Assembly (NCBI GenBank): GCA_965645245.1
Contig: OZ287067.1
Location: 2,728,001-2,792,000 of the forward strand
Direction of reading: 5' to 3'
From: Massalongia carnosa
Taxonomy: Eukaryota
Length of the DNA stretch: 64,000 nucleotides
In this document: piece after piece, positions 1 to 64,000 of the stretch
Layout of the letters: each line of letters starts with the position of its first letter
Position numbering within the stretch: position 1 is the stretch's first letter
The notes under the pieces: generated by a model
Databases searched by the model: none
The model's input: only the letters and a program-made list of their open reading frames with translations
Told to the model about the DNA's origin: nothing
Made by a program: the position numbers and the translations under genes

Positions 1-897
1 GTTTTGAGCAACGGTCTTCCTGCGCTTGCTTGTTTCAATTCCTCATCAATTTTCGTTTGGGCATACCTCAAGCCATCCTCATCGCGGGAGAAGTGGCTCT
101 TGGGAGCCACAACCGTGTGTGACTGTAGGAAAAAGGGCGGAAAAAATCGCTCGTAATCTGGCCGTTCGCTTTTCCGAGGAGTTGCAGTCACGGATCCACT
201 ACTCGGATTGGTTCCATCCTGTATCGATCCCACGGAACTTCGCCGGCTGCTTATAGGACTCTGACCTTCAGTTACTGGTGATCTGCCTAGGCTGCTGCTT
301 GTCTGCTGTGGCTGAATGAAAAAGGAATTTAGGCGCAGTTGGGACTTTACCGCTGTCAGCAAAGCCCCACTGTGGTTCACGCCAACGTACCTTGTCCTTC
401 TTCGTCTTTTCCTCCTCCTTCTGCTTTCTTTCGTCTTCTCTTTGTTTGATATGTGCCTCTTTGATCTTCCGCTTCTCCTCCTTCTCGATATCCCGTAACC
501 GTTTCTCGTCGTCTTTTTTCGTCTTCTCGTCAGCTCTCTGCCGTTCCTTTTCCTCTCTCTCCATTCGCTTCGCCTCTTGCTCGGCAATAGTCAACTTCCG
601 TCTTTTGTTTGTGGCTTTCGTTGTGGCTATTTCTGGCGTTGGCTGCGTAGGTTCATCCCCAGCAGGAGAGCCTTTGCAACTTGGCATAGGGGAACTAAGG
701 CAGGCTAGGTCTGCTAATGGCACCAAAACCTGTGAGGGTGTAAAGTCTAGTGCGGTTATAGCTTCTTGCTGCCCAGGCTGTCGTTTTACGTTTTCTGCAT
801 TGTTCTGCGGACCCTTATCAACATGCTGCATTTGAGCATCGTCGAAAGTGCGCTTAAGCAGATTGGAGGAAGCCATAGGCATTGCAACTGTGGTCAT
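1..897 (-). CDS. RLF2: Chromatin assembly factor 1 large subunit (CAF-1 p150/Cac1), 5' part; runs off the window start
   Basis: K/E/R-rich coiled-coil (KER) region; removing intron 345..390 (GTACGT...GCTGAC...AAG) gives KKDK|SQLRLNSFF, a PIP box directly after the KER domain as in Cac1. Confidence 0.85.
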
Positions 898-990
898 TGA
901 GGCTGATCAGCTTCTTAGAATTATATATCAATTCAAATTGTGGAATTAGAATGAAAATCTAGAAGTTGCCAAGAAGTCTTCAAACAGAAA

Positions 991-1056
991 GCGCGTGCAT
1001 GCAAGTTCAGACGACGCGTTCAAACGGCGAAGGTTTAATTTCGTGTCAATACGCGC
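991..1056. promoter_or_regulatory. MCB-like cell-cycle boxes upstream of RLF2
   Basis: ACGCGT at 1014..1019 plus near matches GCGCGT (991) and ACGCGC (1051), 95-160 bp upstream of a replication-coupled gene. Confidence 0.45.
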
Positions 1057-1133
1057 TAACCGTGCGACCGAGGTAAATCCGATGGACCGCACCCGGAGCT
1101 ACGCTCCAGGTGCGGCTCACCTCCATGACGCTA

Positions 1134-2839
1134 TCATCTCCATGACGCATTTCTCAAACTATTTACATTATATCCATTGATTGACCCTTTCAAAATGAAG
1201 CTATTCAAAATCAAAGGCTGACGTTCATCTATCCAGCTTTCAGCCTTTTTACCCACCAAGCCAAACCGTTTAGCTATCGCTTTTCCATAGAGAAATATTT
1301 TCTTTTGTCTAGCCGTCTCAGCACGCTTTTGACGACCCTCCTCCCTTCCCACCTCTTCTTGGGTACGATGTAGGTGATTTTGCCTCACATCTCGAACGGT
1401 AACGATTCCTCCCTTCTGAACAACGGTGCCAGCAAGCTTTTTCGGGCCCTTTTAGCTAATGCAGCTGTGTGTGTGGCTTGCAAGTCGCGTTGCGTCAATT
1501 CTAGTAAATTAGCGTTTGCAACCGACCCTTTGATAAAACGTCGCATTCTTTCTGGAGTAATTTCTTCATTATCATTCATTCGCTGAATAATGTTTTCCCC
1601 TTCCTTAGCAACGTCTTTGGGCTTTTTGGGGGTATGAGGTAGGATTATTGTCTCCGAAGATGATATTGGTAGTGTGGGTAATGCCGGATTTAAAGCACGA
1701 ATTTTGGTCAAGACTACCTCCGGATTGTAAGGTATCAACCCAGTTTTTTCCCAGGCTGATTTGATAGTAGATGATTTGAATGCCTTTGTACGAAATTGAT
1801 TGAATGCGGCCAGAAAATCCAGACGATTGAATTCAACGTCACCCAACCGAATGGCGTTGTCAACCGCTTCAGCATGATAATGTTTCATTGGCTGAAAAAC
1901 ACCAACGTCCAATGGCTGCGTCAAATGGGTTGAATGGGGGGGTAATCTGAATAAACAGATCTTATTTTCTTTCGAATATTCCCAAAATTCATACGTTAGA
2001 TGAGATCCATATCCATCCAACAAAAGAAGCCTAAACGCTCCTTTTTGAACATTTTTTGAATGAGCATTAAAATGCTTTAACCACTCTAATGCTAGACAAT
2101 CATCCGAATAGCCGCTATCGCTTGTAGTCAACACGATATCATCTTTCAAATCATTCTCTAAGGCCCATTTGTGAAGTATGTTGACCCCTTTCAAAATCAA
2201 AAAGGATGGAACGCTTCCGCCAACTCCATTGATGCATTCGACCGAAGTTATATAGTCTCGATTGTCTGGATCAGCGATCATAATTCGGTTATGTGATGAT
2301 AGTGTCACCACCAAATGGGTTACCCCACAGCCAACTCGAAAGCCTGTCTCATCCATATTCCATATATCATCTGGAGTTATACCAAGAAGGGCGACAGTCG
2401 ATTGAAATGAAGAGAAATAAGTTTGAATATGCGTAACATTGTGAGCGTTTTTCCTTTCGGCTGCTAATGGCTTGCCTTTTTGCATGAAAAATTGGGGATT
2501 TCTTTTCAAGAATCGTCCGGTCCAGCATTTTCCTACGCGGGTGAGAGAAGATGAAGACGAGGAAGGATGTTGCAATTGCAACAAATAATTAGCTGCACCG
2601 CGAATCAATGGCAATCTCATTGATAATTCAATATACTCCTTCAGGGCTAGTTCTTGTGCAGCAGACAGCCTCATATTGACTGCTTTTCGCTTGCTATATC
2701 CATGTAGTCTTCTTTGAAATAGACGAGGTGAAATATCGAATTCTTTGGCACAGGCTGCGGCTGATTTGTATGTGTTCTTTGCAAATGCATCTAAGGCCTT
2801 TGCAATGTTAGCCTCTCGTTTCTTGTACGAATCAGACAT
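1134..2839 (-). CDS. pogo/Fot1 transposase (HTH + DDE_1); 1-nt frameshift near 1438-1442 separates the C-terminal tail
   Basis: Motifs WNMDETGF, LLLLDGYGSH, LPPHSTHLTQPLDVG; adding one A restores RARKKLAGTVVQKGG and the frame runs to a stop at 1134 inside the left TIR. Confidence 0.9.
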
Positions 2840-2890
2840 GATGTGGTTGAATAATAAATGGTTGATGATAGATGATAGAAATTTTTAAAA

Positions 2891-4036
2891 ATGCGTCATG
2901 GAGATGAAAAAAGACGAAACAGAGTCTATCAACACATATTAGTGATAGTAGATCGTTTAACGAAAAGACGATTATACGAACCACTAACCTCTCTCTCTAC
3001 TGATGAACTGATGGATGCGATGTCCAGGAGATTATTCTCCTCTTACGGATTTCCTATATCAACAGTCAACGATCGCGGTAGTCAACTAACCGCTCACTTA
3101 TGGAAAAGAGTTTGCGAAAGATACGGGGTGAGAATCAAATTTTCATCTGCACATCATCCCGAAACAGACGGTCAAACCGAAAACGCCAACAAGGTAATGA
3201 AAAATTATCTCCGAGCATACGTCAATTACACACAAGACAACTGGGTGGATTATCTTTCAGACGCAGAGTTTGCAGCCAACAATCATGTAAATGTAGCAAC
3301 GGGAATGACTCCATTCTTCGCAGACCATGGCTTCCACCCACGCTGTGGCATCGAACCACCAGGCACATACGAAGGAAAAGGAAAAGCAGAGATACTGCAT
3401 GCTGACAAAATCATAGAACGGCAAGAAGCCATGCGAACCCGGCTCCGAGATCAATTAGCCTGGGCTCAGGAAGAACAAACACGACACGCAAACAAAGGCC
3501 GTCAATCTCACCCCGAATACAAAATCGGGGACATGGTTTATGTAAACGCCAAGCACTTTGCTTCAGAAAGACCCAGCAGATCATTAAGCTTCAAGAACAT
3601 AGGACCATGGAAGATAATAAGAATTATCGACAATAAAGCATACGAATTAGAGATCCCGGATCAGTTAAAGAACGTCGGGCTTACCCCCATCTTTCATCCG
3701 TGGAAGCTACATCTCGCACCTTCCAACCCATTCCCAGGACAAGTCTTACCGCCTGGACCGCCCATAGCCATAACCGAAAACGACGAAGAGGAGGCCCACG
3801 AAGAATGGGAAGTCCTCGAAATAATAGACTGCCGCGAAACAAGAAAGTTCGGCGTGCAGTACAAAGCAACCTTCATTGGAAATTGGGATGAATGGAACGC
3901 GAACCCTTACTGGCAACCATGGACAGACTTCAAGAATTCAAAGGACAAAATCCTCCAATACCATCGAGAACATCCACAGAAACCCAAACCACCAGATGAT
4001 CTAACAAAAATAGATTATAATCAAGAATGGAGGTGA
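2891..4036 (+). CDS. Ty3/gypsy (chromovirus) integrase core plus chromodomain, lacking the N-terminal HHCC finger
   Basis: IVDRLTK, VNDRGSQ and HPETDGQTENAN give the D-D-E triad; IGPWKII resembles GPY/F; chromodomain EWEVLEIIDCR...YKATFIG...WQPWTDF. Confidence 0.9.
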   Translation: MRHGDEKRRNRVYQHILVIVDRLTKRRLYEPLTSLSTDELMDAMSRRLFSSYGFPISTVNDRGSQLTAHLWKRVCERYGVRIKFSSAHHPETDGQTENANKVMKNYLRAYVNYTQDNWVDYLSDAEFAANNHVNVATGMTPFFADHGFHPRCGIEPPGTYEGKGKAEILHADKIIERQEAMRTRLRDQLAWAQEEQTRHANKGRQSHPEYKIGDMVYVNAKHFASERPSRSLSFKNIGPWKIIRIIDNKAYELEIPDQLKNVGLTPIFHPWKLHLAPSNPFPGQVLPPGPPIAITENDEEEAHEEWEVLEIIDCRETRKFGVQYKATFIGNWDEWNANPYWQPWTDFKNSKDKILQYHREHPQKPKPPDDLTKIDYNQEWR

Positions 4037-4175
4037 GCCGCACCTGGAGCGTAGCTCCGGGTGCGGTCCATCGGATTTACAGTCCCGTGCCAAAAGTCTG
4101 CGGCCCAACCCGTGATTTTCGTGATTTCGCGTTTTCAACTCATCAACCCCCCATCTTCCACCTCATCATTTCACG

Positions 4176-5261
4176 ATGCTTCATGCTTCTTTGACCCCCA
4201 TAAGTGGTAATCGGCCTCGTAACACTGAATTGACGCCATATCAACATGGCATGATTGTTGGGGCCCAGGCGTTGGGGCACACACCGACCGAGATTGGGAA
4301 GACTCTTAATTTCACTAAACCGATCGTGCAGAGCACCATTCAGAAGCACTCAATTCGCAACGACGGCGTGTCTAAATCACGTTCTGGACGGCCTGAAGTG
4401 CTGTCAGAACGCGATCGACGTTATATCATCAAGCATGCACGAATCAATCCACGAATCACTTATGCACAAATCAAACTAGAAGTGGGGCTTGGCTGCAGTC
4501 GTACGACCATTTATCGGGCACTCAAACTGTATGGTTTAACCAACTGGGTGGCTAAAAAACGACCTTTATTGACGCCTGAGGTGGCCAAGAAACGATTGGA
4601 TAGGTGCTTGCTGCGGCGTGAGTGGACTTTTGAGCAGTGGTCAAGAGTTATATGGTCAGATGAGTGCTCGGTGGAAAAGGGGTCAGGAAAACAGCGTCAG
4701 TGGGTGTTCAGATTGCCGAAAGAAAAATGGAATAAAGAGATGATACAACCTGTCCCCAAAGGCAAAGGAGTCAGTGTCATGGTTTGGGCAGCTTTTTGGG
4801 GAGATGACAGGTCAGATCTTTACAAATTGGCTCGTGATTTTGCTGCGAAGAAGATGGGGTACTCGGCGAACTCATATCTGGAATTATTGAACGCTAATCT
4901 GCTTGGAAGTTGGCAACCGGGCCTTATTTTCATGCAGGATAACGCACCTATACATAAGGCTAAAAAGGGGATGGAATGGTTCAATGAGAACGGCATAGAG
5001 GTCATCGATTGGCCCCCCTATTCACCTGATTTAAATCCCATCGAGCACGTTTGGTATGTGCTCAAAAAGCTCGTCTATCAAGTCAACCCGAACATAGATT
5101 TGGTGATTGGCAGTGATGAAACTGTTCGTGAGGTACTTTGGAAAGCGTTAGAAGAAGCCTGGACGTTGATAGATGTGAAAATGATGAGGAGGTTAATAGA
5201 GAGCATGAATAGGAGGATAAAAGCGTGTATAGCGTCGGAAGGATGGTATACTAAATATTAA
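4176..5261 (+). CDS. Tc1 transposase, uninterrupted ORF
   Basis: N-terminal HTHs with RSGRP; catalytic motifs WSDE, MQDNAPIH, WPPYSPDLNPIEHVW. Confidence 0.95.
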   Translation: MLHASLTPISGNRPRNTELTPYQHGMIVGAQALGHTPTEIGKTLNFTKPIVQSTIQKHSIRNDGVSKSRSGRPEVLSERDRRYIIKHARINPRITYAQIKLEVGLGCSRTTIYRALKLYGLTNWVAKKRPLLTPEVAKKRLDRCLLRREWTFEQWSRVIWSDECSVEKGSGKQRQWVFRLPKEKWNKEMIQPVPKGKGVSVMVWAAFWGDDRSDLYKLARDFAAKKMGYSANSYLELLNANLLGSWQPGLIFMQDNAPIHKAKKGMEWFNENGIEVIDWPPYSPDLNPIEHVWYVLKKLVYQVNPNIDLVIGSDETVREVLWKALEEAWTLIDVKMMRRLIESMNRRIKACIASEGWYTKY

Positions 5262-5442
5262 AAATCAATTTTTGGGGGAATTCTTGTTTAGTAATCATTA
5301 TGTAAAGTTTCAAGACATTTCAGCAATCGTGACGTGGTTGATTGTTGATTGAATAGATGAGATGGTTCTATGTCACGTGAGGCCCCTGAGTCAAAGTAAA
5401 TTAAGAATCACCCTCTGAAAATTCTTTCCTCATCCACTTCTT

Positions 5443-5690
5443 CTCACTCGGCCTCATCCATCTCACTGACTCGTCGTCGACCCCACGTTGTCTCGGTGCC
5501 CCTACCTCGCTGTCAGTGCTTGCTGCTTTTCCTCACTCGGCCTCATCCATCTCACTGACTCGTCGTCGACCCCACGTTGTCTCGGTGCCCCTACCTCGCT
5601 GTCAGTGCTTGCTGCTTTTCCCATCTCACTGACTCGTCGTCGACCTCACGTTGTCCTCGGTGCCCCTACCTCGCTGTCGGTGCTTTTTCC
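5443..5690 (+). repeat. About 2.8 copies of an 89-bp tandem repeat in the retrotransposon leader
   Basis: Identical units start at 5443 and 5532; a 5'-shortened, slightly diverged third unit starts at 5621. Confidence 0.95.
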
Positions 5691-5692
5691 CA

Positions 5693-6706
5693 ATGACGAA
5701 CACCCGTTCCCAAAGCACCCCGATGGACGACATAGTCCCCGACTCCCAGGAGATTGTCGGATTGACGCAGGCCCAGTCCAATCAAATCTTCGCCCTACAA
5801 AAGAAGAAAGCCGAGGCAGAAGCGAAGGCGGCCGAGGCTGAGGCCAGAATTGCCGAGTCCAAGGCATTGGTCGCCGAGAAGGAGGTGGAAAAAATGCAGC
5901 TAGAAATCGACTGCATGCGCCGAGAATCTGACGCCCGAATAGCGGCCGTCATTCCTGCTGGCAAGCCGAGTCGTGTCGTCGGCGATGACGACGAGGACCT
6001 AGGTGAGATCCCTCTCGAAGTAAGAAGTATAGCACCCCGTTTCGCGGGCCTACCACAGGACGAGATCATCAAGATCTTTTCAAATAAATTCAAAGCCATC
6101 AACCTCTCCCGCCTCCGACACATGCACGGCATGCAATACGAGTCCTACAAGGATCAGGACCGCATCGGCATCGAAGACGGCGCCTTGAGGTTGAGAAAGG
6201 CATCCGGGACCTACAAAGATTTCGGAAAGACAGTTCATGACGTCTGGACAGAGAGCTTCATCAACTACACCTCGATCATGGTCAGTCTTTTCGGGAAATC
6301 GAGTCAACAGCTTCACGCCACCATGTCGGCATTCCACGGAAAAATCCTCACGCTGGCCAAGGTGTACGGGTGGCAGGAAGCAGTCCTCCCCCTCACCATC
6401 GAAACCCACACTCACATCATCGCGTCTCAGCCATCCGACGCATCCCAATGGAAAATGCCCGACGAATTCCAAGCTCGATTCTGCACCCCCCTCACAGTCC
6501 TACGCCGTCGCCGCTCACGATCCCCGCCGTCCCGGCGACCGACCCCGAGAGGAGACAGGGCCGATAGGGCCGAGAAGGCAGCGGGGGAAATCTGCGACAA
6601 GTACAACAGCGGCACCTGCACCTGGCCGTCGTGCTACCGACAGCACAAATGTAAATCGTGCGGCGCGGCTGGGCATGGCCAGAAGACATGCCCAACGAAG
6701 AAATAG
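5693..6706 (+). CDS. gag-like ORF1 of the YR retrotransposon
   Basis: N-terminal coiled coil; C-terminal CCCH finger followed by the CCHC knuckle CKSCGAAGHGQKTC. Confidence 0.85.
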   Translation: MTNTRSQSTPMDDIVPDSQEIVGLTQAQSNQIFALQKKKAEAEAKAAEAEARIAESKALVAEKEVEKMQLEIDCMRRESDARIAAVIPAGKPSRVVGDDDEDLGEIPLEVRSIAPRFAGLPQDEIIKIFSNKFKAINLSRLRHMHGMQYESYKDQDRIGIEDGALRLRKASGTYKDFGKTVHDVWTESFINYTSIMVSLFGKSSQQLHATMSAFHGKILTLAKVYGWQEAVLPLTIETHTHIIASQPSDASQWKMPDEFQARFCTPLTVLRRRRSRSPPSRRPTPRGDRADRAEKAAGEICDKYNSGTCTWPSCYRQHKCKSCGAAGHGQKTCPTKK

Positions 6707-6751
6707 GGGGTTGGTGCAGGAGGCAGTAGAATAGCTTCAATAGCTGAATTC

Positions 6752-8456
6752 ATGACGTCCCATCCCTGCTTACCTGCACCAATCAGACCAAATACAATCC
6801 CTTCGTTTCAACTCGTAGACGCATCTCGTCAGCGTTTGAAAGACAGCCCATCTCCCCTCGTACCGTCCGCATGGGCAACTCTACTTCAAGAGTATCCGGG
6901 CCCCCTCCGAGTCCATCTGCCCATGATCCTTCGTTTCGGAGTACAAATCGGATACGAAGGCCCCACAGACATCCTTCGGATCGAAAAAAATCTGACATCA
7001 GCGAATGAGGACCCGGAAACGATCGAGAATAAGCTCCAAGAGGACCTCAGGAAGGGCCGAGTCAGACGAATAGCCGCCCCGAGTCAGCCATTTGTGGCCT
7101 CCCCCCTCGGCTTGGTCCCGAAACATGACGGAGGATGGCGACGCATTCATCATCTGTCTCATCCCAATCAAACATCAGTCAACGACAACATTCCAGAAGA
7201 GGCATCCAAATTACAATACGCCAGACTCGACGACATTATTCAATTGATTTCTGTCAGCGGGCAAAGGTGCTGTCATAGTGAAAAGAGACGTCAAAGACGC
7301 CTTTCGAAACGTTCCCGTCGCACCTCATCATCAATGGCTTCTGGGTTTCGGATGGAATGACGAATTCTACACCGAGACATGCCTTTCGTTCGGACTGTCG
7401 ACGGCCCCGTTCATCTTCAATCTTTTTGCGGAAGGCTTTCATTGGATTTTGGAATCCTTTCTGCAATGGAGATTACATCACTATCTAGACGACTTCGTTG
7501 CAATTTTCCCATCCGAGACATCGTCAGAACGATTGCACCAAGAAACAAAAGCCTACAACATTCTCACCGACATTCTTGGCATCCCGAGAAACGACTCAAA
7601 AGACGCCGAGGGAACGACAGCGACAGTCTTCGGACTCGAGGTCGACACCATCAACAGTCTTATTCGTCTGCCAGCGGACAAGCTGGAAAAAGCGAGAATC
7701 ATCACTACAAAGGCACTAAACGAGACGACAATCAGCCTCGGCGACATGCAGTCAATAGCGGGCTTCCTAAGCTTCTGCGCACAGGCAGTCAAATTGGGCC
7801 GAGTCTTCTTACGATTATTCTGGAATTTTATAGCCTCATTTCCCTCGGGCAGTCATCGTCGGGTCAAAAGAAGAATTCCCACATGGGTCAGACAGGATCT
7901 CATCTGGTGGAACAAACTTCTAGTGGACTTCAACGGTATTGTCTTCTTCGAGACGTCAACACGAGACACGATCAAGGTGCATACGGATGCATGCCTCACG
8001 GGTCTCGGAGGCTATTTTCAACAAGACAACGAGCTCGTGAATCAAAAAAACGCATGTAGGGCCCGAGTCCTAGTCCTCAATCAGGAAGGATCACCGAGCA
8101 TAAACGTCCGAGAAGTCGAAGCTATCCTTCTAATCCTTCAGAAATGGGCGCCGACATGGCGACATCGACAGATCCTTGTCTTTACCGACAGCAACACAGC
8201 ATACACAGGATTCACGAATCTAACCCTCAAGGGACCGGCCAACGCGCCTCTACGAGAAATACTGTCCATAGCTGCAAAGTGGGACATCGTACTACGTTGT
8301 CAATGGATCAGTGGCACTTCCAATGGACTAGCAGATGCCCTGTCACGTTTTGATGATGAAAGATTGGCTAACTTTTGCCCTCATTGGCAGAACCCATACA
8401 ATTCGATGAACCTCCCTCCACCTACCTATCCTCCACACCAGGGTCAGCCCTGGTAA
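6752..8456 (+). CDS. Reverse transcriptase / RNase H with a +1 frameshift at 7263-7265
   Basis: LGLVPKHDGGWRRIHHLS, KRDVKDAF, LSFGLSTAP, HYLDDF; RNase H TDAC..E..TDS..NGLADALSR; deleting one A joins the two ORFs (SGQGAVIVKRDVKDAF). Confidence 0.9.
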
Positions 8457-9538
8457 AACGTCTCGTCTGGCACGGACACTCGGCGGACACGAGAAAAGGG
8501 TACGGGACGGCGATCGACTCATACGAGGCATTCTGCGCGACGACGGGACGCACGTCGTGGCCTGCAACAACCGAGTCCCTCGAGGAATGGCTAGCCGGTC
8601 GACTATACGGGGGCGGCACACCCAAGCAGGGAAAGATAAAACCAGAGACGGCAGCGAGCTACCTCGCCGGCCTCAGATCATACCATGTAGACCGAGGATA
8701 CGGCCTCACCCCATTCGAGGGGCCGAGACTTCAATTGATGCTGAAAGGGGGAAAAAGGATCTTTTCTCAGACAAAAAGAAGACGCCTACCCATTTCAAAA
8801 GAATTACTGACAAAAATCACCAGTATTCCCGCTCATTCGGCCGAAGACCTCAACATCGACGCGACATTCAAAGTTGCATGGGCAGGGTTCCTCAGACTCG
8901 GGGAAATCACCTACACTGTCGCTGATCGTAAGAAGACATCTTTTCAGAGATTGAAACCTACACGAGGTGACATCTCATTCGCCGAGAACGATCAATACGC
9001 GACATTACGTCTCAAAAGAAGCAAAACAGACACAAATCACTCAGGAGTTCAGATAGTGCTGGCAGCGACCAATGAGAGCACTTGCCCCGTGACAGCACTA
9101 CGGCGTCTTTTCAGAAATGATCCTCAGCCATCTACATCCCCGCTTTTTCGTCTCGGCACCGCATTCACCAGAGCCTCCGTCATAGCATCCCTGAAAAAGA
9201 GACTGATAGCCGTCGGCATCAACGACTCGGCATACTCGGGACACAGCTTCAGAAAAGGAGCAGCACAACACGCCGCCGACCACGGGATGCTGGATGAGAG
9301 TATTCAGAGACTCGGAAGATGGTCATCAAACGCGTTTCAGCTATACTTTCAGACGTCCCAGGCCTCACTATTCAATTTGAACCTCAGTTTTCAAAAAGGC
9401 ATCCCTCTAGCAGTCCCACGTGCTGTCGTCGCCGAGACGAATCCTACAAACTCCTACCCCTACTCAATTGGGCATTCCATTGGGCGTACAGGTCAACCAG
9501 GGCATCGATCCGGAGCGCCGCCGGGCACCTCCATCTAG
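8375..9538 (+). CDS. Tyrosine recombinase of the YR retrotransposon
   Basis: Catalytic set FLRLGE, KRSKTD, HSFRKG, GRWSSNAFQLY; overlaps the RT ORF. Confidence 0.93.
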   Translation: MPSLAEPIQFDEPPSTYLSSTPGSALVKRLVWHGHSADTRKGYGTAIDSYEAFCATTGRTSWPATTESLEEWLAGRLYGGGTPKQGKIKPETAASYLAGLRSYHVDRGYGLTPFEGPRLQLMLKGGKRIFSQTKRRRLPISKELLTKITSIPAHSAEDLNIDATFKVAWAGFLRLGEITYTVADRKKTSFQRLKPTRGDISFAENDQYATLRLKRSKTDTNHSGVQIVLAATNESTCPVTALRRLFRNDPQPSTSPLFRLGTAFTRASVIASLKKRLIAVGINDSAYSGHSFRKGAAQHAADHGMLDESIQRLGRWSSNAFQLYFQTSQASLFNLNLSFQKGIPLAVPRAVVAETNPTNSYPYSIGHSIGRTGQPGHRSGAPPGTSI

Positions 9539-10179
9539 ATCATCGCCGTCGGGCACTGCCGTCGGGCATCATCTATCGGATCGTTGAGCGTCAGCAGACG
9601 CCTCGGGCCTAGAAGATGAGGTTCTCACCTCAGCACCGACCCCGAGTCACGTGCCTAGGCCTGCCCGGGCTGACCTGTGTCGTTCCCATGCCCAATCAAA
9701 TTCAAGCATTCAAATCAATTCATCCAATTAAAAGCCCCCCCAGCGCAAGCGAAGGTAACGGCACCGATAAGGGTCATAGAATGATTGAAATGTTGGTGGG
9801 GTGCGGGGCCGCAGACTTTTGGCCTAGTACTGTACCTCGGTCGCACGGTTAAGCTAACTTAGGAAGAATGACTGTTCAACGCCTCCTTTCTCTCCCCATT
9901 CGAACTTTCTAAGTACGAATACGGTTGGCATATTCAGGTTTTTAAGTACATTCTCTATTCATGAAAGGCTTTTGATTGCTCATCACTGCCGACGTCCAAA
10001 GAACAGATCTGTAGCAAAGATGTGCTTCAAATCAACATCAAGGATATAACTGTCATCGGAGCTACTCGAGCTATTACATTGATAGACTCAGTCGGAAGTT
10101 CATGGCTGACAAAGCCAGTAGTCATCAGACGCCATAACGCATCCCATCTCGAGTTGACAAGATAAGCTCTGTCCTGAGG

Positions 10180-12102
10180 TCAATAATCAATAACCTCATT
10201 TGCAGGCTCTTGATTTGCGCTCGAGGAACTCCCGTAACGGCGATACTGCATGGAGACTTCTCGCGCCTGGAGATTGAAAGTGATCGAAACGTCAAACACT
10301 CTTGCCCAATGCGGTATATCGTCGCAGCGGGTTACAATCCCTAGCCCTTGCTCTTCCGTTTCCATGACTCTTTGGCACACCTTGGCGCAAACAATACTAT
10401 TCCAGACGCCCTCTTGCCTGGCGGACGAGGCCAGAAGGCTGATTGCTTCGCGGCGGATGATGGGATGGCGGCACCTGTACCCCACGATATTGAGCGGGCT
10501 CACGATATTCTCATCAAGGCAGAAATTGGGTTCAGATTGTGATGTATTCTTTTTGCTTCGCTCGATGCCAATAACGGATTGAGCCAAGAAAACGATACGG
10601 CCGAACACAGGGCAATAGGGATCCCAGACCATTTCGTCACAAAGTCCTGTCCGCGAACATGCGTCAATGTTCATGGCCCCTATCAAGTACTGAATCTCTA
10701 GAACATGTGCTGCTTGAAATGCCCTGGAATCCAACTTGCCCTTTGATGAGTGGAGGAATTTGGCAAAAGCAACGGACCATCTATGAAGTTTTTTGGCAAG
10801 GTCAAGTCGTCGGGTGATTTTCCAGCTCGTAAGATCGTGCGAATGTTGCTCCTTTACATCTTGAAAAAAATGGAGGCAATGGTTCCAGTGAGACTCATAG
10901 GAATTTCTAGCTTCTTCGACAGAGGTAAATGAAACAGGCGCTTCAGCGCCTGAGCTTTCAGGTGAGTTTTCTTTTCTTTTCCACATTATTGTCGGTCGAG
11001 CGCACTGTACCTATCAGTTTGATCAGCATTAAGCTCGCATTGCGACACAATAACTACGATATTAAACTCGCTGATCCTCAAACCATACCTGAGCTGCTTG
11101 ATTGCCAAGCCGAGTGAACAGAGCCTTAAATTCTGCCAACAGGACATATGAAGTTGAAGGGTCGGCCAAAGACAGGCAGTGATTATCTTTGCTGACTTTC
11201 CCAAGCGAATAGCGCAGTACACGAGCACCGCTATCAATATGTGACAAGGCTGAACAGTGATGGCCTCGGAGGGTCTACAGGTTTGTGAGCTCATGCTTCT
11301 TACATGATTGTTCATTTATACTCGGGGCATGATGTCAAACACGAAGAACTCTTACCTCGAAGCACGCAAAGAGCACACATGATATCAAGCAGACATCCCT
11401 TAGTTCCGAGCTTGCCGCAGGCTTGACCAATTCTTTTATGGCCCACCCATACTGCTGCAAGGCAAAGTCACCTTCAATTTTTTCGTGGGTTAAGCTTTCA
11501 GCAGCTACGAAGCGTGCATGCTGGGCACCTAGCGCAATCACTGCGTGCCGTATGGCTGGCTCGTGGTGGGTTAATTGAAGTACCCAGCGATCCCAAAAGT
11601 CCGATATGAAGAACCCTGATAGCTGTGGAACCGTTCGTGTGCGAAAGAAATCCAAATAGCTGATCTCCTCTTCGCTGCCCCAGGATAGAGATAATGAGTA
11701 AGACGTAATTGAAATGCTGGAAGTGGTTTCTCTAGTCGTTAAGTCGCCAACGCTGCCGTAAGATCGATCTCCCCGTAGATATCCATCGCATCTGCGCCCG
11801 GTATTGAGGCATTTGCGACAGGCTGGTTTCCCCTCGTCACACTTTACACGGCGAGCTAGAAATACGATCTATCAGCCTTTCGTGCGGGGTCAAGGGCGGG
11901 CCTATATAAATCTTACTCCTGTACACAACGTCAGCATCAACCCTCTTATGCAACCCAAGATCCTATATCAGCGCGAGCAGCAGCGGAGGCAATCTTCCGA
12001 CGCTCAACCGGGCAAGAGATATGCTCACTTGCATGTCATGCACCCGGTTTTGACTTTGGAAGTTTGTCGTCCAGTCTTCTGGGCGGTCTGCTCGGTTGAC
12101 AT
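10180..12102 (-). CDS. Zn(II)2Cys6 transcription factor with a fungal-specific C-terminal domain (multi-exon)
   Basis: [48 protein letters not shown]...EPAIRHAVIALG; RCRHPIIRREAI..RQEGVWNS. Confidence 0.88.
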
Positions 12103-13550
12103 TTGCGGTTGCCAAGATCGAAACAAATGAAAGAATTGATCTGACGCTCAGGCTGGGCTTGGGACTTCATGTAGGACTAAATGATCTCTCATCAAACCAT
12201 CTTTCCACTATGCACATAAGTAGTCCGCCCGAGCACTGATCTGGCTTACATATCTTCAAGTCCATGATCTCGTGGGCTGAGGAATAAACGAAATGAACGA
12301 CAACTGCGAAGAGGGCAGAAGGCAGCTGGGACGTATGCTGGTAACGCATTGATTCATGGTGAGGGAGGGGAGGGGAGTCATGGCGACATAAGATCGTGGA
12401 TAAAGGACCTCTGTGGACTGCAGCCAGATGCAAAATGATGGAGATGAACCGAGCCACTAAGCCACTTTGATGGTGTGTTTTCGAAGGTTTCAGAACTTTC
12501 GTCGTGACGTTGCGGAGCCTGCGCCCTCGATTCAATTGCGAGCCGACCAACATGAAGATGACGAATCTACCCTGAATATGTTTGGTTAGTTGGGTACTGT
12601 ATCGGTGTGTAGAATTCTGTACAGAGTACAAGGGCCAATGCTAACAGGAATCGAGTACATAAGTTACAGCCACGTGATCAAGAAACCGGAACTAACGCCG
12701 CAGACACGCAGATAATCCGCCTAAGCCTCGGTGGATGACAGGGTCCTTAATTACGAAGTACTGTGTACTCGGTACCACGTTCAGAGTGTTCCGTACCTCT
12801 GTATTAAGTACTCCGTATCTTTTAAACCGCGGCTGTGCCCGTTGGCAGACCTTCAAGCTCATGACGAATCTCATCTTAAGTTACATCTCTTTGGGAGCAG
12901 AGGTGCGAGCCGGCCAATCAGCGAGTAGAAAGTATTAGGCATTAGGCATTAAACACTCCCAACAGTCATCCGTTCATTTGCACCGTTTATTTACGCCATT
13001 CATGACCCATTCATGACCCATTCATTTAACCTGCTTCGTCACAGTCAGCCCAGCTAAGATATCTCGCATCATGGGGATGATGGTGGGCAACTGAGCCCAA
13101 AAGGAAAGAAAACGGAAACGATAGAGAAGCATAAAAAAGGTGGGCGTTCCATATGGCTGTTGTACGCATTAGTTATGATGCTTGCCCTCCCGTTGGTGGG
13201 CTCGCACCGGTAATCCTTCTTATGCCACTAAGTTTTCGGCTCAGCTCAATATCATGCTACCAGCCATTCATGACTGTACCCGTCGATCTCGTTCATTTGG
13301 GGGCTTTTCGTGAGCGCTGTACGGAGTACGCGTGTCTTGGTTGAATGGAATTCGTGCATGTAAAAAGAGGTGAGAGATGGATATATCTTGCTGGGACTCC
13401 CTCTGTTCTAGCTGAACCATCTTCTTCATCAGCCCTAGACTGCGACCCCTTGGCCATCAACGCAAGTTCTCCCTTCGCTCGGTGAAAACCAAAACCTCTC
13501 ACGAAGGATAATCTGCGTGGCTCTTCAGTTGCAAAAAGAATAACTTCACC

Positions 13551-14716
13551 ATGGCGAAGTGTGCAGGTCAGTCCTCCCGTCTCCGGCTGGCGGGCTCCCG
13601 TACTAAATTTCCTCAGCTCTTGCCGACACCGAGAATACGACCTGGAACTTTTGTCCGTCTGTAGGAGCCGCCTATCTGTTCGCCATCATCTTCGGCCTCA
13701 CAACCTGCGCTCATGTGGCCCAAGCGATCATCTATCGCAAAGGTTACAGCTGGGTGATTATCGTGTCGGCACTGCTTCAGACGGTCAACTATGGGTTTCG
13801 AATTGCTAGCATCAACCACCCAACCTCGAACGTAGCCCTCATTGGCTGGTTTATATTGATCTTGGTACGTCCCCTAGATGATGTGGACGGATGGACCGTG
13901 GCCTTAACGATGATTAGGTTGCACCGTTATGGACCAATGCATACGTGTACATGGTTCTGGGACGAATGGTCTACAATTTTACGACGTCGGCCAAAATTGG
14001 AGGGATCAAAGCCTGGCGATTTACCTTATATTTCGTCATCCTCGATATTATGTCAGTCCGTTTCGTCCAGGTTGCAAGTGCGAATGGAAGCTGACGAGCG
14101 ACAGAGCTTTTCTTGCTCAACTTGCTGGCGCCTCCTCTGCCGCGGGCCAAAATACGACACGTCAGCAGGTCTTGAGAGGTAAAGCGATTCTCTTACTACA
14201 TGGATCATGTAAACTAACGTTTAAAGGCATTCACATCTATATGGGTGGCATAGGTCTTCAGCAGGCTTTTATTCTTCTCTTCCTGTTCTTGGCCATCAAA
14301 TTCCATCGCGAACTCCTGCAAGAGCACCGGACCGAGAAAACAAGTCGAGCCCTTCAATTACTTTACGTCGAATACGCTGTGTTGGTGCTCATTACCGTGA
14401 GTTGCCCCCACAGCTCAATCGCCCCCATCAACCACCAAAACTCACATCATTAACGTGGGACTTCTAGGTCCGTATTATCTTCCGACTCGTCGAGTGGTCA
14501 AATGGTATAGACAGTACCATCCCCAACCATGAAGCCTATCAGTACTGCTTCGACTCGCTCCCCATGTTCGTTGCGCTTGTTCTTTTCAATATCTACCATC
14601 CGGGACGAATCATGCCTGGCAAGCAGAGTGACTTTCCAAGCCGCAAGGAACGAAAGCGGATGTTCAACTCATCCCCGGAGACTGGAATTACGCTGGAACA
14701 GAATAGACGTTCGTAG
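13551..14716 (+). CDS. RTA1-like (lipid-translocating exporter family) membrane protein, multi-exon
   Basis: Spliced N-terminus ...WNFCPSVGAAYLFAIIFG; APLWTNAYVYMVLGRMV; VRIIFRLVEW; HEAYQYCFDSLPM; YHPGRIMPG. Confidence 0.88.
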
Positions 14717-15525
14717 GTCTTCTCCGTAGGTGGAGAGCTGCGGGGAGGCGCTCCGAATAGCCAAAATTCTCTTCTCGCTGATACCATCGAGACATTTGCA
14801 CGACCTCGGGGTATATCATTCACGTCAACACCAAACTACGTCGGTAGCCTTGGGAAGAGACTGGCATGACCACTATCTTATCTTACTCATAACCCATCAA
14901 AGCGTCTCTGAAGCATCTAGTATTACCCAAAAATCACCTTACTTTATTCATACAATGCCTTGCTACCCTGCAAATTATTTACAGCTTGCTAGGATGATAT
15001 GATAAGATCCTTAAAAGGGGCTAAATGTAAGGTTGTACGTTTTTTTCTAGTTACATCTGCATAAAATCTCTTCAATTTTTAATAGCGAACCTTTGAATCC
15101 TTATAACCATTCTCACTTAAATATACGACTCGCTTCACGCTTTATTCTGGTGAGGTTACCACATCTTAGATTAATATACTCAGCGCACACAAGATTTGTG
15201 TATGACTGTTTCACATGGTTTGCGATCATTTGAGTCACGGGAATTTGCATGTTTTTGAAATCGGCTTTGTTAGAGAGTGCTTTTCCGCAGACATTGTCAT
15301 CAAGTCGCAACGCGACCGGCATTTTCATTGTCATCATCTCTGCTAATTTTGATAGCTTTGAGGTTGACATTTAGTCCTACTTGCAATCAACGGCTGGCCT
15401 CTATCATATCTTCTCCTTTAGGTATCCATGCTCTTTGGATTTCTAGATTGTGTTCAACCCCTTGTTTTCGTTGCATAATAGCTGGTAATTCTTGACGACT
15501 TCTTGACGACTTCTTGACGATCAAG

Positions 15526-16118
15526 ATGCGGAGTATTACCAAGACTTTTGCGGCACTCTATATAACAATCATAACTCTACTCCTCTTACTCCCAAGCAAC
15601 ACCCACGTTTTAGGGATCAGTTGTAAAGGAAATTCCGAGTGCGGAGATGCAGGTTACCTCATCCCATGCGCCTACCCCCCCACCATCTAGCAGGGACTCC
15701 ACGGCCGCGTCACCTTGGTCATTCGAGACCTCATCAACGGCATCGATGACCGCGACTTCTACGACAGCCACCAGCACATCGCCTGCATCCCGCAGGGGAT
15801 CCTTGGCTACATCTGTGCCTTCACCAGAGCCAACGACGTCTCGAGCTCGGGCGTGCTGCTGAAGAGGAAAATCCAGGAACTGGTCGATCATGGATGTACG
15901 ATGACAACCCCCCCCCAATAGGTTCCTTCTTCTCCCTAGCGTTGAACAGAAAAACCGAACGAAATTCCCTTTTACCAATATCTACCACTAAAAATATTAT
16001 ATATATATCCACAGATCAAATCTGCGGCTTCGCCCCTCTTGCCGATAACAACGATCCTAATCCCTTGGGGATCCTCACCGTCAACTAAGTCGCCACCTCC
16101 CATTGCGTCGGTTGCTAA
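15526..16118 (+). pseudogene. KP4 killer-toxin-like small secreted protein, disrupted
   Basis: Signal peptide then LGISCKGNSECG...HIAC...ICAF...LVDHG|QICGFAPL..NNDP..GILTVN*V; in-frame TAG at 15688-90 and TAA at 16086-88; intron about 15896..16014. Confidence 0.8.
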
Positions 16119-16802
16119 CCCCCCGTCTTCCGTCCCGTACGTGCCCTCGTGCGTTTCGTGCTCGCGGAGCACAGCGTTGCCTCTGCCGACTATCCTGTTC
16201 GCGCCTCTGGTGGTGACCACTACGGTTGAGAGCGATAGTTGTCTGTATAGTGTCATATCGGTGGGATATGTTGGGCTAGCTTTAGGTTATGTCACCGGGG
16301 GGGCGGGGGGGGGGAGGAGGGAAGAAAAGGCGGGAGGAGTGATAGGGGCTCGTGCGCTTGTTGATATCGAGATTAAGATTGAGGTTGACGATAGAGAAAA
16401 AAAAAGTCGTCGAGTGTAAAAGGGGAAGGGGGTGTGGACTGAGTATGCGTGAAAGTGAGAAGTGGTTTCTAGGCATTCTTCTATAATTCTTGAGTTTTAG
16501 ATATCTTTTTCCATCTTTCCCTTCTTTCTTTTCTTCCCTCAGTACCATTTCTATTCACGAACACTCACATCGCACTTTATGTCGCCAGATTTAACTATAG
16601 GGTCGATCTCTCGATCTCTCTCCCTCTATCCCTCTTCTCCCTTCCTTGGTATTTCACACACAACACACTTATCCAAAATCTACTTATTTCACCAAACTGC
16701 CTGTTACCATCATCATCATCAATCCATTCATCTAAATCAAACAATTCAGTCTAGTCCGATTTCCAATCCCCTCTTCTCTATCCCCTATCATCACTCTCAA
16801 GA

Positions 16803-18601
16803 CGTCGCCGGCGCGTTCGATACGGTATCTCATCAACGACTAACGCACAACCTACGGAAAAGAAAAATTCCAAAATGGATCACCGACTGGTTAAACAGCT
16901 TTCTGAGCGATCGAAGCACCACTTTAGCAATAAATCGAAAAGTCACCGGGCGGTTTGCGGTAAGAACGGGTATCCCGCAGGGCTCTCCCCTGTCATCCAT
17001 TCTTTACCTATTTTACAATGCAGATCTATTGGAAATATGTGATCGACCAGGCAAAAACACAAGTGCCATAGGATTCGTAGACGATGCAAACATTTTGGCA
17101 CATGGAAAAAGCACCGAGGAAAACTGCAAAACTCTAGAGGCAATACACAGACAATGTGAGACGTGGGCTTCCCGGCACGGATCCGTATTTGCTCCGACGA
17201 AGTACGAACTCATACACTTGTCCAGAAATCCCAAAAGATTCAACATGACTGCATCTATCAATATTGCTAGCACCGAAATTGAACCAAAAACGGACATCAG
17301 AATATTGGGCCTACAAATCGACACCAAATTGAAATGGGGACCGCACGTTCGCAAAGCGCAAGAGAAAATGGTCAAACAATCCATGGCATTGACAAAAATT
17401 TCCACATCAACCTGGGGTGCCACCTTCGCCAAGGCAAGGCAAGTTTACAGTGCCGTGGTGCGTCCGGCCATGACATATAGGTCAACCGTATGGCACATGC
17501 CCAAAGAAGTCAAAAAGTCAAAAACGTCAACGAGCAAGCTCTCCGTCATGCAAAACAATTGCCTTCGCACCATAGGCGGTGTCTTTAAAGCCACTCCATC
17601 TCAGTACTAGAAGCAGAGACATTCATAGCGCCCATAGACACGCATCTCGACATGCTACAAGCACAGGCAAGGCACCGGCTCCGAGCCGGAGGCCAATTGA
17701 AGATCATCTCCTCCGCATGCAACAAAATAGCTGAAAAACTTCGAGGCAAGGCAGGTCGCAAACGACTTCAAAAGCCCACCCCGGGAGAGCTGAAACACAT
17801 CTGGGCCAAAAGCCTACTGATCGACTCAAAAATAGTTCAACCACCAAAGGCACACCCACCATGGTTCGAAGTCTACCCGGCGTGGCACCGCGAAGCTACC
17901 GTTGCGGCAACGGCCCGACACAAGCAGATGCAAACAATTAAAGCACGACAAATGAAGGTCTGGAACGACTCGTGTTGCGCATATCAAAATCGCGTCATCG
18001 AACCCTCCATAGCACAATCAGTCCCACTGAGCAAAAAACGGCTGAAAATACACACACAGCTAAAAAAGGCAGAAAGCGCTCTAACAACACAAATCCGCAC
18101 TGGCAAAGTCGGGTTAGCTGACTTCCTCTACAAGCGACGGGTGCCCTCCGTCACCTCACCGGCCTGCTCATGTGGCTGGCACAGACAAACTCCAGAACAT
18201 GTAATCATGTTCTGCAGACTTATTGGCAATAGAGAACAGATGTTTCGCGCCGCCGGCACGAGCGACTATCAGCAGCTGACCGAATCATCAAAAACTCTGA
18301 AGATACTAACTGCTTGGCTAATGAAAACAGGCTTATTGAGTCAGTTCTCACTATTATTGTACAATCAACAGTAGTTGAACCTTTCTTTCTTTCTTCTCTT
18401 TTCACAAGGCATTACAGTTCCCACACGTCTTTTGCACTGCGTCTCCCGCCCGACGTCGACCCGTAGTCACATCGGACGGGTATCATGGGATATGGTTTTT
18501 ACACCTGTTAAAGGTTTTCCATGTAACATAACTTAGATAGCTTTGCCCGCATGGGCCGGCCTACGGCCGGTGTCATATCGGAGTATGAATACATCATCAT
18601 C
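16803..18601 (+). mobile_element. 5'-truncated LINE (Tad1-like), RT plus C-terminal Cys/His motif
   Basis: GIPQGSPLS, GFVDDA, CSCG...HVIMFC; (CAT)n tail; 16-bp TSD ATCATCACTCTCAAGA at 16787..16802 and 18602..18617; frameshift near 17597. Confidence 0.95.
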
Positions 18602-20230
18602 ATCATCACTCTCAAGAAGCCCCATTCCATTCCATTATCATAAGACCAGCAAAAGCAACAAGTAGGCAAAGCTTTGAATAGACGCCCACTCCATCACATT
18701 TTTTTTTAAAAAATATCGTCGTCTTTCTATCACGTAATTACTCTAGAGGAATAGATTCCGTTGGCTCTAAGAAAGGAATAACATTACGCGTCCGAAGTCG
18801 TTGCTCTCGTGGGAGGGTTTCGATTTTTTTTTTTCATTCTTTTTTTGAAAAAGAGAAAAGTTTCTGTGGGTCCACCTACCTGCACCTGGCGTAATACGAT
18901 GACTACGTCTTGGTGCTTAGTTTGGTGGATGATGAATGGATTCTATCTGGGAAGGGCTACTATCTATAGTGGGCGAACACGTGATAAGCACGTGCCCGCT
19001 TGTTCTAGCCCTTCCGATCCATTCCATTCTAGCCTTATCTGGCTAGTCCCCTTCCTTCTAGAATCCCCCTAGAATCCCCTTCTGGAATCCCCCTTTTGGT
19101 ACCTACAGTTTCTTTCTCTATTCGCTTAACGACTTAATTCTTCATAGATATATACATACCTCCATCCATACGAGCGTGTGTGCATGCAGGGATACGTGGA
19201 ACTATCTATCTTCAAGAAATGGGGTGCACCGCTCTGTAGGCAGCAAAAGGAAGAGAGAGAGGGAGGAATTACATAGCGGAGTAACAGGGCAGTTTTCGAG
19301 AAAGAATGAAAAGAAAAGAAAGGAAGAGCAAAGTCCAATGATAACAACACGACATGTCATGAAAGGGTACTTGTTTCTCTGTGTCCGACAAGCTGCCGTT
19401 CGCTCAAGGCAAGGGAAGAAGTGGAGAAACATTGAAAAAAAAACCCCCCCATTGTAGTTGATTAGTTTAAAATCTTCCATGTACGTAGTTAGACCTATTT
19501 TTTCGGCAACGGACAAAAGACACGATCTCCGCCCCCCCCCCAAATCCCGATGTTATTGTAATCTTGATCCTCGACCATTTTCGAGATTGTCATCGTGACG
19601 ATGAGCGGGAGATACATATCCAACTACATAACTACAGCCCCCCCACCCCCTTTGATGTCCCAGCAGAGAACGGAACCGGAACCGGCTAGGATCCGTTATC
19701 TTTTGGGGGGAAGGAAAAGATATGTAGATGATCGTTCTAGGGGAAAAAAATAAATAGAATGGTTTAGACGTCGAGTATTTCCCGTACTTTGTGTAACGGC
19801 ATCCAATTACCCAGCTAGTTGGTTGGTTTAGTCCCCAGCCCTCCAAAACCCCCCTTTCTCTCCTCAAGCGTCTCTCCCACTATTCGTCTCCGTTTTCGGA
19901 AGATAGCATAAAGCATTATGTAAATACGCTTGCGAAACACGGGTGGGAATCTCGCCGAGAGAGTTAAACTAAAGAGGGTGGGAATTGGGAGAGGAGAGTT
20001 GGGTGTGGGGGGGGGGGGGTTTCGCATGGGGTAGATGTCATGTGGTAAAAGACATACAGGAAGGGAATTTTTTGGGAGGGGGGGGTTGCGGATTCGTGAT
20101 TTAATTATGTATTCACTTGTTGAAGAGTTTTAAAAAAAATAAAAAAGGGAAAGAAAGCTACGCCATCATCTTTCTCTAGCCCCTCACCCCGCCCAAACCT
20201 CCCTTTCCAATTAAAAAATCTTCCTGCAAG

Positions 20231-21622
20231 CTACGTATACCACGTGGGCTCCGGCACCTCATCCAGCAGCACGAACCGACCCAGCTCCGCCTCCTTGTAC
20301 GCCACCGGATCGTGCAAGCTGTGTGTGCGGATATCCCTCCAGAAACGGTCCAAACCCACCCCCCTGCCCGTCGCCCTCGCCCCAGTCGTCTCGAAGACTC
20401 CTTGGGTGACCCGGAGTCCCGTGTCGGTGGTAACGACTTTGACGCTGGCAACCCACTCTGCTGCTTCCCCGCGCTCTCGCGCGCTAAGGTCCCCCCGGCG
20501 GAAGGGGTAAGTGGCGTAGATATTGGCGAGCACGGCGCCGGCGCGGTCGGCCAGCGCTTCCGCGGCACGGAGGTGAGCGAAGAAGGAGCCGTAGCGAGAG
20601 AGGATGTGAAACTCGTCGACGCCCGAGGAGACGGGTTTGGGAGTATAAGGCCATGGGCGGGTGTTCTTTGCGGTGTAGGCTGTTGCAAAGGAGAGCGCAC
20701 CCAGAGCGATGCCGAGATAGAAGTTGGAGAAGACGAGTTGAATTCTGTTGGAGAAACGATATTGCTAGAACGATTCTCTTTTTCCAAGGGAAAAGGGAAA
20801 AGGAGCAGAGGCTGAAAGCCCGACTTACGTTGGGAGGAGAAGGGTGGCGTAGGGAATTGATAGGATGGAGTCAATGGGGGCTTTGGTTTTCGGGTCCCAG
20901 CCCAAGGCGTCGGTCCAGGGGACGCGGACTTTGTCGATGTTGACGCTGCCGGACTCGGTGAGCCGGAGGCCAACATTGTCCCAGTTGTGGGAGAACTGAA
21001 TTCCCGGCTGCTTGGTGGGGGCGAGGGCGAAAATATGCTTGTCTGTACCCTCGTAGACGCCCTCGAGAACCGTCAAATCAGAAACAACGCCCCCGGTGTT
21101 GAAGTTCTTGAAGCCGCTGAAGACGATGTGATCGCCGTCGTCGACAATCTTCTGGTCGTTGTCGCGCGGGTTCACGGCGCCGCCGACAAAGTAAATGTTC
21201 TCTGTGATAAGCTGCTGCGTCCGGTCTTTTTGCTCATCGGTGCCCACGACGTTGGCGGTCCAGGACCAAAGAAGATGGTAACCAAGAAGCATGCCAAGGG
21301 ATCCATCGCCTTTGGCGACCTCACGGATCACTTTGTAGGCTACTTCCCAGCTTTGCTCGCCGCCACCATACTTAGCTGGGCCAAGGACTCTGGTAAGACC
21401 GGAGGATTTGAGAAGGGCTACTTCTGCCAAGGGGGATTTGTTCGCATGGTCTCGGACTGTGGCATCTTTGGCTAGGATCTCGGCCACTTGGGTCGCACGC
21501 CGAACCCAGTCCTCGGGCTTCGACGGGAGAGGGGAGCTATTGTAAGTTTGGTGGTGAATGTTGTAGACAATGGGGTCTGTAGCTGGATGCTCTGCTGAAC
21601 GGTCTGGAGAGTAGGAACCCAT
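20231..21622 (-). CDS. DszC/MsuC/SfnB-like flavin-dependent monooxygenase (acyl-CoA dehydrogenase fold), one intron
   Basis: GMLLGYH, GAVNPR, KNFNTG, WDNVGLRLTESG, LDRFWRDIRTHSLHDPVAYK; intron with donor at 20828 joins LLLPT|IQLVFSNFYLG. Confidence 0.9.
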
Positions 21623-21736
21623 AGTGACTTGATCGAATCTGAGGTTTTCCCGACGGGCGTTAATTGACGATGATTGTCCAGACTCCTCGTCCTTTTGGAG
21701 GGATCGCTAAGGCTGGAGGTACAAGCTCCACTCCAT

Positions 21737-21746
21737 ATGGCATCAT
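21737..21746. promoter_or_regulatory. CYS3/MetR-type sulfur-regulon bZIP site
   Basis: ATGGCATCAT matches ATGRYRYCAT, 115 bp upstream of the DszC-like ATG; a 1-mismatch copy lies at 21936..21945. Confidence 0.5.
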
Positions 21747-22130
21747 AGCACTAAGTACCACCTCATATCTTAGCAAACTATTTCAAGCCTAGACCGGTAA
21801 TCTGGACTGCTTATCCCTTATCCATGGATGATCAGAAGTAGCCTCGTGTCAGTACGTCTGTGGGAATTCAGTCCTGCCTACCACCACATGAACTTATGCG
21901 CCTCGATGGGATGCATACCGTAGCGTCATGCATAAATGATGCCAATCGCTGGCCCTGCAGCCTTCACATCCAGGCGGTTCATGAGCCTGCATGAGAAGGG
22001 GTTGACCAGGTTACAATAAAGTTGATGCACTTATAAGGATTTGATCTAGACTAATTTCACGCCAGTTTTCTATTCCGTGAGTGATCGAGGCTGCAACAAC
22101 CGCTGTAAATCCTGTCCCGCCGAGCACACA

Positions 22131-23119
22131 TCATTCAGTCCGTGATTTCTTAAGTTGAAAGAAATGGCTAGTGTCCCCCATGGGGAAAGAAAACGACATC
22201 GACTGCTGGCACATCAGGTTGCCTACAGTGTAGTAGCCAAGCAATCCTGACAGAAATGCAAACACGCCGCCAGTCTTCTTCAACGCTATTGAGGTATCCA
22301 GATGACCATCAGCTGCGGAGAAGTACGACGCTGCTACCAACGTGAATGCCATTTGCACAGTAAAAAATATTCCAATGTAGACCAAATTGCTGCGTCTAAG
22401 TCAGCACGGTAAAAACCTTAATTTCCGGGGTGGCTTACAGTGGAAGAGAACCGATTAGGAAGAAGAAGTTCCATACGGCCCACACTATCGAGAATCAGCA
22501 GTGAAGCATAACAGCAACTCTCGATTGACATACTAAGAACGAAGTAACCCAAAGCGTTGTTATATTCCGCAGTATCGGTGCCGTACGAAGCCGCCACTCC
22601 AAAAAGAGGGGTGATGATAGCTCCAAACCCACCGTAAAAGAAGCCAAAAGCTGACAGAACGGTGTACGCGTACGTGTTTCCCAGAACAAGTTCCCATTGT
22701 GCTGAAATCACCATGCCAATTCCTAAAGGGCGTTAGATAGCGAGTGTGAATTTGCCAACTGTTAAAGCCCCACCTGCGACGAAGAAGAAGTTGCCAATAT
22801 ACACGTTTGTCGTTGTTACTCCTCGCCATTCCATCAACGAAAGCGCAAGCGTCGTTAATGTTGTTGCAAAGGCTCCAATTGCCAACGCTGTCTATCCTAC
22901 AATTTAGTCCCGTTCCATTATGAAGCCTCGTCGATGGGAACATACCGGACTGCCCAATTGTGCTTTCAAAGTCACCGGCACTGGCACCAGATGCGTTGTT
23001 CCGCTCTGTGATGACGACGTGCTCATTTCACCAGCAATCAACGTCTCGTATTTGCCTTCACGTTGGGGGATCTTGTTGGCAATATCCTCTAGCTGGTGTA
23101 TTCGGTTTTCGTGCGCCAT
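22131..23119 (-). CDS. GPR1/FUN34/YaaH (SatP/Ady2) family small-anion channel, multi-exon
   Basis: LGSP|TALAIGAFATTLTTL; AQWELVLGNTYAYTVLSAFGFFY; GGVFAFLSGLLGYY. Confidence 0.88.
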
Positions 23120-23842
23120 GGTCGAGTTCGCTCAGAAGAGAACCTCTTTGGAAAAGCGAGAAAGAGCGGGATGGTTTTGATATGACAGTTTAGCTACCTT
23201 CGAAGAACCGAAAGGCCACTGGGCGTTCCGGTGGCATGTTGATAGAGATTAAGGGATCATGCTGTCGATCGAGGAGACAATCTAGGTTTCTGTGAAGGCG
23301 AGAAGCTTGCTAGAGGTTGCTAAGAACCGCCATGAGCGTTGCATGATCACGTCTTCACGGGCTAGTAAGACACCATTATGTTCTTGAAAAGCATGACACA
23401 GATGTATTGGGGGGTGGTGAGGGTGAGTTGTGGTTGAGATACGGTGGTGATGCCCGATGGTGGAAAGATCCCCTCCACGTGAAATGGCGGATGCGGACCG
23501 GTGCACACAAGCCTCGTTCCCAGCAGCTTTAGCCGAATCACGCAATGCACCCCCCTTGCAGCAACTCGGCAACTCACCAGGACCATCCCAGTTATCACCA
23601 GCTTGTTACCTGCTAGCCACAAACTCCAGAGTGCCACCGACTCTCATCAAACGGGGAGAAAAGCCTAGGTCGCTCCTGGCTTGGCCCACCCACAGTCCGT
23701 CATTCGGAGCAAGTCGTGATTTGCTAGATAGTGGTAGCAGTAAATGGCATGATTCATATAACCAGGAGTAATTCAGCGTAGATAGCAGAGAATTCGTAAC
23801 AGTGACTGTTGGCTGTGCCTCGTTCATATTGTAGCTTGCACC

Positions 23843-26800
23843 ATGTCTCCTGCAATCTCGGAGACTCCCTCCGTGACGATACAGCCAGAAAAGAAAATTG
23901 AAGTCGACGCGGATCATGGAATCAAGCAAACAGCCAAATGGAATGGAACTGAAACCCCTGACAAAACCACAAAACCAGTGGATGGAATCACCAAAACCCC
24001 TGACAAAATCACAAAATCAGTGGATGGGATCACCAACGGCCATGTCTCAGACACGAATGGCCTGGAATCGGCGAGCCTGAAGTACAAGGGCGAGCAATCA
24101 ACAGAGGAGCAACAGATGGGCACTAGAACGGTTGGAGAGGAAACAAAATCGAACATAAAAAGCCTCGAGAATGGCGTCAATGGCGTAACGGGACATGACC
24201 AAGTCAGCGATGACCAGTTTCAGCGGCTTCCAAAACCACAACAAGACATACTGCTGCTCCATGGCCCTGGCCAGCGTTATCGTCTGGAGAAAGCGCACGA
24301 TATTCCGGAGCTGAAATCTATACATGAAATCCTGGTTCAAGTACATGAGGAATACTCTCAGCAGACCGCTTTTTTGCTGATATCCGTAGGTGGTCGCCAT
24401 TGGCTTGAACCCCGTCGACTGGAAAGGCCCGTAGGTATAATTTCAGTCTTCATGTCAGGACCTATCTAACGGGATATATAGCGATTACAACTTCGGTCTT
24501 CCTTCGTTTCCATGGATTAATGGAAGAGATTTCGCGGGAATAGTGGTCAAAGGCCCTCAAGCGGCCTCAAGAATCAAGGCTGGCGATGTGGTAAAGTCAC
24601 AAGCAGGAGAGAGTGTGTTGAATGCGAGCTGACGAGAATCGATAGGTATTTGGCCCCTCCACAGATTATCGCGACGCCCGCAAAGCGGCGTACCAGGAAT
24701 ATGTCGTGACAAACAATTTTAACGTCGCAAGAGTGCCAAAGAATCTTTCCGTCCAAACAGGAGCTGCTATAGGTGTAGCATTCGTCAGCGCCATCTTATC
24801 GCTAGGCGTTTCTTTAGGCGTCGACTTCGTCCAGGTTATCAAAGCCCCAATGGGCCCCAACTTGAAAGAAATTCTTGAGCGAATCGGCCGCGAAGCAATC
24901 CCAGAAGATGTCCGAACCGAGTGTTTTGATAGCATAGGAGCTGCGGAGAGACCTAAGCACGGAGATTGGATTGCAGTCTGGGGAGGTGAGTTTTCTAATC
25001 ATCCATGCAAAGTCGGGCGCTGATCGTTAAGCATCTTCAAATACTGGTTTAATGGCCATTCAACTCGCTAAACTTGCTGGTCTGCGCGTTATTTGTGTAG
25101 CAGATCTTGTTCGGCACGGAGCACGGTTGAATCAATTGGGGGCCGATGTCCTCGTTGATAGGCAGGATAGTAGCCGTGCTGTTGAGATCATCCGAAGCGT
25201 GACCAAAGGAGAGTTGCGGTTCGCATTCGACGCAGTAGGAAAGGAGACTGCTGGCTATCTGCAGGAAAGTCTTATCCAGCAAGAAGGTGCTACGCAGGCG
25301 CACCTAGTAGGTTTAACAGGACTCCCCAAAGAGGCCGCGCTGGGCGTGAAACATCATAGCGTTCCCATCAAGGTTTTCCATTCCACTCCAGTAATCGGAG
25401 AACCCATCATGACCTGGCTGGAGCAACTTCTGGCCGCCAATGCGCTGGCGCCTCCAGATGTGGATATCGCACAAGGGGGGCTTGAAGGAATCAATGACGC
25501 ATTGGATCAACTGAGAGGGGGCAATGTATCAGGAAAACGCATTGTGGTGCCGCTCGGAACTAGGCAAACGCCACGACAGAATGAAAATGATTCAGCTGAT
25601 AACACTAAAGATACGATAAAAGTTGGTAGTATTGAATACGCAGAAAAGCTCAATGAGGATCCTTCAAGGATTAAGTTCGCGTAAGCAGTCAAGACAACTC
25701 ACTTCAATAGCACTGGCTCATGATTACCAACAGTTACTGGGTGCCCAATGTTTCTGGAGGGTTGGTCATCTCAAGAATCGCCCAGAGAACCAAATGGGAT
25801 CTTGATTCCAACATCAAGTACGCCCGCACTGCTGAACAAGTCGGCTTCGAGTATGCCCTCTCACAGATTCGTTTTATGGCTGGTTATGGCGCAGTACGTC
25901 TCTCCAAACTCCAAACGAAGCTGATGCTGACGGTTCATTAGGATAACCAGCATGAATCTGTTTCTTTCTCTCAAGCGCTACTGCACTTTACAGAAAAGCT
26001 CATCGTAATAGCAGCACTTTTACCTGGTCCGTGGAATCCCGCCGTTGCTGCGAAGCAGATAGCGAGTATCGATAACTATACAAATGGCCGTATTGCCGTG
26101 AATATCGTTTCAGGCTGGTTCAAGGTACGCTCATACGGATAGCCCTCACTAAACCCAAATTTGATGAAAGCGATTTAGTTAGAATTCACTTCTATCGGCC
26201 AGTGGTGGTTGGATCACGCAGAGAGATATCGTCGAAGCAAAGAATTCATTTCCTGCTTGAAAGGCATCTGGACCCAGGACCAATTTAACTTCAAAGGCGA
26301 CTTCTACCAATTTCACGATTATCCGCTTAAACCAAAGCCAGTCGTGAAGCCAGGTCGTCCTCATCCAGAAATCTTCCAGGGCGGGAACTCTATCGATGCT
26401 CGAGAGAACGCAGCTACTGTATCCGACTACTATTTCATGAACGGTAACACACTAGAAGGCTTCCAGACACAGATTGCCGACGTGAAGCAGCGAGCAGAGA
26501 GAGAAGGCCGGCTGGATCAAGTCAAGTTCGCATTGAATGGCTTTGTCATTGCCCGCAAGACCGAGGAAGAGGCCATTCGAGTCTTGCAAGAAATCCAAGG
26601 AAAGGCCAACAAAGAAGCCGTGGAAGCTTTTGGCGAAGCAGTCCAAAACGCTGGCGCTAGCACCGCGAACAAGACCGGCATGTGGGCCAACTCGAAATTC
26701 GAGGACCTCGTTCAGTATAATGATGGGTTCAAGACCAAATTGATCGGAACGCCAGAGCAAATCGCTGATCGGATTTTGCTTCTCAAGTCACTTGGTGTCA

Positions 26801-26964
26801 GCATCTTACTGACCGCATTCCTGCATTACGATGAAGAGATTCAGCAGTTTGGGGAACAGGTTCTGCCGCTGGTAAGACAACTCGAAGCAGAAGGGCGGGG
26901 AAAGGATGTGGAGTATGAGATCAGCCTGACTGGAGACGTGTATCGTGAAAGGAAGAAAGAATAA
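23843..26964 (+). CDS. sfnG: Fusion of an MDR-superfamily (enoyl-reductase-like) oxidoreductase and an SfnG-like luciferase-family monooxygenase
   Basis: MDR motifs VVAIGLNPVDWK, GRDFAG, WIAVWG, AIQLAKLAG; intron 25681..25733 gives IKFA|YWVPNVSGGLVIS...QIRFMAGYGA..QHES, LPGPWNPAVAAKQ, QYNDGFKTKLIGT. Confidence 0.87.
23952..24035 (+). repeat. 42-bp in-frame tandem duplication in the N-terminal extension
   Basis: TPDKTTKPVDGITK / TPDKITKSVDGITN. Confidence 0.8.
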
Positions 26965-29703
26965 TCACGATGGGATGTCTGATAAATTGCTCCTCTTTTC
27001 TGTATTCTGTAGAGTGATGAAGGTAGTGCAGATAGCCTCATCTTCGAGCTAAACGCAGCATTGATGTTGTTAAGGTACATATCATGCTAATAACGGACGG
27101 AACCCTAGTAGGCACGTGGTAGGTAACGTTAGTGCGATATTTAATTCTACGCTAAGGAAGCCGACTTGAAATATATTACGTCAGATCAGTGACGAGTTCT
27201 GCCAACGAACTTCATCCTCGTTCTTGTTCATGCATCGTTTTTCTTCAACTATTCAAACATTGGAGAGTTACAGGCCACTGATAATGTGCACGTCGCTTAC
27301 AGCGCCGGCCACTAATGACAGCCTCCAGCTTCCCTCTACAAGTCTCACAGTTGAACTCGATGCACGATAAATGCCAACTCGTAGATAGCTCAGTATGCAG
27401 AAAGCTTCGGTTCGGTGTATAGATGAAACTATTGTCATAGAATAATCTGTTGACAGGGCCCAAAGCGTCTCTCTGGAATCCAGTCTAGTCAGAGCATGGC
27501 TGCATTAAGTCCTGTCCTGGATGCAACCCGTCGGATTAGCAAAAAGGGCTTGACCCCCAAAGTCCCGAGTATCCATCTCAGGAAAGTCACATATCTGCAT
27601 CTTGAATCTGCAATCTACGATTCAAGCCGTCATTGCACTTAGCCGACGCACACCAAACACTTTCTTAGACGGCTCCATCCATGCAAGGAACCAACTAAAC
27701 GATAACCGTCTACCAAACATGGTCATCTACCCTAGTCGCCTAGAGCTAGGCATCCGAACGAGACATGCGTTCGAAGTTATCCTTCTCGTTGGTGATTTGG
27801 CAACACCCGCTCAAAGTGTATGCGGGAAATCTTTGTTCCTGGTGAGTGGTGCCAAATCGCCATCGAGAGGAATAGCTTGGTGCTTTCCATGACCTCAACA
27901 CAGCCTGCGTTTCCCAAGATTGTACTTTTCGCGATGATGCTATTCTGCGGTTACAGTGTAACGCCACTACCCTCGACGAACGCAATCACACTGCTTTTAA
28001 GACACTAGACATGGTTTGTCTTGTGGACTCATAAGATGTGAAGGACTTCGATGTGGCAAGTTCGGCATGATTGATAAGATCGAAATATGTGAGTTATTGA
28101 AAAGGCAACTTGGCTGCATATTGGACCGGATTTCACTGGGCTGGACTACAATGAATACCTAGGTTTGTGAAAAGCCTCTTCCACAGAACAAGGATTTTGA
28201 AGATCGTGATCGCCCACGAAGCCAGGTTTGGGGATTCCACTACGTCAAGGAGGCGCAATCTAGACCAGTGTCGAACCTTCTCATTCTAACGGGGGCACCT
28301 GCTATCTAGTGAGATATATTGGCCCCCCTGTAAAAAGGTAGAGAAAAATCGCATTAACGAGACCGACGTTTGCCGCCATTTCCTAGTCTCACGGTATGTC
28401 TCTAAAAATAGGGGTTCGTTCATGGCATTGGTAGGTACCTGGATTCTGGTGCGTGCGTGCCGCTTCATGAGATTTTTCATTGGATTGAGCTTATTTGGAC
28501 ATTTACGAGTCAAAACCTCTACATCCGTAGTCGGCTCTTATTTCCTCTTCTTGCTGCCAATCTCTTATATGAGAAAGAAGTTATCCATGGATTTTTACTT
28601 CCGTATCTATCCTACTTCTAAATCACATTTCCAATCCACGTTTTATTTTCAGTGTTTCATTTTTCGTTTTCATTTTGGGTAAGGTCAAAGTTTAAGTTTG
28701 CCGTAGATACAAAGCACGCCATTCAGGAAAACATTGTCACATCCAATTGTAACTTACCATGCCGGGCTAATATCTCATACGCAGCAGAGTTTATGAGCGA
28801 TCGGTGCAGTTTGCCTTAGCTTGCGTCAGCTCGTCAATCTGGCTACTGTGTCCAAGCTTCGAGGCCGATCTTGGTTGACCACTGCGTCTATGGGTGTGGA
28901 ACATCAACAATGGCTGTTTATTGCGATTCAATCTGGCAATTGCCTGACATCACACACATCTGCTAAGATCCAAAAATGACATTATTCGACACAATGTCGC
29001 CATTCTTGATCTCCTGAAGCGCCATGATACCTAACTAGGGCAATGAGCCACTTGCCTTCCTCGTTTGGACGAATTCTTGACAAGCATGACTACACGGATA
29101 TCATAAGTCCATCCACCAATCCGAGCCTTCATATATAGGTCGCTACTGAGATATCTTTACAGCGATACAGTCTGAGGGTGCTACGATGGAGCGAACACTT
29201 GCGTCTCATACCGCTGAAATACTAACCAGGTTTTTCAAGTAGGGGGCCGCATAATGAAGTGCCATTCCATCATGATTTCTTACTATCTAGGGTTTTTTGT
29301 TCCCGTTCCTAGTATCATGATTACCCCCCTTACGCCCACTCACCAAGGATGGTAATTTGGGGCGAGTACGTCACACGGCCTTGTGCATAATGGGGGTTCT
29401 CGGACTTGTTTTGTAACCGATATGTCAGAAGGGCAGAGACAAGTAGCTAGCTGGTGGCGGCGTGATCTGGATCCAAATTAGGGCATGTTATGATGAAATC
29501 GGAGGAGAAGTCTCCATTTGCCCAGATACCGTCAGAATCTTAGTTACTGTATCTTGAGCCTAAACTTACAATATATCGGTTAAAACGTCCCTGCTCGTCT
29601 GAGGTATATTAACCCAAGGTGTTGCCGGAAGATTCACCCTTTATCTAACTTCATCGTTCATCGTCTCCTATTCAGAATCCTTCCCTTCACAGTCGTCACC
29701 AAA

Positions 29704-31458
29704 ATGAAGTTTGCGTCTATTATACTTGGCCTTGCTTTGCAAAGTCCGGCTTTTGCTCTTTGCCCCATGGGGAAAAGAGCTCTTGAGGACCCCAAAGCCT
29801 TAAAGTCTCTGTTCGTCAAGAAGGACACCATCCCAGAGAAAAGGCAGAGTGGACCAGGTGGTATTCCCTTCACCACTTTTAGCGAGGCTCAGCATATCGA
29901 CGTCTCCGGAGAGCACAAATGGGTTGCTCCTGGCCCTGATGACATTCGCGGGCCTTGCCCTGGACTTAATGTGCTTGCCAATCATGGGTACTTCCCTCAC
30001 AGTGGCGTAGTTCCCCTTACGACAGCTACCACTGCAACCAACGAAGTCTTCGGTCAGCTTGTTAATACCCTGGATCTGTCATGATTTCGGCTAATCCAGT
30101 TGCGTTTAGGCCTTGCTCTCAACTTTGGTATACCACTCACCGTTTATGCTACGTTAGTTGATGGAGATGTCGTGTAGGTTGACGAGTCCTTCCCCTGTTC
30201 ATCAAACGTTGCCGACGCCAAAATAGTGGTGACACTTGGAGTATTGGGGGCAAGCCGAAACAGACGGTGACATCATCGCTCCTGGGAGCAGGGGATGGTT
30301 TATCTGGGAGTCACAATAAGTATGAAAGCGATTCTAGCGTTTCTCGTGGTGGTAAGGAAAAACCACTCCCTTATTGGGTTATGAACGTTGCAAGCACTGA
30401 CGGAAATCGCAGATTATTACCTCGAGAATGGAGACGTTTCGGTATGCCACTCTCCTACAGATCCCTTGTTGGTGCTATCCAAGGCTGACTACGTGACAAT
30501 GATAGAGCGTGAAGGTGGCCAAGTTCAAGGCCCTCTACGATCTGGCCAAAGATGATCCGGTACCAAACTATAATCTTGATGTTCTGTAAGTTGTCTCTTC
30601 AAGGTTATACTTGCCTGGAAAACGGGTTTCTTACCATTGTTCAGAATCCGACATCGAAAAACCACCTTTGATTTGTCCAAGAGCACAAATCCGTACTTCT
30701 TCTTTGCTCCGTTCGCCGGACTTGCCGTCGCCAACGCGGCTCACACCTTTATCCGTACGTATCCCCTCCATCCCATTACCTCAACTGCGAATCTCTTAAC
30801 ACCTCTTGCAGCTGCATTAATGTCCAATCACTCCGCCGAATACCCAAACGGCATACTGGATAAAGAAACCCTGAAGTCGTTCTTCGCCATCACCGAGCAC
30901 ACCGACGGCTCGCTTACATGGACGCCCGGCTATGAGCGCATCCCAGATAACTGGTACCGCCGGCCACTCGGAGAAGCCAATGGGTACGCCCCAGCCTCGT
31001 TCGCCCAGGACTTGGTCAAAATGGCTCTTGTGGTCCCCGAAGCCGTCTCCGTGGGCGGCAACACCGGAACCGTCAACTCGTTTACGGGTGTCGATCTGGG
31101 CGACATCACGGGAGGCGCATACCACACGGCGGATCTGCTGAATCCGACCAAGTTCGTATGTTTCTTCTATCAGCTGACGTTAGCGGCCGTGCCGGACTTT
31201 TTACGCAGCCGGGTGTTGGGCACGCTGCTGGCGGGGGCGTTGAGCTTGCTGCATGACAAAATCGATCCGTTCGTGGACCCTTCTTGCGCGAAGATTGGTA
31301 AGTTTTCGATCTCTGTTCTCGCTCTTTCCTCTGGCGCACAACATATCTCCGGTAAAACGAAGGGAAGCTATACTTAGGTGCTGACGTAAGCAGGCAACTA
31401 CAACGATGCCTTCCTGGCGCAATTTCCCGGTGCAGCTGTCAACGCACCTCCTCCGTGA
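29704..31458 (+). CDS. Secreted heme-thiolate peroxidase / unspecific peroxygenase, multi-exon
   Basis: Signal peptide; RGPCPGLNVLANHG (PCP heme ligand); SHNKYESDSSVSRG; GYERIPDNWYRR. Confidence 0.9.
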
Positions 31459-32689
31459 AATCGGAAAGGTGCTGTAAGAGCGATAAGTCATTACCCACAG
31501 TAAAACTTTCCGCAACAGTTCATGCCCGCACAGCCCTCACGGTTTCTTTCAATTTCTTCGCACCGCATACCAAGAGCCATTTTGAGAATTGCATATAGAG
31601 GGGAGGATATCTATCACGTTCATTTCATGACGCGTTCCTGATTTCTTTTTTTTCTTCACTTATTTCGGTTTGGACCAACCGCTCCGTGAGAGGAGAGAGC
31701 ACGTCTTGGGGGTTGGGACTGGGTAAAGGGGAGGAGGGGTAAAATTAGCTTTACCGCGAAACTCGCAATGTGGTTCTAAATAGTACGCTACATACCTGGA
31801 TTTTCCTCCTCGCCGTTCGTGTGCATGAAGTTGTTCCCGTCGTATGCTAGAGCGTATAACTGCATATCCCCCCGGTACATTCATTCATTCATCTAATCCC
31901 CACAATCAATCGACCACTCAACAGCACCATCAACACCCTGTCTTTTTCTTCTACCTATCTATCTACACAAGTCCCCGGAATCGGAGAAAGCCAGCTAGCT
32001 AGCTTGGCCGGAAACAAACAAATAATATTAAATATTTATGTGATTCATCATGTCGGTAAACGTTCCTTGAACGAGAACGGGGTCAGTTAACTATCTACCT
32101 ACCTGTTTATCTACTTATAGAGAGAGTGTGTGTGTATTTATGTATGTACATATATAGATCGGTATTTCGGCGGTGGGGGGGAGGAATTGTTCGTTTTTCG
32201 TTTCGTTGCTATCTTGTATCTAGAAATGAGATGATGAGAGGGACACAGGGGGAAATTCAGTATGCGATGAGAGGGTGAAAAGGGATGGGGACACAGGGGT
32301 TGGTGGTCCCTCCTATATGCTAGGATAGAGGATGGGGTAAATAAGGAGTAGCCGCCAAGAGATAGTCAGATTGGGGAAAGAACCGATGCTGCTATGTAAG
32401 CTTTGGTGTAGGCAGGAAGGATGAGTTCCTAGCGGAAAAGTCTCCGCCTGCAGCTTCGAGTCACTTAACGTGCAGTGCTGGATTGATGGATTCTGGTGGT
32501 TCACTTGATGTTCGGTTGTATTTCATGTTAATTGAGGGAATATGCTCAGCTGCGAGATTCACTATTTCCATGATGTTGGGGGTTTCATTCTGTTCGGCGT
32601 GGAAATCGTGTACTTTCTCGTGAGAGTATTCTAGTGTATTCACGCGCCACTCGATTACCATTCCAGGAGGCTTTCCAAGTACAGGCTTC

Positions 32690-34179
32690 TCAACCTCCAT
32701 CCTGTTGCTTCTGGGCGGCTAGCAAATCCTCCACAGTGCGAATCTCATGTCTCGCTTCGCCAAGGGTCTCAAATAACTCCTTGTATGTTGCGCACTGCGC
32801 CCGATCAATTCTCTCATTCTCGGTCCATCTGGGCGGCATCTTGCCTTGTCCAGGATCTCTGGCTCTCTGTGCCCAATCAACCAGACTATTGTGATATTCG
32901 AGGTCATCCGGAAAGGCCAAATGATGAAACCTTTTCCCGGTCCCATGTCTGGCAATAAGCGACTGCTCCCAAGATAGCATCTCGAATTTTGAGGGAAGAA
33001 CTAGACGACCCGCCCACACTCTCGATATCACGGCGGCCTGGCCTTCGAAGGTCCGGAACGGAACAATATGTTTTGGCAGAGCAGCGAATGCCAAAGAGGG
33101 ATGATCGATTGAAAATATATGCTCGAAGAGACGTTTTACTCTGTCACCAGTATCGATAAACTGCGGCACGATAGACGAAAGAAAGGGGTAGGAGTAAAGA
33201 TAGCCAGTGCAAAATACAACTGCATCAATGTGGGTCTCAACGTGCCCATTAGAAAACCTGACTGCTCTGATATGCTTCGATGGGGGTAATAATTCTGCAA
33301 TTTCTGGCATGTATACTTTCAACGGAGTAGGTTTTATCGGCGGGTTCGACCTCAGAGAGATCATGACCGGGGATTTGCTGTATGAGGAAATGTGCGTGGA
33401 AATGTCATGACCCGAGGCGGAATTTCCTACAACGAGTACCTTTTTCTCGGCAAAGTCCTGCGGGCGCTGGTAGAATTTCGAATGAGCTATAATCCCTTTA
33501 TAGGTGGCATTCCACTCGTTAGCTCCGGGGATATATGGTATATGCGGTACCGAATAATGACCGGAAGCTACTACGACAGCATCATAAAAGCCACGAGATA
33601 CAAGTCCACTGCCTATGGATAGAGTATCTACCAACCAGGTTTCTTTACCATCTATGTTGTAATAGCTTACGCTAGTGACCTGAGTTTTGAATTTAACAAG
33701 ATATCGGACATCCTTTCCATATGTTCTAAGATATTGCAAGGTGGCATCGCGGCTTGGAAATAACTGATTCTTCCTAAGTTCTTGTAGATCCGAAAATTCC
33801 ATCAGAAAATGCGGAATATTGGTCTCCAAACCTTCATACATCGGCGAGACGAATTCATATTCACCGGCGGCTTCTTCAGTTTCGGCGCTTGACCCTGGGG
33901 CTGTGGATCCAACCCGGATTGGTGTCTCTAGAAGTTGAAAAGGGTTCGTCTGAGGAACGTCTGTTTGCCCAGCCGAGGACTTAGAGTAGTTCCATAAGCC
34001 TCCAAAAGATGATCGCTGCTCAAAAATATCAATTGTTCTAAACTTTTTTTCTGCCAACAAGTATCTAAAATTTGGGTTAACACTGAAATCATGCTGTGGT
34101 TTGTTGCACCAGATGCCTACTTCGCTACAGCGATACCCGCAGGACCACCGCCAATGATAGCAATGTGGCTGATGTTCAT
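32690..34179 (-). CDS. Flavin-containing (thiol-specific, FMO1-like) monooxygenase
   Basis: IAIIGGGPAG; FMO motif YKGIIAHSKFY; VVGNSASG; FCTGY; one 5' intron. Confidence 0.92.
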
Positions 34180-34872
34180 TTTTAAGGCCCGAAGTTTTCT
34201 AAACAGGATCGAGATCGAGAGATTCTTGTCTCTTTTCACGGATCCAATGGCGAGAATATCAAACAGATTGCCCGGCAATACTATACTATTGTGGGAAATA
34301 TGGAACAAAATCCATCACCGCCATGCAAACCAAAAAGCGAGGGTGCGGCAGCTTGCCGACCGAAAACCAGCATTTGGAAATTTATCTAGGCCAAATCTCT
34401 TTACATTTCCAACTCGTTATTCACGCGATGATCAGCTCATAGCGATTGACACGCAATAGTGATCTAGATGATCTTGATGATGAAGCTGAAGGAGAAAATG
34501 AACATGCTGTGGATGGTTGAGTGGCCCCGGGTAGATCTCCCATGGCCTTTCGGCTTCTCAGACCACTCATCCGATGGTCACAACAACTCGTCCAGACAAC
34601 GACTTCATGTTATAAAATGTCCCCAGCGGAGGATCGTCGATCAATAGCAGAGAGTTCACGCCTACGATGTTGTGATAGATCAACGTTCTAGACTCCAAGC
34701 CCCTCACATGGCATAATACCCTGATGATGGACTACCGGCAAGAGCAATAAGCATAGTAAAAGTCTCGCTCGGTCTCGATCAATTGGCCCGTACTCATATG
34801 CATTCCGTCATACGATTGTGTGACCATGCCGATCGTTGATTTGACGTTTGACGTTTGATAAGAAGATCAAGG

Positions 34873-36545
<1,673 letters not shown>

Positions 36546-36754
36546 GTGTGAAAAGACTTGGGAAATCTGGGAATGGTTTTTGTTATGAGGTAACTTGACT
36601 GGTAAATGCCAATCGGCAATGAATGAAAGACTTGGCCTCGCCTGAAGAATGGTGTTCTGAAATCTACTTTTTTGGAAAAACCAATAAGTTCATTTTTCTG
36701 GATGTGAGATTTCAAGTCTCACAAAGACGTTTTGTAGAGTATCTTGAGACCATA

Positions 36755-39700
36755 TTTCACTGGGCAAACGGGACAAACTGGGCAACGGGACTAAGTAAAT
36801 CCGAAACCATTACTTTTTGACCATTCTAGATGATGAAGCCTTCATTACATACATTTTACATACAAAATCAGCTTCAAATATCAGTAAAATATATTCATCA
36901 ATTTGAAACTTTATAATCATGGATGTTGGTAAAAAAACCACCTTCCACAAGACCTCCACCTCCTCATGTTTTCACCCCACCTCCATCTATCAACAACGAT
37001 TACAATCAGCCTTTTTGGCCTGGAAACAGGCCGATGGAGCTCTTTCCATCACGAAGGCAGCTACTCGATATGCTGTTTCAAAGTCAACTCTTCATGCCCG
37101 CATTCAGGGCCGTCAACCACGATTCACATCTGATCAAACTAAACAACTGCTGACCCCTGAGGAGGAAGACGCTTTGAAGAACTGGGTTTTACAACTATAC
37201 CCTTGGGGCTGGCCTGCTAAAATCGCCCAGTTACGTGAAATGGTCGTAGAATTACTGCGAGCAAGGGGGGATGATGATGATGATGATTGATTCTTGTACC
37301 GATCTGACACCGGCCGAAGGCCGGCCCATGCGGGCTATCTACTTATTCTTACAGGGAAAACCTTTTAAAGGGATAAAAACCATGCAGACTGCGCCATTAT
37401 CCCAAACGTGTTCCGTTTCTGGACTGCATTCTTCGCTCGATGTTCTGTGAAACCCTTGACAAAATGAGAGTTATAACTCGTATAACAGTTGCGATGCTAG
37501 TGAAAATTGGGTCAGCAAATTTGCCTTTATTATCCATGTGGTTAGTTTTTTCAACATTTTCGACGAGCTCATGATCGTTCGATAGTCGTTGGTGCCTATT
37601 TGTTTTAGCACTTCGTATCTGCCGTCGATTAGCCTGCAATGTAGAATAATGTGTTTGGCTGTCTGCTTCTGCCATCCGCACGAGCAGGCCGGGGTCATAA
37701 CGCCCGGTACCCGACGATTGAACAGGAAGTTTGCCAAGCCTATTTTTTCGGTGCGGATTTGCGTGGTTAGCGCGCTTTCCGCTTTCATCAGGTTGTTGTG
37801 AATCTTCAGTCTCGTCCTACTGAGAGATCCCAACTGTGCCTCTGTCGGGCGGGGAATGCGGTTCTGGTACGTCTTCCATTTGGAGTCCCAGCGTTCCTTG
37901 ATGCGTTCTGTGGTGGCCTTTGTGTGTTTCTCTATGGTAGCGTGTCGTGGTGCATTTTTCGAGGTGCGCCGGGTCGGGTGTGGACCAGGGCGGGGGCGAT
38001 GGGGGCATTGTGACTGGTGCCTCGTTATTCAACATTTTGCTGGCCCATTCGTATTTCAACTCTCCTGGGGTGAGGTGTTGCGTTCTTTTGCGTCCTGCCT
38101 TACCCCGTAGCTTGTTCGCTATTGTGTTGCAGGCTTTGGAAATCAGTTTCGCCTGCCCTGCGGCCCGTAGACGATACCTTGATTTTATCTGTAGATTGTC
38201 CAGATGCAACTCCATGGGGGCGATGAACGTTTCCGCTTCGAGAAATTCGACGGGTGTTGCCTTGAACGCCCCTGTCACGGTGCGTAAGCATTTGTTCTGC
38301 ATGACGCTGAGTTTGGACGTCGTGGCCTTGTTTTTCTTGATTTCCCTGGGTGTGTGCCACACGGTGCTTCCATAAGTCATTGCCGGGCGAACGACGGCGG
38401 TGTAAACCTGCTGGGCCTTCGCGAAAGAAGCTCCCCAGGTAGATGTCGATATTTTTGTGAGCGCCAGCGACTGCGACGTCATCTTTTCCTGTGTTTTCCG
38501 TATGTGGGCTCCCCATTTCAATTTGGTGTCGATTTGGAGGCCCAGAACTCGTATGTCCGTTTTCGGTTCTATTAGGTTGTTTTCTATTTGAATAGTAGCC
38601 GACATGTCGAATTTCTTTGGATTTCTGGACACATGAATGAGCTCATACTTATCCGGTGCAAATACGGACCCGTGGCGTGCCGCCCATAGTTCGCATTTTC
38701 TGTGAATTCTTTCGAGGGTTCTGCAGTTTTCTTCCGTGCTTTTGCCGTATGCCAACACATTTACGTCGTCTACAAATCCTAGCGCGCTCGTGTTTGTGCC
38801 GGGTCTCTCGCATATCTCTAAAAGGTCCGCATTGTAGAACAGGTAGAGAATAGGGGAAATGGGTGAGCCTTGAGGAATGCCCGTGCGCACCGCGAACTCC
38901 TCGGTTACTCGCCGGTTTATCGTTAGCGTGGTTCTTCTTTCCTTCAGAAAGCTTGCCGTCCAGTCTGTGATCCAATTCGGGATTTTCCTTTTTCGCAGAT
39001 TGTGTATCAGCCTGCGATGAGACACTGTAGCAAGGGGGATCATACTGTGCTGGGAGTCAATTGGCAACAGTATTTTTTACATAGTCATCCCGATTTGCAT
39101 GCTAAATACAGTCGCACACTTGATCAAGACCGATTATTCGCTGAGAATGAAGAGATATTTCAGCATTGGTTTGACCTCTTCCTCTCCATCAAGGAAAAGC
39201 ACGGAATTCTTGATGAAGATATCTATAACATGGACGAAAAGGGGTTCATGATGGGTGGTAGTGTTAAAGTGGTAATTTCTAAGCACGAAAAGCAAGCCTT
39301 TTCAGCACAATTAGGCAATCGAGAATGGGTGTCATCGATCGAGTCCATTTGTACTACCGGCCGAAGTTTACCTCTTTTCGTCATCTTCAAAGGAGTCAAC
39401 AAGCATAAGGCCTCGTACGATGTTCTGGAAGACATTGACACTGAAATAGCTACCAGCGAAAACGGATGGACAGACAATGAACTAGGTCTTGATTCATTGA
39501 AAAAGTGTTTTGAACCTGCTACTGCAAAATATCTACACGGTGAATATCGACTTCTTATAGTAGATGGTCATGCTTCCCATATTTCTACCGAATTCAGCAA
39601 GTTTTGCAACGAAAAGAAAATCATTCTTTTGTGTCTGTCTACCTCCACATACTACCCATATGTTGCAACCTCTGGACGTGAGTGTTTTTGGGCCCTTATC

Positions 39701-40708
39701 ACGGGAGTACAAAAAACAATTGGAGGTCGTCACCCGATTCAACGTCTGTTCAGTGGACAAGGTGGATTTTCTGAAGATCATTCGAAAAGCAAGAAAAGAA
39801 GCAATCAACACAAAAAACGTGCTGACTGCATGGAGAGCAACCGGATTAGTACCATACAATCCGTCATCAGTTCTTCAAAAACTCACTAATAAACAATCAG
39901 TTTTTGCGAAAGACTGATAGCATCACCACCACCACGAATATCACCTCCTCTTCCCATCCTAACACTCCGACAACCCTTCAAAACTCTCACGAAATTGAAA
40001 AGACACCTGCAAATATCGATCAAATAAATCAACTGATTCGTCGAATTCGGAATGATGAAGAATCAGACTCGACCCCCGTCCGAGCGCTAAATATGCCGTC
40101 GCAGACTCTACCTTGCTAGGTATCACCAACAACGAGCTTCTTCAGGCTAATGTACGGCGCCACCATCGGGTCAATCGTAGCGGGGCTCACTATGGAGGAA
40201 AGGCTCGAGTCCTAAGCCTTGAAGACGTTCAACAAAGACAGCAATGGGCCAAAGATGAACAAAAGGTGAAAGGCGACAAAAAGAAGGCCGCTCAGCTAAA
40301 ACGAGCCGAGCAGGACCTTATCAAAACTTTCAGGGAAATGTGTCAATTTGGACCTGATTTAGTAGGACAAACGTCTACTGCATCTCCGACGAAAAGTCCT
40401 CAGAAAGCACCTGATAGTTCACAAAGTAGGCCTATTTCTTCTTTCAAAAGACGATTACTACCTCCTCCCATGCTTCAACCAATGACAGAAGAGGTAGAGG
40501 GGGTGGGGGAGGTGAAGAAGGTTCAAACTAGCAGACGGGGTCGTATTATACGTCAACCACGTAAAATGTGATTAATTTGCATGCAGACAAAATATCAATT
40601 TCATGTCTAATAGATATTGAAGCCGAATTTGTATGTAAAAAGGGTGAGAGGTAGGCTTTAGAAATTAAGCGAAATTTAGTTAGTCCCGTGTCCCGTTACC
40701 CAGTGAAA
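36755..40708 (+). mobile_element. pogo/Fot1 DNA transposon, degenerate and split by a LINE
   Basis: Imperfect TIRs TTTCACTGGG..AACGGGAC..CGGGACTAA.TAAAT; TA at 36753-54 and 40709-10; transposase pieces 36919..37272 and 39041..40571 (YNMDEKGF, LIVDGHASH, LQPLDV). Confidence 0.9.
37273..39028 (-). mobile_element. 5'-truncated LINE (Tad1-like), relative of the 16803..18601 element
   Basis: GIPQGSPIS, GFVDDV, CSCG..HIILHC; (ATC)n tail; TSD AGCAAGGGGG(G)AT at 37260..37272 and 39029..39040; removal restores transposase LLRARGDHTVLGVNW. Confidence 0.95.
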
Positions 40709-40752
40709 TACGTTATTTGGTATTCCAGACGTTTCGTCCCACCTAACCCACC

Positions 40753-41553
40753 ATGTCTTCCCCTTCCCCCACCCCCTCTCCCCCTTACGAACTGATCTAC
40801 TGGCCCACCATCCCCGGCCGCGCCGAACACATCCGCCTCGCCCTCGAAGCGACCCGAACCCCCTACACCGACCTCTCCAACTCTTCCTCCGCGATCGCCA
40901 CCATCCAGGAACACACATCGCCCACCTCCGCCTTCGGCTCCGCGCACAACCCTCCCCCTTTCGCGCCTCCCATTCTCCGGCACGGCGCCCTCGTGCTCTC
41001 CCAAACCCCGAATATCCTCCTCTACCTCGGTCCGCGGCTCGGGCTCGTGCCCGACACCGCTAACGACCCGCACGGCCTCTACCACGTCAACGCCCTCGCG
41101 CTGACCGCCCTAGACGGGCTGTCCAACGAGGCGCACGACACCCACCATCCCGTCGCCGTGAGCGCCTACTACGAGGAGCAGAAAGAGGAAGCGAAGCGTC
41201 GCGCTGCCGACTACGTCGCGCACCGCCTTCCCAAGTTCCTGGCTTACTTCGAGCGCGTGCTGGCCCGTAGCGGCGAGGATGGGGACAGGGAAGCGAGCGG
41301 GTGGTTGTATGGCGTGCAGATGACGTATGCGGATCTGGTGCTCTTCCAGACGATCGATGGGTTGGGGTACGCGTTCCCGAAGGCGGTGGCGCGGTTGCGG
41401 GAGGGGGGAAAGTATGCTAGGGTTTTTGCGCTGGTGGGGCGGGTTAGGGAGGGGGAGGCGGTGAGGGAGTATTTGGCGAGTGGGAGGAGGAAGGCATATG
41501 GTATGGGGGTTTATCGGTTTTATGAAGAGTTGGATTTGGTAGGGAGCGATTAG
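40753..41553 (+). CDS. Glutathione S-transferase, intronless
   Basis: YELIYWPTIPGRAEHIRLALE; FAPPIL; SQTPNILLYL; TYADLVLFQ. Confidence 0.9.
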   Translation: MSSPSPTPSPPYELIYWPTIPGRAEHIRLALEATRTPYTDLSNSSSAIATIQEHTSPTSAFGSAHNPPPFAPPILRHGALVLSQTPNILLYLGPRLGLVPDTANDPHGLYHVNALALTALDGLSNEAHDTHHPVAVSAYYEEQKEEAKRRAADYVAHRLPKFLAYFERVLARSGEDGDREASGWLYGVQMTYADLVLFQTIDGLGYAFPKAVARLREGGKYARVFALVGRVREGEAVREYLASGRRKAYGMGVYRFYEELDLVGSD

Positions 41554-43308
41554 GGGACGGGTGGGGATGGGGTAAGAGGAAGATTGAGATGCCAGCAAAC
41601 CATCCGTTCGTTTTTATGAAAAACTCTCATCTACCATATTACTTTCCTTTCACAAACGACAACAGCGACAGTAATTGAGATCGCCGGTTCCTCTAAGCGA
41701 AGTGATAATAGTTTATCCGAGCCTAGGTTGCTTAAGACAAAAGGTCTTAAGTAACCGATACGGTTAGACTGGATCTGATCTAATCTAATCTGTTGTGCTG
41801 GTAGAAGATTGTTTGGAAATATTTTGTGGGGTTTTATACATAGAAAGGAGAAGGGGGACCCACGAAGCCCAAACGAACAACTGCGTCAGGTCGATAGTAC
41901 TTATTGTAAGAGCCTGAATAAATACTTGGGTTTACGTCCCTAACTTTTCGTAGGTAGGCACCTATCTATCCTCAAAATGGAGATCCTGAACCCCACAAAC
42001 GAAACCGAGGAGCGGGAGGGTGAGTAGAATGTAAAGGGTTGAAAGGCTAGTATATAAATTTGAGTAAACACCAATTTTTAGCAATGACATTCCAATCTCC
42101 CTACTTACCTTGTGGTGCTTCCTGCCAAAACACCCTCTTGTTTCTATTTCAGCTCCAACCGAAGTCTACCTGGCCCTTGATTGTGAAGGGGAAACAGGAT
42201 TTTGGAGCGGAATAGAGGGATGGGAGGAGGGGAATGGAGGGAGGGGTTACACGACTTTTCTCCAAACTCGTAGCTGATGAGAGACGCTATTAAAGAAATG
42301 CGCCTGACGGCAGCAGCAAGGAATGGCCTACAGCTCGAGTTGCTCCCACAACGGAGGTTTGTGAAGAACTTTATTATGGACTTGATTGAAGACATTTTTT
42401 TGAATAATCTTTAAGTTAGCAAATATGTAGGCAGCTACAATGGTGACAAGAAGAAATCCAAGGGCAATTCGTAGTTCACGACAGACAACAAGATATGTCG
42501 GTTGGTGCATAACCGTCGCCATACTTTAACGAAAGGGTTTACCGTTTGAGCTAGCGGCATCTATACACGTTGCTCAGTATGTGGTTCGTTTGTGAACTGG
42601 TGTGGAACGTTCTTAGTTCTTGGTTCTCGGTTCATGAATGATGAAAGATGGATGAAGGAAACATTCAGAACTATGTATATTATATAATTTTTCTTAAAAA
42701 AACAACTGACAGCTCTTCATCATCCTCTTATGCCTTAAGTTGGACTTCGCGACTGAGAGAGAACCAGCCGGGTGAACCAATCCTAAAGATACGGTCTGGA
42801 AATGTCATTGCAAGGGACGGGGTTGTATGATCATTGTCGTCACGTGACATGACGAATGGAATCGTTCCTGTCACGATTCTTCTATGAAAGACGTGTTGCG
42901 CTTAGGTCTTTTGTTCGAAACATCCATATGAAAATGATAGACGAGGTACTTCGGTCCAGGACTGTAGAGTACAGAGGAAAGGTGGAAATGTCGTGAGAAT
43001 AAACAATGCGCTTTCCTTGTTTCCCGAGGGAATTGGCGTTACGCTAAGCCCACTCGGGCTCGGTCTCACTCAAGGACTGCGAAAGTTCTTCGGCTTCATG
43101 ATTGCTCAACTCTCCTTCTTCTCCTTCTCAATTCCTCTGACTGAACAGTCGATTGAAAAAAAATAGTAAAATAAAAAAAGGATCCTGATAGCTGTCAGGA
43201 CACAGCCAGTCTGTGAAGCTCTTTACATTCGTTTCCGCAATATTCCATCGTAATTAACGGCAATGGTGATGTTTCCTGTGCAGTATTTATATTATTTTCT
43301 TGGCATAT

Positions 43309-46300
43309 ATGATGATTTCGAGAAAGCGTCGCAATAGCCCAACTCTTATTTCTCCAGGACTCCAGTCGAAAAGAGCAAGGATACTGTCAGAATTGTGGAG
43401 ATCAGAGGAGAGCCAGCCGGTCGATCCTATACGTAGAACGGAGAGATCACGACGAAATAGTCGTGCACAATCTGTAATTGCAAAAAAAGCCGACATATAT
43501 TTAATAAATAAAGCGGAAGACATTCTTATTAAACTAAAAACCACGTCATCCCGGGTAAGTGGCTCGTGTTCATTGATCGTGAACGGCGTGTAAAAGGTAA
43601 ATATCAAGCAATCGTCGGTTTTGCTATTTCGGCAGCCTTTGGTTTCCGAGCGTCGACAATATATAAGCTAACAAAGCATGGGATGAATCATAGCAGCCGG
43701 AGAAGATTGTCGTCGACCGGACGAGTGTCACATGGAAATCATCAACAAACGCTTCGGACAAGGCAAGGAATTCCAATCGACCGATCCTGCGCCGACGCAG
43801 AGACGAAGGTATAGAGTCTGGCTGTGGAAGGCAACCGAATAGAAATAAATCTTCACCTCTCGTGGAAACAAGCTCTGGGCTGGTTGAAATCGCCCGCGAC
43901 CTATCTCCCCCGGCGGTTACAGAATCTCGTACTTCAATTATACGAAAGTCCGGTCTTTCGGATTTGACGGTTCGGATTTCTCAGCACAGCAGTTTGGGCC
44001 AGGATCAGTACTTATCGTATAAGTCTTCCCTGTCTAGTCAATCCATCTTTGCGTCACGTCCTTCTTATCTGGAAACGGAGTCAGGAGAATCGTTACTGGT
44101 GCCGCTGTCTGACATTCAGAGCGGGCCAAAACCGTGCCAAAGTGAAATCTTTCCTGATTCACAATCGGCCGCTGGCTCGTCCAGTTACGTGCCTACATCA
44201 AGCACCTTTCTGAACGAGGCTAGCTCGAACGACTCAGCGGAGGGTAATAGCCCCCATTCTAACTCACCAAACACACGCACCAACCATTCAGGTTTCTCGT
44301 CCTCGGTTCGATCAAACACCAACCAGACGTTTCAGATAGTTCCTAGCACGACGGTAAGTGCAAGTCAAGACTTTCTTCGTTCGCAGCGAGCAGATTCGGC
44401 CCCTTTGCAATCATCCCCAACAGCCCTTCAACCAACATCACTTGTTGAGGTTGAGGCCACGCAGGTATTTCGCAGTAGATTAGATTCGCCTTCCATCATA
44501 TCTGACAGCCTTGGACGAGGATCTTCACATCTAACGCAAGAAACGGTCTCATCCTCTAGAGGATTGGATCCAAGGTGGAGCCTTCGTCAATTTCACCCGA
44601 CTCGGGAGTTTGGTGTTGATGATCTTGACCTGGGAATCAATTTTCAGACACAAACATCCCTAGCCCTTGGTAGCCAACAAAATCTAGGTTCTTCAGAGTC
44701 TATTGGTAAGCGCACCTCCGTGGTTTCAAATCCGCTGTCTAATAAAATTTACCAGGCGATAACTGGCAGAGTGGGCAAGTTGTTCGTCGGCCTATTGATT
44801 TGGCTTCTCAAATTTCAGTTAGCAGCGTTTCCCGACAACGCTCAGCTGTTTCGGAAAATACGACCACACTCGAAGAATCTATCAGCGTCAGTCAAACACC
44901 ACTTCCTACCGAAGCCTCGACACTTAGCCCGCGGCATCTAGAATCTCAAATAGACCAAAGCCAGTCGGCACAAGCTTGGGAGAACTTCATCGTAAGTACC
45001 ATTGATTCGCAGGTCTCCGAGCTTGAAGAAGTCGCCGATTCGCTCCCATCTCGTGGACCTTCTCAACGGATACGCGTTCTAAAACTAAACACCACACTTC
45101 CCATAGCCAATATGAACATGTCAGATCAAGCTGATGTCAATACGGGAAGCCCCTCACCAGCTATTTCGACAGGCGTCTCCGCCAACCGGATACCACCACG
45201 AGCTGGCTTTTTCTCAGGAGTTTCGTCACGGACCACCATGGCAGGGATTTTACCAGTCTCGGGCTTGCCAAATTCTACCGCATCCGGGCGGGAGCCTGCA
45301 AGAACTAACCACTTGTTGAACCGTCGTCCATTCTCATCCCCAGGGACTCCAAGCGCACCATCATCTGTGGCCGGAGTCCCGGCGATGACGCTTCGAGAGA
45401 AACTACGAGCGATGCGTGAAAATAGTAGAGCGAACTACGCTGCCCACCGAGCTAGCATGGAAATCAAGGATTCGATGCAAGCAGAAAAATCTCCTTCCGT
45501 CATTTCGGAAAACCTCAAAGGGCCTGAGCCGGAGGAGAAATCGCGACTGGAAGTCCAGCCTCTAAAAATTCCCGTTGAAGTGCCATTGCCTGTTCGGGTT
45601 GTCCAGCCTGCACCGCATACCCCAACCAATCCAAGCAAGCTTTCCTTTCATACAGAAGCAAGTCGTACGCCCAAGCGAACTACGTTAATCCCCACGCATC
45701 TTAGAGAAATGGAGTTCATCATACCTTTGTCGATGAACCCACGGGTCAGAGACCAGTATATTACCACCATCAAATATTATCAAAAGGACATTAGCAAGTT
45801 CTTGAACACCGAAATTCCTGAGGAACGTGTAGTAGAGCGAGTTAAAGTGATGCTGGATCGCGTCAAACGAGTGGCAACACATATTGACCTTGATAACGGA
45901 GTCAATGCATCACAAGGGCAAGAGGAAGCAGAGAACGAAGCTTTATGGGCCGAGACCTGTAGTGCCAAGTTTCTCTTTCTACGCCATTTTTTGGACTCTC
46001 TTCGGTATCAGGACCAACACATTGCTATAGTCGCCCGATCTGGTCAGCTTCATGATATTATCGAGATATTTCTCAAGGGGAAACAGATAAAATACAGTCG
46101 ACCTGCTACAGTTTCAAGGTCGTTGCCTAGTCTCTCAAAGGGGCGACTGCAAGTCACCTTGATCGCTTCTGGAGAGGAGGGTGCTTCTAGCCTTCCAAAA
46201 CCCGCTAATCTCGTCCTTGCATTTGATGGCTCGTTCAACCGTCAGGATGTACAAGTTGGCTTGCTGCGTAACCATCTGGTCAACGTCGGCCAACTGGCTC

Positions 46301-47920
46301 CTGTAATACATCTTCTGGTGTATAAGTCGGCCGAGCATATAGAACGATGCATACCAGAATCTATAAACCCCCTTGATAGGCTAAAGAACATCATTAGCTG
46401 CATGGTGCAGACCCAAGATGATGTCGGCTTACTTTTGCCCGACGAGGCAGGCACGGCTGCCGTCGCCGAAGAGGCTGTTGCGTTTCTAGAAGCTGGTGGA
46501 CTTGATGAAGATTGGACATTTCCTGCTATAAGGCCGATTGAGGACGTAGACTTGATCGAGGTAGCGGATTTAAAGGCCCCGGAATTACTGGAGCAGCCAG
46601 TCACGGAAGCGAACGCCATGAAGAGAGCCTTGGTGTGTGGTTATTGTTTGTATTTTTGAAGTTGTGTCGACGCTAAGAATGTGATAGGACACGGAGCAGG
46701 ACAGATTCACTCCACCAAAAAGACAACGATCAACCCCTGCAGGCGTCATCACTCAGATTAGTGACTCTATCCCTCACGATTCTCAACCTGTATGCGCCCG
46801 TTTCATTTTGATCTCTAGCCTTCATTCATATCTGACCTCATCGCTGACCTCTAATTCTCTTTTTTGCTGACCTCGAATCTTCATAATTGCGAAACTTGAA
46901 TTTCATTGCTAACCTTTCCGGATACAGATTGATATCATGGCAGCAGCACGTCGCGCTCGGGAAGTTGAGTTTCGAAAACTGCAAGTGGAGCGAGACAATT
47001 TGGAGAAGGAGAATGCAGGGTTGATCGGAGAACGTGAGGCTCTTCAGAGCGAGAACAACACCCTCCTAAACGACCAGGCCTTTGCGAGTTCAGAGCGTCA
47101 TTATTTGAAGAAGCGGGAGGAGACGCTGCAAGCGTTGTTGGAGAAAACAGAGAAGCAGCGGGTGGATTTGGATCAGAGCCTCGGCGAGCTCCAGTACCGG
47201 TATGAGAGCAAATCCAGCCAAGCTCGCCAACTCCAATATACCCGCGACGAGCTCGTCGAGGCGTCGAAAACGGCAAAGTGGAAGATCATCCAGAAAGACG
47301 CGGAGATCACCAGGCTCACCAACAGCCGTGCCAAGCTGGAGCAAGAGGTCGACGAGGCCCGCATGGCCCTCCAATCCTCCACCGTGCCCACCGTGGCCGA
47401 GCTCGAAACCGTCAACGCCGAGCTCCGGTCCCTCCGTGCCGCCAGTGCAGCCCTTGAGAAGAAAGTCGCGGCACAGAACCAAGACTTCGAATACATGCGG
47501 CAGCAGTACCAGCAAGCATCGACCGCCGCCGCCGAGGCCGTCACGCAGGTGTCACGGCTGGAAACAGAGCTGGCAGCCGCACAGCAAAAGGCAAGCGGCG
47601 AGGCCACTCAGTTAGCCGAGATCAACCGGCGCAGCGACCTGCAGCAGGCGCACGCCCGCATCGAACAACTAAAGCTGGAGACTGCAAGCCGGGAGCGCCT
47701 GCTGCAGAAGCAAGGTGACGAGTTGAGGGACGCGCGGAGGGGCAGAGGGGGGGTGGTGACGAGGGGGAGTAGCGTGCAGGCCAAGAGCCCACGGGGAGGA
47801 GGGAGTCGGGGCGGGAGCCCGGGCGTTGGCGGCGCCGGCGTTAGTAGTGGGGCTGGTGGAAAGGTGGGGGGGAGTGGGTTGAGGTTTGGGTCTGGGGTTG
47901 GAGAGGGGGGTGGGAGTTGA
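43309..47920 (+). CDS. HDA1-complex subunit 2/3 (HDA2-3) domain protein with Ser-rich N-terminus and C-terminal coiled coil; 5' exons uncertain
   Basis: SAKFLFLRHFL...HIAIVAR...LVLAFDGSF...PVIHLLVYKSAEHIERC; last exon 46929..47920 is a long heptad coiled coil. Confidence 0.75.
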
Positions 47921-48651
47921 GGTGGGCAATGAGGGGGGTTTCCTTCGGGCTGTTCGGGGGTCGTAGGTAGAGGGAAGTTACACTGATGGAAGGATGGGAG
48001 GATCATTTAGGGGATCATCGTTCGGTCGGGAGAGTTCATTGGGTTGTTGGATGCGTTAAGGGGCATTTGATGCCCATTACCTACTCATCAAAAATATGCA
48101 GATATCCATTTCCTTTCCTTTCCTTTCCTTTCTCCTTGCCATCAGCTGTCTGCCTAGCTGTCTACCTACCTAGCTATCTGTCTGTTCAAGGGTTCGGTTT
48201 CATCAGCGAGCGAGAAAGCAAGCGGCTATCTGACTGATTGGCTGGCCGGCTGGCTGGCTGGCTGACTGACTGGGGTTTTATGGATTTACGGTTTTATGGT
48301 TTTACGGTTTTACGGTTGGTTATTATTGGGGTTTTGAGCATTAGTTTACGATATAACGGTTAAATGGTTAAGAAGAGCTGTTTTTCTTGTTTTTTGTTCA
48401 TCGTCTCTTATTTTTTTGGTTAAATTCTTCGAACGATGACACATGAGATGATGGGACATGACATGCGGACGCGCGCTTGCTGCTTTATATATCTTTTTTA
48501 TGTATAAAATCCCGTCTTTCCCGATCTCTTCTTCGCCTTCGTCTTCGTCTTCGTCGTCTTCTCCCTTCTTTTTATCGTGAATCGAATCCAGAAACCAGCG
48601 TCTCTCTTTTCCTGCTAGATCAATACATGCAGATGGGTTACACATAGTAGG

Positions 48652-48725
48652 TAATCGTGCTAAACCACTTTCGGAATGGAAGATAAGGGATGCTCTTCCA
48701 TTCCGAAAGTGGTTTAGCACGATTA
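48652..48725. mobile_element. Ultra-short hairpin MITE-like element
   Basis: Perfect 32-bp inverted arms (including terminal TA) at 48652..48683 and 48694..48725 around a 10-nt loop. Confidence 0.75.
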
Positions 48726-50825
48726 GTGTTTTGAGGGGGGCTTGAATTTGGACTTGAGCTTGTTACGGATTGGCTTACCTCTCTCTACCTCCGGGAAGGG
48801 GGTTTTTTTCTTCTTCTCGACTCTGGCTTCGTTTTGGTTCGTTTCGGGCTGTTTCATCTTGGTGCTACATGTTCCCGTATAAACACATACTACCTAACGT
48901 AACCCACCACTAGTTCGTCACCCACCACCACTTTAAACACCAGAATTACTTCATTTACCTTGCTGTCGCCAGCTGCAACGTCGTCGATATGAATAACTTC
49001 ATGAATCTAACTAAAGGCGCCTCTTATTCAGCCATCAATCTAACCCCGGACCGAAGGAATTGCTTCAATTGGTCGCCCAGAGCCCAAACCAACCACCCTT
49101 TTTGATCCGACTTCCCCATGCCTTCCGAGTCTCTCCAGGCGAAAAATCTCTTCGTAATAGCTTCATGATCGACAGTATTAATTATAGTGAGATGACGAGT
49201 GTGATTTTGAATGAAAGTAGTTCGATTAGCTACAAACAAGATCTAAATCAAAGGGTTTGGAATTATCAGAGGCCCAGTAGAAATTACCAGAGGCCCAAAT
49301 GAACATAAAAGCTCTTTTTTCATCGGATATTTCACCCAATCTTCGTTGTCTTTTGTATGTAAAATAGTCGTATAATTGTTGAATTCCTGGACAATCTTCC
49401 ATCTTTTTCCTGCCTCTTCAAAGACCTTTCGACATGGCCAGTTCAATTGAACAATTCCCATCCGGCGCGCGCCCTTCCATCTCTTCCAATCAGAAGAACG
49501 TATAGGTTCCATGCTTTGATCTTGTCGAGGTCTCCGAGACTCCCGATACCAGTCATCATCCATTGTTTTATTCTTCCCCTCCCCTCCCGCAACGTTCAAT
49601 CAATCCGATGTTTCAGGCCGTCGCCATCCGACGACAGTTCGAAGAGCTTGTCGAAGAACCTTTTGTAGATGGCATATCTGGAAAGGAGTGGAGAGAGCGA
49701 GTGCATCGACAATTGAACACGAAGCTCGAGGCCGCTTTGAAGGATAATGATCTCGACAAGAAGCTTGATCTACTGCGTCAACTGGCATATTGTCAGGTCT
49801 TAGAACGGGAGGGCTGTTGGAAAGGTCTCGCACGCGTACCGGACATGACCATGGACCATGTGCGCAAAGAAATTCGCGGAGAAGTGAAAGAATAGTTGGA
49901 GGCTTTTATGCATCATCGCCCTCTCCACCTCGCATGAACTCGGTATGTTCTTCCCTGTCTTCCTCGCCCATGTCATCGCCTTTGGCCAGGCGGGTGATTG
50001 CGCCGCTTTCCAGAGGAGATCGTGTAGGTTTAGCTGTCATAGCTGCAAAGAGCAAAAGAAAAACAGCGAACAAAGTCGCTCTTATTTACGGGGTCAACAG
50101 GGGAACTGTGGCCCGTCGAATAAAAAGAAGTCGAAATGCCGCGGAGTATGGTCTGACTCGTCGCCTTTTGGATGACAGCGAGGAGCAATCCATTCTTAAT
50201 TACATTGATTCGAGCACTGCTGTGGGTTTTCCCGCTCGCTTTGATGATTCGTGAAAAGGTCATGAAGTTGTTGAGACTTCGCGTTGCATCTTTGGGAATT
50301 AATTGGACGAAGCGCTTTCTTGATCGATATTCGGACTATCGTCCTCGATTTCCTCGTCACTTGGATCAGGAACGACATTGGAACACTGATCGCAAGTGTT
50401 CGAGGATTGGTTCTCCATTGTTCGAAGAACAATGGACAAGTATGGCATTGCGACAGGTGATGTTTATAACATGGATGAAAAGGGACGGGAGTTGCGGGAA
50501 ATATTCGGTAAGTGATCATATTTTCAGCTAAGTCACTTCGGTTAGAAAGTATCTGAGACTAGTTAGATGTTTTACGATTAATAAGCTTGAGCGGGGCTAC
50601 ATTTCAGATCATCGATTGGTTGAAAATTTAATCTTGATTTTAAGTTTTAAGCCTCATCATTTAAGGTTTGATGTTTACGCAAAATTTTTTATTATTTTGT
50701 AGAAAGGTCATCGTGCGACGATGCGACAAAAACGCCTTTTCCGTTCATTCTGGAGACAGGAAATGGAGCACCTGCATAGCGTTCGTTTCTACTCGAGGAT
50801 GCGTGTTCAAGCTCATGATTATCTT

Positions 50826-51147
50826 TGTTAAAACGGCAACCGATGCCAAGTACCGAAACCAGCTGACAAAGCAATTTGCATCTACCTCGGCAAGGAAAGG
50901 CTTGTGGCGGTGGCAAATTTGTATGAAGTCAGAAATCGCATCGGAAGCGGGAACCGATGAGATGGAAATGGAAGCTTCTGGAATCGCTGGTGGACGGGCA
51001 TAAATAGGAGCAGTTTTACCCTACGTAGTGGTAGAAAGTCAATCGTTTCTCCCAGTTTGTTTTGCATGTGCAAGAACTCGTTTGTCGAACTAGTCATATC
51101 AATTACCCAGTGCTACCATTCCGCCTGTTGCAGTCACAGTTCCAACA
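50826..51147. mobile_element. Solo LTR, 322 bp
   Basis: TGTT...AACA termini; 5-bp TSD ATCTT at 50821-25 and 51148-52; removing it and the LINE restores transposase LMIIFEGIRIVK. Confidence 0.85.
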
Positions 51148-51161
51148 ATCTTCGAAGGTAT

Positions 51162-51804
51162 TATTATTATTAAATTCATACTCGTTGTGACATCAGCTAC
51201 AGCCGACCCATGCGAGAAAAGCTATCAAAGTTTCAAAGAAGGAAAACCCTCATCGAGGGGAAAAAAAACCTTCATCTGTATACCTACACGTGATCGCTCG
51301 ACCTCACTTCGCGAATGCTACGTTTCGCCAGCGCCACGTCTACGACACACATGTGTATCAAGAGACTACCTTCTGCCTCTGTTATAACTAGAGTTTGTGA
51401 CTATCACTACGCGACAGTCAGGGGGAGGAAGAAAGACACTCTACAGGTAGCGAAAACTGTGTCAGTAGATTAGTCCGCATAAGCCAGCGAGCGGAGGCTC
51501 GTAAGCCCTTTTCGGTGGTCAGAAGGCGGCGATAATCCGTCGTTCCGGCGTCTCTGCACATGTTGCTTCGGCCGTTAACAAACCTGGGGCAGCTGAGTAG
51601 CACATGCTTGAGCGTCTGGCGTGCCCATCCACAGCTACACGCCGGCGAAGCGAACGTGGGAACTCGACGAGAGAAGAGATAATCCGCCAAGCCAATACGC
51701 TCAGTACGCATTTGAATGATGAGGCTGCTTTCGGATTTGCTGAAGTTCTTATGTAATCCCAGTCTCTTTATCGAAAGATCCTCAGTAAGCGCAGCGCAGG
51801 GATG
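51162..51804 (-). mobile_element. Short 3' fragment of a third LINE lineage
   Basis: QMRTERIGLADYLFSRRVP..CSCG..HVLLSC; (AAT)n tail; 13-bp TSD TCTTCGAAGGTAT at 51149..51161 and 51805..51817. Confidence 0.92.
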
Positions 51805-54727
51805 TCTTCGAAGGTATACGAATAGTAAAACCCTGAAAGGAGGAATTTCTCGAGGCAACCTTTGCCGTTAGCAAGAATGGCTGGACTGACAACAGTCATG
51901 GACTGACCTGGGTGAGAGAGTATTTCAATCCTCAGACAGTTCATTTGAAAGGCCGACGACTTCTTCTGATTGACGGGCATGCGTCTCATGTCTCTGTTGA
52001 TTTTATCGAGTACTGCTGGTCAGTGGATATAATTCCGCTCTGTCTTCCACCTCATACTACTCATTTTCTTCAGCCTTTGAACGTAGAATGTTTCGGACCT
52101 CTGGACAAAGCATAAAAAAACAGCTGAAGGAGTGAAATAAATTCGGAGAGGTGTACGTGAATAAATTGAATTATCTGAAGTTTCTAAAGAGGGCAAGGGA
52201 AACGGTCATGACTTTCGATGTAATCATGTCAGCTTGGGTTGCAACTCGTGAATAAAAGTAATATTCTTTTCTTAATGTTTTGCTATCAAGTTCAGGTATT
52301 TATTCTTTTGACCCGCAGCGAGTAATTGAGAAATTACCTCAATTTCTTCAATCGGTTCCTTCGGGCCCTTCGAGTTCAATCGTATTTCCCTTGACCTCCA
52401 CCTCCACCTCCACCTTCATCAACAGTTCATTTTCGAACAATTCTTTCGATAGAACTCCTTCTAACAAGTGCGATTACTCTGCTATGTTGAATTCATTGGA
52501 AATTTTCATACCCAAATCACATCAAGACCGGCTTCAGCGTCTCAAAAGAGCAACTGCTATCGCCTTCGCAGATCGAACACTTCTTCAAGACTCTACTCAG
52601 TCATTATTCAAAGCGAATCTGGCCAAGAAGAAGAGAAAGAAAAAGAGAAAGGAGGCAGGGAAAAGGGCTACTTATGATAGCGCTTTCGGACGTGTTCTCA
52701 CCGAGGCTCAGGCCGAGGCATATCGCATAAAAGAGAAGGAGAAAGCAGAGATCACTCGTCTGAGAAAGGAGGCCGTTGAGACTAGAAAGATGAACGCTGC
52801 TGAAAAGAAGAAGAAGGCTGAAAGAAAGAAAGATGAAAGAATCAAACGGTTGGCCGCTCAGGCTGAGAAGAAAAAGAAAGAGGATGAACTGAAGACTGAA
52901 CGTAAGCGTAAACGAATGACAAAGGCCATGCAGAAGGAGAAGGAAAAGAGGTTGAAGATGTCAAATCAAGGGCCATCGAAAAGAAGACGAGATAATTTGC
53001 CTACAAATGCTCCATTTACCTCTCAAAGTCAGATGAAGTTTACCTGAAATTCCACCCAAACACAATTGAATTTTGTATGAAACTCGCCTACCCCGCAAGC
53101 TCGTTCTTTGAAAGCATCTCCGAGTCTTTACGGGTCGATTTTGAACGCGCCTTATTTTATCAGGCCGGTGGTGAGGGAGGGAAGTCCTAATTTATGAAGA
53201 CATAAATCTTGAGAGTTGAATTTCAACGACGAGGTTTTTCGGATGGTAATGGAAGGGGGTTAGGGGATGTAATTACTCTCGGGTGATAATCAGACTGTTT
53301 TCGAGCGACGAGGCTATTCAGATTTATAATTCATCATTATTGTCGCTGTCATTGATGATGACGATGAGGGTATTTAGATATTCTGGTGTTTAAAGTAGTG
53401 GTGGGTGACGAACTAGTGGTGGGTTACGTTATATCTATATATATAGTTTCTCCATTTGCGAACATCGGCTCGTCACTGATCGGGCCTTCGTGTTGAATTG
53501 GATGTTTAAGGGTTATTTGAGTAGGATGTTTCTTTAAGAGTTTCTATATTTTTTGTTTTCTTTATTTCTTTTATTCATTCATCCATATTCCGCGCCAATT
53601 TAAGTAAGAGGAAATAGTAAATACAGCTTCCTTCGAATAAAATCTTGACTAATTCTATCTATCACAATTATCTAAATCAAAGTACGGAAAAAATTTCTAC
53701 CAGTTCACGCCCCGCACTCTTTTGGGGGGGTTTTTTTTGGTTTGGTTTTGATGTTTTATTTGGGGGGGGGGAGGGGGTTTGGGATACATGTGTAATAATA
53801 ATATATAGAGTATTTAGAAGATGGAAGATGGGGTAGGAACGGAGAGGGGAAGTAGAGAGGAAGGAGGGAAAGAAGAAAAGGCTAGATGAAATGAAGAACA
53901 TGAATGAACAAACAAATTCATATCGTTGTTAGTTTGGTTTGACCTAAAGTCAGGTATAGCCGTTTGCCCATAGCTTTAACGTACCTAGGACATAGGTGGT
54001 GCGATTGGTCGGAAGTTAGTTTTTCGGCTGGAGGTGAAGAAAAGAGAAGAAAAGATTGTGAGAGAGAGAGAGAGTGAGAGAGAGAAAGAGAAAGATCTTA
54101 GAAGCCGGATCACGCTCTCTAAAAACGGAATAATGATATTTTCTCGCTCTGTCTCTGTTATCGCCCCTTCCTTCAGTTCTTTACACCGATACGATAAGAT
54201 TCGATTCAGCATGCAAGGATTTCCTTTCTGATGCTCGCGATATGGGCCTAGTGACTTCTGACTGATGGTATTGGGGTTAAGAACTTGGGAAGGGGGGGAG
54301 GGGGTTTCGATGAATATATATATATATATGGAAGGGGGAAATAAGGGAGATAGATGGATGAATGGATGGGTGTGTGTTGGGGTCAATGAGATGAGAAGAG
54401 AATATAAAATTAATCTGAAGATTTGAGGTAAGGAATTGTAATGCGAAGTGTTTTAGCTGTCGTAATATTTTGAAGTTTGTGACAATGCTCGTCAAATTAT
54501 GCACCAATGCTCATATCCCAAATAAAAATACACATGCACCTCGCCAATACCCTACCGACCAATGATCATATCCATGCCAACTATCATATCGTACAAGCAA
54601 GTCCAACCGTGCTTCTCGGACAACACGCCCGAACGATGTAAATATCTCAATTCAACTCCCATACCAGATTGAGAGAAATAAGCAAAACACAACACGAACA
54701 TCAGATACCCCTTTCATGAAGGGGGGA

Positions 54728-55155
54728 TTATCGTGATTCCCGCACTGCGGTGCGGCCGACACTGGTGGGGCTACTGTCGGGCGTGAGGACTGGTGTGGGA
54801 GCGTGAACAGAGGAAGTGCGCCGGCGGGCGGAGCGGGTGGCGAGTTCGAGCTGACGCTTGGTATAAGTGTGCATTTGGCTGGGAGGGGACTGTCAGCAAC
54901 AAGCGTTGAGTTGGGGGAGGGGGTGGTTGTGGAGTGATAAAGGGGACCTTGGAAATGGGAAAGGGGACGGTGTCGGATCGTGAAAGTGCATATCCAACAC
55001 CATGATGTAGCTGTGACAGAAGACATGAATTTCGGTAGCATCACATACCGGGAGTATGAGGTCATGGCATCTGTAGGATTATCGACGTCATAGGACGATT
55101 GGAAGGATTCTTGGGCGGAGAGGTCGGAAGAAGAGATGGAAACTGGCGAAGACAT
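54728..55155 (-). CDS. Small Ser/Thr-rich hypothetical protein, two exons
   Basis: GTATGT...GCTGAC..CAG intron joins AMTSYSR|QMHTYTKRQLELA...ESR*. Confidence 0.6.
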
Positions 55156-56047
55156 TGTATTTGAGCTGGATGGTTTGAGGTTCGTGACGGAGAAGGTTGG
55201 CGGGTTGTTGAAAGAGGTTCTTTCCGAGGGAAATGAATATGATAACTAGAGATGATTCGTAGTTTCCCTTGAGGCAGTAGGTACGACGATTGCTGATAAG
55301 TGAGGTTGGTTCGTGAGGGTGGAATAATGAAAAATATATTCCGATGGACTTTGTATCACGGGTGTTGGGTATTTAACTCTGGCTTACCCAATCTTGTATT
55401 CGCCACCCCCTTAAAAATTCCCGTCGAGCATCTTACCCTCCCTTCCCTACTCATCCTCATCATCACATCACTACCATCAGCTGTTACGCAATTCCTGCAC
55501 ATTTCCGATTTCCCCATCTTTTCGCCCTCGGCGCAAACGAAAAAGAAAAGAAAACGCAGCGGATGATGTCGCTCGCCGGCGCAAATTTGCATCATCGCCG
55601 CATGATTTTCGTCGAGTCAGCCTCCTTTGAATAAAGTACGCTTTTGCTCGACGAATCAGCGAGTTCGATCGCCGGGATGGCTTCACAAGGGCCCGCTTAA
55701 GCGAGTATCGAGTGGCCCGTGCTTTGGCGATCATGGTGTCATGGTGGAGCCTGGGAGCCGCAGTGGCAGGGATGAACGGGTTAAGTCAACTAGGGCATGT
55801 CAGGGGCAACAGGCGGAATCGACGATGAGTCGTAAATGTGGGTGCCACATCGTCGATGTGAAATAGCCTTAGTGGCAAGACTGGATGCGCATACGGGAGC
55901 TTCGTGTTGGTTCCATGGTTAAAAGCGCCGATCATTGTCAAACGTTCAGGATCATCATTTATACATACGTCATTCTTCGTACAGGACAGCCTTGGGGGAG
56001 AAAAAGAGGTATTCTTAGTCAGCAGATATCGAAGCATGACAGTCTTC

Positions 56048-56267
56048 TTGCCTCAGTACCTCAGACGTGCGTGGGCTCTAGGAGCCGTCTAAGCCCCTCC
56101 GGGTTAGCCTATTTCGCTAAGCTCCTTCGGATTAGCGTCCCAGCTGACTAACGTGGCTGCGATAGCACGATGTGCTGCGTAGTCAGCCTGTTAACCCGAA
56201 GGGGCTTAACGATCTGTAAGGCTAACCCGAAGGGGCTTAGCCGGGCACGTCTGAGGTACTGAGGCAA
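56048..56267. mobile_element. 220-bp MITE, hAT-like
   Basis: Perfect 23-bp TIRs TTGCCTCAGTACCTCAGACGTGC; flanks CAGTCTTC / CAGTCTTG (8 bp, 1 mismatch); four internal copies of a CTAAGCCCCTTCGGGTTAG-like motif in inverted pairs. Confidence 0.82.
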
Positions 56268-57807
56268 CAGTCTTGCAGAGCATTACGATAGCTGTCCTGT
56301 TGGATTTGTTTCTATACTGTTAGCTATCGATGCTTCAATTTCATATGTAATCAGGAGATGGATGTGGCCTATTTCATGCTCTAGACTCCCCATTCTCCAG
56401 AGAAACAAATTGATGAAAACTTGTTCAGAATAAGAGCAGAGCGGAGCGAAGGAGGCAAAGGAGGCAAGACTTATGCAATTTCCAGCGCCAAAGTTCGCTG
56501 GGCTCATCTCGAGTATCCTCGTTCACCACAACGTCTGCATCCGTGGCAGTTGCAGCTTGAATTACTGTTCCGAGCAGCTCAGTTACTTTGGCTTCTATTT
56601 TCAATCTAGAACACCTCGGATTTTCACCAGCCCCAACTATGGCCACTGTCCGGATCAACCCGAGGTCACTGACTGAAAAAAAGCAATGTGAGCTTTTCAG
56701 GATCATCGCTGGAATGTTGCGGACGAGCCTAAAGGCGGCATTGACACGCTGAAGATTCTTTAAATCATGGACAAGCCTCCCACATCTAGGATCTGAAACT
56801 GAGGTTCTGATGGTGTTGATACACACGTTGGTCCTTGTGGAAACTGGTGCCCTTAAGATATTGGACATATTTTATGAAGTCCGGCATATGCGAAATGTCT
56901 CCATACTTGAATATCAGCCACAGTCCCTTCACGATCTTCCCAGCGCTTGGTTGTTGATGGTGTTCCCTCTTGATAACGGAGAGCAATGGTAATGTGACGG
57001 TACAGGATATACGAACATCTTCCATCGGTCCATTTGGATAAGAGTCAGAGATTGCAGAGATCTTGAAGTCTGCCCTATTCCGCGATGGTAACATGGATGA
57101 CTCGACTTCTGCCCCAAGGTCTGCACGAACGCTCCAGTGGAAATCTTACGGATGGTTGACAACCCGATGATATTAAGTGATCTGATCTACGCTGGAGATG
57201 AAGCCCTTCGAAATATGTGTCCTAACTTACTTTGCCTTTCTAGACGACATTGCTAAGTTTTAAATCACGTGAATAGAAGCTGCCAATGGCCGTTAAACCA
57301 TCTAGAAATGAAAACCTCCTATCATGCCCCAGTTCCGGACATAGAACTCTACCTTGCTGAAAATAATTCCGTCCATTGGGATTGACATTATCGGACTAGT
57401 ATTCATCCTCCTGATATCTCATAACTTTACTTATAGCTTTATATCATGGAATTTCTTGTCATGTTGATTAGGCACTTGAAATTCTCTTCATTGGGGAGTT
57501 GGCATAGGCAATGAAGGCGAAGATATGATAAGGCTATATGCGTCGGTTTTTTGCTGTGCGGACGAGTAATGGGAGCAGAACGCGATCTAGTGACGAAGGG
57601 AGCAGAGTCTCGTTGAAAGGGAACCGGAGGATAGCTTATTTCGGTCATCGGGGCTGGAGGACTTGGACTTCAGCTAGATCAATTAATAGTGATTTTGATA
57701 GATGTAGGCTGCGGGATGAAAAGAGAAACCAAACTTTGACGAATATAACAGAGAACATGTGCATCCCATTTTACCCGCGATAAGCCTCCTCCCCCTAGCG
57801 AAAGTAC

Positions 57808-58715
57808 TTAAACATAACCTACGAACACACGTTAGCATTTCGTCCACTCATTTCCAAAAAAAACTTTAGCTAAGGATTTCTAAACCCACCTTTCCTTGCC
57901 CCTTGGAAAAAAAACCTTACAATAAACACCTGCAAACCAGCCATACAAACCATGAGTCCGCTCTCTACAACGCTAAAGTTGAAAATACGTGTCTCAGTGC
58001 TCTTTACAGTGCTAAAATTACGGTTTTCGCGCGTTCGGAAGTATTTTTGCATCCGGTTTATGGTGGATAGTTGTCCGGAGACTTTGTAAATGGACTCTTC
58101 GAGCGCGGAAGTCTGCTCAGGAGAGGTGCCTTGCTTGCTGGGAAGCTGGGCGCGGGTTTCATTTTCAACCTGGATTTTGGTGAGAATGAGACAAATGGAA
58201 AAAATATATGTTGATAAGGGAAAAAGGGTAGCAGGGGTGGCTTTATCAAGAAGGGGGGAAACAACGTACGGCGATTTCGAAATCCACTAGTTTTTCTGCA
58301 AAGGTGCTCATGTCGTTATCAAAACAAAATCTGTATTCGCCCATCTCCTTGGCTGTAAATACAAAGTCGCCCTGGCGCTCCTTCTGCGCCTCCATGATAA
58401 TTTTGTTCCCGGGACCTATAACGCTGTAGTCGACATCGAAGGAACCGCCTGATTGAACCTGCGAGGCTCAAAATAGTTTCTGTTAGCCATGATTTGATAC
58501 GAGAATATGAAGTTTAGAAAGTAGCCGCTCTGGGCCAAAAGGTCGGCAAGGGAGATATTTACAGCAAAGTAGAAGGCGAGTTTCGCGCCCTTTTCCTCGA
58601 CGAAGCTGAAGAAACAGGCTTTTTCATTGGGCGCAAGCTTGTAGGTAAGGGCAGTGGCAGAGATAAGGGGGACGATGTGAGCCACGAGGCTACAGATTAT
58701 GGTGTGTAATCGCAT
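57808..58715 (-). CDS. emp24/gp25L/p24 family cargo receptor (Erp3-like), 4 exons
   Basis: Signal peptide; GOLD domain ACFF...FYFA|VQSGGSFDVDY...YRFCFDN; KYFRTRENRNFSTV; transmembrane helix; tail FFQGARK|GYV*. Confidence 0.92.
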
Positions 58716-60886
58716 GGTGCTGATTTTACAAATTATGGTGTCTAATCGAGTTTCGTTTTCGATATTTCATATTCCGGAGTCATGATCTTGGGAGTCTTGG
58801 CGTTGCCTGACTCATTGCAGATTTAGGGGTTACGTACCCACGGGAAATTTCATACATATCGCTTTGCGGGCAGAGAGTGTCTTAGAAAGGGGCATTCTTG
58901 ATATGCCACCCAATTCATAAAGCATCTTATTACTCTTGCTAAAGAGAACCCTCCCGAGGCTTAGAAAGGAAGTCTCAATTTGACGTTTATTTAGACGTAT
59001 GTCTGGTGTGCCGTTATTTTATACCAATGTCGGGAGGCATTCATTCCATCGAGCTTCGAACCATTGTCTGTGGTCTATGGCCCCCCGTAGAGCAGGCCAA
59101 CGCGTGATTTAGTTGGACATGGTTGTCAGGAGGGTTAATACTTAGTTTATACTCAGGTTCCAGTAGTAGACTCAAGAGAGAATCACCGCAATTATTACAA
59201 GACACTCCTACTGGAAACAAATTGGGTTCGCTTCCTGCTGTAAGAGTACGCGTACAGAAGGTCTGGCAATGATACTCTTCATGGTGGTACTAAAGTATGG
59301 CTCGGGAATCTTATAGAATTGCTGACTATGCTACAGATTATATGCACTTAACTCTAAAGACTTACGTTGATATTAATGATTAGTAATTGTATCAAAGGAC
59401 GCTGTCAATGAATGTGCAGAGAGCAGTATCACAGAGCCACAAGCAACTCCAAAGGCGTAGTTTCAAAGGCCCTTTCTCGTTATGGCCGCCCTTTTTCAAG
59501 ATGAAAAGGCGCCAGCAAGGCGTAGTCCAGAGCTTGCCAATAACGATTCTTCCAACGTTTGGGTTAGTCGAGCTTTATGCAAAACTAAGAGTTCGATTTC
59601 GTTTGTTTTATCGCCTGCTCCAAGATATCAACTCCTTTGCTACCGATAACTCTTCCAGATATGATCTTAAAGTTGAAATAATCTCAACTTCAGCTTATTG
59701 TTTACAGAACCGAGGATTATAGTGTAGTAATCAAAAGCACTCACTATTAAGCCGCTATTAGTTAGAATTGATTCATTCCTAACTTGTTCATTTTTGCTGA
59801 AGACGGTATAATATTGAAAACTCCATGTGTCTTTTATTCGTTAGTGACACAATTTTGTGGGAGAAAAGAAAGACTAAACGAGGTTGAAACTTTTTTTCAA
59901 CATCCAGTAAGGATTCATCTTCCCTTCGCTCCAACGAAAGAAGCATAAGGTTGAATTCGAGCGTTGCTCGTGTAAATCTATCTTGGATTAATGATCCCCG
60001 TATTAGGTGTGGGTGTTATTGAAAGTTCATTGGCGCAATAAAAGAGGGAATGGTAGAGTTTGCTAGTTAAACAGTTTATTCTGTAGATGTGATCCTATTT
60101 CTAGAATACTTAATTGAGCTAGATTTGCAAAATTTCGGCATACTCTATGCCACCAGATATGGCTTTAGGTAATAGCTTGTCGCACTATACTCCGTCTATG
60201 CGGTTTTCGCGAACAGCATTGACGAAATTTGCTGATCACAGCTAAATGTAGCTGTTTAAGATGAACAGTTGACGGCATAATGTTGAAATTACTACGGAGG
60301 TGACTGCTTATAGGCAACCTACAGGGCTGGGCTAGAGCTAATGGGGCTAGGCGAGTATTTCAACAGTAGCCGTTTTTGGTTGATAGAACAACTAAATTGG
60401 TTCCCTGCAGCAATAAAAGAATCGTTAACTAAGCGACAGAAGCGCTAAGAGCGCTAAACGCTGACTAAGGTTGCATTTTCGTGCCCTAACCCTAGGGAAA
60501 CGGACTTCATTCCTCTCCATTAGGTACACTTTCTTCCACAATTCATCATCAACAAATTCATTTGCTTCAAACCTCAGAAAATGCTTTATTTTTCAAGAAC
60601 GATGGCTATATGTCGTCTCACACGGCTCTTCTGGTCCTTTCCTTTCGATTGATTAGTGGCTCATCTGAGCATAAATGAAATATCCAAGTGCTATCAAACC
60701 ATAATGTTGAAATAATTTGTGCATCATTAAGTCCTTAGCGAGCTCCTTTGTTCCCCATCACATCAAGCATGAAAGTATATGTTCGCTCTAGGAAGCGAAT
60801 GTACCTAGGTGAGGAGTAATTCTTTCCATTGCACTATTCATCCATTCTTTAATGCAAGAACCACACCACTAATAGCAATCGAAATC

Positions 60887-62669
60887 ATGGAAAAGTTTGC
60901 TGAAGCTGAAAATAAAACTTCGGCGTTGGTCGTGCTTGATCTTTCCATCAACGACACTGCTGCCGTTGGTGAAATCAATCCTTCCGGTCATCGACAGGAG
61001 CTTCAGAGAAATTATGGCTTATGGAGCATCTGCGGCCTTGCAATTACCACGGGAAACACTTGGCTTGCACTCGGAGGGAGTATTGTAAGACGCCATAAGC
61101 CTCCTATTAGGCCTCCCCGAGGCCCTTTTGGCTGACCACCTATAGGTAGTTGCATTGTACAATGGCGGCTCCCCTGGCGTCATATACGAGCTGTTCGTTT
61201 CCTGCCTGATGGTAGACAGTGTTTGCGCTTACCAGCCCGCAGTATTGCTGTATCGGTCTTCTATTGGCTCATTGCCGCCTCGGTTGCCGAGCTTGCCTCG
61301 GCCATGCCTTCATCTAGCGGCGGTTCGTGGATCATCAGCTCTATGCATATAGTTGCAGCAACGCTGATACGTTGATAGTGTACCACTGGGCTACAGTGAC
61401 GGCAGGGCGGTATGGTCGCGGGTGTGGCTGGTTCGCTGGGTGGTGGAATTTACTGGCATGGATTTTTGGCGCCGCATCAGTCTCAGCCATCCTTGGAAAC
61501 ATGACTGTGTCCATGTATGCGGCTTTCCATGCCGGTTTTGTGGTACAGAAATGGCATATCTTCGTGAGCTATATCATCTGCACATGGATCTCGTGCGCTA
61601 CAGTCCTGTTTGCGAACAAGGCACTTCCTCGCCTCCAAACTCTAGGCCTGATCTTTATCGTTGCAGGAGTTTTTATCTCCATCCTCGTCTGCGCTGTCAT
61701 GCCGCACGTCAACGGCACGCCCTATGCATCTAACGCTTCTGTCTGGAGAGACTGGGAGAACCAGACAGGCTATTCGAGCGATGGGTTCGTGTTTCTGGCT
61801 GGCATGCTTAACGGTGCCTATGCGGTCGGGACTCCAGACTGCGTCTCTCACCTTGCGGAAGAAATTCCAAAGTGAACAAACATCCTAACCCTTACTTAAA
61901 AACTCATGCTGACCCTAGCAGCCCAAGCGTCAACATTCCTAAAGCTATTCTGGCCCAAACAAGCATCGGCTTCGTCACCGCTCTCCTTTACTCCATCACA
62001 ATCCTCTACTCCATTCACGACTTTTCCGCCGTTGCCGCCAGCGGCACATATCCGCTCGCTGAAATTTACCGCCAAGCCACTGGATCCCGCGGCGGCGCCC
62101 TGGCTCTCCTCATCCTCGCCTTCATTCCCACCTTGCTCACTCTGATCGGCTGCTATATCACCGCTGGCCGCATGTTTTGGACGCTCGCGCGCGATCGTGC
62201 CATGCCCTTTAGCGCTACATTCGCCCACGTCAGCCATGCGCACCGAAATCCGTTTAGGGCCACCCTGCTCTGCGGCGCCATATGTACTGTGCTGGGCTGT
62301 ATCTACGTCGGGTCCTCGACGGCCTTCAACGCATTTGTCGGTAGCTACGTGCAGCTATCCACGCTTTCTTATCTCTCCGCTATCCTCCCCCACCTACTCT
62401 CGCGCCGCCGAAATGTGGTTCACGGATGGTTCTGGATGCGGGGGATGATGGGGTACGCGGTCAATACTGTTAGTTGTTTGTATATTGTCGTCTTCATCGT
62501 CATATTTTCCCTCCCCTACTCGCTGCCTGTACATGCCGGGTCAATGAACTACACATCATTGATCACAGGCGGGCTGTCGCTATTTGTTGCTGCCTGGGGG
62601 TTCGTGCGGAGGAGGGAGTACGTAGGGCCCAAGGGAGTGTTGTTGGAAAAAATGGCAGTCGCGCGATAG
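60887..62669 (+). CDS. APC-superfamily amino acid/choline/GABA permease, multi-exon
   Basis: GHRQELQRNYGLWSICG; YHWATVTAG; GTPDCVSHLAEEIP; LARDRAMPFS; MNYTS. Confidence 0.9.
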
Positions 62670-63410
62670 AAGAATTTCAAAACATCATATGTTAGTTAGA
62701 GCAGAAAAACTGATAATGGGGATAAACATCGACGGGTCTTTGCTTGGGAAAGGGGCCTCGTTCCAATCCATTCAATGGATTTAATACAACAAGGTCAGCC
62801 TTTTACAGTCCAATCCTCACACATTCGCGCTTTGAACCTCCCAATCTCGTTTCCGATATGTAGGCTGGTAGAAAAAAGATAAGAAAAAATACCCAGTTCT
62901 CGGCCCAGTCCAGTAGAGAGGGTAGGTCAACCAATCAAACAGGATTCCGAACTTATACTAGAAGACAGACTTTGGACGTTAGGCTACAACCCCGATTTAC
63001 TTCCAGTCTTTCTGGTATGTGAGTCAGCCGCTAAGCTAAAGGAGAAAAACAGAGCGGAGAAATATTGATAAAATCATGTCTTGGCGGAAGAGAACCTCCT
63101 GTTTGCAAGACGAAGGACAAAAGAGAATTGTTTTTAGTATGCGGCTCTCGTTGCGTCAAGTCTTGAGCCGAGAACCTAATATCTTTACACATTTTTATTT
63201 CGGCAAACTATCACTCATTGTTCTCTTTTCCTCCTTGTTGGATCTTCTTGATAGGGGGATGAGGATATCTTTCTCGTGGAATGATAAAGGCATAAATATC
63301 ATGTGAGTGAGAAACTGAAACAGTTTGATATCCGCAAGATAACTTTGGAGAAACAGGCTCAAGATCACCGGGTGGGGAAGAAATCACAACATAACTGCAC
63401 ATTGGGATTT

Positions 63411-64000
63411 TCATCTCATGGCCTTGTGAAGGAGAGGTGCGACTTGCTTCCGGCTTTTCGACACGTCTTTCTGAAGCCAGATCTTCCGCGCTAGGAGTTC
63501 CTCGTCTCTTGACTGGGAATCCGGACCGCTGTTGAGAGAAATCCCATCTACATCCAAGTCTTCCAGACCCAGTTCCTCACCCGCGAGTTGTGAGAATCTG
63601 GATATGGCTTCGGAGCCGGGGCGCGATGCTGCCTGCATAAACAGTTCTCGGCGAAACTGTTGGTCAGGGGAGTGGGAGATGGTCATGATAGCAAAGATTG
63701 CGAGGTCTCTTGATTTTATGAAATTATTGATTGCGGCGTCGAATACACCTTCTTCATCGGGTTGTGAGAGTGTTTTTCGAACCTTGGTGACGAGAAAGTC
63801 GAGAGGCTTCACAACGGAACTGATGCCCAGTTTCATTCCATTTTCCGTCCATGCTTTGTAGTCTTTCCGTAAAATTTCGTCCACTTCCAAATCGTTGATG
63901 TTATTTTTTGCTTCGTTGATTTCATTGTAGAATTCATCCCTACTCCATGTCTTTGCATCTTTCGGTGATGACTTAATCTTCGCTTCAAGATATTCTACAG
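63411..64000 (-). CDS. PPX1: Exopolyphosphatase, C-terminal DHHA2 domain; the gene starts beyond the window end
   Basis: DEILRKDYK, LGISSVVK, FRREL, SRKQVAPLL. Confidence 0.88.
   Translation of the reverse strand, partial: VEYLEAKIKSSPKDAKTWSRDEFYNEINEAKNNINDLEVDEILRKDYKAWTENGMKLGISSVVKPLDFLVTKVRKTLSQPDEEGVFDAAINNFIKSRDLAIFAIMTISHSPDQQFRRELFMQAASRPGSEAISRFSQLAGEELGLEDLDVDGISLNSGPDSQSRDEELLARKIWLQKDVSKSRKQVAPLLHKAMR

Follow-up and report, generated by a model that had tools for sequence, protein, structure and literature searches.

In the window (the whole 64-kb stretch of DNA analysed), an 8.8-kb stack of mobile elements (positions 1057-9851, read directly from the sequence) comprises a pogo-type and a Tc1-type DNA transposon back to back, and is enclosed by the two halves of a perfect 36-bp palindrome. 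We assign a probability of about 0.5 to the reading that this palindrome is a transposon-derived micro-hairpin, the central TA of which took the two unrelated elements in separate events. The palindrome itself is probably a micro-MITE, or a remnant consisting only of inverted-repeat ends, of a TA-targeting family.

Anatomy of the stack

The order TA-arm-TA-pogo-TA-Tc1-TA-arm-TA, as given in a preliminary description of this DNA, was confirmed by direct reading of the sequence, as was the single TA (4078-4079) common to both DNA transposons. The features of the stack and the neighbouring genes are:

268-906, minus strand: RLF2-like gene (CAF1A_acidic, Pfam), ATG near 897
1057-1058: left outer TA, which may represent a target-site duplication made by the hairpin element or, alternatively, the palindrome's outermost pair
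1059-1073, plus strand: left 15-nt arm, ACCGTGCGACCGAGG, unique in the window except for its partner arm
1074-1075: TA beside the pogo left end, a copy of the central target TA
1076-4077, minus strand: pogo-A element (inverted-repeat search, Pfam)
1134-2839, minus strand: pogo-A transposase gene, frameshifted; main ORF 1385-2839 (484 aa), tail frame 1134-1451
2908-4026, plus strand: Ty3/gypsy pol fragment without LTR, boundaries approximate
4078-4079: single TA where the right end of pogo-A meets the left end of Tc1
4080-9832, plus strand: Tc1-type element with the tyrosine-recombinase (YR) retroelement inside (inverted-repeat search, Pfam)
4176-5261, plus strand: Tc1 transposase ORF, 361 aa, uninterrupted
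5340-9690, plus strand: YR retroelement, downstream of the Tc1 ORF, boundaries approximate
9833-9834: TA beside the Tc1 right end
9835-9849, minus strand: right 15-nt arm, CCTCGGTCGCACGGT, exact reverse complement of 1059-1073
9850-9851: right outer TA
10180 (end of ORF), minus strand: Zn2Cys6 gene, with Zn_clus and Fungal_trans_2 at 11335-11868 (Pfam)

In an inverted-repeat search of the window, the outer pair (1057-1075 and 9833-9851) is 19 nt long and 100% complementary, and the pairing ends at the outer TAs (1056 is C and 9852 is A). The pair 1073-1126 and 4027-4080 (54 nt, 100%) represents the 51-nt pogo inverted repeat plus TA and one chance base, and the pair 4078-4106 and 9806-9834 (29 nt, 86%) corresponds to the inverted repeat of Tc1 and its TA, interrupted by a block of 5 mismatched nt. 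Taking out the stack and one TA in silico yields the perfect 36-bp palindrome, as the preliminary description had stated. Its further claim of three intact-ended elements holds for the ends of two; however, the pogo copy is defective, and the YR retroelement has undefined ends and a broken pol.

Pogo-A is a pogo/Fot1-type DNA transposon of 3002 bp, with 51-nt inverted repeats (1076-1126 and 4027-4077; 100%) and subterminal inverted repeats at 1134-1174 and 2867-2907. DDE_1 is found in the minus-strand frame 1385-2884 (Pfam, E=5e-20). The family is multi-copy (a cluster of 33 protein variants), and full-length relatives of the transposase have 574 aa. The copy in the stack is defective by virtue of the frameshift, a 6-aa in-frame deletion (EFLDDI) within the Tc5 DNA-binding domain (HTH_Tnp_Tc5 scores 16.4 bits, vs. 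28.9 in the relative P0141, with a cut-off of 22.2), and a foreign integrase fragment. The latter, located between the subterminal repeat and the right inverted repeat, covers the integrase core (C-terminal part only), the SH3 domain, and the C-terminal region of a gypsy protein (rve and SH3_Tf2-1 in frame 2879-4036; Pfam). The native gypsy protein reads ECRRRNRVYQH and ends in KIDDNQESG; the window frame reads MRHGDEKRRNRVYQH and ends in KIDYNQEWR.

The Tc1-type element (5753 bp) has inverted repeats (4080-4106 and 9806-9832) that start with CAGT and contain GCCAAAAGTCTGCGGCCC, with the mismatch block at positions 5-9. HTH_Tnp_Tc3_2 and DDE_3 are present in frame 4125-5261 (Pfam). The transposase, with 9 private substitutions among its 361 residues, is 95% identical to its best match, the cluster of which represents 64 member sequences; this family is also multi-copy (64 protein variants). 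In the YR retroelement, a gag-like gene (5693-6706) is followed by RT/RNase H (6752-8456, broken) and then by tyrosine recombinase (8372-9538), and there is an 89-bp tandem repeat (5437-5685). RVT_1 is found in frame 7248-8456, with RT_RNaseH narrowly under its cut-off, and Phage_integrase is a weak match in frame 8372-9538 (Pfam). Terminal repeats of the YR retroelement were looked for and none were found. The motif HSFR...LGRWSSNAFQLY, read from the window DNA, is presumably that of the tyrosine recombinase.

P0125, which belongs to the same 90%-identity cluster as the Tc1 transposase and is encoded on another contig, has the same left inverted repeat, on the outer side of which its sequence continues into an unrelated flank. 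Its translation (...GRRNH/TVPCQKSAAQPVIFVISRFQLINP) is identical to that of window positions 4079-4150 from TVPCQ onward, whereas arm, TA, and repeat would instead translate as a stop followed by PCDRGTV. In P0013 (59% identity) and P0058 (49%), the similarity likewise begins at xTA/CAGTGCCG; in all three relatives it begins at TA/CAGT. Because P0125 has the same repeat with an unrelated flank, the arms, judged from these read-throughs (one close copy among the 15 listed of 64 cluster members, and two distant relatives), lie outside the inverted repeat of the Tc1 family and are not part of Tc1.

The palindrome and a second hairpin

The arms of the restored perfect palindrome are 18 nt long; the runner-up in the window has 10-nt arms, and the largest palindrome arm is 0-12 nt in 20 first-order Markov simulations of the window. 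When searched with up to 3 mismatches, the 15-nt arm has 2 matches in the 64 kb, both of which are the arms themselves, a count that is not significant by itself (at least 2 matches in 21 of 100 shuffles). The signal lies in arms that are exactly complementary and placed exactly at the element junctions.

An unbiased scan for perfect hairpins (arm of at least 11 nt, loop of at most 40 nt) in the window with the stack removed returns exactly two, the 36-bp palindrome and H2; the same scan on ten simulations returns 0-1 hairpins each, with arms of at most 12 nt.

48652-48725: H2 hairpin, 74 bp including TA ends, with 32-nt perfect arms and a 10-nt loop, empty

Another pogo-type element (48897-53429) has its left end 171 bp away from H2. 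Both hairpins are TA-bounded and begin with TAAYCGTGC, and the 4 occurrences of this 9-mer in the window are exactly the four ends of the two hairpins (expectation 0.66; 4 occurrences reached in 1 of 100 shuffles). By our own estimate, the probability that two random termini agree at 8 or more of 9 positions is ~1e-4, or ~1.3e-3 for 6/7 agreement if the TA is taken as given. The likeness is confined to the first 7 nt past the TA: an anchored alignment of the whole arms is not significant (shuffle p ~0.10), the window shows no enrichment of the 9-mer when one mismatch is permitted (17 found vs. 18.6 expected), and an autonomous element with matching ends was not found in the window, the best of 14 comparisons (p=0.014, uncorrected) giving only an 8-mer. 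The palindrome is thus not an isolated motif, since the only other perfect hairpin in the window is likewise TA-bounded and carries its terminal 9-mer. This, together with the position of the arms outside the Tc1 repeat, lends support to the proposal in the preliminary description that a tiny TA-flanked hairpin was hit twice.

Another possibility, which we regard as real but unlikely, is that the palindrome is a host sequence (e.g., a regulatory or structural motif) that by chance received both TA-targeting insertions. No other copy is present in the window, and the location is that of a promoter or a 3' flank: the palindrome is upstream of the RLF2-like gene, ~160 bp from its start codon, and downstream of the Zn2Cys6 gene, ~330 bp from its stop codon. 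It also contains CCG/CGG triplets in inverted arrangement, which we take to resemble zinc-cluster transcription factor binding sites. The lack of an autonomous partner in the window and the non-significant whole-arm similarity to H2 are consistent with a host motif, and the outer TAs are ambiguous, in that they may be only the last pair of such a palindrome. However, a host motif does not account for a terminal 9-mer that is shared with H2 and absent elsewhere in the window, and by itself leaves the double hit unexplained; furthermore, a perfect palindrome of 36 bp far exceeds base-composition expectation and is longer than typical factor binding sites.

The preliminary description had also raised the mobilisation of the whole stack as a composite, for which no evidence was found. 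The arms would then be working outer inverted repeats, and the stack, or Tc1 plus the arms, would be moved by a transposase that recognises AYCGTGC. In formal terms the layout fits a transposon, with inverted repeats at its ends and a duplicated TA around them, and the shared termini of H2 are a hint that ends of this kind may be recognised by some transposase. Nevertheless, we consider this highly improbable: neither the arms nor any junction occurs a second time in the window, Tc1 moves without the arms (as in P0125), and the chimeric pogo/integrase ORF, including the ends of its frame, was not seen in the 11 cluster members compared, of 19. Additionally, a composite entails the same coincidences as nested insertion plus an extra transposition, and the efficiency of Tc1/mariner transposition drops as element length grows.

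Two insertions at one TA

In the preferred reading of a micro-hairpin hit twice, the hairpin would be an extremely miniaturised Stowaway-like element, or an inverted-repeat-only remnant, of the Tc1/mariner/pogo superfamily, with ends 5'-AYCGTGC and flanked by its own TA duplication (1057-1058 and 9850-9851). The first insertion would have occurred at the central TA, which was thereby duplicated, and the second at one TA copy, which by then had an arm on one side and the end of the earlier element on the other; exactly one TA would stand between pogo-A and Tc1 because the second insertion used one of the two copies. Private amino-acid changes hint that Tc1 came first and pogo-A later, a difference that is not significant. 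The YR retroelement would have entered the Tc1 3' region separately, and the gypsy integrase fragment would be a separate acquisition by pogo-A.

There are 30 TAs in the 514-bp intergenic stretch and 153 in pogo-A. The rough chance of a first hit on the central TA is ~1/30, and that of a second on either flanking TA is ~2/184, for a joint chance of ~4e-4, which is a post hoc estimate. The same TA may have been hit twice purely by chance in a transposon "safe haven", with the palindrome irrelevant: the site was picked post hoc from a transposon-rich window with at least 4 TA-duplicating elements, TA is the sole strict requirement of these families, and clustered insertions are common (PMC3695323). 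We give this only a slim chance, in that both hits have a probability of ~4e-4 even granting that they fell in this intergenic region, and the palindrome itself is not a chance feature in the simulations. We infer that the symmetric TA-centred site was a favoured target rather than a coincidence. By the time of the second insertion the target was no longer a palindrome but a half-site, consisting of one arm and the end of the element already present, and thus a cruciform or palindrome can account for at most one of the two hits; H2, which holds no insertion, provides no evidence of enrichment. The GC-rich flank GAGG-TA-CCTC differs from the AT-rich target motifs listed for Tc1, Tc3, Minos, Mos1, and Sleeping Beauty, with which it agrees only at A -3 and T +3 (PMC2577343; PMC8934666).

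The palindrome could alternatively be a repair product, by which a break at a TA (e.g., from excision of an earlier element) was followed by snap-back or fold-back synthesis that copied ~17 nt of one flank in reverse orientation, giving a local inverted duplication, with the site re-targeted later. Arms that are 100% identical are as expected for a recent templated copy, at a transposon-active spot, where breaks occur. Template switching in gap repair is discussed for MITE formation in PMC3814204, and the gypsy integrase fragment in pogo-A may reflect a similar process. Such an origin is distinctly improbable, given that it predicts neither the 9-mer common to H2 nor a TA at both outer ends.

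Comparison with known nested insertions

The bacterial IS3-family elements IS1397 and ISKpn1 insert at the centre of short extragenic REP/BIME palindromes, a specificity that has been demonstrated genome-wide, whereas the present case is a candidate site preference in one fungal locus. To our knowledge, 32 bp is below the size of any known MITE.

Closer parallels are found in plants, for which MITE multimers and nested Stowaway insertions are reported (PMC5172404, citing Jiang & Wessler 2001), including two different Stowaway families of carrot DcSto "in exactly the same position" (PMC3695323). As described there for Stowaway and Tourist, TA-duplicating elements likewise enter small hairpin-like MITEs and re-use the same position, and only a short terminal motif is conserved between families, as for the palindrome and H2. 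Unlike in those accounts, the recipient here (15 + TA + 15) is far below the MITE sizes described and is known from a single copy in the 64-kb window, the guests are full-length pogo and Tc1 elements rather than MITEs, and the host is a probable lichen-forming ascomycete.

Strong target sites have been described as taking two insertions, with the target duplication left in the junction (McGurk & Barbash 2018, PMC5932611). The cases given there similarly have exactly one target-duplication copy between two elements, but each pair belongs to a single family (P element, hobo, R1, Bari), whereas pogo-A and Tc1 come from different families of one superfamily and meet in a long perfect palindrome. 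DNA transposons have also been reported to use palindromic target motifs, such that the element terminus and the leftover half-site can rebuild the target after insertion (PMC2577343). The site in the window is likewise symmetric, centred on the duplicated target, and has A -3 and T +3; however, the Tc1/mariner motifs given there are 8-12 bp and AT-rich, whereas the palindrome is 36 bp, GC-rich, and without a match among them. In the microhomology-mediated route by which a Tc1/mariner element was reduced to MITEs (Yang et al. 2013, PMC3814204), internal deletion joins the inverted repeats at the microhomology, and the self-complementary TA could be such a junction here. This microhomology would be 2 bp rather than the 6-8 bp described, with a much smaller product and a parent element that is only putative. 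With the palindrome read as a transposon-derived micro-hairpin, the double insertion represents a fairly ordinary nesting of mobile elements within one another.

Layout of the palindrome and its insertions

The preliminary description placed two DNA transposons, with a single TA in common, at the central TA of a perfect 36-bp palindrome, and direct reading of the DNA bears out this layout (outer TAs, arms, two elements, one common TA) exactly.

Layout of the palindrome and of the two elements at its centre (window positions)
1057-1058: outer TA, left
1059-1073, plus strand: left arm, ACCGTGCGACCGAGG, then TA at 1074-1075
1076-4077: pogo-type element (pogo-A)
4078-4079: single TA
4080-9832: Tc1-type element, then TA at 9833-9834
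9835-9849, minus strand: right arm, CCTCGGTCGCACGGT
9850-9851: outer TA, right

Once the stack (both elements) and one TA are removed, what remains is perfectly palindromic over arms of 18 nt; arms reach 10 nt in the runner-up palindrome of the window, and the longest arm in 20 Markov-simulated windows was 12 nt. A repeat search of the window gives the outer inverted-repeat pair as 19 nt at 100% identity, with complementarity stopping at the outer TAs. The 15-nt arms are 100% complementary, and the 32-bp hairpin that they form with the central TA has a DNA fold of -20.2 kcal/mol vs. a shuffle mean of -4.0. TA stands on both sides of this hairpin and, as a self-complementary dinucleotide, is possibly just the outer pair of the palindrome. 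No further copy of the arm was found in the 64-kb window with up to 3 mismatches, and matching ends for the hairpin were not found among the window's four elements. Comparison of the arms with the inverted repeats of pogo-A, the Tc1-type element, and the two further pogo-type elements (pogo-B and pogo-C) gave nothing significant; a gapped match to the pogo-A repeat was apparent only (p = 0.16).

The palindrome, and with it the stack, lies upstream of an RLF2/CAF-1-like chromatin-assembly gene, ~160 bp from its start codon (near 897); a Zn2Cys6 gene faces the other side with its 3' end (stop codon at 10180). The window contains 0 tRNA genes, which were sought as possible targeting landmarks.

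The two elements and their passengers

The element at 4080-9832 is of Tc1 type, with a TA duplication (4078-4079 and 9833-9834), inverted repeats, and a paired helix-turn-helix DDE transposase. The repeats are 27 nt plus TA (a 29-nt pair) and 86% identical, with the mismatches all in one 5-nt block. The transposase occupies an uninterrupted frame of 361 aa, with HTH_Tnp_Tc3_2 (56.4 bits) and DDE_3 (56.2 bits) domains, both above cut-off; its best named match is from Cladonia (50%). The terminus TA/CAGT..CCG..AAAGT is also encoded in the read-through proteins P0125, P0013, and P0058.

Downstream of the Tc1 open reading frame is a probable tyrosine-recombinase (YR) retroelement of the DIRS order (~5340-9690) with the gene order gag-like, RT/RNase H, tyrosine recombinase. 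The reverse transcriptase is clear (RVT_1 scores 43 bits here, and the full-length relative P0184 reaches 47.6) and is accompanied by RNase H (RT_RNaseH, 22.3-22.8 bits, just under the cut-off of 24.8). The recombinase frame gives a weak Phage_integrase match (17-17.5 bits vs. a cut-off of 27.1) and a SAM-like domain (15.2 bits); a PDB sequence search with it returned nothing meaningful (best E = 0.13, an endolysin). Translated from the window DNA, this frame contains the motif HSFR...LGRWSSNAFQLY, which fits the HxxR...Y signature of tyrosine recombinases. The pol frame is broken in the window (202 aa vs. 567 aa in relatives), and in the window copy alone neither an inverted nor a split direct terminal repeat pair was found, so that the coordinates given for the retroelement are approximate. 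An 89-bp tandem repeat (5437-5685; two full copies and a third, partial and diverged) lies at its 5' side, upstream of the gag-like open reading frame.

Pogo-A is flanked by TA at 1074-1075 and 4078-4079 and has 51-nt inverted repeats that are 100% identical (listed as 54 nt, since TA and one chance base lengthen the match). It encodes a minus-strand DDE_1 transposase (72 bits, Pfam), and is a member of its family but a defective copy, lacking an intact DDE_1 plus CENP-B/Tc5-type transposase. A frameshift near 1440 leaves a main frame of 484 aa vs. 574 aa in cluster relatives, with the tail in frame 1134-1451, and a 6-aa deletion affects the Tc5 DNA-binding domain, which scores 16.4 bits (cut-off 22.2) vs. 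28.9 in the relative P0141. The frameshifted C-terminus ..ARKSLLAPLFRREESLPFEM (1385-1451) is also present in P0139, a pogo-A copy on a different contig and without the 6-aa deletion; the frameshifted variant therefore exists at at least two loci, having been mobilised in trans or duplicated. The pogo-A inverted repeat (1076-1130, 4027-4077) also holds a GC-rich near-palindrome centred on TAC (single-stranded DNA fold -15.3 kcal/mol, z = -3.8, 0 of 200 shuffles as good).

Between the right subterminal repeat (2867-2907) and the right inverted repeat of pogo-A is ~1.1 kb of Ty3/gypsy pol (2908-4026). It spans the integrase core, the SH3 domain, and the region C-terminal to them, and lacks an LTR. 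This fragment gives a chimeric open reading frame of 381 aa, both ends of which are unlike native integrase; these chimeric pogo/integrase ends were present in none of the 11 members fetched from the 19 of the cluster. The fragment looks like a one-off capture, perhaps by a template switch while a gap was being repaired.

Each of the four families has multiple copies, on contigs of megabase size, with 90%-identity cluster sizes of 64 (Tc1), 33 (pogo-A), 19 (gypsy integrase), and 54 and 59 (retroelement), and the pogo, Tc1, and YR retroelement families appear to be very young and active in the genome. The 266-aa recombinase frame is identical in sequence on 11 contigs, and the YR retroelement family (5340-9690) looks very young and abundant. 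Tyrosine-recombinase retroelements are uncommon in ascomycetes, and a burst of them in a lichen-type fungus may merit separate study.

Elsewhere in the window, pogo-B (48897-53429) is TA-flanked; its repeats, of 50 nt, begin with ACGTAACCCACC, and it contains decayed remains of a transposase together with a LINE-like insert. Pogo-C (36859-40635) is likewise TA-flanked; its repeats begin with CATACAAA, and inside it are a DDE_1 frame at 38927-39889 and an RT that is nested in the element. The halves of a 777-nt inverted repeat (16821-17597 and 38253-39029, 72% identity) are diverged retroelement copies, both RT-bearing, that face opposite ways ~20 kb apart. A 42-bp unit is present in two tandem copies (23952-24035, 93% identity) inside the open reading frame 23786-24469. 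A flavin monooxygenase (32690-34195) has a best identity of 55% among its named matches; 17 of these 18 are from genera of lichen fungi, and the remaining one is from Arachnomyces. Taken with the Cladonia match of the Tc1 transposase, this makes a lichen-forming ascomycete the probable host.

Relation of the arms to the Tc1 family and to a second hairpin

If the Tc1 inverted repeat were 46 nt long, with the arms as its outermost 17 nt and the pogo element landed inside, the "landing pad" would vanish altogether. We reject this extended-repeat reading because the family terminus lies at TA/CAGT and the flank in P0125 is unrelated. P0125 (465 aa) belongs to the same cluster as the window Tc1 and is encoded on another contig, where a one-base difference in a C-run opens its frame upstream, resulting in read-through of the 5' region. 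Its sequence includes ...LALGRRNH-TVPCQKSAAQPVIFVISRFQLINP... and from TVPCQ onward is the translation of window positions 4079-4150; arm-TA-repeat in the same frame would read stop-PCDRG-TV. In the distant relatives P0013 and P0058 (59% and 49% identity), similarity starts at xTA/CAGTGCCG. The same repeat with an unrelated flank in P0125, together with this starting point in the distant relatives, thus places the arms outside both elements. The read-through evidence comes from one close copy, among the 15 listed of 64 cluster members; a search for more read-through proteins over the Tc1 left end (query P0125 residues 41-125) gave 51 candidates, none with E ≤ 0.001.

The preliminary description had also envisaged that the arms might mobilise the whole stack as a composite. 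No evidence for this was found: the window holds no second copy of the whole unit, its junctions, or its arms. Two further points count against it: members of the Tc1 family transpose without these arms, and the chimeric frame of pogo-A is absent from the 11 cluster members fetched of 19. At the three junctions, spanning open reading frames measure only 33-79 aa, probably too short for the protein collection, in which the shortest member seen has 101 aa. We consider a composite mobilised by the arms highly improbable.

A scan of the stack-removed window for perfect hairpins (arms ≥11 nt, loops ≤40 nt) returned exactly two: one is the 36-bp palindrome, the other a hairpin of 74 bp at 48652-48725. 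In ten simulations of the scan, each yielded 0 or 1 hairpin, and no arm exceeded 12 nt. The second hairpin is TA-bounded, with 32-nt arms, a 10-nt loop, and a DNA fold of -37 kcal/mol; it is empty, and lies 171 bp from pogo-B. The same stretch also parses as TA-ATCGTGC-TA-[52-bp hairpin]-TA-GCACGAT-TA, that is, arm-TA-insert-TA-arm in miniature.

Both hairpins are TA-bounded, start with TAAYCGTGC, and close with its complement. The 9-mer has four occurrences in the window, which are exactly the four hairpin ends (0.66 expected; 4 reached in 1 of 100 shuffles), and shows no enrichment in the window when 1 mismatch is allowed. Two random termini would agree so well with an estimated probability of 1e-4, or 1e-3 given TA. 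The likeness ends after 7 nt, and whole-arm alignment gives p ~0.10; Stowaway-type families, as described in PMC3695323, likewise have only a short terminal motif in common.

On the strength of this second TA-bounded hairpin with the same 9-mer, and of arms that lie outside both elements, we favour the suggestion made in the preliminary description that the palindrome is itself a small hairpin element. A host regulatory palindrome that took two insertions is an unlikely alternative, with the position ~160 bp from a start codon in its favour. An inverted duplication generated by repair would also give complementary arms; set beside the termini common to the two hairpins, we judge it rather improbable.

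Insertion history and choice of target

Two successive insertions at the central TA, the first duplicating it and the second re-using it, follow directly from the anatomy; the origin of the micro-hairpin and any target preference are what we infer beyond this. Under the hairpin-element reading, an AYCGTGC-ended, TA-targeting family would have left the micro-hairpin as a minimal non-autonomous element or as a remnant of inverted-repeat ends only. Such a remnant could arise by abortive gap repair, with the ends joined at the self-complementary TA (compare the events described in PMC3814204). A first cut-and-paste element would then have entered the central TA, duplicating it, and a second element of a different family would have taken one of the two TA copies, giving the single TA at 4078-4079 common to both. 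The YR retroelement would have entered the Tc1 3' region, and pogo-A would have gained its integrase fragment separately. Private amino-acid changes (9 of 361 in Tc1 and 6 of 484 in pogo-A), taken with the perfect repeats of pogo-A, give a non-significant hint that Tc1 came before pogo-A; the counts of changes are too small to order the two by age.

The intergenic DNA (514 bp) contains 30 TAs and pogo-A contains 153, from which the rough post hoc chance of both insertions is ~4e-4; this argues, again post hoc, for a favoured site, and coincidence appears to us quite improbable. DNA transposases act as symmetric dimers that bend the target, accounting for palindromic target motifs (in the systems treated in PMC2577343 and PMC8934666). 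The structure of the palindrome cannot explain both insertions, however, because the second met a half-site only. The flank CGAGG-TA-CCTCG does not match the Tc1/mariner target motifs given in PMC2577343 (CAYATATRTG, ATATATAT, or similar), and is GC-rich whereas the motifs tabulated there are AT-rich; agreement with the logo of Sleeping Beauty presented in PMC8934666 is confined to A at -3 and T at +3. The other TA-duplicating elements of the window, pogo-B and pogo-C, have no palindromic flanks.

Double insertions at strong sites have been described to retain the duplicated target where the two elements meet (PMC5932611), and TA-duplicating MITEs to nest in one another, re-using exact positions (PMC5172404; PMC3695323). 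The locus is a clean example of two known processes at one dinucleotide: nesting in what is most likely a small hairpin element, and double insertion at a single target.

A broader proposal is that the genome has a family of 32-70 bp TA-bounded perfect hairpins ending in AYCGTGC, and that unrelated transposons of the Tc1/mariner superfamily would enter preferentially at their symmetric cruciform-prone centres; this is tentative, with a probability that we put at roughly 0.15. To our knowledge, 32 bp is below the sizes of described MITEs. If the proposal is true, transposon nests of several kilobases start from a hairpin of 32 bp; among eukaryotes, no smaller functional "landing pad" would have been described, and possibly no smaller MITE. 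Should the hairpin prove to be many-copied and preferentially occupied, it would provide a simple sequence rule for the starting points of nests in a fungal genome that is compact. It would also allow one to ask, in a natural setting, if TA-targeting transposases of different families are guided by the symmetry or structure of the target rather than by specific sequence.

Follow-up and report, generated by a model that had tools for sequence, protein, structure and literature searches.

A pogo/Fot1-like DNA transposon in the 64-kb stretch of fungal DNA analysed here (the window) carries, inside one of its terminal inverted repeats (TIRs), a piece of Ty3/gypsy pol whose reading frame opens and closes in TIR sequence. 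This raises the question of whether the locus is a chimeric element, able to move as a unit and to express a chromatin-targeting or interfering accessory protein, as a first-pass annotation had proposed, or the trace of a single accident. The locus is probably the scar of a single repair event, left in a decaying copy of a pogo/Fot1-like transposon with many copies. The scar is Pack-TIR-like, an ordinary kind of event, and the 381-aa frame looks like an accident, not a working gene.

Structure of the Element and Its Split Right End

The features of the locus, in window coordinates, are:

1074..1075, TA on the left, the target-site duplicate of the pogo/Fot1-like element, with its counterpart at 4078-4079
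1076..1152, left TIR, unbroken over about 77 bp, with two 15-bp direct repeats (1117-1131 and 1134-1148)
1150..1448, minus strand, transposase C-terminus, displaced into another frame (translation P0241 matches the C-terminus of P0121)
1385..2839, minus strand, pogo/Fot1-like transposase ORF, 484 aa, truncated where the T run 1438-1442 shifts the frame
2889..2907, right TIR, inner 19 bp, with ATGs at 2891, 2898 and 2904
2891..4036, plus strand, chimeric ORF, 381 aa, with a TIR ATG as start and a TIR TGA as stop
2908..2910, filler of three bases (AAA) matching neither TIR nor donor; donor contigs differ before 2911
2911..4028, plus strand, captured Ty3/gypsy pol fragment with integrase core, SH3_Tf2-1 and predicted chromodomain-like tail
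4027..4077, right TIR, outer 51 bp, without a mismatch to the left TIR; the 15-bp repeat here lacks its first 5 bp
4078..4079, TA at the right end, common to the pogo element and the adjoining Tc1-like element
4080..5391, plus strand, neighbouring Tc1-like element with a 361-aa transposase ORF (4176-5261; HTH_Tnp_Tc3_2 and DDE_3); right end approximate

The pogo/Fot1-like element occupies 1076-4077 with TA on either side, and its left TIR is intact. The arms of the inverted repeat, 54 nt each (1073-1126 and 4027-4080), are 100% complementary, and TIRs flanked by a TA duplication are as expected of pogo/Fot1 in the Tc1/mariner group. A second inverted-repeat pair lies at 1134-1174 and 2867-2907. 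A 32-mer from the outer TIR has its sole sites in the window at 1095-1126 (minus) and 4027-4058 (plus), with 0.00 chance matches expected at up to three mismatches, and a 19-mer from the inner TIR is found solely at 1134-1152 (minus) and 2889-2907 (plus; 0.01 chance matches expected on the same terms). The reverse complement of the left TIR reads as the inner 19-mer followed by 7 bp and the outer part, so that the right TIR is this same sequence with the 7 bp exchanged for 2908-4026. It is thus in two pieces, 2889-2907 and 4027-4077, between which 1119 bp of Ty3/gypsy pol stand in for 7 bp. The arms and both sets of sites agree with the split right TIR and the perfect outer 51 bp reported in the first-pass annotation. 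The element would measure 1890 bp (about 1.9 kb) without the insert, and the chimera measures 3.0 kb.

The 15-bp direct repeats in the TIR are putative transposase-binding sites. The insertion has cost the outer copy of this repeated motif 5 of its 15 bp in the right TIR, and has left the inner repeat 1.1 kb away from the end. A self-search of the 64-kb window returned neither a second copy of the element nor another integrase homologue.

Domains of the Captured Fragment

The fragment is the 3' end of pol in sense orientation. It begins about 10 residues past the first catalytic Asp and ends 7 nt short of the donor's stop codon. The Pfam rve match on the 381-aa ORF covers only profile positions 24-102 of 102, and two of the three DDE residues, Asp61 and Glu97, are kept; the column of the first Asp in P0001, P0036 and P0003 precedes the window's first homologous residue in the alignment. 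The Asp residues named here as catalytic are the presumed ones for this family. Integrase_H2C2 has no Pfam match in the 381-aa ORF, is found in P0003 and partly in P0001, and the window's homology begins downstream of this HHCC finger. The C-terminal SH3-like (GPY/F) domain is recognised by SH3_Tf2-1 (PF24626; E = 1.2e-9, 38.6 bits, cut-off 30). The first-pass annotation had named the product a DDE-integrase with a chromodomain; its open frame stands, and its complete DDE does not, as the first Asp and the HHCC finger are absent.

The chromodomain fares in between. Pfam Chromo gave no match on the C-terminal 92 aa even at E<=10. The tail aligns, however, with the Chromo-annotated region of P0058, P0063, P0070, P0072, P0088 and P0092, and relatives at 37-41% identity have Pfam Chromo at the aligned position. 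AlphaFold modelled residues 310-370 with pLDDT 81-87; the whole-protein model was poor (mean pLDDT 62.9, pTM 0.30) and domain-level matches alone were used. Foldseek superposed the tail on the solved chromodomains of HP1, CDYL, MPP8 and Rhino, which are H3K9me-binding domains, with target TM-scores of 0.71-0.80, E-values of 0.06-0.17 and an rmsd of about 2 A over 53-58 residues. The tail is thus predicted to be chromodomain-like, and too divergent for the Pfam Chromo model.

Sequence and Pfam searches bear out the earlier statement that no RT, LTR or target-site duplication of the donor is present. This bears on the possibility that a complete chromovirus inserted into the TIR and that two deletions then took away both LTRs along with gag, PR, RT, RNase H and the first part of the integrase. 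Repeat-rich DNA does receive chromovirus insertions, and the window is rich in transposon fragments, but neither an LTR remnant nor a donor duplication is left, and the two independent deletions must each have ended within a few bp of an insertion site at which 7 bp are missing, so that this history is hardly credible.

Donor Copies in Sequencing Runs

Contigs from four contig-only sequencing runs (X1, X2, X3 and X6) were compared with the window. Donor-type contigs continue upstream of 2911 in the native integrase frame (three in X2, two in X3), and others continue past 4028 (two in X1, one in X6) or past 4010 (one in X2). Read in frame from 4028, the donor contigs reach a stop after two codons, which is the native end of pol. 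Some are identical to the fragment, with zero differences over 272 bp in X3 and over 166 bp in X6. The donor appears to be a young, abundant chromovirus (Ty3/gypsy) in the runs examined.

Among proteins, two of the 120 relatives listed (P0001 and P0036) are 93% identical to the fragment, the next best being 73%, and both retain the integrase residues upstream of the fragment, among them the first catalytic Asp. In metagenome_contigs, 63 stretches matched the pattern and nine encode relatives, the best at 64% identity, with tblastn matches that span residues 8-375 of the 381-aa ORF. The donor chromovirus that the first-pass annotation had suggested seeking was accordingly met in the run contigs and in these two proteins, and no close donor was met in metagenome_contigs. 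That collection, with relatives at no more than 64% identity, and genome_contigs, which consists of prokaryotes, are poor ground for a fungal repeat.

Because donor copies overrun both junctions, the locus has foreign sequence between TIRs and a parental copy elsewhere, as in Pack-TIRs. Together with the filler and the microhomology described below, this supports the earlier suggestion that repair placed foreign Ty3/gypsy pol into the TIR.

Junctions and the Chimeric Reading Frame

At the 5' junction the three filler bases separate TIR from donor, and at the 3' junction TIR and donor share a 2-bp microhomology (AT at 4027-4028). Three unexplained bases, 2-bp microhomology and a loss of 7 bp look like filler DNA at a repaired break. 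An assembly artefact that fused reads from one copy each of pogo and gypsy would have to produce the same picture. Both families are highly repeated, no contig bridges 2907/2908 or 4026/4027 among the 32 of 8269 pieces listed for the four runs, and the window letters at four fragment positions are unseen in these runs. Assemblers, however, join at shared repeats, whereas here 2 bp are shared at one junction and none at the other, and the TIR resumes exactly 7 bp on and in the right orientation, like a biological insertion. A misassembly is therefore very improbable.

The 381-aa ORF is opened by the TIR ATG at 2891 and closed by the TIR TGA, as the first-pass annotation had it. Its residues 1-6 come from TIR and filler, codon 7 straddles the boundary between filler and donor, homology to gypsy pol spans residues 8-375, and the TIR supplies the final two codons with the TGA. 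It is head-to-head with the 484-aa transposase ORF, with 51 bp between the two ATGs, in line with the earlier figure of about 50 bp. A start that fell in frame by chance had been allowed for at about 1 in 3. The possible accident is retained and the figure is revised to about 2 in 3 for a sense fragment, since two of the three frames have an ATG (at 2891, 2898 or 2904). A sense-oriented fragment behind a TIR stub with ATGs in two frames would thus have closed a 381-aa frame by chance. Its product would be the remnant of an integrase, catalytically dead, with SH3-like and chromodomain-like domains, and appears to be unused, no sign of use having been seen.

It is also conceivable that the 381-aa protein is kept by selection for binding heterochromatin marks or for interference with the donor chromovirus. 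The frame is open across 381 codons, and the predicted C-terminal fold matches H3K9me-binding chromodomains. Donor copies are, however, up to 100% identical to the fragment, which points to a young capture, and an intact frame is then expected without selection. Among the private differences of the fragment (counted at listed positions, with 185 further variable positions beyond the list), three of six are replacements at residues conserved in relatives, namely Ser to Ala at 136, Trp to Arg at 184 and Pro to Ser at 206. The resulting split of three non-synonymous to three synonymous changes is nominally under the neutral 79% non-synonymous and not significantly below it (P=0.11), and does not exclude some constraint. 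Furthermore, no promoter is evident in a space of just 51 bp to the opposite-strand transposase ATG, the Pfam Chromo model does not recognise the tail, and the TIR-derived N-terminal residues occur in none of 14 aligned relatives and none of three short proteins. A selected accessory gene is thus a very doubtful explanation.

Decay of the Host Copy and the Case for Mobility

The 484-aa ORF is a recognisable transposase, with DDE_1 (PF03184) found by Pfam at E = 5.1e-20 (72.2 bits, cut-off 22). HTH_Tnp_Tc5 (PF03221) matches it weakly, at 16.4 bits and under the cut-off of 22.2; close relatives are annotated with PF03221, and six HTH-region residues of P0121 and P0122 are absent from the window transposase in the alignment. 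Full-length relatives have 565-570 aa (e.g., P0121, 569 aa, 83% identity), against 484 aa in the window, where the ORF stops at 1385 and the C-terminus lies in another frame; the copy therefore lacks the full-length transposase of an autonomous element. Most other copies among the run contigs have one extra T behind 1437. The window's T5 run at 1437 is also found in about a third of the summed X1 depth, and the frameshift may be common among copies or may be a homopolymer artefact. In the pogo part, 9 of the 12 listed private differences from the family majority are non-synonymous, which fits neutral change (P=0.53). With a frameshifted transposase and mostly non-synonymous private changes, the host copy appears to be decaying.

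The family itself presents another picture. In X1 its summed contig depth is about 150-300x that of the flank contig (contig depth being a mean over contigs that share words with other copies, and no copy number), 4234 of 7621 contigs agree to 99% or better, and 255 fit both TIRs. The pogo family thus appears highly repeated and young in X1, and an active transposase is probably available in trans.

A mobile chimera, in the manner of a multicopy Pack-TIR, would have arisen by template switching in replication or gap repair and then have been moved in trans as a 3.0-kb element. Over their outer 51 bp the two TIRs match perfectly, TA stands intact on either side, a young and abundant family should supply transposase, and multicopy Pack-TIRs are documented (3 of 23 in frog; PMC8277862). 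The window's private pogo letters have a depth of about 2000-5000 in X1 against 937 for the flank, which could mean a few copies; this 2-5x excess is also compatible with a single copy, since contigs share words with other copies. At four of the six listed private positions of the fragment, however, the window letter is in no contig of the four runs, and the outer 15-bp TIR repeat lacks 5 bp while the inner one is 1.1 kb from the end. No second junction was found among the protein relatives, or in metagenome_contigs and genome_contigs, where a 26-mer across the junction had no matches; both collections are unlikely to hold this fungus. The outer-TIR 32-mer likewise had no match in genome_contigs, a result of little weight in a prokaryote collection. 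On balance, mobility of the chimera is unlikely.

The dead integrase, the frameshifted transposase and the damaged TIR motif, together with private replacements at conserved residues in both parts and the failure of the searches to find a second junction, speak against the first-pass proposal of a functional chimera that moves as a unit and expresses a chromatin-targeting or interfering protein. In its strongest form, the 3.0-kb chimera would be moved in trans and the dead integrase with its SH3-like and chromodomain-like domains would be expressed from between the divergent ATGs, the protein either tethering to heterochromatin or poisoning the donor intasome. Such an element would be a DNA transposon armed with a piece of a rival retrotransposon, and is far-fetched.

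Proposed Origin of a Probable Repair Scar

A one-off repair scar could have formed in four steps. (i) A pogo copy would have inserted at the TA adjoining the Tc1-like element. (ii) A double-strand break would have occurred inside its right TIR, between the two 15-bp repeated motifs. (iii) End joining or microhomology-guided synthesis would have sealed the break while taking up 1.1 kb of a chromovirus (Ty3/gypsy), whose source may have been free cDNA or a DNA fragment, or a template switch onto a chromosomal copy. (iv) In the process 7 bp of the TIR would have been lost and three bases added at one junction, with 2-bp microhomology at the other.

Processes of this kind are described elsewhere. 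Pol4-dependent end joining in yeast makes 1-3-nt insertions and captures retrotransposon cDNA from all Ty1 regions (PMC11372161), and the capture of linear fragments at breaks needs NHEJ (PMC1976456). In animals, Pack-TIRs with a single copy are attributed to gap filling that does not depend on transposition, the median microhomology being 2 bp (PMC8277862).

Relation to Known Systems

The locus resembles Pack-TIR or Pack-MULE capture in having foreign DNA between TIRs, a parental copy elsewhere and microhomology at a breakpoint, as such captures are described (PMC8277862). Little of the element is deleted, again as in Pack-TIRs, and captures by the TcMariner superfamily make up 115 of 370 cases, the majority of all cases being single-copy (PMC8277862). 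However, Pack-TIRs are defined there by non-transposon filler, whereas the filler here is Ty3/gypsy pol, which places the locus outside that definition; the captured length is 1119 bp against a median of 224 bp; and the breakpoint lies inside the TIR, whereas the breakpoints described for Pack-TIRs lie in the element body (PMC8277862). The bias of Pack-TIRs to nearby donors (PMC8277862) is not seen here, there being no donor in the 60 kb rightward.

Break capture of retrotransposon cDNA or linear fragments offers a second likeness. An internal piece without LTR ends is taken up, with 1-3 added bases and microhomology, and the accounts of these junctions give integrase no role (PMC11372161; PMC1976456; PMC4516963). 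The breaks in those studies were made experimentally in yeast or mouse, at defined positions, whereas here the break and its pathway are read from the scar, which does not tell cDNA from a chromosomal template.

Ginger1 likewise has a gypsy-integrase-like coding sequence between terminal inverted repeats. Its integrase-like protein is described as the transposase, with an HHCC finger, DDE triad and GPY motif, and its termini are TG..CA (PMC6839031). In contrast, the window element has its own pogo DDE_1 transposase, TA flanks, unrelated TIRs and a truncated integrase, and so is not of the Ginger1 kind as described there. The donor is of the kind with a chromovirus integrase and C-terminal chromodomain (Gao et al., 2008, as cited in PMC6839031), although the window holds only the C-terminal two thirds of such an integrase and no retrotransposon is attached. 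With the Fot1/pogo elements described from fungi the locus shares a DDE_1 transposase, TIRs between TA flanks and, once the insert is discounted, a length of about 1.9 kb, and the CENP-B-type HTH is found here in relatives (PMC7386202; PMC7325037); unlike them, the window copy is frameshifted and bears an insert. Among the papers listed in the literature search, none describes a Tc1/mariner transposon with a chromodomain or a pogo element with a gypsy integrase fragment, and absence from print is not claimed for either.

As a repair scar, the locus would be a clean natural case of filler-DNA capture in a fungus, located inside a transposon end rather than its body, with a donor that is abundant in the runs examined and both junctions readable to the base. 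It would add to a picture in which repair fills breaks in repeats from any abundant DNA or cDNA, and in which ORFs arise at no cost. Were the chimera multicopy or expressed, it would show a class II element that had acquired a domain of a class I element, and would matter more.

The Neighbouring Tc1-like Element

The window holds many transposon fragments. For the Tc1-like element that shares the right-hand TA, a matching right TIR was not found in 4000-6000. Joints in the sequencing-run contigs are seen at 5391, near its right end, and run X6 has a Tc1-like copy from elsewhere whose alignment starts at 4078 behind unrelated DNA.

Anatomy of the pogo/Fot1-like element

The window begins with a short host-like ORF, and a nest of transposons comes next. 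The first member is a pogo/Fot1-like element at 1076-4077, with ends formed by 54-nt arms that are 100% complementary (1073-1126 vs 4027-4080) and a computed length of 1890 bp without its insert.

Features of the pogo/Fot1-like element and its flank
268-897, - strand: short host-like ORF with a Pfam match to the CAF1A acidic region, the first feature of the window
1074-1075 and 4078-4079: TA flanks
1385-2839, - strand: transposase ORF of 484 aa, DDE_1 (E=5.1e-20), weak match to a Tc5-type HTH
1117-1131 and 1134-1148: two 15-bp direct repeats in the left TIR (about 77 bp)

The right TIR predicted from the reverse complement of the left TIR consists of an inner 19-mer, 7 bp and an outer part. 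In the window the 19-mer is found at 2889-2907 and the outer part at 4027-4077, and 2908-4026 stands in place of the 7 bp. Each piece occurs only at its two expected places in the 64 kb with up to three mismatches (chance 0.00-0.01), which bears out the split right TIR described in the first-pass annotation. Its account of a chimeric frame set between TIR-supplied codons was likewise accurate: a 381-aa ORF at 2891-4036 takes its ATG from the inner piece and its TGA from the outer piece, and lies head-to-head with the transposase, with 51 bp between the two ATGs. The 381-aa frame calls for no special explanation. With ATGs at 2891, 2898 and 2904, the 19-bp TIR stub offers start codons in two of the three frames, and an in-frame ATG is expected by chance in about 2 in 3 cases given sense orientation, or about 1 in 3 overall. 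At the other end, the native pol stop lies only three codons beyond the TIR-derived TGA that replaces it, and an intact donor family and a young copy explain why the 373 codons derived from the donor are open.

Identity of the insert

Homologues of the inserted fragment are Ty3/gypsy pol fragments (409 proteins at E<=0.001 among 1625 candidates). Those that are named among the matches listed come from ascomycetes (e.g., Pyrenophora, Podosphaera and Erysiphe), and among the best 120 of the 409 two proteins, P0001 and P0036, are 93% identical to the fragment, the next best being 73% identical. P0001, P0036 and a third relative, P0003, extend upstream of the first homologous residue to cover the column of the first catalytic Asp and, beyond it, the HHCC finger. 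The rve match in the window begins at profile position 24 of 102; thus, the fragment starts about ten residues past the first catalytic Asp, with Asp61 and Glu97 retained. The Asp residues are those taken to be catalytic in the integrase family. Judged by its sequence, the fragment cannot be an active integrase. A Ginger-type element, as outlined in PMC6839031, was considered and rejected, given that the integrase part is incomplete and the transposase of the element is a different protein.

The first-pass annotation had read the ORF as a DDE integrase with a chromodomain. Pfam identifies an integrase core, truncated as described, and a Tf2-1-type SH3 domain, but the Chromo model does not match the C-terminal 92 residues even at E<=10. 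In alignments these residues correspond to the tail that carries the Chromo annotation in more distant relatives. The AlphaFold model of the 381-aa protein is poor overall (mean pLDDT 62.9), with a confident region at residues 310-370 (pLDDT 81-87) comprising three strands and a helix. The top Foldseek match is the Ty3 integrase (7q5b, E=5e-7), followed by the chromodomains of HP1, CDYL, MPP8 and Rhino (target TM-scores 0.71-0.80, rmsd ~2 A). Alignment, model and Foldseek matches all point to a divergent chromodomain, for which 'chromodomain-like' is a fair description and methyl-lysine binding putative.

The fragment's closest relative among the matches listed, P0001 (from a 2.26-Mb contig of another assembly), is itself mosaic. 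Its gypsy integrase extends as far as the linker before the chromodomain and passes directly into a pogo-like transposase that is 5'-truncated and belongs to a different family. Joints between gypsy and pogo fragments may be common in such genomes; alternatively, a nested insertion may be spliced over in the gene model.

Donor sequences and junctions

Contigs of four public sequencing runs (X1, X2, X3 and X6) were aligned on window 1-6500. Donor contigs extend before 2911 in frame as native upstream integrase (three in X2, two in X3), and others extend behind 4028 (two in X1, one in X6) or behind 4010 (one in X2). From base 4028 onward, the donor sequence in frame gives two codons and then a stop. 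The fragment is therefore the 3'-terminal 1.1 kb of pol, ending 7 nt before the pol stop. Some donor contigs show 0 differences from it, over 272 bp in X3 and over 166 bp in X6, which makes the capture young on the scale of the family.

At the left junction, 2908-2910 (AAA) matches neither TIR nor donor, and at the right junction 4027-4028 (AT) is common to both. The scar thus combines a 7-bp loss, three added bases, microhomology of 2 bp and a retrotransposon fragment that is internal and lacks LTR ends. Three studies give the same picture of filler capture at breaks: insertions of 1-3 nt result from Pol4-dependent end joining, which also takes up retrotransposon cDNA originating anywhere in Ty1 (PMC11372161); NHEJ is required for linear fragments to be captured (PMC1976456); and single-copy Pack-TIRs are attributed to gap filling independent of transposition, the median microhomology being 2 bp (PMC8277862). 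The scar belongs with both Pack-TIR-like captures and retrotransposon-cDNA capture at breaks. We consider a one-off repair event the likely origin, in which a break within the TIR of a decaying pogo copy would have been repaired once, with part of an abundant chromovirus as filler, and the open frame would have arisen by chance.

Copy number of the chimera

All three families (pogo, gypsy and Tc1-like) are highly repeated in the runs; in X1 the summed depth, which is not copy number, is ~150-670 thousand vs 937 for the flank contig, and 255 X1 contigs fit both TIRs. The window's flank-to-TIR junction occurs in an X1 contig that covers 1-1104 and probably also in an X2 contig that covers 1-1083. 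In X2, a contig links 1152 with 2889 on opposite strands, the alignment expected of an intact right end; thus, intact right ends exist. No contig bridging 2907/2908 or 4026/4027 was found among 32 listed of 8269 pieces, and the junction 26-mer had no match in metagenome contigs or prokaryote-genome contigs. The TIR-derived N-terminus was found in none of the 14 homologues aligned from the fragment search and none of three short proteins. The bolder alternative, a mobile chimera expressing a chromatin reader or integrase poison, finds no positive support here and is very improbable.

Signs of decay in the host copy and the fragment

Full-length relatives of the transposase measure 565-570 aa (e.g., P0121, 569 aa and 83% identical), and the final ~85 residues in the window are encoded in a different frame. 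The frameshift sits in a T run at 1438-1442, where most other copies carry one extra T (108717 of 160588 depth units in X1; all in X2 and X3). This run is a homopolymer, and the frameshift could still be an assembly error. In the pogo part, the window differs from nearly all other copies at 12 listed positions, nine of which change the protein, as expected without constraint (P=0.53). The fragment has six listed private positions, and at three of them a residue that relatives conserve is replaced (Ser to Ala at residue 136, Trp to Arg at 184 and Pro to Ser at 206), a share not significantly below the neutral 79% (P=0.11); both counts are partial, with 185 further variable positions outside them. 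At four of these six positions the window's letter occurs in no contig of any run, a pattern compatible with a single rare copy, a difference between strains or errors in the consensus. Furthermore, the outer 15-bp TIR repeat loses its first 5 bp to the insertion, which leaves the inner repeat 1.1 kb from the end. The right end would be impaired if, as we infer, these repeats bind transposase.

Nine of the 12 listed private pogo differences (window 1242-2655) are transversions, which is unusual for spontaneous mutation and not RIP-like, and may reflect subfamily differences or assembly consensus errors. In addition, an 18-bp stretch at ~2624 (six HTH-region residues, near transposase residue 70) is absent from the window and all X1 contigs and present in X2 and X3 contigs and in the transposase relatives P0121, P0122 and P0123. 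A deletion-bearing pogo subfamily seems to have expanded in the X1 organism.

Neighbouring elements and genes

A Tc1-like element (4080-5391) abuts the pogo element, the TA at 4078-4079 being common to both. It carries an intact 361-aa transposase ORF at 4176-5261 (HTH_Tnp_Tc3_2, DDE_3); a matching right TIR was not found in 4000-6000. A form skipping 4111-4703 (593 bp, with 2 other letters between) appears in one contig each of X1, X2 and X3, at a depth near that of the single-copy flank in X1 and X2, and may be an internally deleted copy common to these samples.

The retroelement at 5392-9540 starts with tandem repeats of 89 bp (5437-5614, and part of a third unit), followed by a gag-like ORF (5651-6706) with a Cys/His knuckle near its end, RT/RNase H (7278-8453) and an ORF at 8375-9538 with no Pfam match. 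It has no similarity to the captured integrase and is therefore not the donor; it may use a different integration enzyme. More reverse-transcriptase fragments and a second DDE_1 (pogo-like) fragment, which has no nucleotide similarity to the element studied, lie at 16579-17607, 37820-39067 (-) and 39002-39886. Interspersed are metabolic genes (acyl-CoA dehydrogenase, ADH, luciferase-like monooxygenase, FMO, GST, HDA2-3 and amino-acid permease).

Pogo cover is almost nil in X6, being confined to a single bin (1303-1519) where the sole X6 contig continues into unrelated DNA. The gypsy and Tc1-like families, by contrast with pogo in X6, reach 95-100% identity across the runs, whose labels name four different organisms or samples and include a lichen metagenome. 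Close relatives, mycobionts in common or horizontal spread may account for this distribution.

What the first reader, a model, noticed from the sequence alone, without database searches (positions are those of the whole stretch)
5357..9784. YR retrotransposon without classical terminal repeats; joined ends form a lox-like site
Seen: gag and YR ORFs are intact and RT-RH has a single 1-nt frameshift, yet I find neither long ITRs plus an internal complementary region (DIRS1 type) nor identical split direct repeats (Ngaro/PAT type). The ends share ATGA (5357-60, 9781-84). Joining them there gives GTCATAGAA-TGAGATGG-TTCTATGTC: 9-bp inverted arms (8/9 match) around an asymmetric 8-bp spacer. The restored empty site reads ...GATTGAATAGATGATTGAAATGTTGG..., compositionally continuous with the Tc1 3' UTR. 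Known: Cre/Flp-type tyrosine recombinases act on inverted arms flanking 6-8-bp spacers, and DIRS-order elements are thought to integrate through circles. Inference: this exposes the recombination site of a retro-YR and implies a route to a full-length circle that does not rely on long terminal redundancy.
Basis: partly seen in the sequence, partly recalled or inferred. Interest (0 to 1): 0.8.

Follow-up and report, generated by a model that had tools for sequence, protein, structure and literature searches.

The report
Shortened copy of a Ngaro retrotransposon
This fungal jumping gene lacks terminal repeats only because this copy lost them after insertion; its intact siblings have the ordinary Ngaro repeat layout, and their many insertion sites hint at the DNA site used by the element's recombinase.

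Summary
Of 71 recombinase-bearing loci of this family, 11 carry normal Ngaro split direct repeats (A1-ORFs-B1-A2-B2; A 176 bp, B 300 bp). The window copy is one of about 50 that lack A2-B2. All 11 other Tc1 copies examined show the empty site one base longer than proposed, so the element is 5358-9780, without target duplication or ATGA overlap.

Loss of A2-B2 most likely came by recombination between the B repeats: it rises with age, and in a sister family the favoured deletion flips with repeat length.

What survives: the natural junction is still an imperfect dyad (7/8; random joins 2.7%). Targets read AWAGA^A. Three sister families have terminal palindromes with compensatory changes, and all three families with enough sites show T at target +9. 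That the junction is a two-arm recombinase site is plausible, not shown.

The scan earlier noted Ngaro elements in another ascomycete (e1-2937310) but not these junction features. Verdict: new member of a known kind.

The parts
5358..9780 (+). YR retrotransposon copy, A1-ORFs-B form (A2-B2 missing)
   Evidence: ends fixed by 66 left and 70 right junctions of sibling copies and by the empty Tc1 allele
5358..5622 (+). A1 repeat (176 bp in siblings; here with a private 89-bp tandem duplication)
   Evidence: A1 equals A2 up to position 176 in full copies; duplication
5366..5374 (+). right arm of the junction dyad (A positions +9 to +17)
5353..5357 (+). target half-site ATAGA (Tc1 DNA), matching the last five bases of B
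   Evidence: target logo; empty allele
5693..6706 (+). gag-like ORF, 337 aa, C-terminal zinc knuckle (weak Pfam hit, E 0.023)
6707..8456 (+). pol (RT + RNase H, no methyltransferase), broken here by a private 1-nt insertion near 7248; open from the RT start motif to YLDD in 44 of 58 aligned copies
8372..9538 (+). tyrosine recombinase ORF overlapping the pol end
   Evidence: Pfam Phage_integrase E 0.005 and Phage_int_SAM_1 E 0.025, both below curated cut-off; motifs located
9481..9780 (+). B repeat, 300 bp (single copy here; B1 and B2 in full siblings)
9773..9780 (+). left arm of the junction dyad, the element's 3' end
9781..9789 (+). target bases +1 to +9 (Tc1 DNA); across the family A is favoured at +1 and T weakly at +9
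4078..9834 (+). host Tc1-like DNA transposon (TIRs 4078-4106 and 9806-9834, transposase frame 4125-5261) interrupted by the element

Best explanation
The window holds a young, dead-end copy of an Ngaro-type YR retrotransposon. SHOWN: complete members are A1-gag-RT/RH-YR-B1-A2-54 bp-B2; every insertion opens the element exactly at the B|A boundary seen at B1|A2, adds no target duplication, and prefers AWAGA^A. KNOWN MODEL (recalled for Ngaro; read for DIRS-1): the internal junction templates restoration and joining of the cDNA ends, so the intermediate's junction is a copy of B1|A2, and the YR recombines it with the target. INFERRED (about 0.65): after insertion into the Tc1, recombination between the identical B1 and B2 removed A2-B2, leaving A1-ORFs-B; recombination between A1 and A2 makes the reciprocal solo A-B units. 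Without B1|A2, and with a pol frameshift, this copy should not rebuild its ends, though gag and YR may act in trans. INFERRED (about 0.5): the YR binds CATAGA(A/T)-like arms flanking the cut in the junction, finds one good half-site plus a weak contact at +9 in the target, and needs no homology in the spacer, as Tn916-type integrases do.
For: 11 of 71 loci are A1-ORFs-B1-A2-B2, 50 A-ORFs-B (2 with truncated B), 1 A-ORFs-B with an inverted A-B unit inside A1, 9 partial. Window copy differs from full copy L004 by 4 substitutions, one 1-nt insertion and an 89-bp duplication. Eleven solo A-B loci. Full copies are 10 of 23 in the young clade and 1 of 33 among older copies (Fisher p 2.6e-4). Short-form ratio flips with repeat length: young family 1 (B 300, A 176) 16 A-ORFs-B: 4 solo; family 3 (B 148, A 356) 5: 13 (p 0.003; classes). 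No permuted A2-B2-A1-ORFs-B1 copy in 71 loci. Conservative insertion at empty sites for 4 family-1 and 3 family-3 loci. Target logo: -5 A 45/66, -3 A 54/66, -2 G 39/66, -1 A 59/66, +1 A 54/70, +9 T 33/70. No right junction shares more than 2 bases with the A start (70 sites). No methyltransferase hit in an intact 582-aa pol.
Against: A1 equals A2 and B1 equals B2 in nearly all full copies, so sequence cannot separate homologous recombination from YR-mediated excision or circle resolution. Short copies and solo units exist with zero differences from full copies, and the age trend within the young clade is not significant (p 0.13). Two pairs of short copies with different flanks share derived changes (L023/L025 identical; L097/L102 3 differences); both are inverted neighbours on one contig, so conversion is likely, but copying of short forms is not excluded. 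The family-1 dyad alone is only p about 0.03; +9 T in family 1 misses the Bonferroni line (p 4e-4 against 2e-4). Counts are lower bounds from capped searches and include a few segmental duplicates. Two loci within local tandem repeats (L006, L018) gave similar but not identical empty sites, offset by one base.
Confidence: 0.85

Rival explanations
1. The YR itself makes the short forms. A full circle carries two B|A junctions; YR recombination between them, before or after integration, yields an A-ORFs-B circle and an A-B minicircle that insert separately.
For: Short forms of zero divergence in two families; solo A-B units have normal target sites, one inserted inverted inside another copy's A1; SIRE of Trypanosoma equals A2-B2 of VIPER and its mobility is left open (PMC6681497).
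Against: Resolution gives the two products 1:1, yet the ratio flips with repeat length (p 0.003); full copies vanish with age; no permuted integrants in 71 loci.
Confidence: 0.2
2. One reading: an autonomous YR retrotransposon without terminal redundancy whose ends join through a shared ATGA into a loxP-like site.
For: About 50 of 71 loci have the repeat-less form; a dyad exists at the joined ends.
Against: Near-identical siblings have split direct repeats; the empty Tc1 site excludes the ATGA overlap; short copies are mostly terminal branches of a star-like tree; targets lack a second full arm.
Confidence: 0.03
3. The junction dyads are not protein-binding arms but a folded single-strand signal (RNA or cDNA) for end joining or priming; the family-1 dyad is chance.
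For: In families 2-4 the last five bases of B have a second covarying complement at A +22 to +26, and the sense strand folds into a long hairpin (DNA z -2.6 to -3.2). DIRS-1 cDNA is single-stranded and mostly linear (PMC7192593).
Against: Family 1 does not fold better than shuffles (DNA z 0.5, RNA z -1.4); target preferences, which cannot come from element folding, show arm-like patches on both sides of the cut in family 3. The hairpin and the arm model are not exclusive.
Confidence: 0.3

Closest known systems
Ngaro superfamily, order DIRS (fungal Ngaro of Muszewska et al. 2013, PMC3783388; complete Ngaro in Zymoseptoria tritici, PMC4502367)
   Same: gag, RT/RH, YR on one strand; no methyltransferase; A1-ORFs-B1-A2-B2 with identical repeats; internal repeats downstream of YR
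   Different: No structural difference found. Junction dyads, target consensus and the frequency of A-ORFs-B copies were not found described in the passages read.
Cafeteria burkhardae Ngaro solo AB repeats (PMC8547959) and SIRE = A2-B2 of VIPER (PMC6681497)
   Same: solo A-B units derived from split-direct-repeat elements, ascribed to recombination between repeats
   Different: Here the reciprocal A-ORFs-B product dominates in family 1; the window copy is that product.
DIRS1-like elements (PMC3266345, PMC7192593)
   Same: integration of a joined-end intermediate without target duplication, with short target similarity at the junction
   Different: No ITRs, ICR or methyltransferase here; target similarity lies on one side of the cut only and is not obligatory (7 of 66 left flanks lack even the adjacent base).
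Tn916/Tn1549 integrase sites (PMC5871717) and Starship Hephaestus TTAC(N7)A targets (PMC10104507)
   Same: YR acting on short imperfect inverted ends with little or no spacer homology; target consensus of a short motif plus one fixed downstream base
   Different: Those are DNA elements with tested enzymes; here the cut is inherited at one fixed position and nothing is tested biochemically.
loxP/Cre, FRT/Flp (recalled)
   Same: inverted arms around an asymmetric spacer
   Different: Arms here are 8 bp and imperfect rather than 13 bp; spacer 9 bp (or 7 with poorer arms); partner site has no matching spacer and only one good arm.

Membership tests
Ngaro | split direct repeats A1-ORFs-B1-A2-B2 | tested here: met
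   met by the family (11 of 71 loci); the window copy itself lacks A2-B2
Ngaro | gag, RT/RH and YR on the same strand, internal repeats downstream of YR | tested here: met
Ngaro | no methyltransferase domain | tested here: met
   no MT hit at E up to 1 in an intact 582-aa pol; RNase H match ends at 547
Ngaro | RT/RH groups with reference Ngaro in a tree | not tested
   no reference Ngaro sequences were available from a tool
PAT-like (Pat1, Toc, Kangaroo) | split direct repeats plus methyltransferase domain | tested here: not met
   no MT; definition from PMC4157794 passages, which also note a Pat1 lineage that lost MT
DIRS1-like | inverted terminal repeats with internal complementary region | tested here: not met
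loxP/FRT-type site | two near-perfect inverted arms around a 6-8 bp spacer | tested here: inconclusive
   7/8 arms around 9 bp; chance 2.7%
loxP/FRT-type site | spacer identity between partner sites | tested here: not met
   64 of 70 right flanks mismatch the A start at the first base
loxP/FRT-type site | binding and cleavage by the cognate recombinase | not testable with these tools
   needs biochemistry

The most novel reading that the evidence does not exclude
These Ngaro YRs integrate by a single strand exchange on a folded or half-site substrate, as integron integrases do, not by a full reciprocal reaction. The joined B|A ends form the site (terminal palindrome plus a covarying long hairpin in families 2-4, an off-centre dyad in family 1); one strand is swapped into a target half-site with a second contact at +9, and replication or repair finishes the job. 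It would explain why all 66 left and 70 right junctions show one crossover position and one inheritance pattern, why the element's inner inverted triplet sits two bases further out than the target's in families 2-4, and why copy L008 has a perfect B-end joint but a 28-bp target duplication and a trimmed A end.
Probability: 0.2. Interest if true: 0.7.

Novelty: new member of a known kind. Interest (0 to 1): 0.33.

Why it matters
The claimed new replication route is not there. The genome is still a useful natural experiment: four recently amplified YR families with many insertion sites give base-level junctions and target consensuses for an enzyme class whose specificity was described in 2020 as not yet investigated experimentally (PMC7192593, for DIRS-1). 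These define concrete substrates for a first in vitro test. It also warns annotators that most copies of such a family can lack the diagnostic repeats.

Tried and rejected
Internal degenerate copy of the junction within B (9611-9655): only 7-8-mer matches, not pursued as a miniature split repeat once real A2-B2 was found. Diagnostic A1/A2 or B1/B2 alleles to separate recombination from YR excision: repeats are identical in 9 of 11 full family-1 copies and 9 of 10 family-3 copies, so no test. Natural family-2 junction: none in the loci held; 5 of 6 extra stretches were solo A-B units, so that junction is inferred from the two ends. Folding of the B repeat halves and of the family-1 junction: no better than shuffles. 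Metagenome scan: 2 loci, neither with usable repeats (L189 not examined further). Protein search: 347 relatives at E up to 1e-20, none with an informative name among the 120 listed; cluster names could not be looked up. PDB: only Cre at E 0.87. Atlas: gag's nearest clusters are unnamed. Sequencing runs: no RNA holder listed; four contig sets laid on a full copy carried flanks seen in this same genome and gave no independent alleles or circle-specific joints. Assembly collapse as the cause of short forms: not tested directly; thought unlikely since full and short forms coexist in one assembly and ratios differ by family and age. No structure or complex prediction was run.
Full report
Setting. 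The window comes from a 52-Mb, 25-contig assembly. A neighbouring gene has fungal Zn2Cys6 and Fungal_trans_2 domains, so the host is a fungus; an ascomycete is likely (nearest gag cluster commonest in Ascomycota, weak) but not established. The element sits in the 3' non-coding part of a Tc1-like transposon.

Observation check. The ORFs are as described. The pol break is one extra base near 7248, private to this copy relative to L004; the frame is open across RT in 44 of 58 aligned copies. Within the window copy there is no ITR, ICR or split direct repeat.

The family has split direct repeats. A search of the own genome gave at least 33 near-identical copies, and a YR protein search about 80 matches at 87-100% identity plus about 38 at 38-39%. 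I examined 71 family-1 loci (30, 41; about ten more fragmentary matches were not fetched). Eleven are A1-ORFs-B1-A2-B2, 50 are A-ORFs-B (2 with truncated B), one is A-ORFs-B with an inverted A-B unit inside A1, and nine are partial. A is 176 bp, B 300 bp, with 54 bp between A2 and B2. Eleven loci are solo A-B units, about nine independent. This is the Ngaro layout (PMC3783388, Introduction and passages; PMC9210276 and PMC4157794, passages). Solo AB units are reported from Cafeteria Ngaros (PMC8547959, passages) and as SIRE in VIPER (PMC6681497, passages). A complete Ngaro family in an ascomycete is already on record (PMC4502367, passages); automatic counts also list Ngaro in Sporothrix (PMC9281073, passages).

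True ends. All 11 other Tc1 loci examined read GAATAGAATGATTG at the insertion point. The element therefore starts at 5358 and ends at 9780, with no duplication or loss of target. The same holds at three more family-1 and three family-3 empty sites; two further matches inside local tandem repeats were offset by one base and are uninformative. Insertion opens it at one fixed position.

Why this copy is short. Full copies make up 10 of 23 young copies (0-6 substitutions from L004) but 1 of 33 older ones (p 2.6e-4; two internally deleted copies left out). In family 3, where A is long (356 bp) and B short (148 bp), the commoner short form is the solo A-B (13 against 5), the reverse of young family 1 (16 against 4; p 0.003; an earlier run with 17 was a miscount). 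Both trends fit recombination between identical repeats after insertion. YR-mediated resolution cannot be excluded, since the repeats carry almost no diagnostic alleles, zero-divergence short forms exist, and the trend within the young clade is not significant (p 0.13). The tree is star-like; close pairs of short copies mostly share flanks, but L023/L025 and L097/L102 do not.

What is left of the lox-like idea. The natural family-1 junction has 8-bp arms matching 7/8 around 9 bp; random joins reach this in 2.7% of trials, 8/8 in 0.14%. Targets (66 left, 70 right flanks) read AWAGA^A with weak T at +9. The A at +1 is not the element's next base (T) but is the next base of the inverted right arm, which points to protein recognition rather than homology. 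Sister families, whose YRs are 38-39% identical to this one, add more. Family 3 ends in CGAACTAG and begins with CTAGTTCG, joined naturally at B1|A2; family 4 is the same but for one base; family 2 ends in CGAATTAC and begins with GTAATTCG (junction inferred). These are palindromes centred on the cut, with two compensatory changes between families 2 and 3. The family-1 register (-1..-3 with +10..+12) also pairs in families 3 and 4 (3/3) and family 2 (2/3), with different bases. Family-3 targets have conserved patches on both sides of the cut (-3 T 18/24; +8 T 20/36, +9 T 23/36, +10 A 23/36), and family-2 targets have T at +9 in 11 of 15. In families 2-4 the end of B has a second covarying complement at A +22 to +26, and the sense strand folds into a long hairpin (z -2.6 to -3.2 as DNA, 60 shuffles); family 1 does not. 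Families 2-4 are related, so these are not independent observations.

Mechanism. Most likely: transcript from A1 to B2, ends restored and joined on the B1|A2 template (Ngaro model recalled from Goodwin and Poulter 2004, not read; DIRS-1 model in PMC7192593 and PMC3266345, passages), YR insertion at the B|A boundary into a half-site target, later loss of A2-B2 by B1 x B2 recombination. No right junction shares more than two bases with the A start, and at most six bases of the B end are matched on the left, so spacer homology is not needed. That resembles Tn1549 integrase (PMC5871717, passages) and the TTAC(N7)A target of Hephaestus (PMC10104507, passages) more than Cre. A full reciprocal exchange across a mismatched spacer should leave two inheritance patterns; only one is seen, which hints at a single strand exchange. 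Copy L008, with a normal B-end joint, a 28-bp target duplication and an A end trimmed by about 12 bases, fits that but is one case.

Novelty. New member of a known kind. I found no description of junction dyads or two-sided target consensuses for Ngaro in searches, nor in earlier scan notes. [quoted passage not shown] An earlier scan note on another ascomycete reached the same family assignment.

Verdict. Headline refuted; residual junction and target features real, modest and testable. Interest 0.33.

Noticed in passing
window 6704-6760: gag ends in TAG and the pol frame continues in phase straight after the stop, followed by a G-rich stretch; stop-codon read-through (as recalled for gammaretroviral gag-pol) is possible, but an ATG at 6752 could also start pol.
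   Followed up: no
L008, both ends (G000 C13:391925-396181): Aberrant insertion: normal B-end joint, 28-bp target duplication, and an A end missing its first 12 bases, joined at short microhomology.
   Followed up: partly
L019 / L056 (G000 C11:812866-813399): A solo A-B unit sits inverted inside A1 of another family-1 copy, at a consensus-like target, without duplication.
   Followed up: partly
L113-L130, L132-L208: Three further Ngaro-type families in the genome (YR 38-39% identical). Family 3 is nearly invariant, with at least 26 B1-A2-B2 copies and 14 solo A-B loci among the 40 scored, so it amplified very recently.
   Followed up: partly
L001-L131 and L031-L042: Dozens of multi-copy elements stay 97-100% identical with open frames (YR, Tc1), so repeat-induced point mutation looks weak or absent in this fungus; not measured.
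   Followed up: no
window 9611-9655: Inside B, a short stretch echoes motifs from both element ends (AGATGAG, GCACCGA, GTCACGTG).
   Followed up: no
L023, L025, L030 (C4, C6): L023 shares its left flank with L030 on another contig but not its right flank, and is identical in sequence to the inverted neighbour L025: possible rearrangement or conversion between element copies.
   Followed up: no
window 2879-4036: Chromovirus-like Ty3/Gypsy integrase end (rve, SH3_Tf2) lies directly left of the Tc1; a third nested element.
   Followed up: no
run X2 laid on L076, place 1514: A contig ends in a sequence I recall as a template-switch cDNA adaptor, so this unlabelled run may be RNA-derived; not evidence of expression.
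   Followed up: no

What the first reader, a model, noticed from the sequence alone, without database searches (positions are those of the whole stretch)
20231..26964. Candidate fungal dimethylsulfone/organosulfur scavenging cluster
Seen: three adjacent intron-containing genes encoding a DszC/MsuC-like monooxygenase, a GPR1/FUN34/YaaH channel and a divergently transcribed MDR::SfnG fusion, with a CYS3-type box upstream of the first. Known: in Pseudomonas, SfnG converts dimethylsulfone to methanesulfinate plus formaldehyde, MsuC oxidises methanesulfinate to methanesulfonate and MsuD releases sulfite; SatP/Ady2 channels carry small monoanions such as acetate. Inference: a eukaryotic sfn/msu-like module in which the channel may carry methanesulfinate or methanesulfonate. 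No MsuD/SsuD or MsuE-like gene is visible in this window.
Basis: partly seen in the sequence, partly recalled or inferred. Interest (0 to 1): 0.75.

Follow-up and report, generated by a model that had tools for sequence, protein, structure and literature searches.

The report
Fungal dimethyl-sulfur scavenging gene cluster
Three neighbouring fungal genes look like a starvation-switched kit for pulling sulfur out of dimethyl sulfide, DMSO or dimethyl sulfone, and one of them fuses the sulfone-cutting enzyme to a reductase whose job in this pathway is unknown.

Summary
Three clean spliced genes lie here: A, a DszC/SfnC-class monooxygenase (435 aa); B, a divergent AceTr channel (261 aa); C, a reductase(MDR)::SfnG fusion (921 aa). 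SfnG passes its family cut-off and keeps all eight sulfone-binding residues. CYS-3-type boxes precede A and also C. The A-B-MDR-SfnG order recurs, unfused, in two other fungal contigs; many fungi keep only MDR-SfnG. In Neurospora an identically annotated pair shares a CYS-3 peak and is induced by sulfur starvation. Gene A is no closer to MsuC than to DszC, and more likely oxidises DMS/DMSO to the sulfone upstream of SfnG. The zinc-free, LovC-fold MDR is the novel part: 12 of 16 well-flanked loci carry a flavin-dependent LLM monooxygenase of either of two subfamilies, and 14 of 38 have the box upstream (1.1 expected). It may be the missing flavin reductase (about 45%) or an aldehyde reductase (about 35%). 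No activity, expression or binding is shown here. No paper describing the cluster turned up in nine searches. The scan noted the fusion, with the reductase idea, earlier on another genome (e1-7646455).

The parts
20231..21622 (-). [quoted passage not shown]
   Evidence: Spliced model; Pfam/NCBIfam; homologue P0104 scores DszC 269 (cut-off 850) and SfnB 215 (cut-off 431); PDB ranks; tree
21737..21746 (.). CYS-3/MetR-type site ATGGCATCAT, 115 bp upstream of the gene A start
   Evidence: consensus from PMC8550094; a matching site lies upstream of the A orthologue in L030
22131..23119 (-). Gene B: divergent GPR1/FUN34/YaaH (AceTr/SatP) channel; exons 23119-22946, 22891-22774, 22722-22534, 22484-22439, 22389-22131; 261 aa; NPAPLGL replaced by SPTALAI; pore constriction F66/F123/V187
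   Evidence: Model; Pfam; SatP alignment of homologue P0345; residue map; orthologues 63-69% identical at the same place in L030 and L055
23744..23753 (.).
   Evidence: enrichment upstream of MDR homologues
23843..26964 (+). Gene C: MDR::SfnG fusion, 8 exons (23843-24340, 24390-24430, 24482-24590, 24646-24985, 25032-25680, 25734-25893, 25942-26124, 26179-26964), 921 aa, variable N-terminal about 125 aa
   Evidence: Model; homologues; junction test
24230..25555 (+). MDR domain of gene C (about aa 130-503): zinc-free LovC/enoyl-reductase-like fold; motifs LNPVDWK, GRDFAG, STDYRDARK, PIKVFH; Asp after the second Rossmann strand
   Evidence: Pfam ADH_zinc_N; alignments; AlphaFold model of orthologue P0254 pLDDT 85; best fold LovC 3b6z, Z 37.1, rmsd 2.3, 329 aligned; motif counts
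25670..26964 (+). SfnG domain of gene C (aa 543-921): dimethylsulfone monooxygenase, luciferase-like TIM barrel
   Evidence: TIGR04021 exon scores 93.6, 85.8 and 356 bits; close homologue P0001 571.5 bits against cut-off 383; PDB 8T0U 489 bits against 158 for the best alkanesulfonate monooxygenase; residues

Best explanation
A CYS-3/MetR-controlled module that scavenges sulfur from methylated sulfur compounds when sulfate is short. Step 1 (inferred, about 55%): gene A uses FMNH2 and O2 to oxidise dimethyl sulfide or DMSO to dimethyl sulfone. Step 2 (strongly inferred from family membership and residues): the SfnG domain cleaves the sulfone to methanesulfinate and formaldehyde. Step 3 (inferred): the sulfinate is oxidised to methanesulfonate, chemically or by A, and desulfonated to sulfite by an unlinked enzyme, probably a TauD/Jlp1-type dioxygenase, since no SsuD/MsuD was found in this genome. 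The fused MDR is a dedicated NAD(P)H-dependent partner of fungal two-component flavin monooxygenases. My preferred role (about 45%) is to reduce FMN for SfnG and A, in place of bacterial MsuE/SfnF/SsuE. The channel B moves a small anion of the pathway: methanesulfinate or methanesulfonate in, or formate out (untested). Shown here: gene structure, fusion, family placement, residues, synteny and motif enrichment. Not shown: any activity, any expression in this organism, any binding.
For: SfnG: TIGR04021 over cut-off. All 8 DMSO2-contacting residues of P. fluorescens SfnG (W11, R55, Y60, W121, F267, W285, Y296, N297) plus Q53 and N116 are kept (PMC11588060 passages; alignment; map). Synteny: L030 and L055 carry A(-) B(-) MDR(+) SfnG(+) in the window's order but unfused, and L025 has A, MDR and SfnG. 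Locus tags put A two genes from the fusion or MDR on a contig of the same length in 5 assemblies, and SfnG next to MDR in Stromatinia. Exophiala spinifera SfnG and DszC are g9837/g9836 (PMC11778650 Table 1). Regulation: L030 has the box in all three promoters; 14 of 38 non-redundant MDR loci have it within 1 kb upstream, against 1.12 expected and 16 of 387 background windows. Neurospora NCU10015 (methanesulfonate monooxygenase) and NCU10016 (thermophilic desulfurizing enzyme family) share one CYS-3 peak; NCU10016 rises from about 0 to 84-260 FPKM without sulfur and stays near 0 in the cys-3 mutant. Gene A's nearest bacterial relatives found (50-54%, Actinobacteria) include Streptomyces genes directly after sfnG in the order sfnG, A-like, FMN-reductase-like ORF, SfnB-like, SsuD-like. 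MDR: 12 of 16 clusters with at least 3.5 kb on both sides carry an LLM; over all 58 clusters, 17 carry SfnG and 21 an NtaA/DmoA-type LLM, 36 either. Bacterial SfnG occurs fused behind an MsuE-family FMN reductase in the same N-terminal slot (P0068). This genome has one MDR of this clade, one intact LLM and one A, which parallels the single MsuE that powers all monooxygenases in ADP1.
Against: The trio is not general. A is unlinked to the fusion or MDR in 11 of 16 comparable assemblies (some short contigs, some perhaps paralogues). Of 7 SfnG-bearing clusters with over 5 kb upstream, 5 lack both A and B. 4 of 16 well-flanked MDR clusters have no LLM. The genome holds other candidate flavin reductases: 1 weak FMN_red and 2 Flavin_Reduct loci. 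Neurospora induces a CYS-3-bound nitroreductase about 7-fold (NCU03696), so the MDR is not needed for that job. I know of no MDR that reduces free flavin (recall), and the closest folds are enoyl, quinone and alcohol reductases. Three flavin- or oxygen-site positions of SfnG differ (T52S, S188N, N284M). Orthology of the Neurospora genes rests on shared annotation names, not on sequence. The split of the MDR tree by LLM partner may only follow host taxonomy.
Confidence: 0.72

Rival explanations
1. Same pathway, but the MDR is an NADH-dependent aldehyde reductase that removes the formaldehyde or other aldehyde released by C-S cleavage; reduced flavin comes from an unlinked reductase.
For: SfnG and sulfonate-cleaving oxygenases release aldehydes (PMC5857272, PMC11502921 passages). 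One MDR locus without an LLM sits near a TauD gene (L034). The fold is the LovC/enoyl-reductase-like branch, whose yeast member YNL134C is an aldehyde reductase (recalled; search listing only). Unlinked flavin reductase candidates exist.
Against: Fungi already have glutathione-dependent formaldehyde removal (recall), whereas an FMNH2 supply is obligatory and no known flavin reductase family was seen in the cluster loci scanned (Pfam on selected ORFs of at least 130 aa from 23 loci). The link is to LLM enzymes far more than to TauD (36 against 1 of 58 clusters).
Confidence: 0.35
2. One reading: gene A is a functional MsuC that oxidises methanesulfinate to methanesulfonate downstream of SfnG.
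For: A's family aligns to MsuC (6U76) with fewer gaps than to DszC and shares its C-terminal P-P-T-aromatic-Y ending. The Streptomyces operon also holds an SfnB-like gene that could do the upstream step.
Against: DszC scores higher than MsuC for P0104 (235 against 210 bits). A keeps DszC's RTHSLHDP where MsuC has RTQTLHDP. In ADP1 all five purified group D enzymes made DMSO2 from DMSO at some level, two SfnC-like ones (Dms2, Dms3) are DMS/DMSO oxidases, and msuC is dispensable. The fungus has only one such gene.
Confidence: 0.3
3. Broader scavenger: the module acts mainly on other sulfides and sulfones (longer dialkyl, thioether or aromatic ones), and B is a hitch-hiking carboxylate channel unrelated to sulfur.
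For: P. fluorescens SfnG accepts diethyl- and ethylmethylsulfone. A resembles DszC. B is absent near most fusions and the genome has three other AceTr loci.
Against: The tight aromatic cage for two methyl groups is fully kept. B keeps its place and 63-69% identity in both fused and unfused clusters and shares a boxed promoter with the MDR.
Confidence: 0.15
4. The fusion is a gene-model artefact, or the three genes are chance neighbours.
For: No RNA was examined for this organism; the junction here lies next to an intron; a LINE-like element flanks the cluster.
Against: 14 of 17 loci have one open frame across the junction; named fusions occur in many independent assemblies; the same order occurs in L030 and L055.
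Confidence: 0.02

Closest known systems
Bacterial DMS/DMSO2 sulfur-assimilation pathway (Pseudomonas SfnG-MsuC-MsuD with MsuE; Acinetobacter baylyi Dms1-3, SfnG orthologue, MsuC, SsuD, MsuE; PMC13352529, PMC11588060)
   Same: True SfnG with intact substrate cage; a neighbouring group D monooxygenase; control by sulfur starvation.
   Different: Eukaryotic, intron-containing, CYS-3-type boxes; no linked MsuE/SfnF/SsuE and no SsuD/MsuD; a zinc-free MDR fused to SfnG; an AceTr channel instead of ABC transporters.
Streptomyces operon sfnG, A-like, FMN-reductase-like, SfnB-like, SsuD-like (plasmid loci L120, L121; uncharacterised)
   Same: The nearest bacterial orthologue of gene A with informative context (50-51%) lies directly after sfnG.
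   Different: It has what looks like a conventional FMN reductase (read from its sequence, not scanned) and an SsuD-like gene. Fungal SfnG is closer to other bacterial SfnGs (64-66%) than to the Streptomyces ones (59-61%), so joint transfer is not supported.
Neurospora crassa CYS-3 regulon: NCU10015/NCU10016 and NCU05885-NCU05888 (PMC8550094)
   Same: A pair with the same annotations shares a CYS-3 peak and is induced; an 'oxidoreductase' (NCU05887) shares a peak with a DszA-like LLM and is induced over 1000-fold, matching the MDR-LLM-FMO-MFS layout of L037.
   Different: The paper treats NCU10015 as an alkanesulfonate monooxygenase, and the passages seen do not discuss clustering, SfnG or an MDR; orthology was not tested by sequence.
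LovC-type trans-enoyl reductases and other zinc-free MDRs (PDB 3B6Z; quinone reductases Zta1, zeta-crystallin)
   Same: Fold (Z 37.1, 329 aligned), no zinc ligands.
   Different: Only 20-24% identity; clade-specific GRDxAG, TDYRDxRK and PIKxFH motifs; conserved Asp after the second Rossmann strand; no polyketide synthase among the window's ORFs scanned.
AceTr channels (SatP, Ady2/Ato1, Cyberlindnera Ato5; PMC13316224)
   Same: PF01184 fold; the F of the F-Y-L constriction is kept; Y-to-F and L-to-V as in the broad-range Ato5.
   Different: NPAPLGL and SYGxFW signatures are degenerate; sits in a sulfur cluster.

Membership tests
SfnG (TIGR04021) | Score over the curated cut-off 382.95 | tested here: met
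   Exon scores 93.6, 85.8, 356 bits (the sum is mine); whole homologue P0001 (92% identical over the last exon) 571.5 bits
SfnG (TIGR04021) | DMSO2-binding residues W11, R55, Y60, W121, F267, W285, Y296, N297; O2-site N116, Q53 | tested here: met
   All kept: W548, R592, Y597, W658, F811, W829, Y840, N841, N653, Q590; T52S, S188N, N284M differ
SfnG (TIGR04021) | FMNH2-dependent conversion of DMSO2 to methanesulfinate and formaldehyde | not testable with these tools
   Needs an enzyme assay
SsuD/MsuD alkanesulfonate monooxygenase | TIGR03565 over cut-off 518 | tested here: not met
   128 bits for P0001
DszC (NF043015) | Score over cut-off 850 | tested here: not met
   269 bits for P0104, which is 83% identical to gene A
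SfnB family (TIGR04022) | Score over cut-off 430.9; grouping with SfnB sequences | tested here: not met
   215 bits; SfnB rows form a separate 100/100 clade at 28-30% identity
MsuC/SfnC or Dms2/Dms3 | Orthology to the characterised enzymes | tested here: inconclusive
   No library model was hit; PDB scores close together for DszC, MsuC, 8CDA; the characterised sequences were not in my tree
MsuC/SfnC or Dms2/Dms3 | Substrate (methanesulfinate against DMS/DMSO) | not testable with these tools
   Needs an assay
Zinc-dependent alcohol or formaldehyde dehydrogenase (MDR) | Catalytic Zn ligands (Cys, GHE) and structural Zn cysteines | tested here: not met
   GRDFAG instead of GHE; only 2 Cys in the first 500 aa; 119 of 120 homologues have GRD[FL][AV]G
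LovC-like zinc-free MDR reductases | Fold and zinc-free active site | tested here: met
   Best structural match LovC in both searches
Known flavin reductases (MsuE/SsuE FMN_red, DszD/HpaC Flavin_Reduct, nitroreductase) | Family profile or fold | tested here: not met
   The MDR domain hits only MDR-family models; any flavin-reductase role would be by analogy, not membership
AceTr (GPR1/FUN34/YaaH) | PF01184 match, multi-helix membrane protein | tested here: met
   five hydrophobic peaks by a crude scan
Canonical acetate channels within AceTr | NPAPLGL signature and F-Y-L constriction | tested here: not met
   SPTALAI and F66/F123/V187
CYS-3/MetR regulon | Consensus site in promoters | tested here: met
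CYS-3/MetR regulon | Binding and induction in this organism | not testable with these tools
   Only the Neurospora data, for presumed orthologues

The most novel reading that the evidence does not exclude
The zinc-free MDR clade is a new kind of flavin reductase: one per fungal genome, parked beside or fused to whichever luciferase-like monooxygenase the lineage keeps, and feeding FMNH2 to all two-component sulfur monooxygenases. Gene C would then be a natural self-sufficient dimethylsulfone monooxygenase, and the cluster the core of an undescribed fungal DMS-to-sulfite route with an AceTr channel retuned for sulfinate or sulfonate.
Probability: 0.4. Interest if true: 0.82.

Novelty: new variant of a known kind. 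Interest (0 to 1): 0.62.

Why it matters
Fungi are known to grow on DMSO and sulfones, but a 2018 review says the FMNH2-dependent monooxygenases had not been characterised and no flavin reductase had been tied to them (PMC5857272); a 2026 Candida paper still calls their contribution unexplored (PMC13170222). This cluster names concrete genes for those steps and points to testable orthologues in Neurospora, Exophiala and Leotiomycetes. It would add fungi, including lichen-forming ones, to terrestrial DMS/DMSO turnover. If the MDR reduces flavin it is a new activity for a very large enzyme family and a ready-made single-chain oxygenase. If it reduces aldehydes the cluster is still a new fungal pathway module, but less surprising.

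Tried and rejected
RNA: no RNA holder listed for the stretch; contigs of two holder runs gave the same sequence and nothing on splicing. Complex prediction of MDR with SfnG: no verdict, the job was not folded, so physical contact stays open. Names and locus tags of gene B orthologues could not be obtained, so the gene between A and the fusion or MDR in the five tagged assemblies is not identified. A prokaryotic genome scan with single protein P0104 found nothing; the alignment scan found 7 loci. The four of those genomes searched have no SfnG over cut-off, and the Microbacteriaceae neighbourhoods were uninformative. No MDR relative on plasmids at E 1e-10. The ESM Atlas gave only generic MDR and AceTr cluster names. 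A second LLM in the own genome is only a 33-43 aa remnant. Joint transfer of A and sfnG from Actinobacteria was considered and is not supported by identities; no rooted SfnG tree was built. The flanking FMO (32.7-34.2 kb) did not match the FMO type of the NtaA clusters well (22-26%) and is left out of the cluster. The Aspergillus metR paper passages gave nothing on these genes. Paper searches listed no description of the cluster or fusion; the library lacks most subscription papers, and Linder 2012 and the MsuC structure paper were not seen.

Full report
Observation. The three genes are real. Gene A (minus, 21622-20231, one intron) gives 435 aa; gene B (minus, 23119-22131, four introns) 261 aa; gene C (plus, 23843-26964, seven introns) 921 aa; none has an internal stop. 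Pfam and NCBIfam place A with DszC/SfnB-type acyl-CoA-dehydrogenase-fold oxygenases, B in GPR1/FUN34/YaaH, and C as an MDR followed by SfnG. The nearest named homologues are from lichen-forming ascomycetes (A: Peltigera 85% over exon 1; SfnG: Teloschistes 85%), so the host is probably a Lecanoromycete (inference). A LINE-like element lies to the left and a heme-thiolate peroxidase and an FMO to the right.

The fusion is genuine. No stop and no in-frame Met separates the domains (last Met 456, SfnG from 543). Of 99 proteins of 458-2000 aa matching the SfnG exon, 77 also match the MDR part (my count). Named ones come from genera of Lecanoromycetes, Dothideomycetes, Chaetothyriales and Arthoniomycetes (class names from my knowledge), plus one Sporobolomyces protein. 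In 14 of 17 metagenome loci tested one open frame crosses the junction; the other three (L025, L030, L055) stop after the MDR and have SfnG as the next gene. Stromatinia has the two as adjacent tags EAF04_005372/005373.

SfnG is a member of its family. The window's exons score 93.6, 85.8 and 356 bits on TIGR04021, and the close homologue P0001 scores 571.5 against a cut-off of 383, but only 128 on the SsuD model. Against PDB it gives 489 bits for P. fluorescens SfnG, 158 for the best alkanesulfonate monooxygenase and 100 for the entry I recall as MsuD (7JV3). All eight residues reported to bind DMSO2, and Q53 and N116, are kept; T52, S188 and N284 are changed (PMC11588060, passages; numbering counted on the alignment).

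Gene A cannot be called MsuC. Its homologue P0104 fails the DszC (269/850) and SfnB (215/431) cut-offs and scores 235, 210, 210 and 204 bits against DszC, PDB 8CDA, MsuC and TdsC. It has features of both MsuC and DszC. The two Streptomyces members lie directly behind sfnG, followed by an ORF that reads like an SsuE-type FMN reductase, an SfnB-like and an SsuD-like gene (in L120 the sfnG call rests on identity). In Acinetobacter baylyi all five purified group D enzymes made DMSO2 from DMSO at some level, the SfnC-like Dms2 and Dms3 are DMS/DMSO oxidases, MsuC has kcat 0.006/s and its knockout grows normally (PMC13352529: abstract, Results parts 1-2 of 3, Discussion, supplement part 1 of 5). With one such gene in the genome I put the upstream role at about 55% and the MsuC role at about 30%.

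Synteny is real but partial. L030 and L055 hold A(-) B(-) MDR(+) SfnG(+) as here, with B 63-69% identical; L025 holds A, MDR and SfnG. By locus tags A lies two genes from the fusion or MDR in 5 of 16 assemblies where both were listed (cf. Caloplaca, Coniocarpon, Bogoriella, Chaenotheca, Mollisiaceae sp.) and is unlinked in 11 (only the best 120 hits were listed; some contigs are short and some pairs may be paralogues). Five of 7 SfnG clusters with over 5 kb upstream lack both A and B. A published table lists Exophiala spinifera SfnG and DszC as g9837 and g9836 without comment (PMC11778650, passages).

Regulation. The Neurospora DAP-seq consensus is ATBRCGCCATC (PMC8550094, passages). Relaxed to ATBRYGCCAT after I saw the sites, it marks both A (115 bp) and C (90 bp). 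The independent test is on other loci: L030 has it in all three promoters, and 14 of 38 non-redundant MDR loci have it within 1 kb upstream of the match, against 1.12 from shuffles and 16 of 387 other windows. In Neurospora, NCU10015 and NCU10016 share one CYS-3 peak (311 and 580 bp from their starts) and both are induced without sulfur in a cys-3-dependent way, although the authors' filter lists NCU10016 as not confirmed (supplement rows). Their annotations are the same strings carried by SfnG homologue P0033 and by several A homologues; orthology is inferred from that only.

The MDR. An AlphaFold model of the stand-alone orthologue P0254 (pLDDT 85) matches LovC best (Z 37.1, rmsd 2.3, 329 aligned, 24% identity). 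It has no zinc ligands; TDYRDxRK is present in 120 of 120 homologues and GRD[FL][AV]G, NPxDWK and PIKxFH in 119 of 120; an Asp follows the second Rossmann strand in 104 of 120, which suggests NADH (inference). Eighty metagenome loci (the best of 174) fall into 58 clusters: 17 carry SfnG, 21 an NtaA/DmoA-type LLM, 36 either; many of the rest are too short to tell; of 16 with at least 3.5 kb on both sides, 12 have an LLM and 4 do not. Neurospora NCU05887 ('oxidoreductase') shares a peak with a DszA-like gene and is induced over 1000-fold; it may be this MDR (not tested). The fused ascomycete MDRs form one clade (99) and the NtaA-linked ones mostly another, which may simply follow host lineage. 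This genome has one such MDR, one intact LLM and one A (counts are lower bounds). Bacterial SfnG is sometimes fused behind an MsuE-type reductase in the same slot (P0068), and in ADP1 one reductase serves all the oxygenases. That favours a flavin-reductase role. Against it: unlinked FMN_red and Flavin_Reduct genes exist here, Neurospora induces a nitroreductase, these oxygenases release aldehydes, and I recall no flavin-reducing MDR. I give 45% flavin, 35% aldehyde, 20% other.

The channel. B lacks NPAPLGL and has F66/F123/V187 at the F-Y-L constriction. The same Y-to-F and L-to-V pair marks the broad-range Cyberlindnera Ato5, and Ato1 carries formate (PMC13316224, passages). DMS, DMSO and DMSO2 are neutral, so the cargo is more likely methanesulfinate or methanesulfonate taken in, or formate sent out (inference). 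Three other AceTr loci exist in the genome.

The gap. No SsuD/MsuD was found. Four TauD-family loci exist on other contigs, and Jlp1 is the fungal desulfonase verified in the review (PMC5857272, parts 1-2 of 4). Whether any of them takes methanesulfonate is unknown.

Novelty. Nine paper searches listed no account of this cluster or fusion; subscription papers, Linder 2012 and bioRxiv supplements were not seen and may bear on this. Candida papers show DMSO use under Met4/Met32 control without assigning enzymes to it in the passages seen (PMC11502921, PMC13170222). What this window adds is the four-part cluster, the promoter enrichment, the MDR link to a second LLM subfamily, and the Streptomyces and Neurospora parallels. 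Verdict: a real, conserved, probably sulfur-starvation module; a new variant of a known bacterial pathway with one possibly new enzyme role; interest 0.62.

Noticed in passing
window 15496-15921 (+): Small, apparently secreted, intron-split gene; the second piece matches Pfam Kp4 (37 bits, over cut-off). Not studied further.
   Followed up: no
window 16501-18374 (+): LINE-like reverse transcriptase in two overlapping frames directly left of the cluster; further DDE, Tc1 and LTR-type relics at 1388-9535 and 36907-39886.
   Followed up: no
window 29584-31377 (+) and 32690-34198 (-): Heme-thiolate peroxidase (Peroxidase_2) and an FMO-like gene 2.6 and 5.7 kb right of the cluster. Both families can oxidise sulfides, but they were not seen in the syntenic loci; an ATBRYGCCAT site lies at 34708-34717, about 0.5 kb upstream of the FMO frame.
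   Followed up: partly
G000:C3:3084851-3084979 (L085, L102): 33-43 aa remnant, about 70% identical to the C-terminal part of an NtaA/DmoA-type LLM, with no rest of the gene detected: a likely lost second monooxygenase.
   Followed up: partly
L037, L039, L052, L064, L066, L075: A second recurring fungal cluster: the same MDR family with NtaA/DmoA-type LLMs, an FMO and, in most, UNC-93/MFS or SSF transporters; it matches the layout of Neurospora NCU05884-NCU05888 and may salvage S-alkyl-cysteine-type compounds (guess).
   Followed up: partly
L013, L014, L015, L024: Methionine sulfoxide reductase MsrA lies next to the fusion in these loci; msrA is also CYS-3-bound in Neurospora. L006 and L024 have an NtaA-type LLM beside the fusion.
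   Followed up: no
P0047 (Stromatinia EAF04_005372): This SfnG carries an insertion, a deletion and a G-to-W change in otherwise invariant motifs: a decaying gene or a faulty model.
   Followed up: no
L120:7858-13223, L121:7728-13228: Streptomyces plasmid operon lysR, sfnG, A-like, FMN-reductase-like, SfnB-like, SsuD-like: an apparently complete DMS-to-sulfite set, unannotated in those records.
   Followed up: partly
P0068, P0074-P0076: Probably bacterial proteins with an FMN reductase fused in front of SfnG; read-through artefacts were not excluded.
   Followed up: no
window 55733-55742: The only other strict ATGRYRYCAT site in the window; no gene was assigned to it.
   Followed up: no
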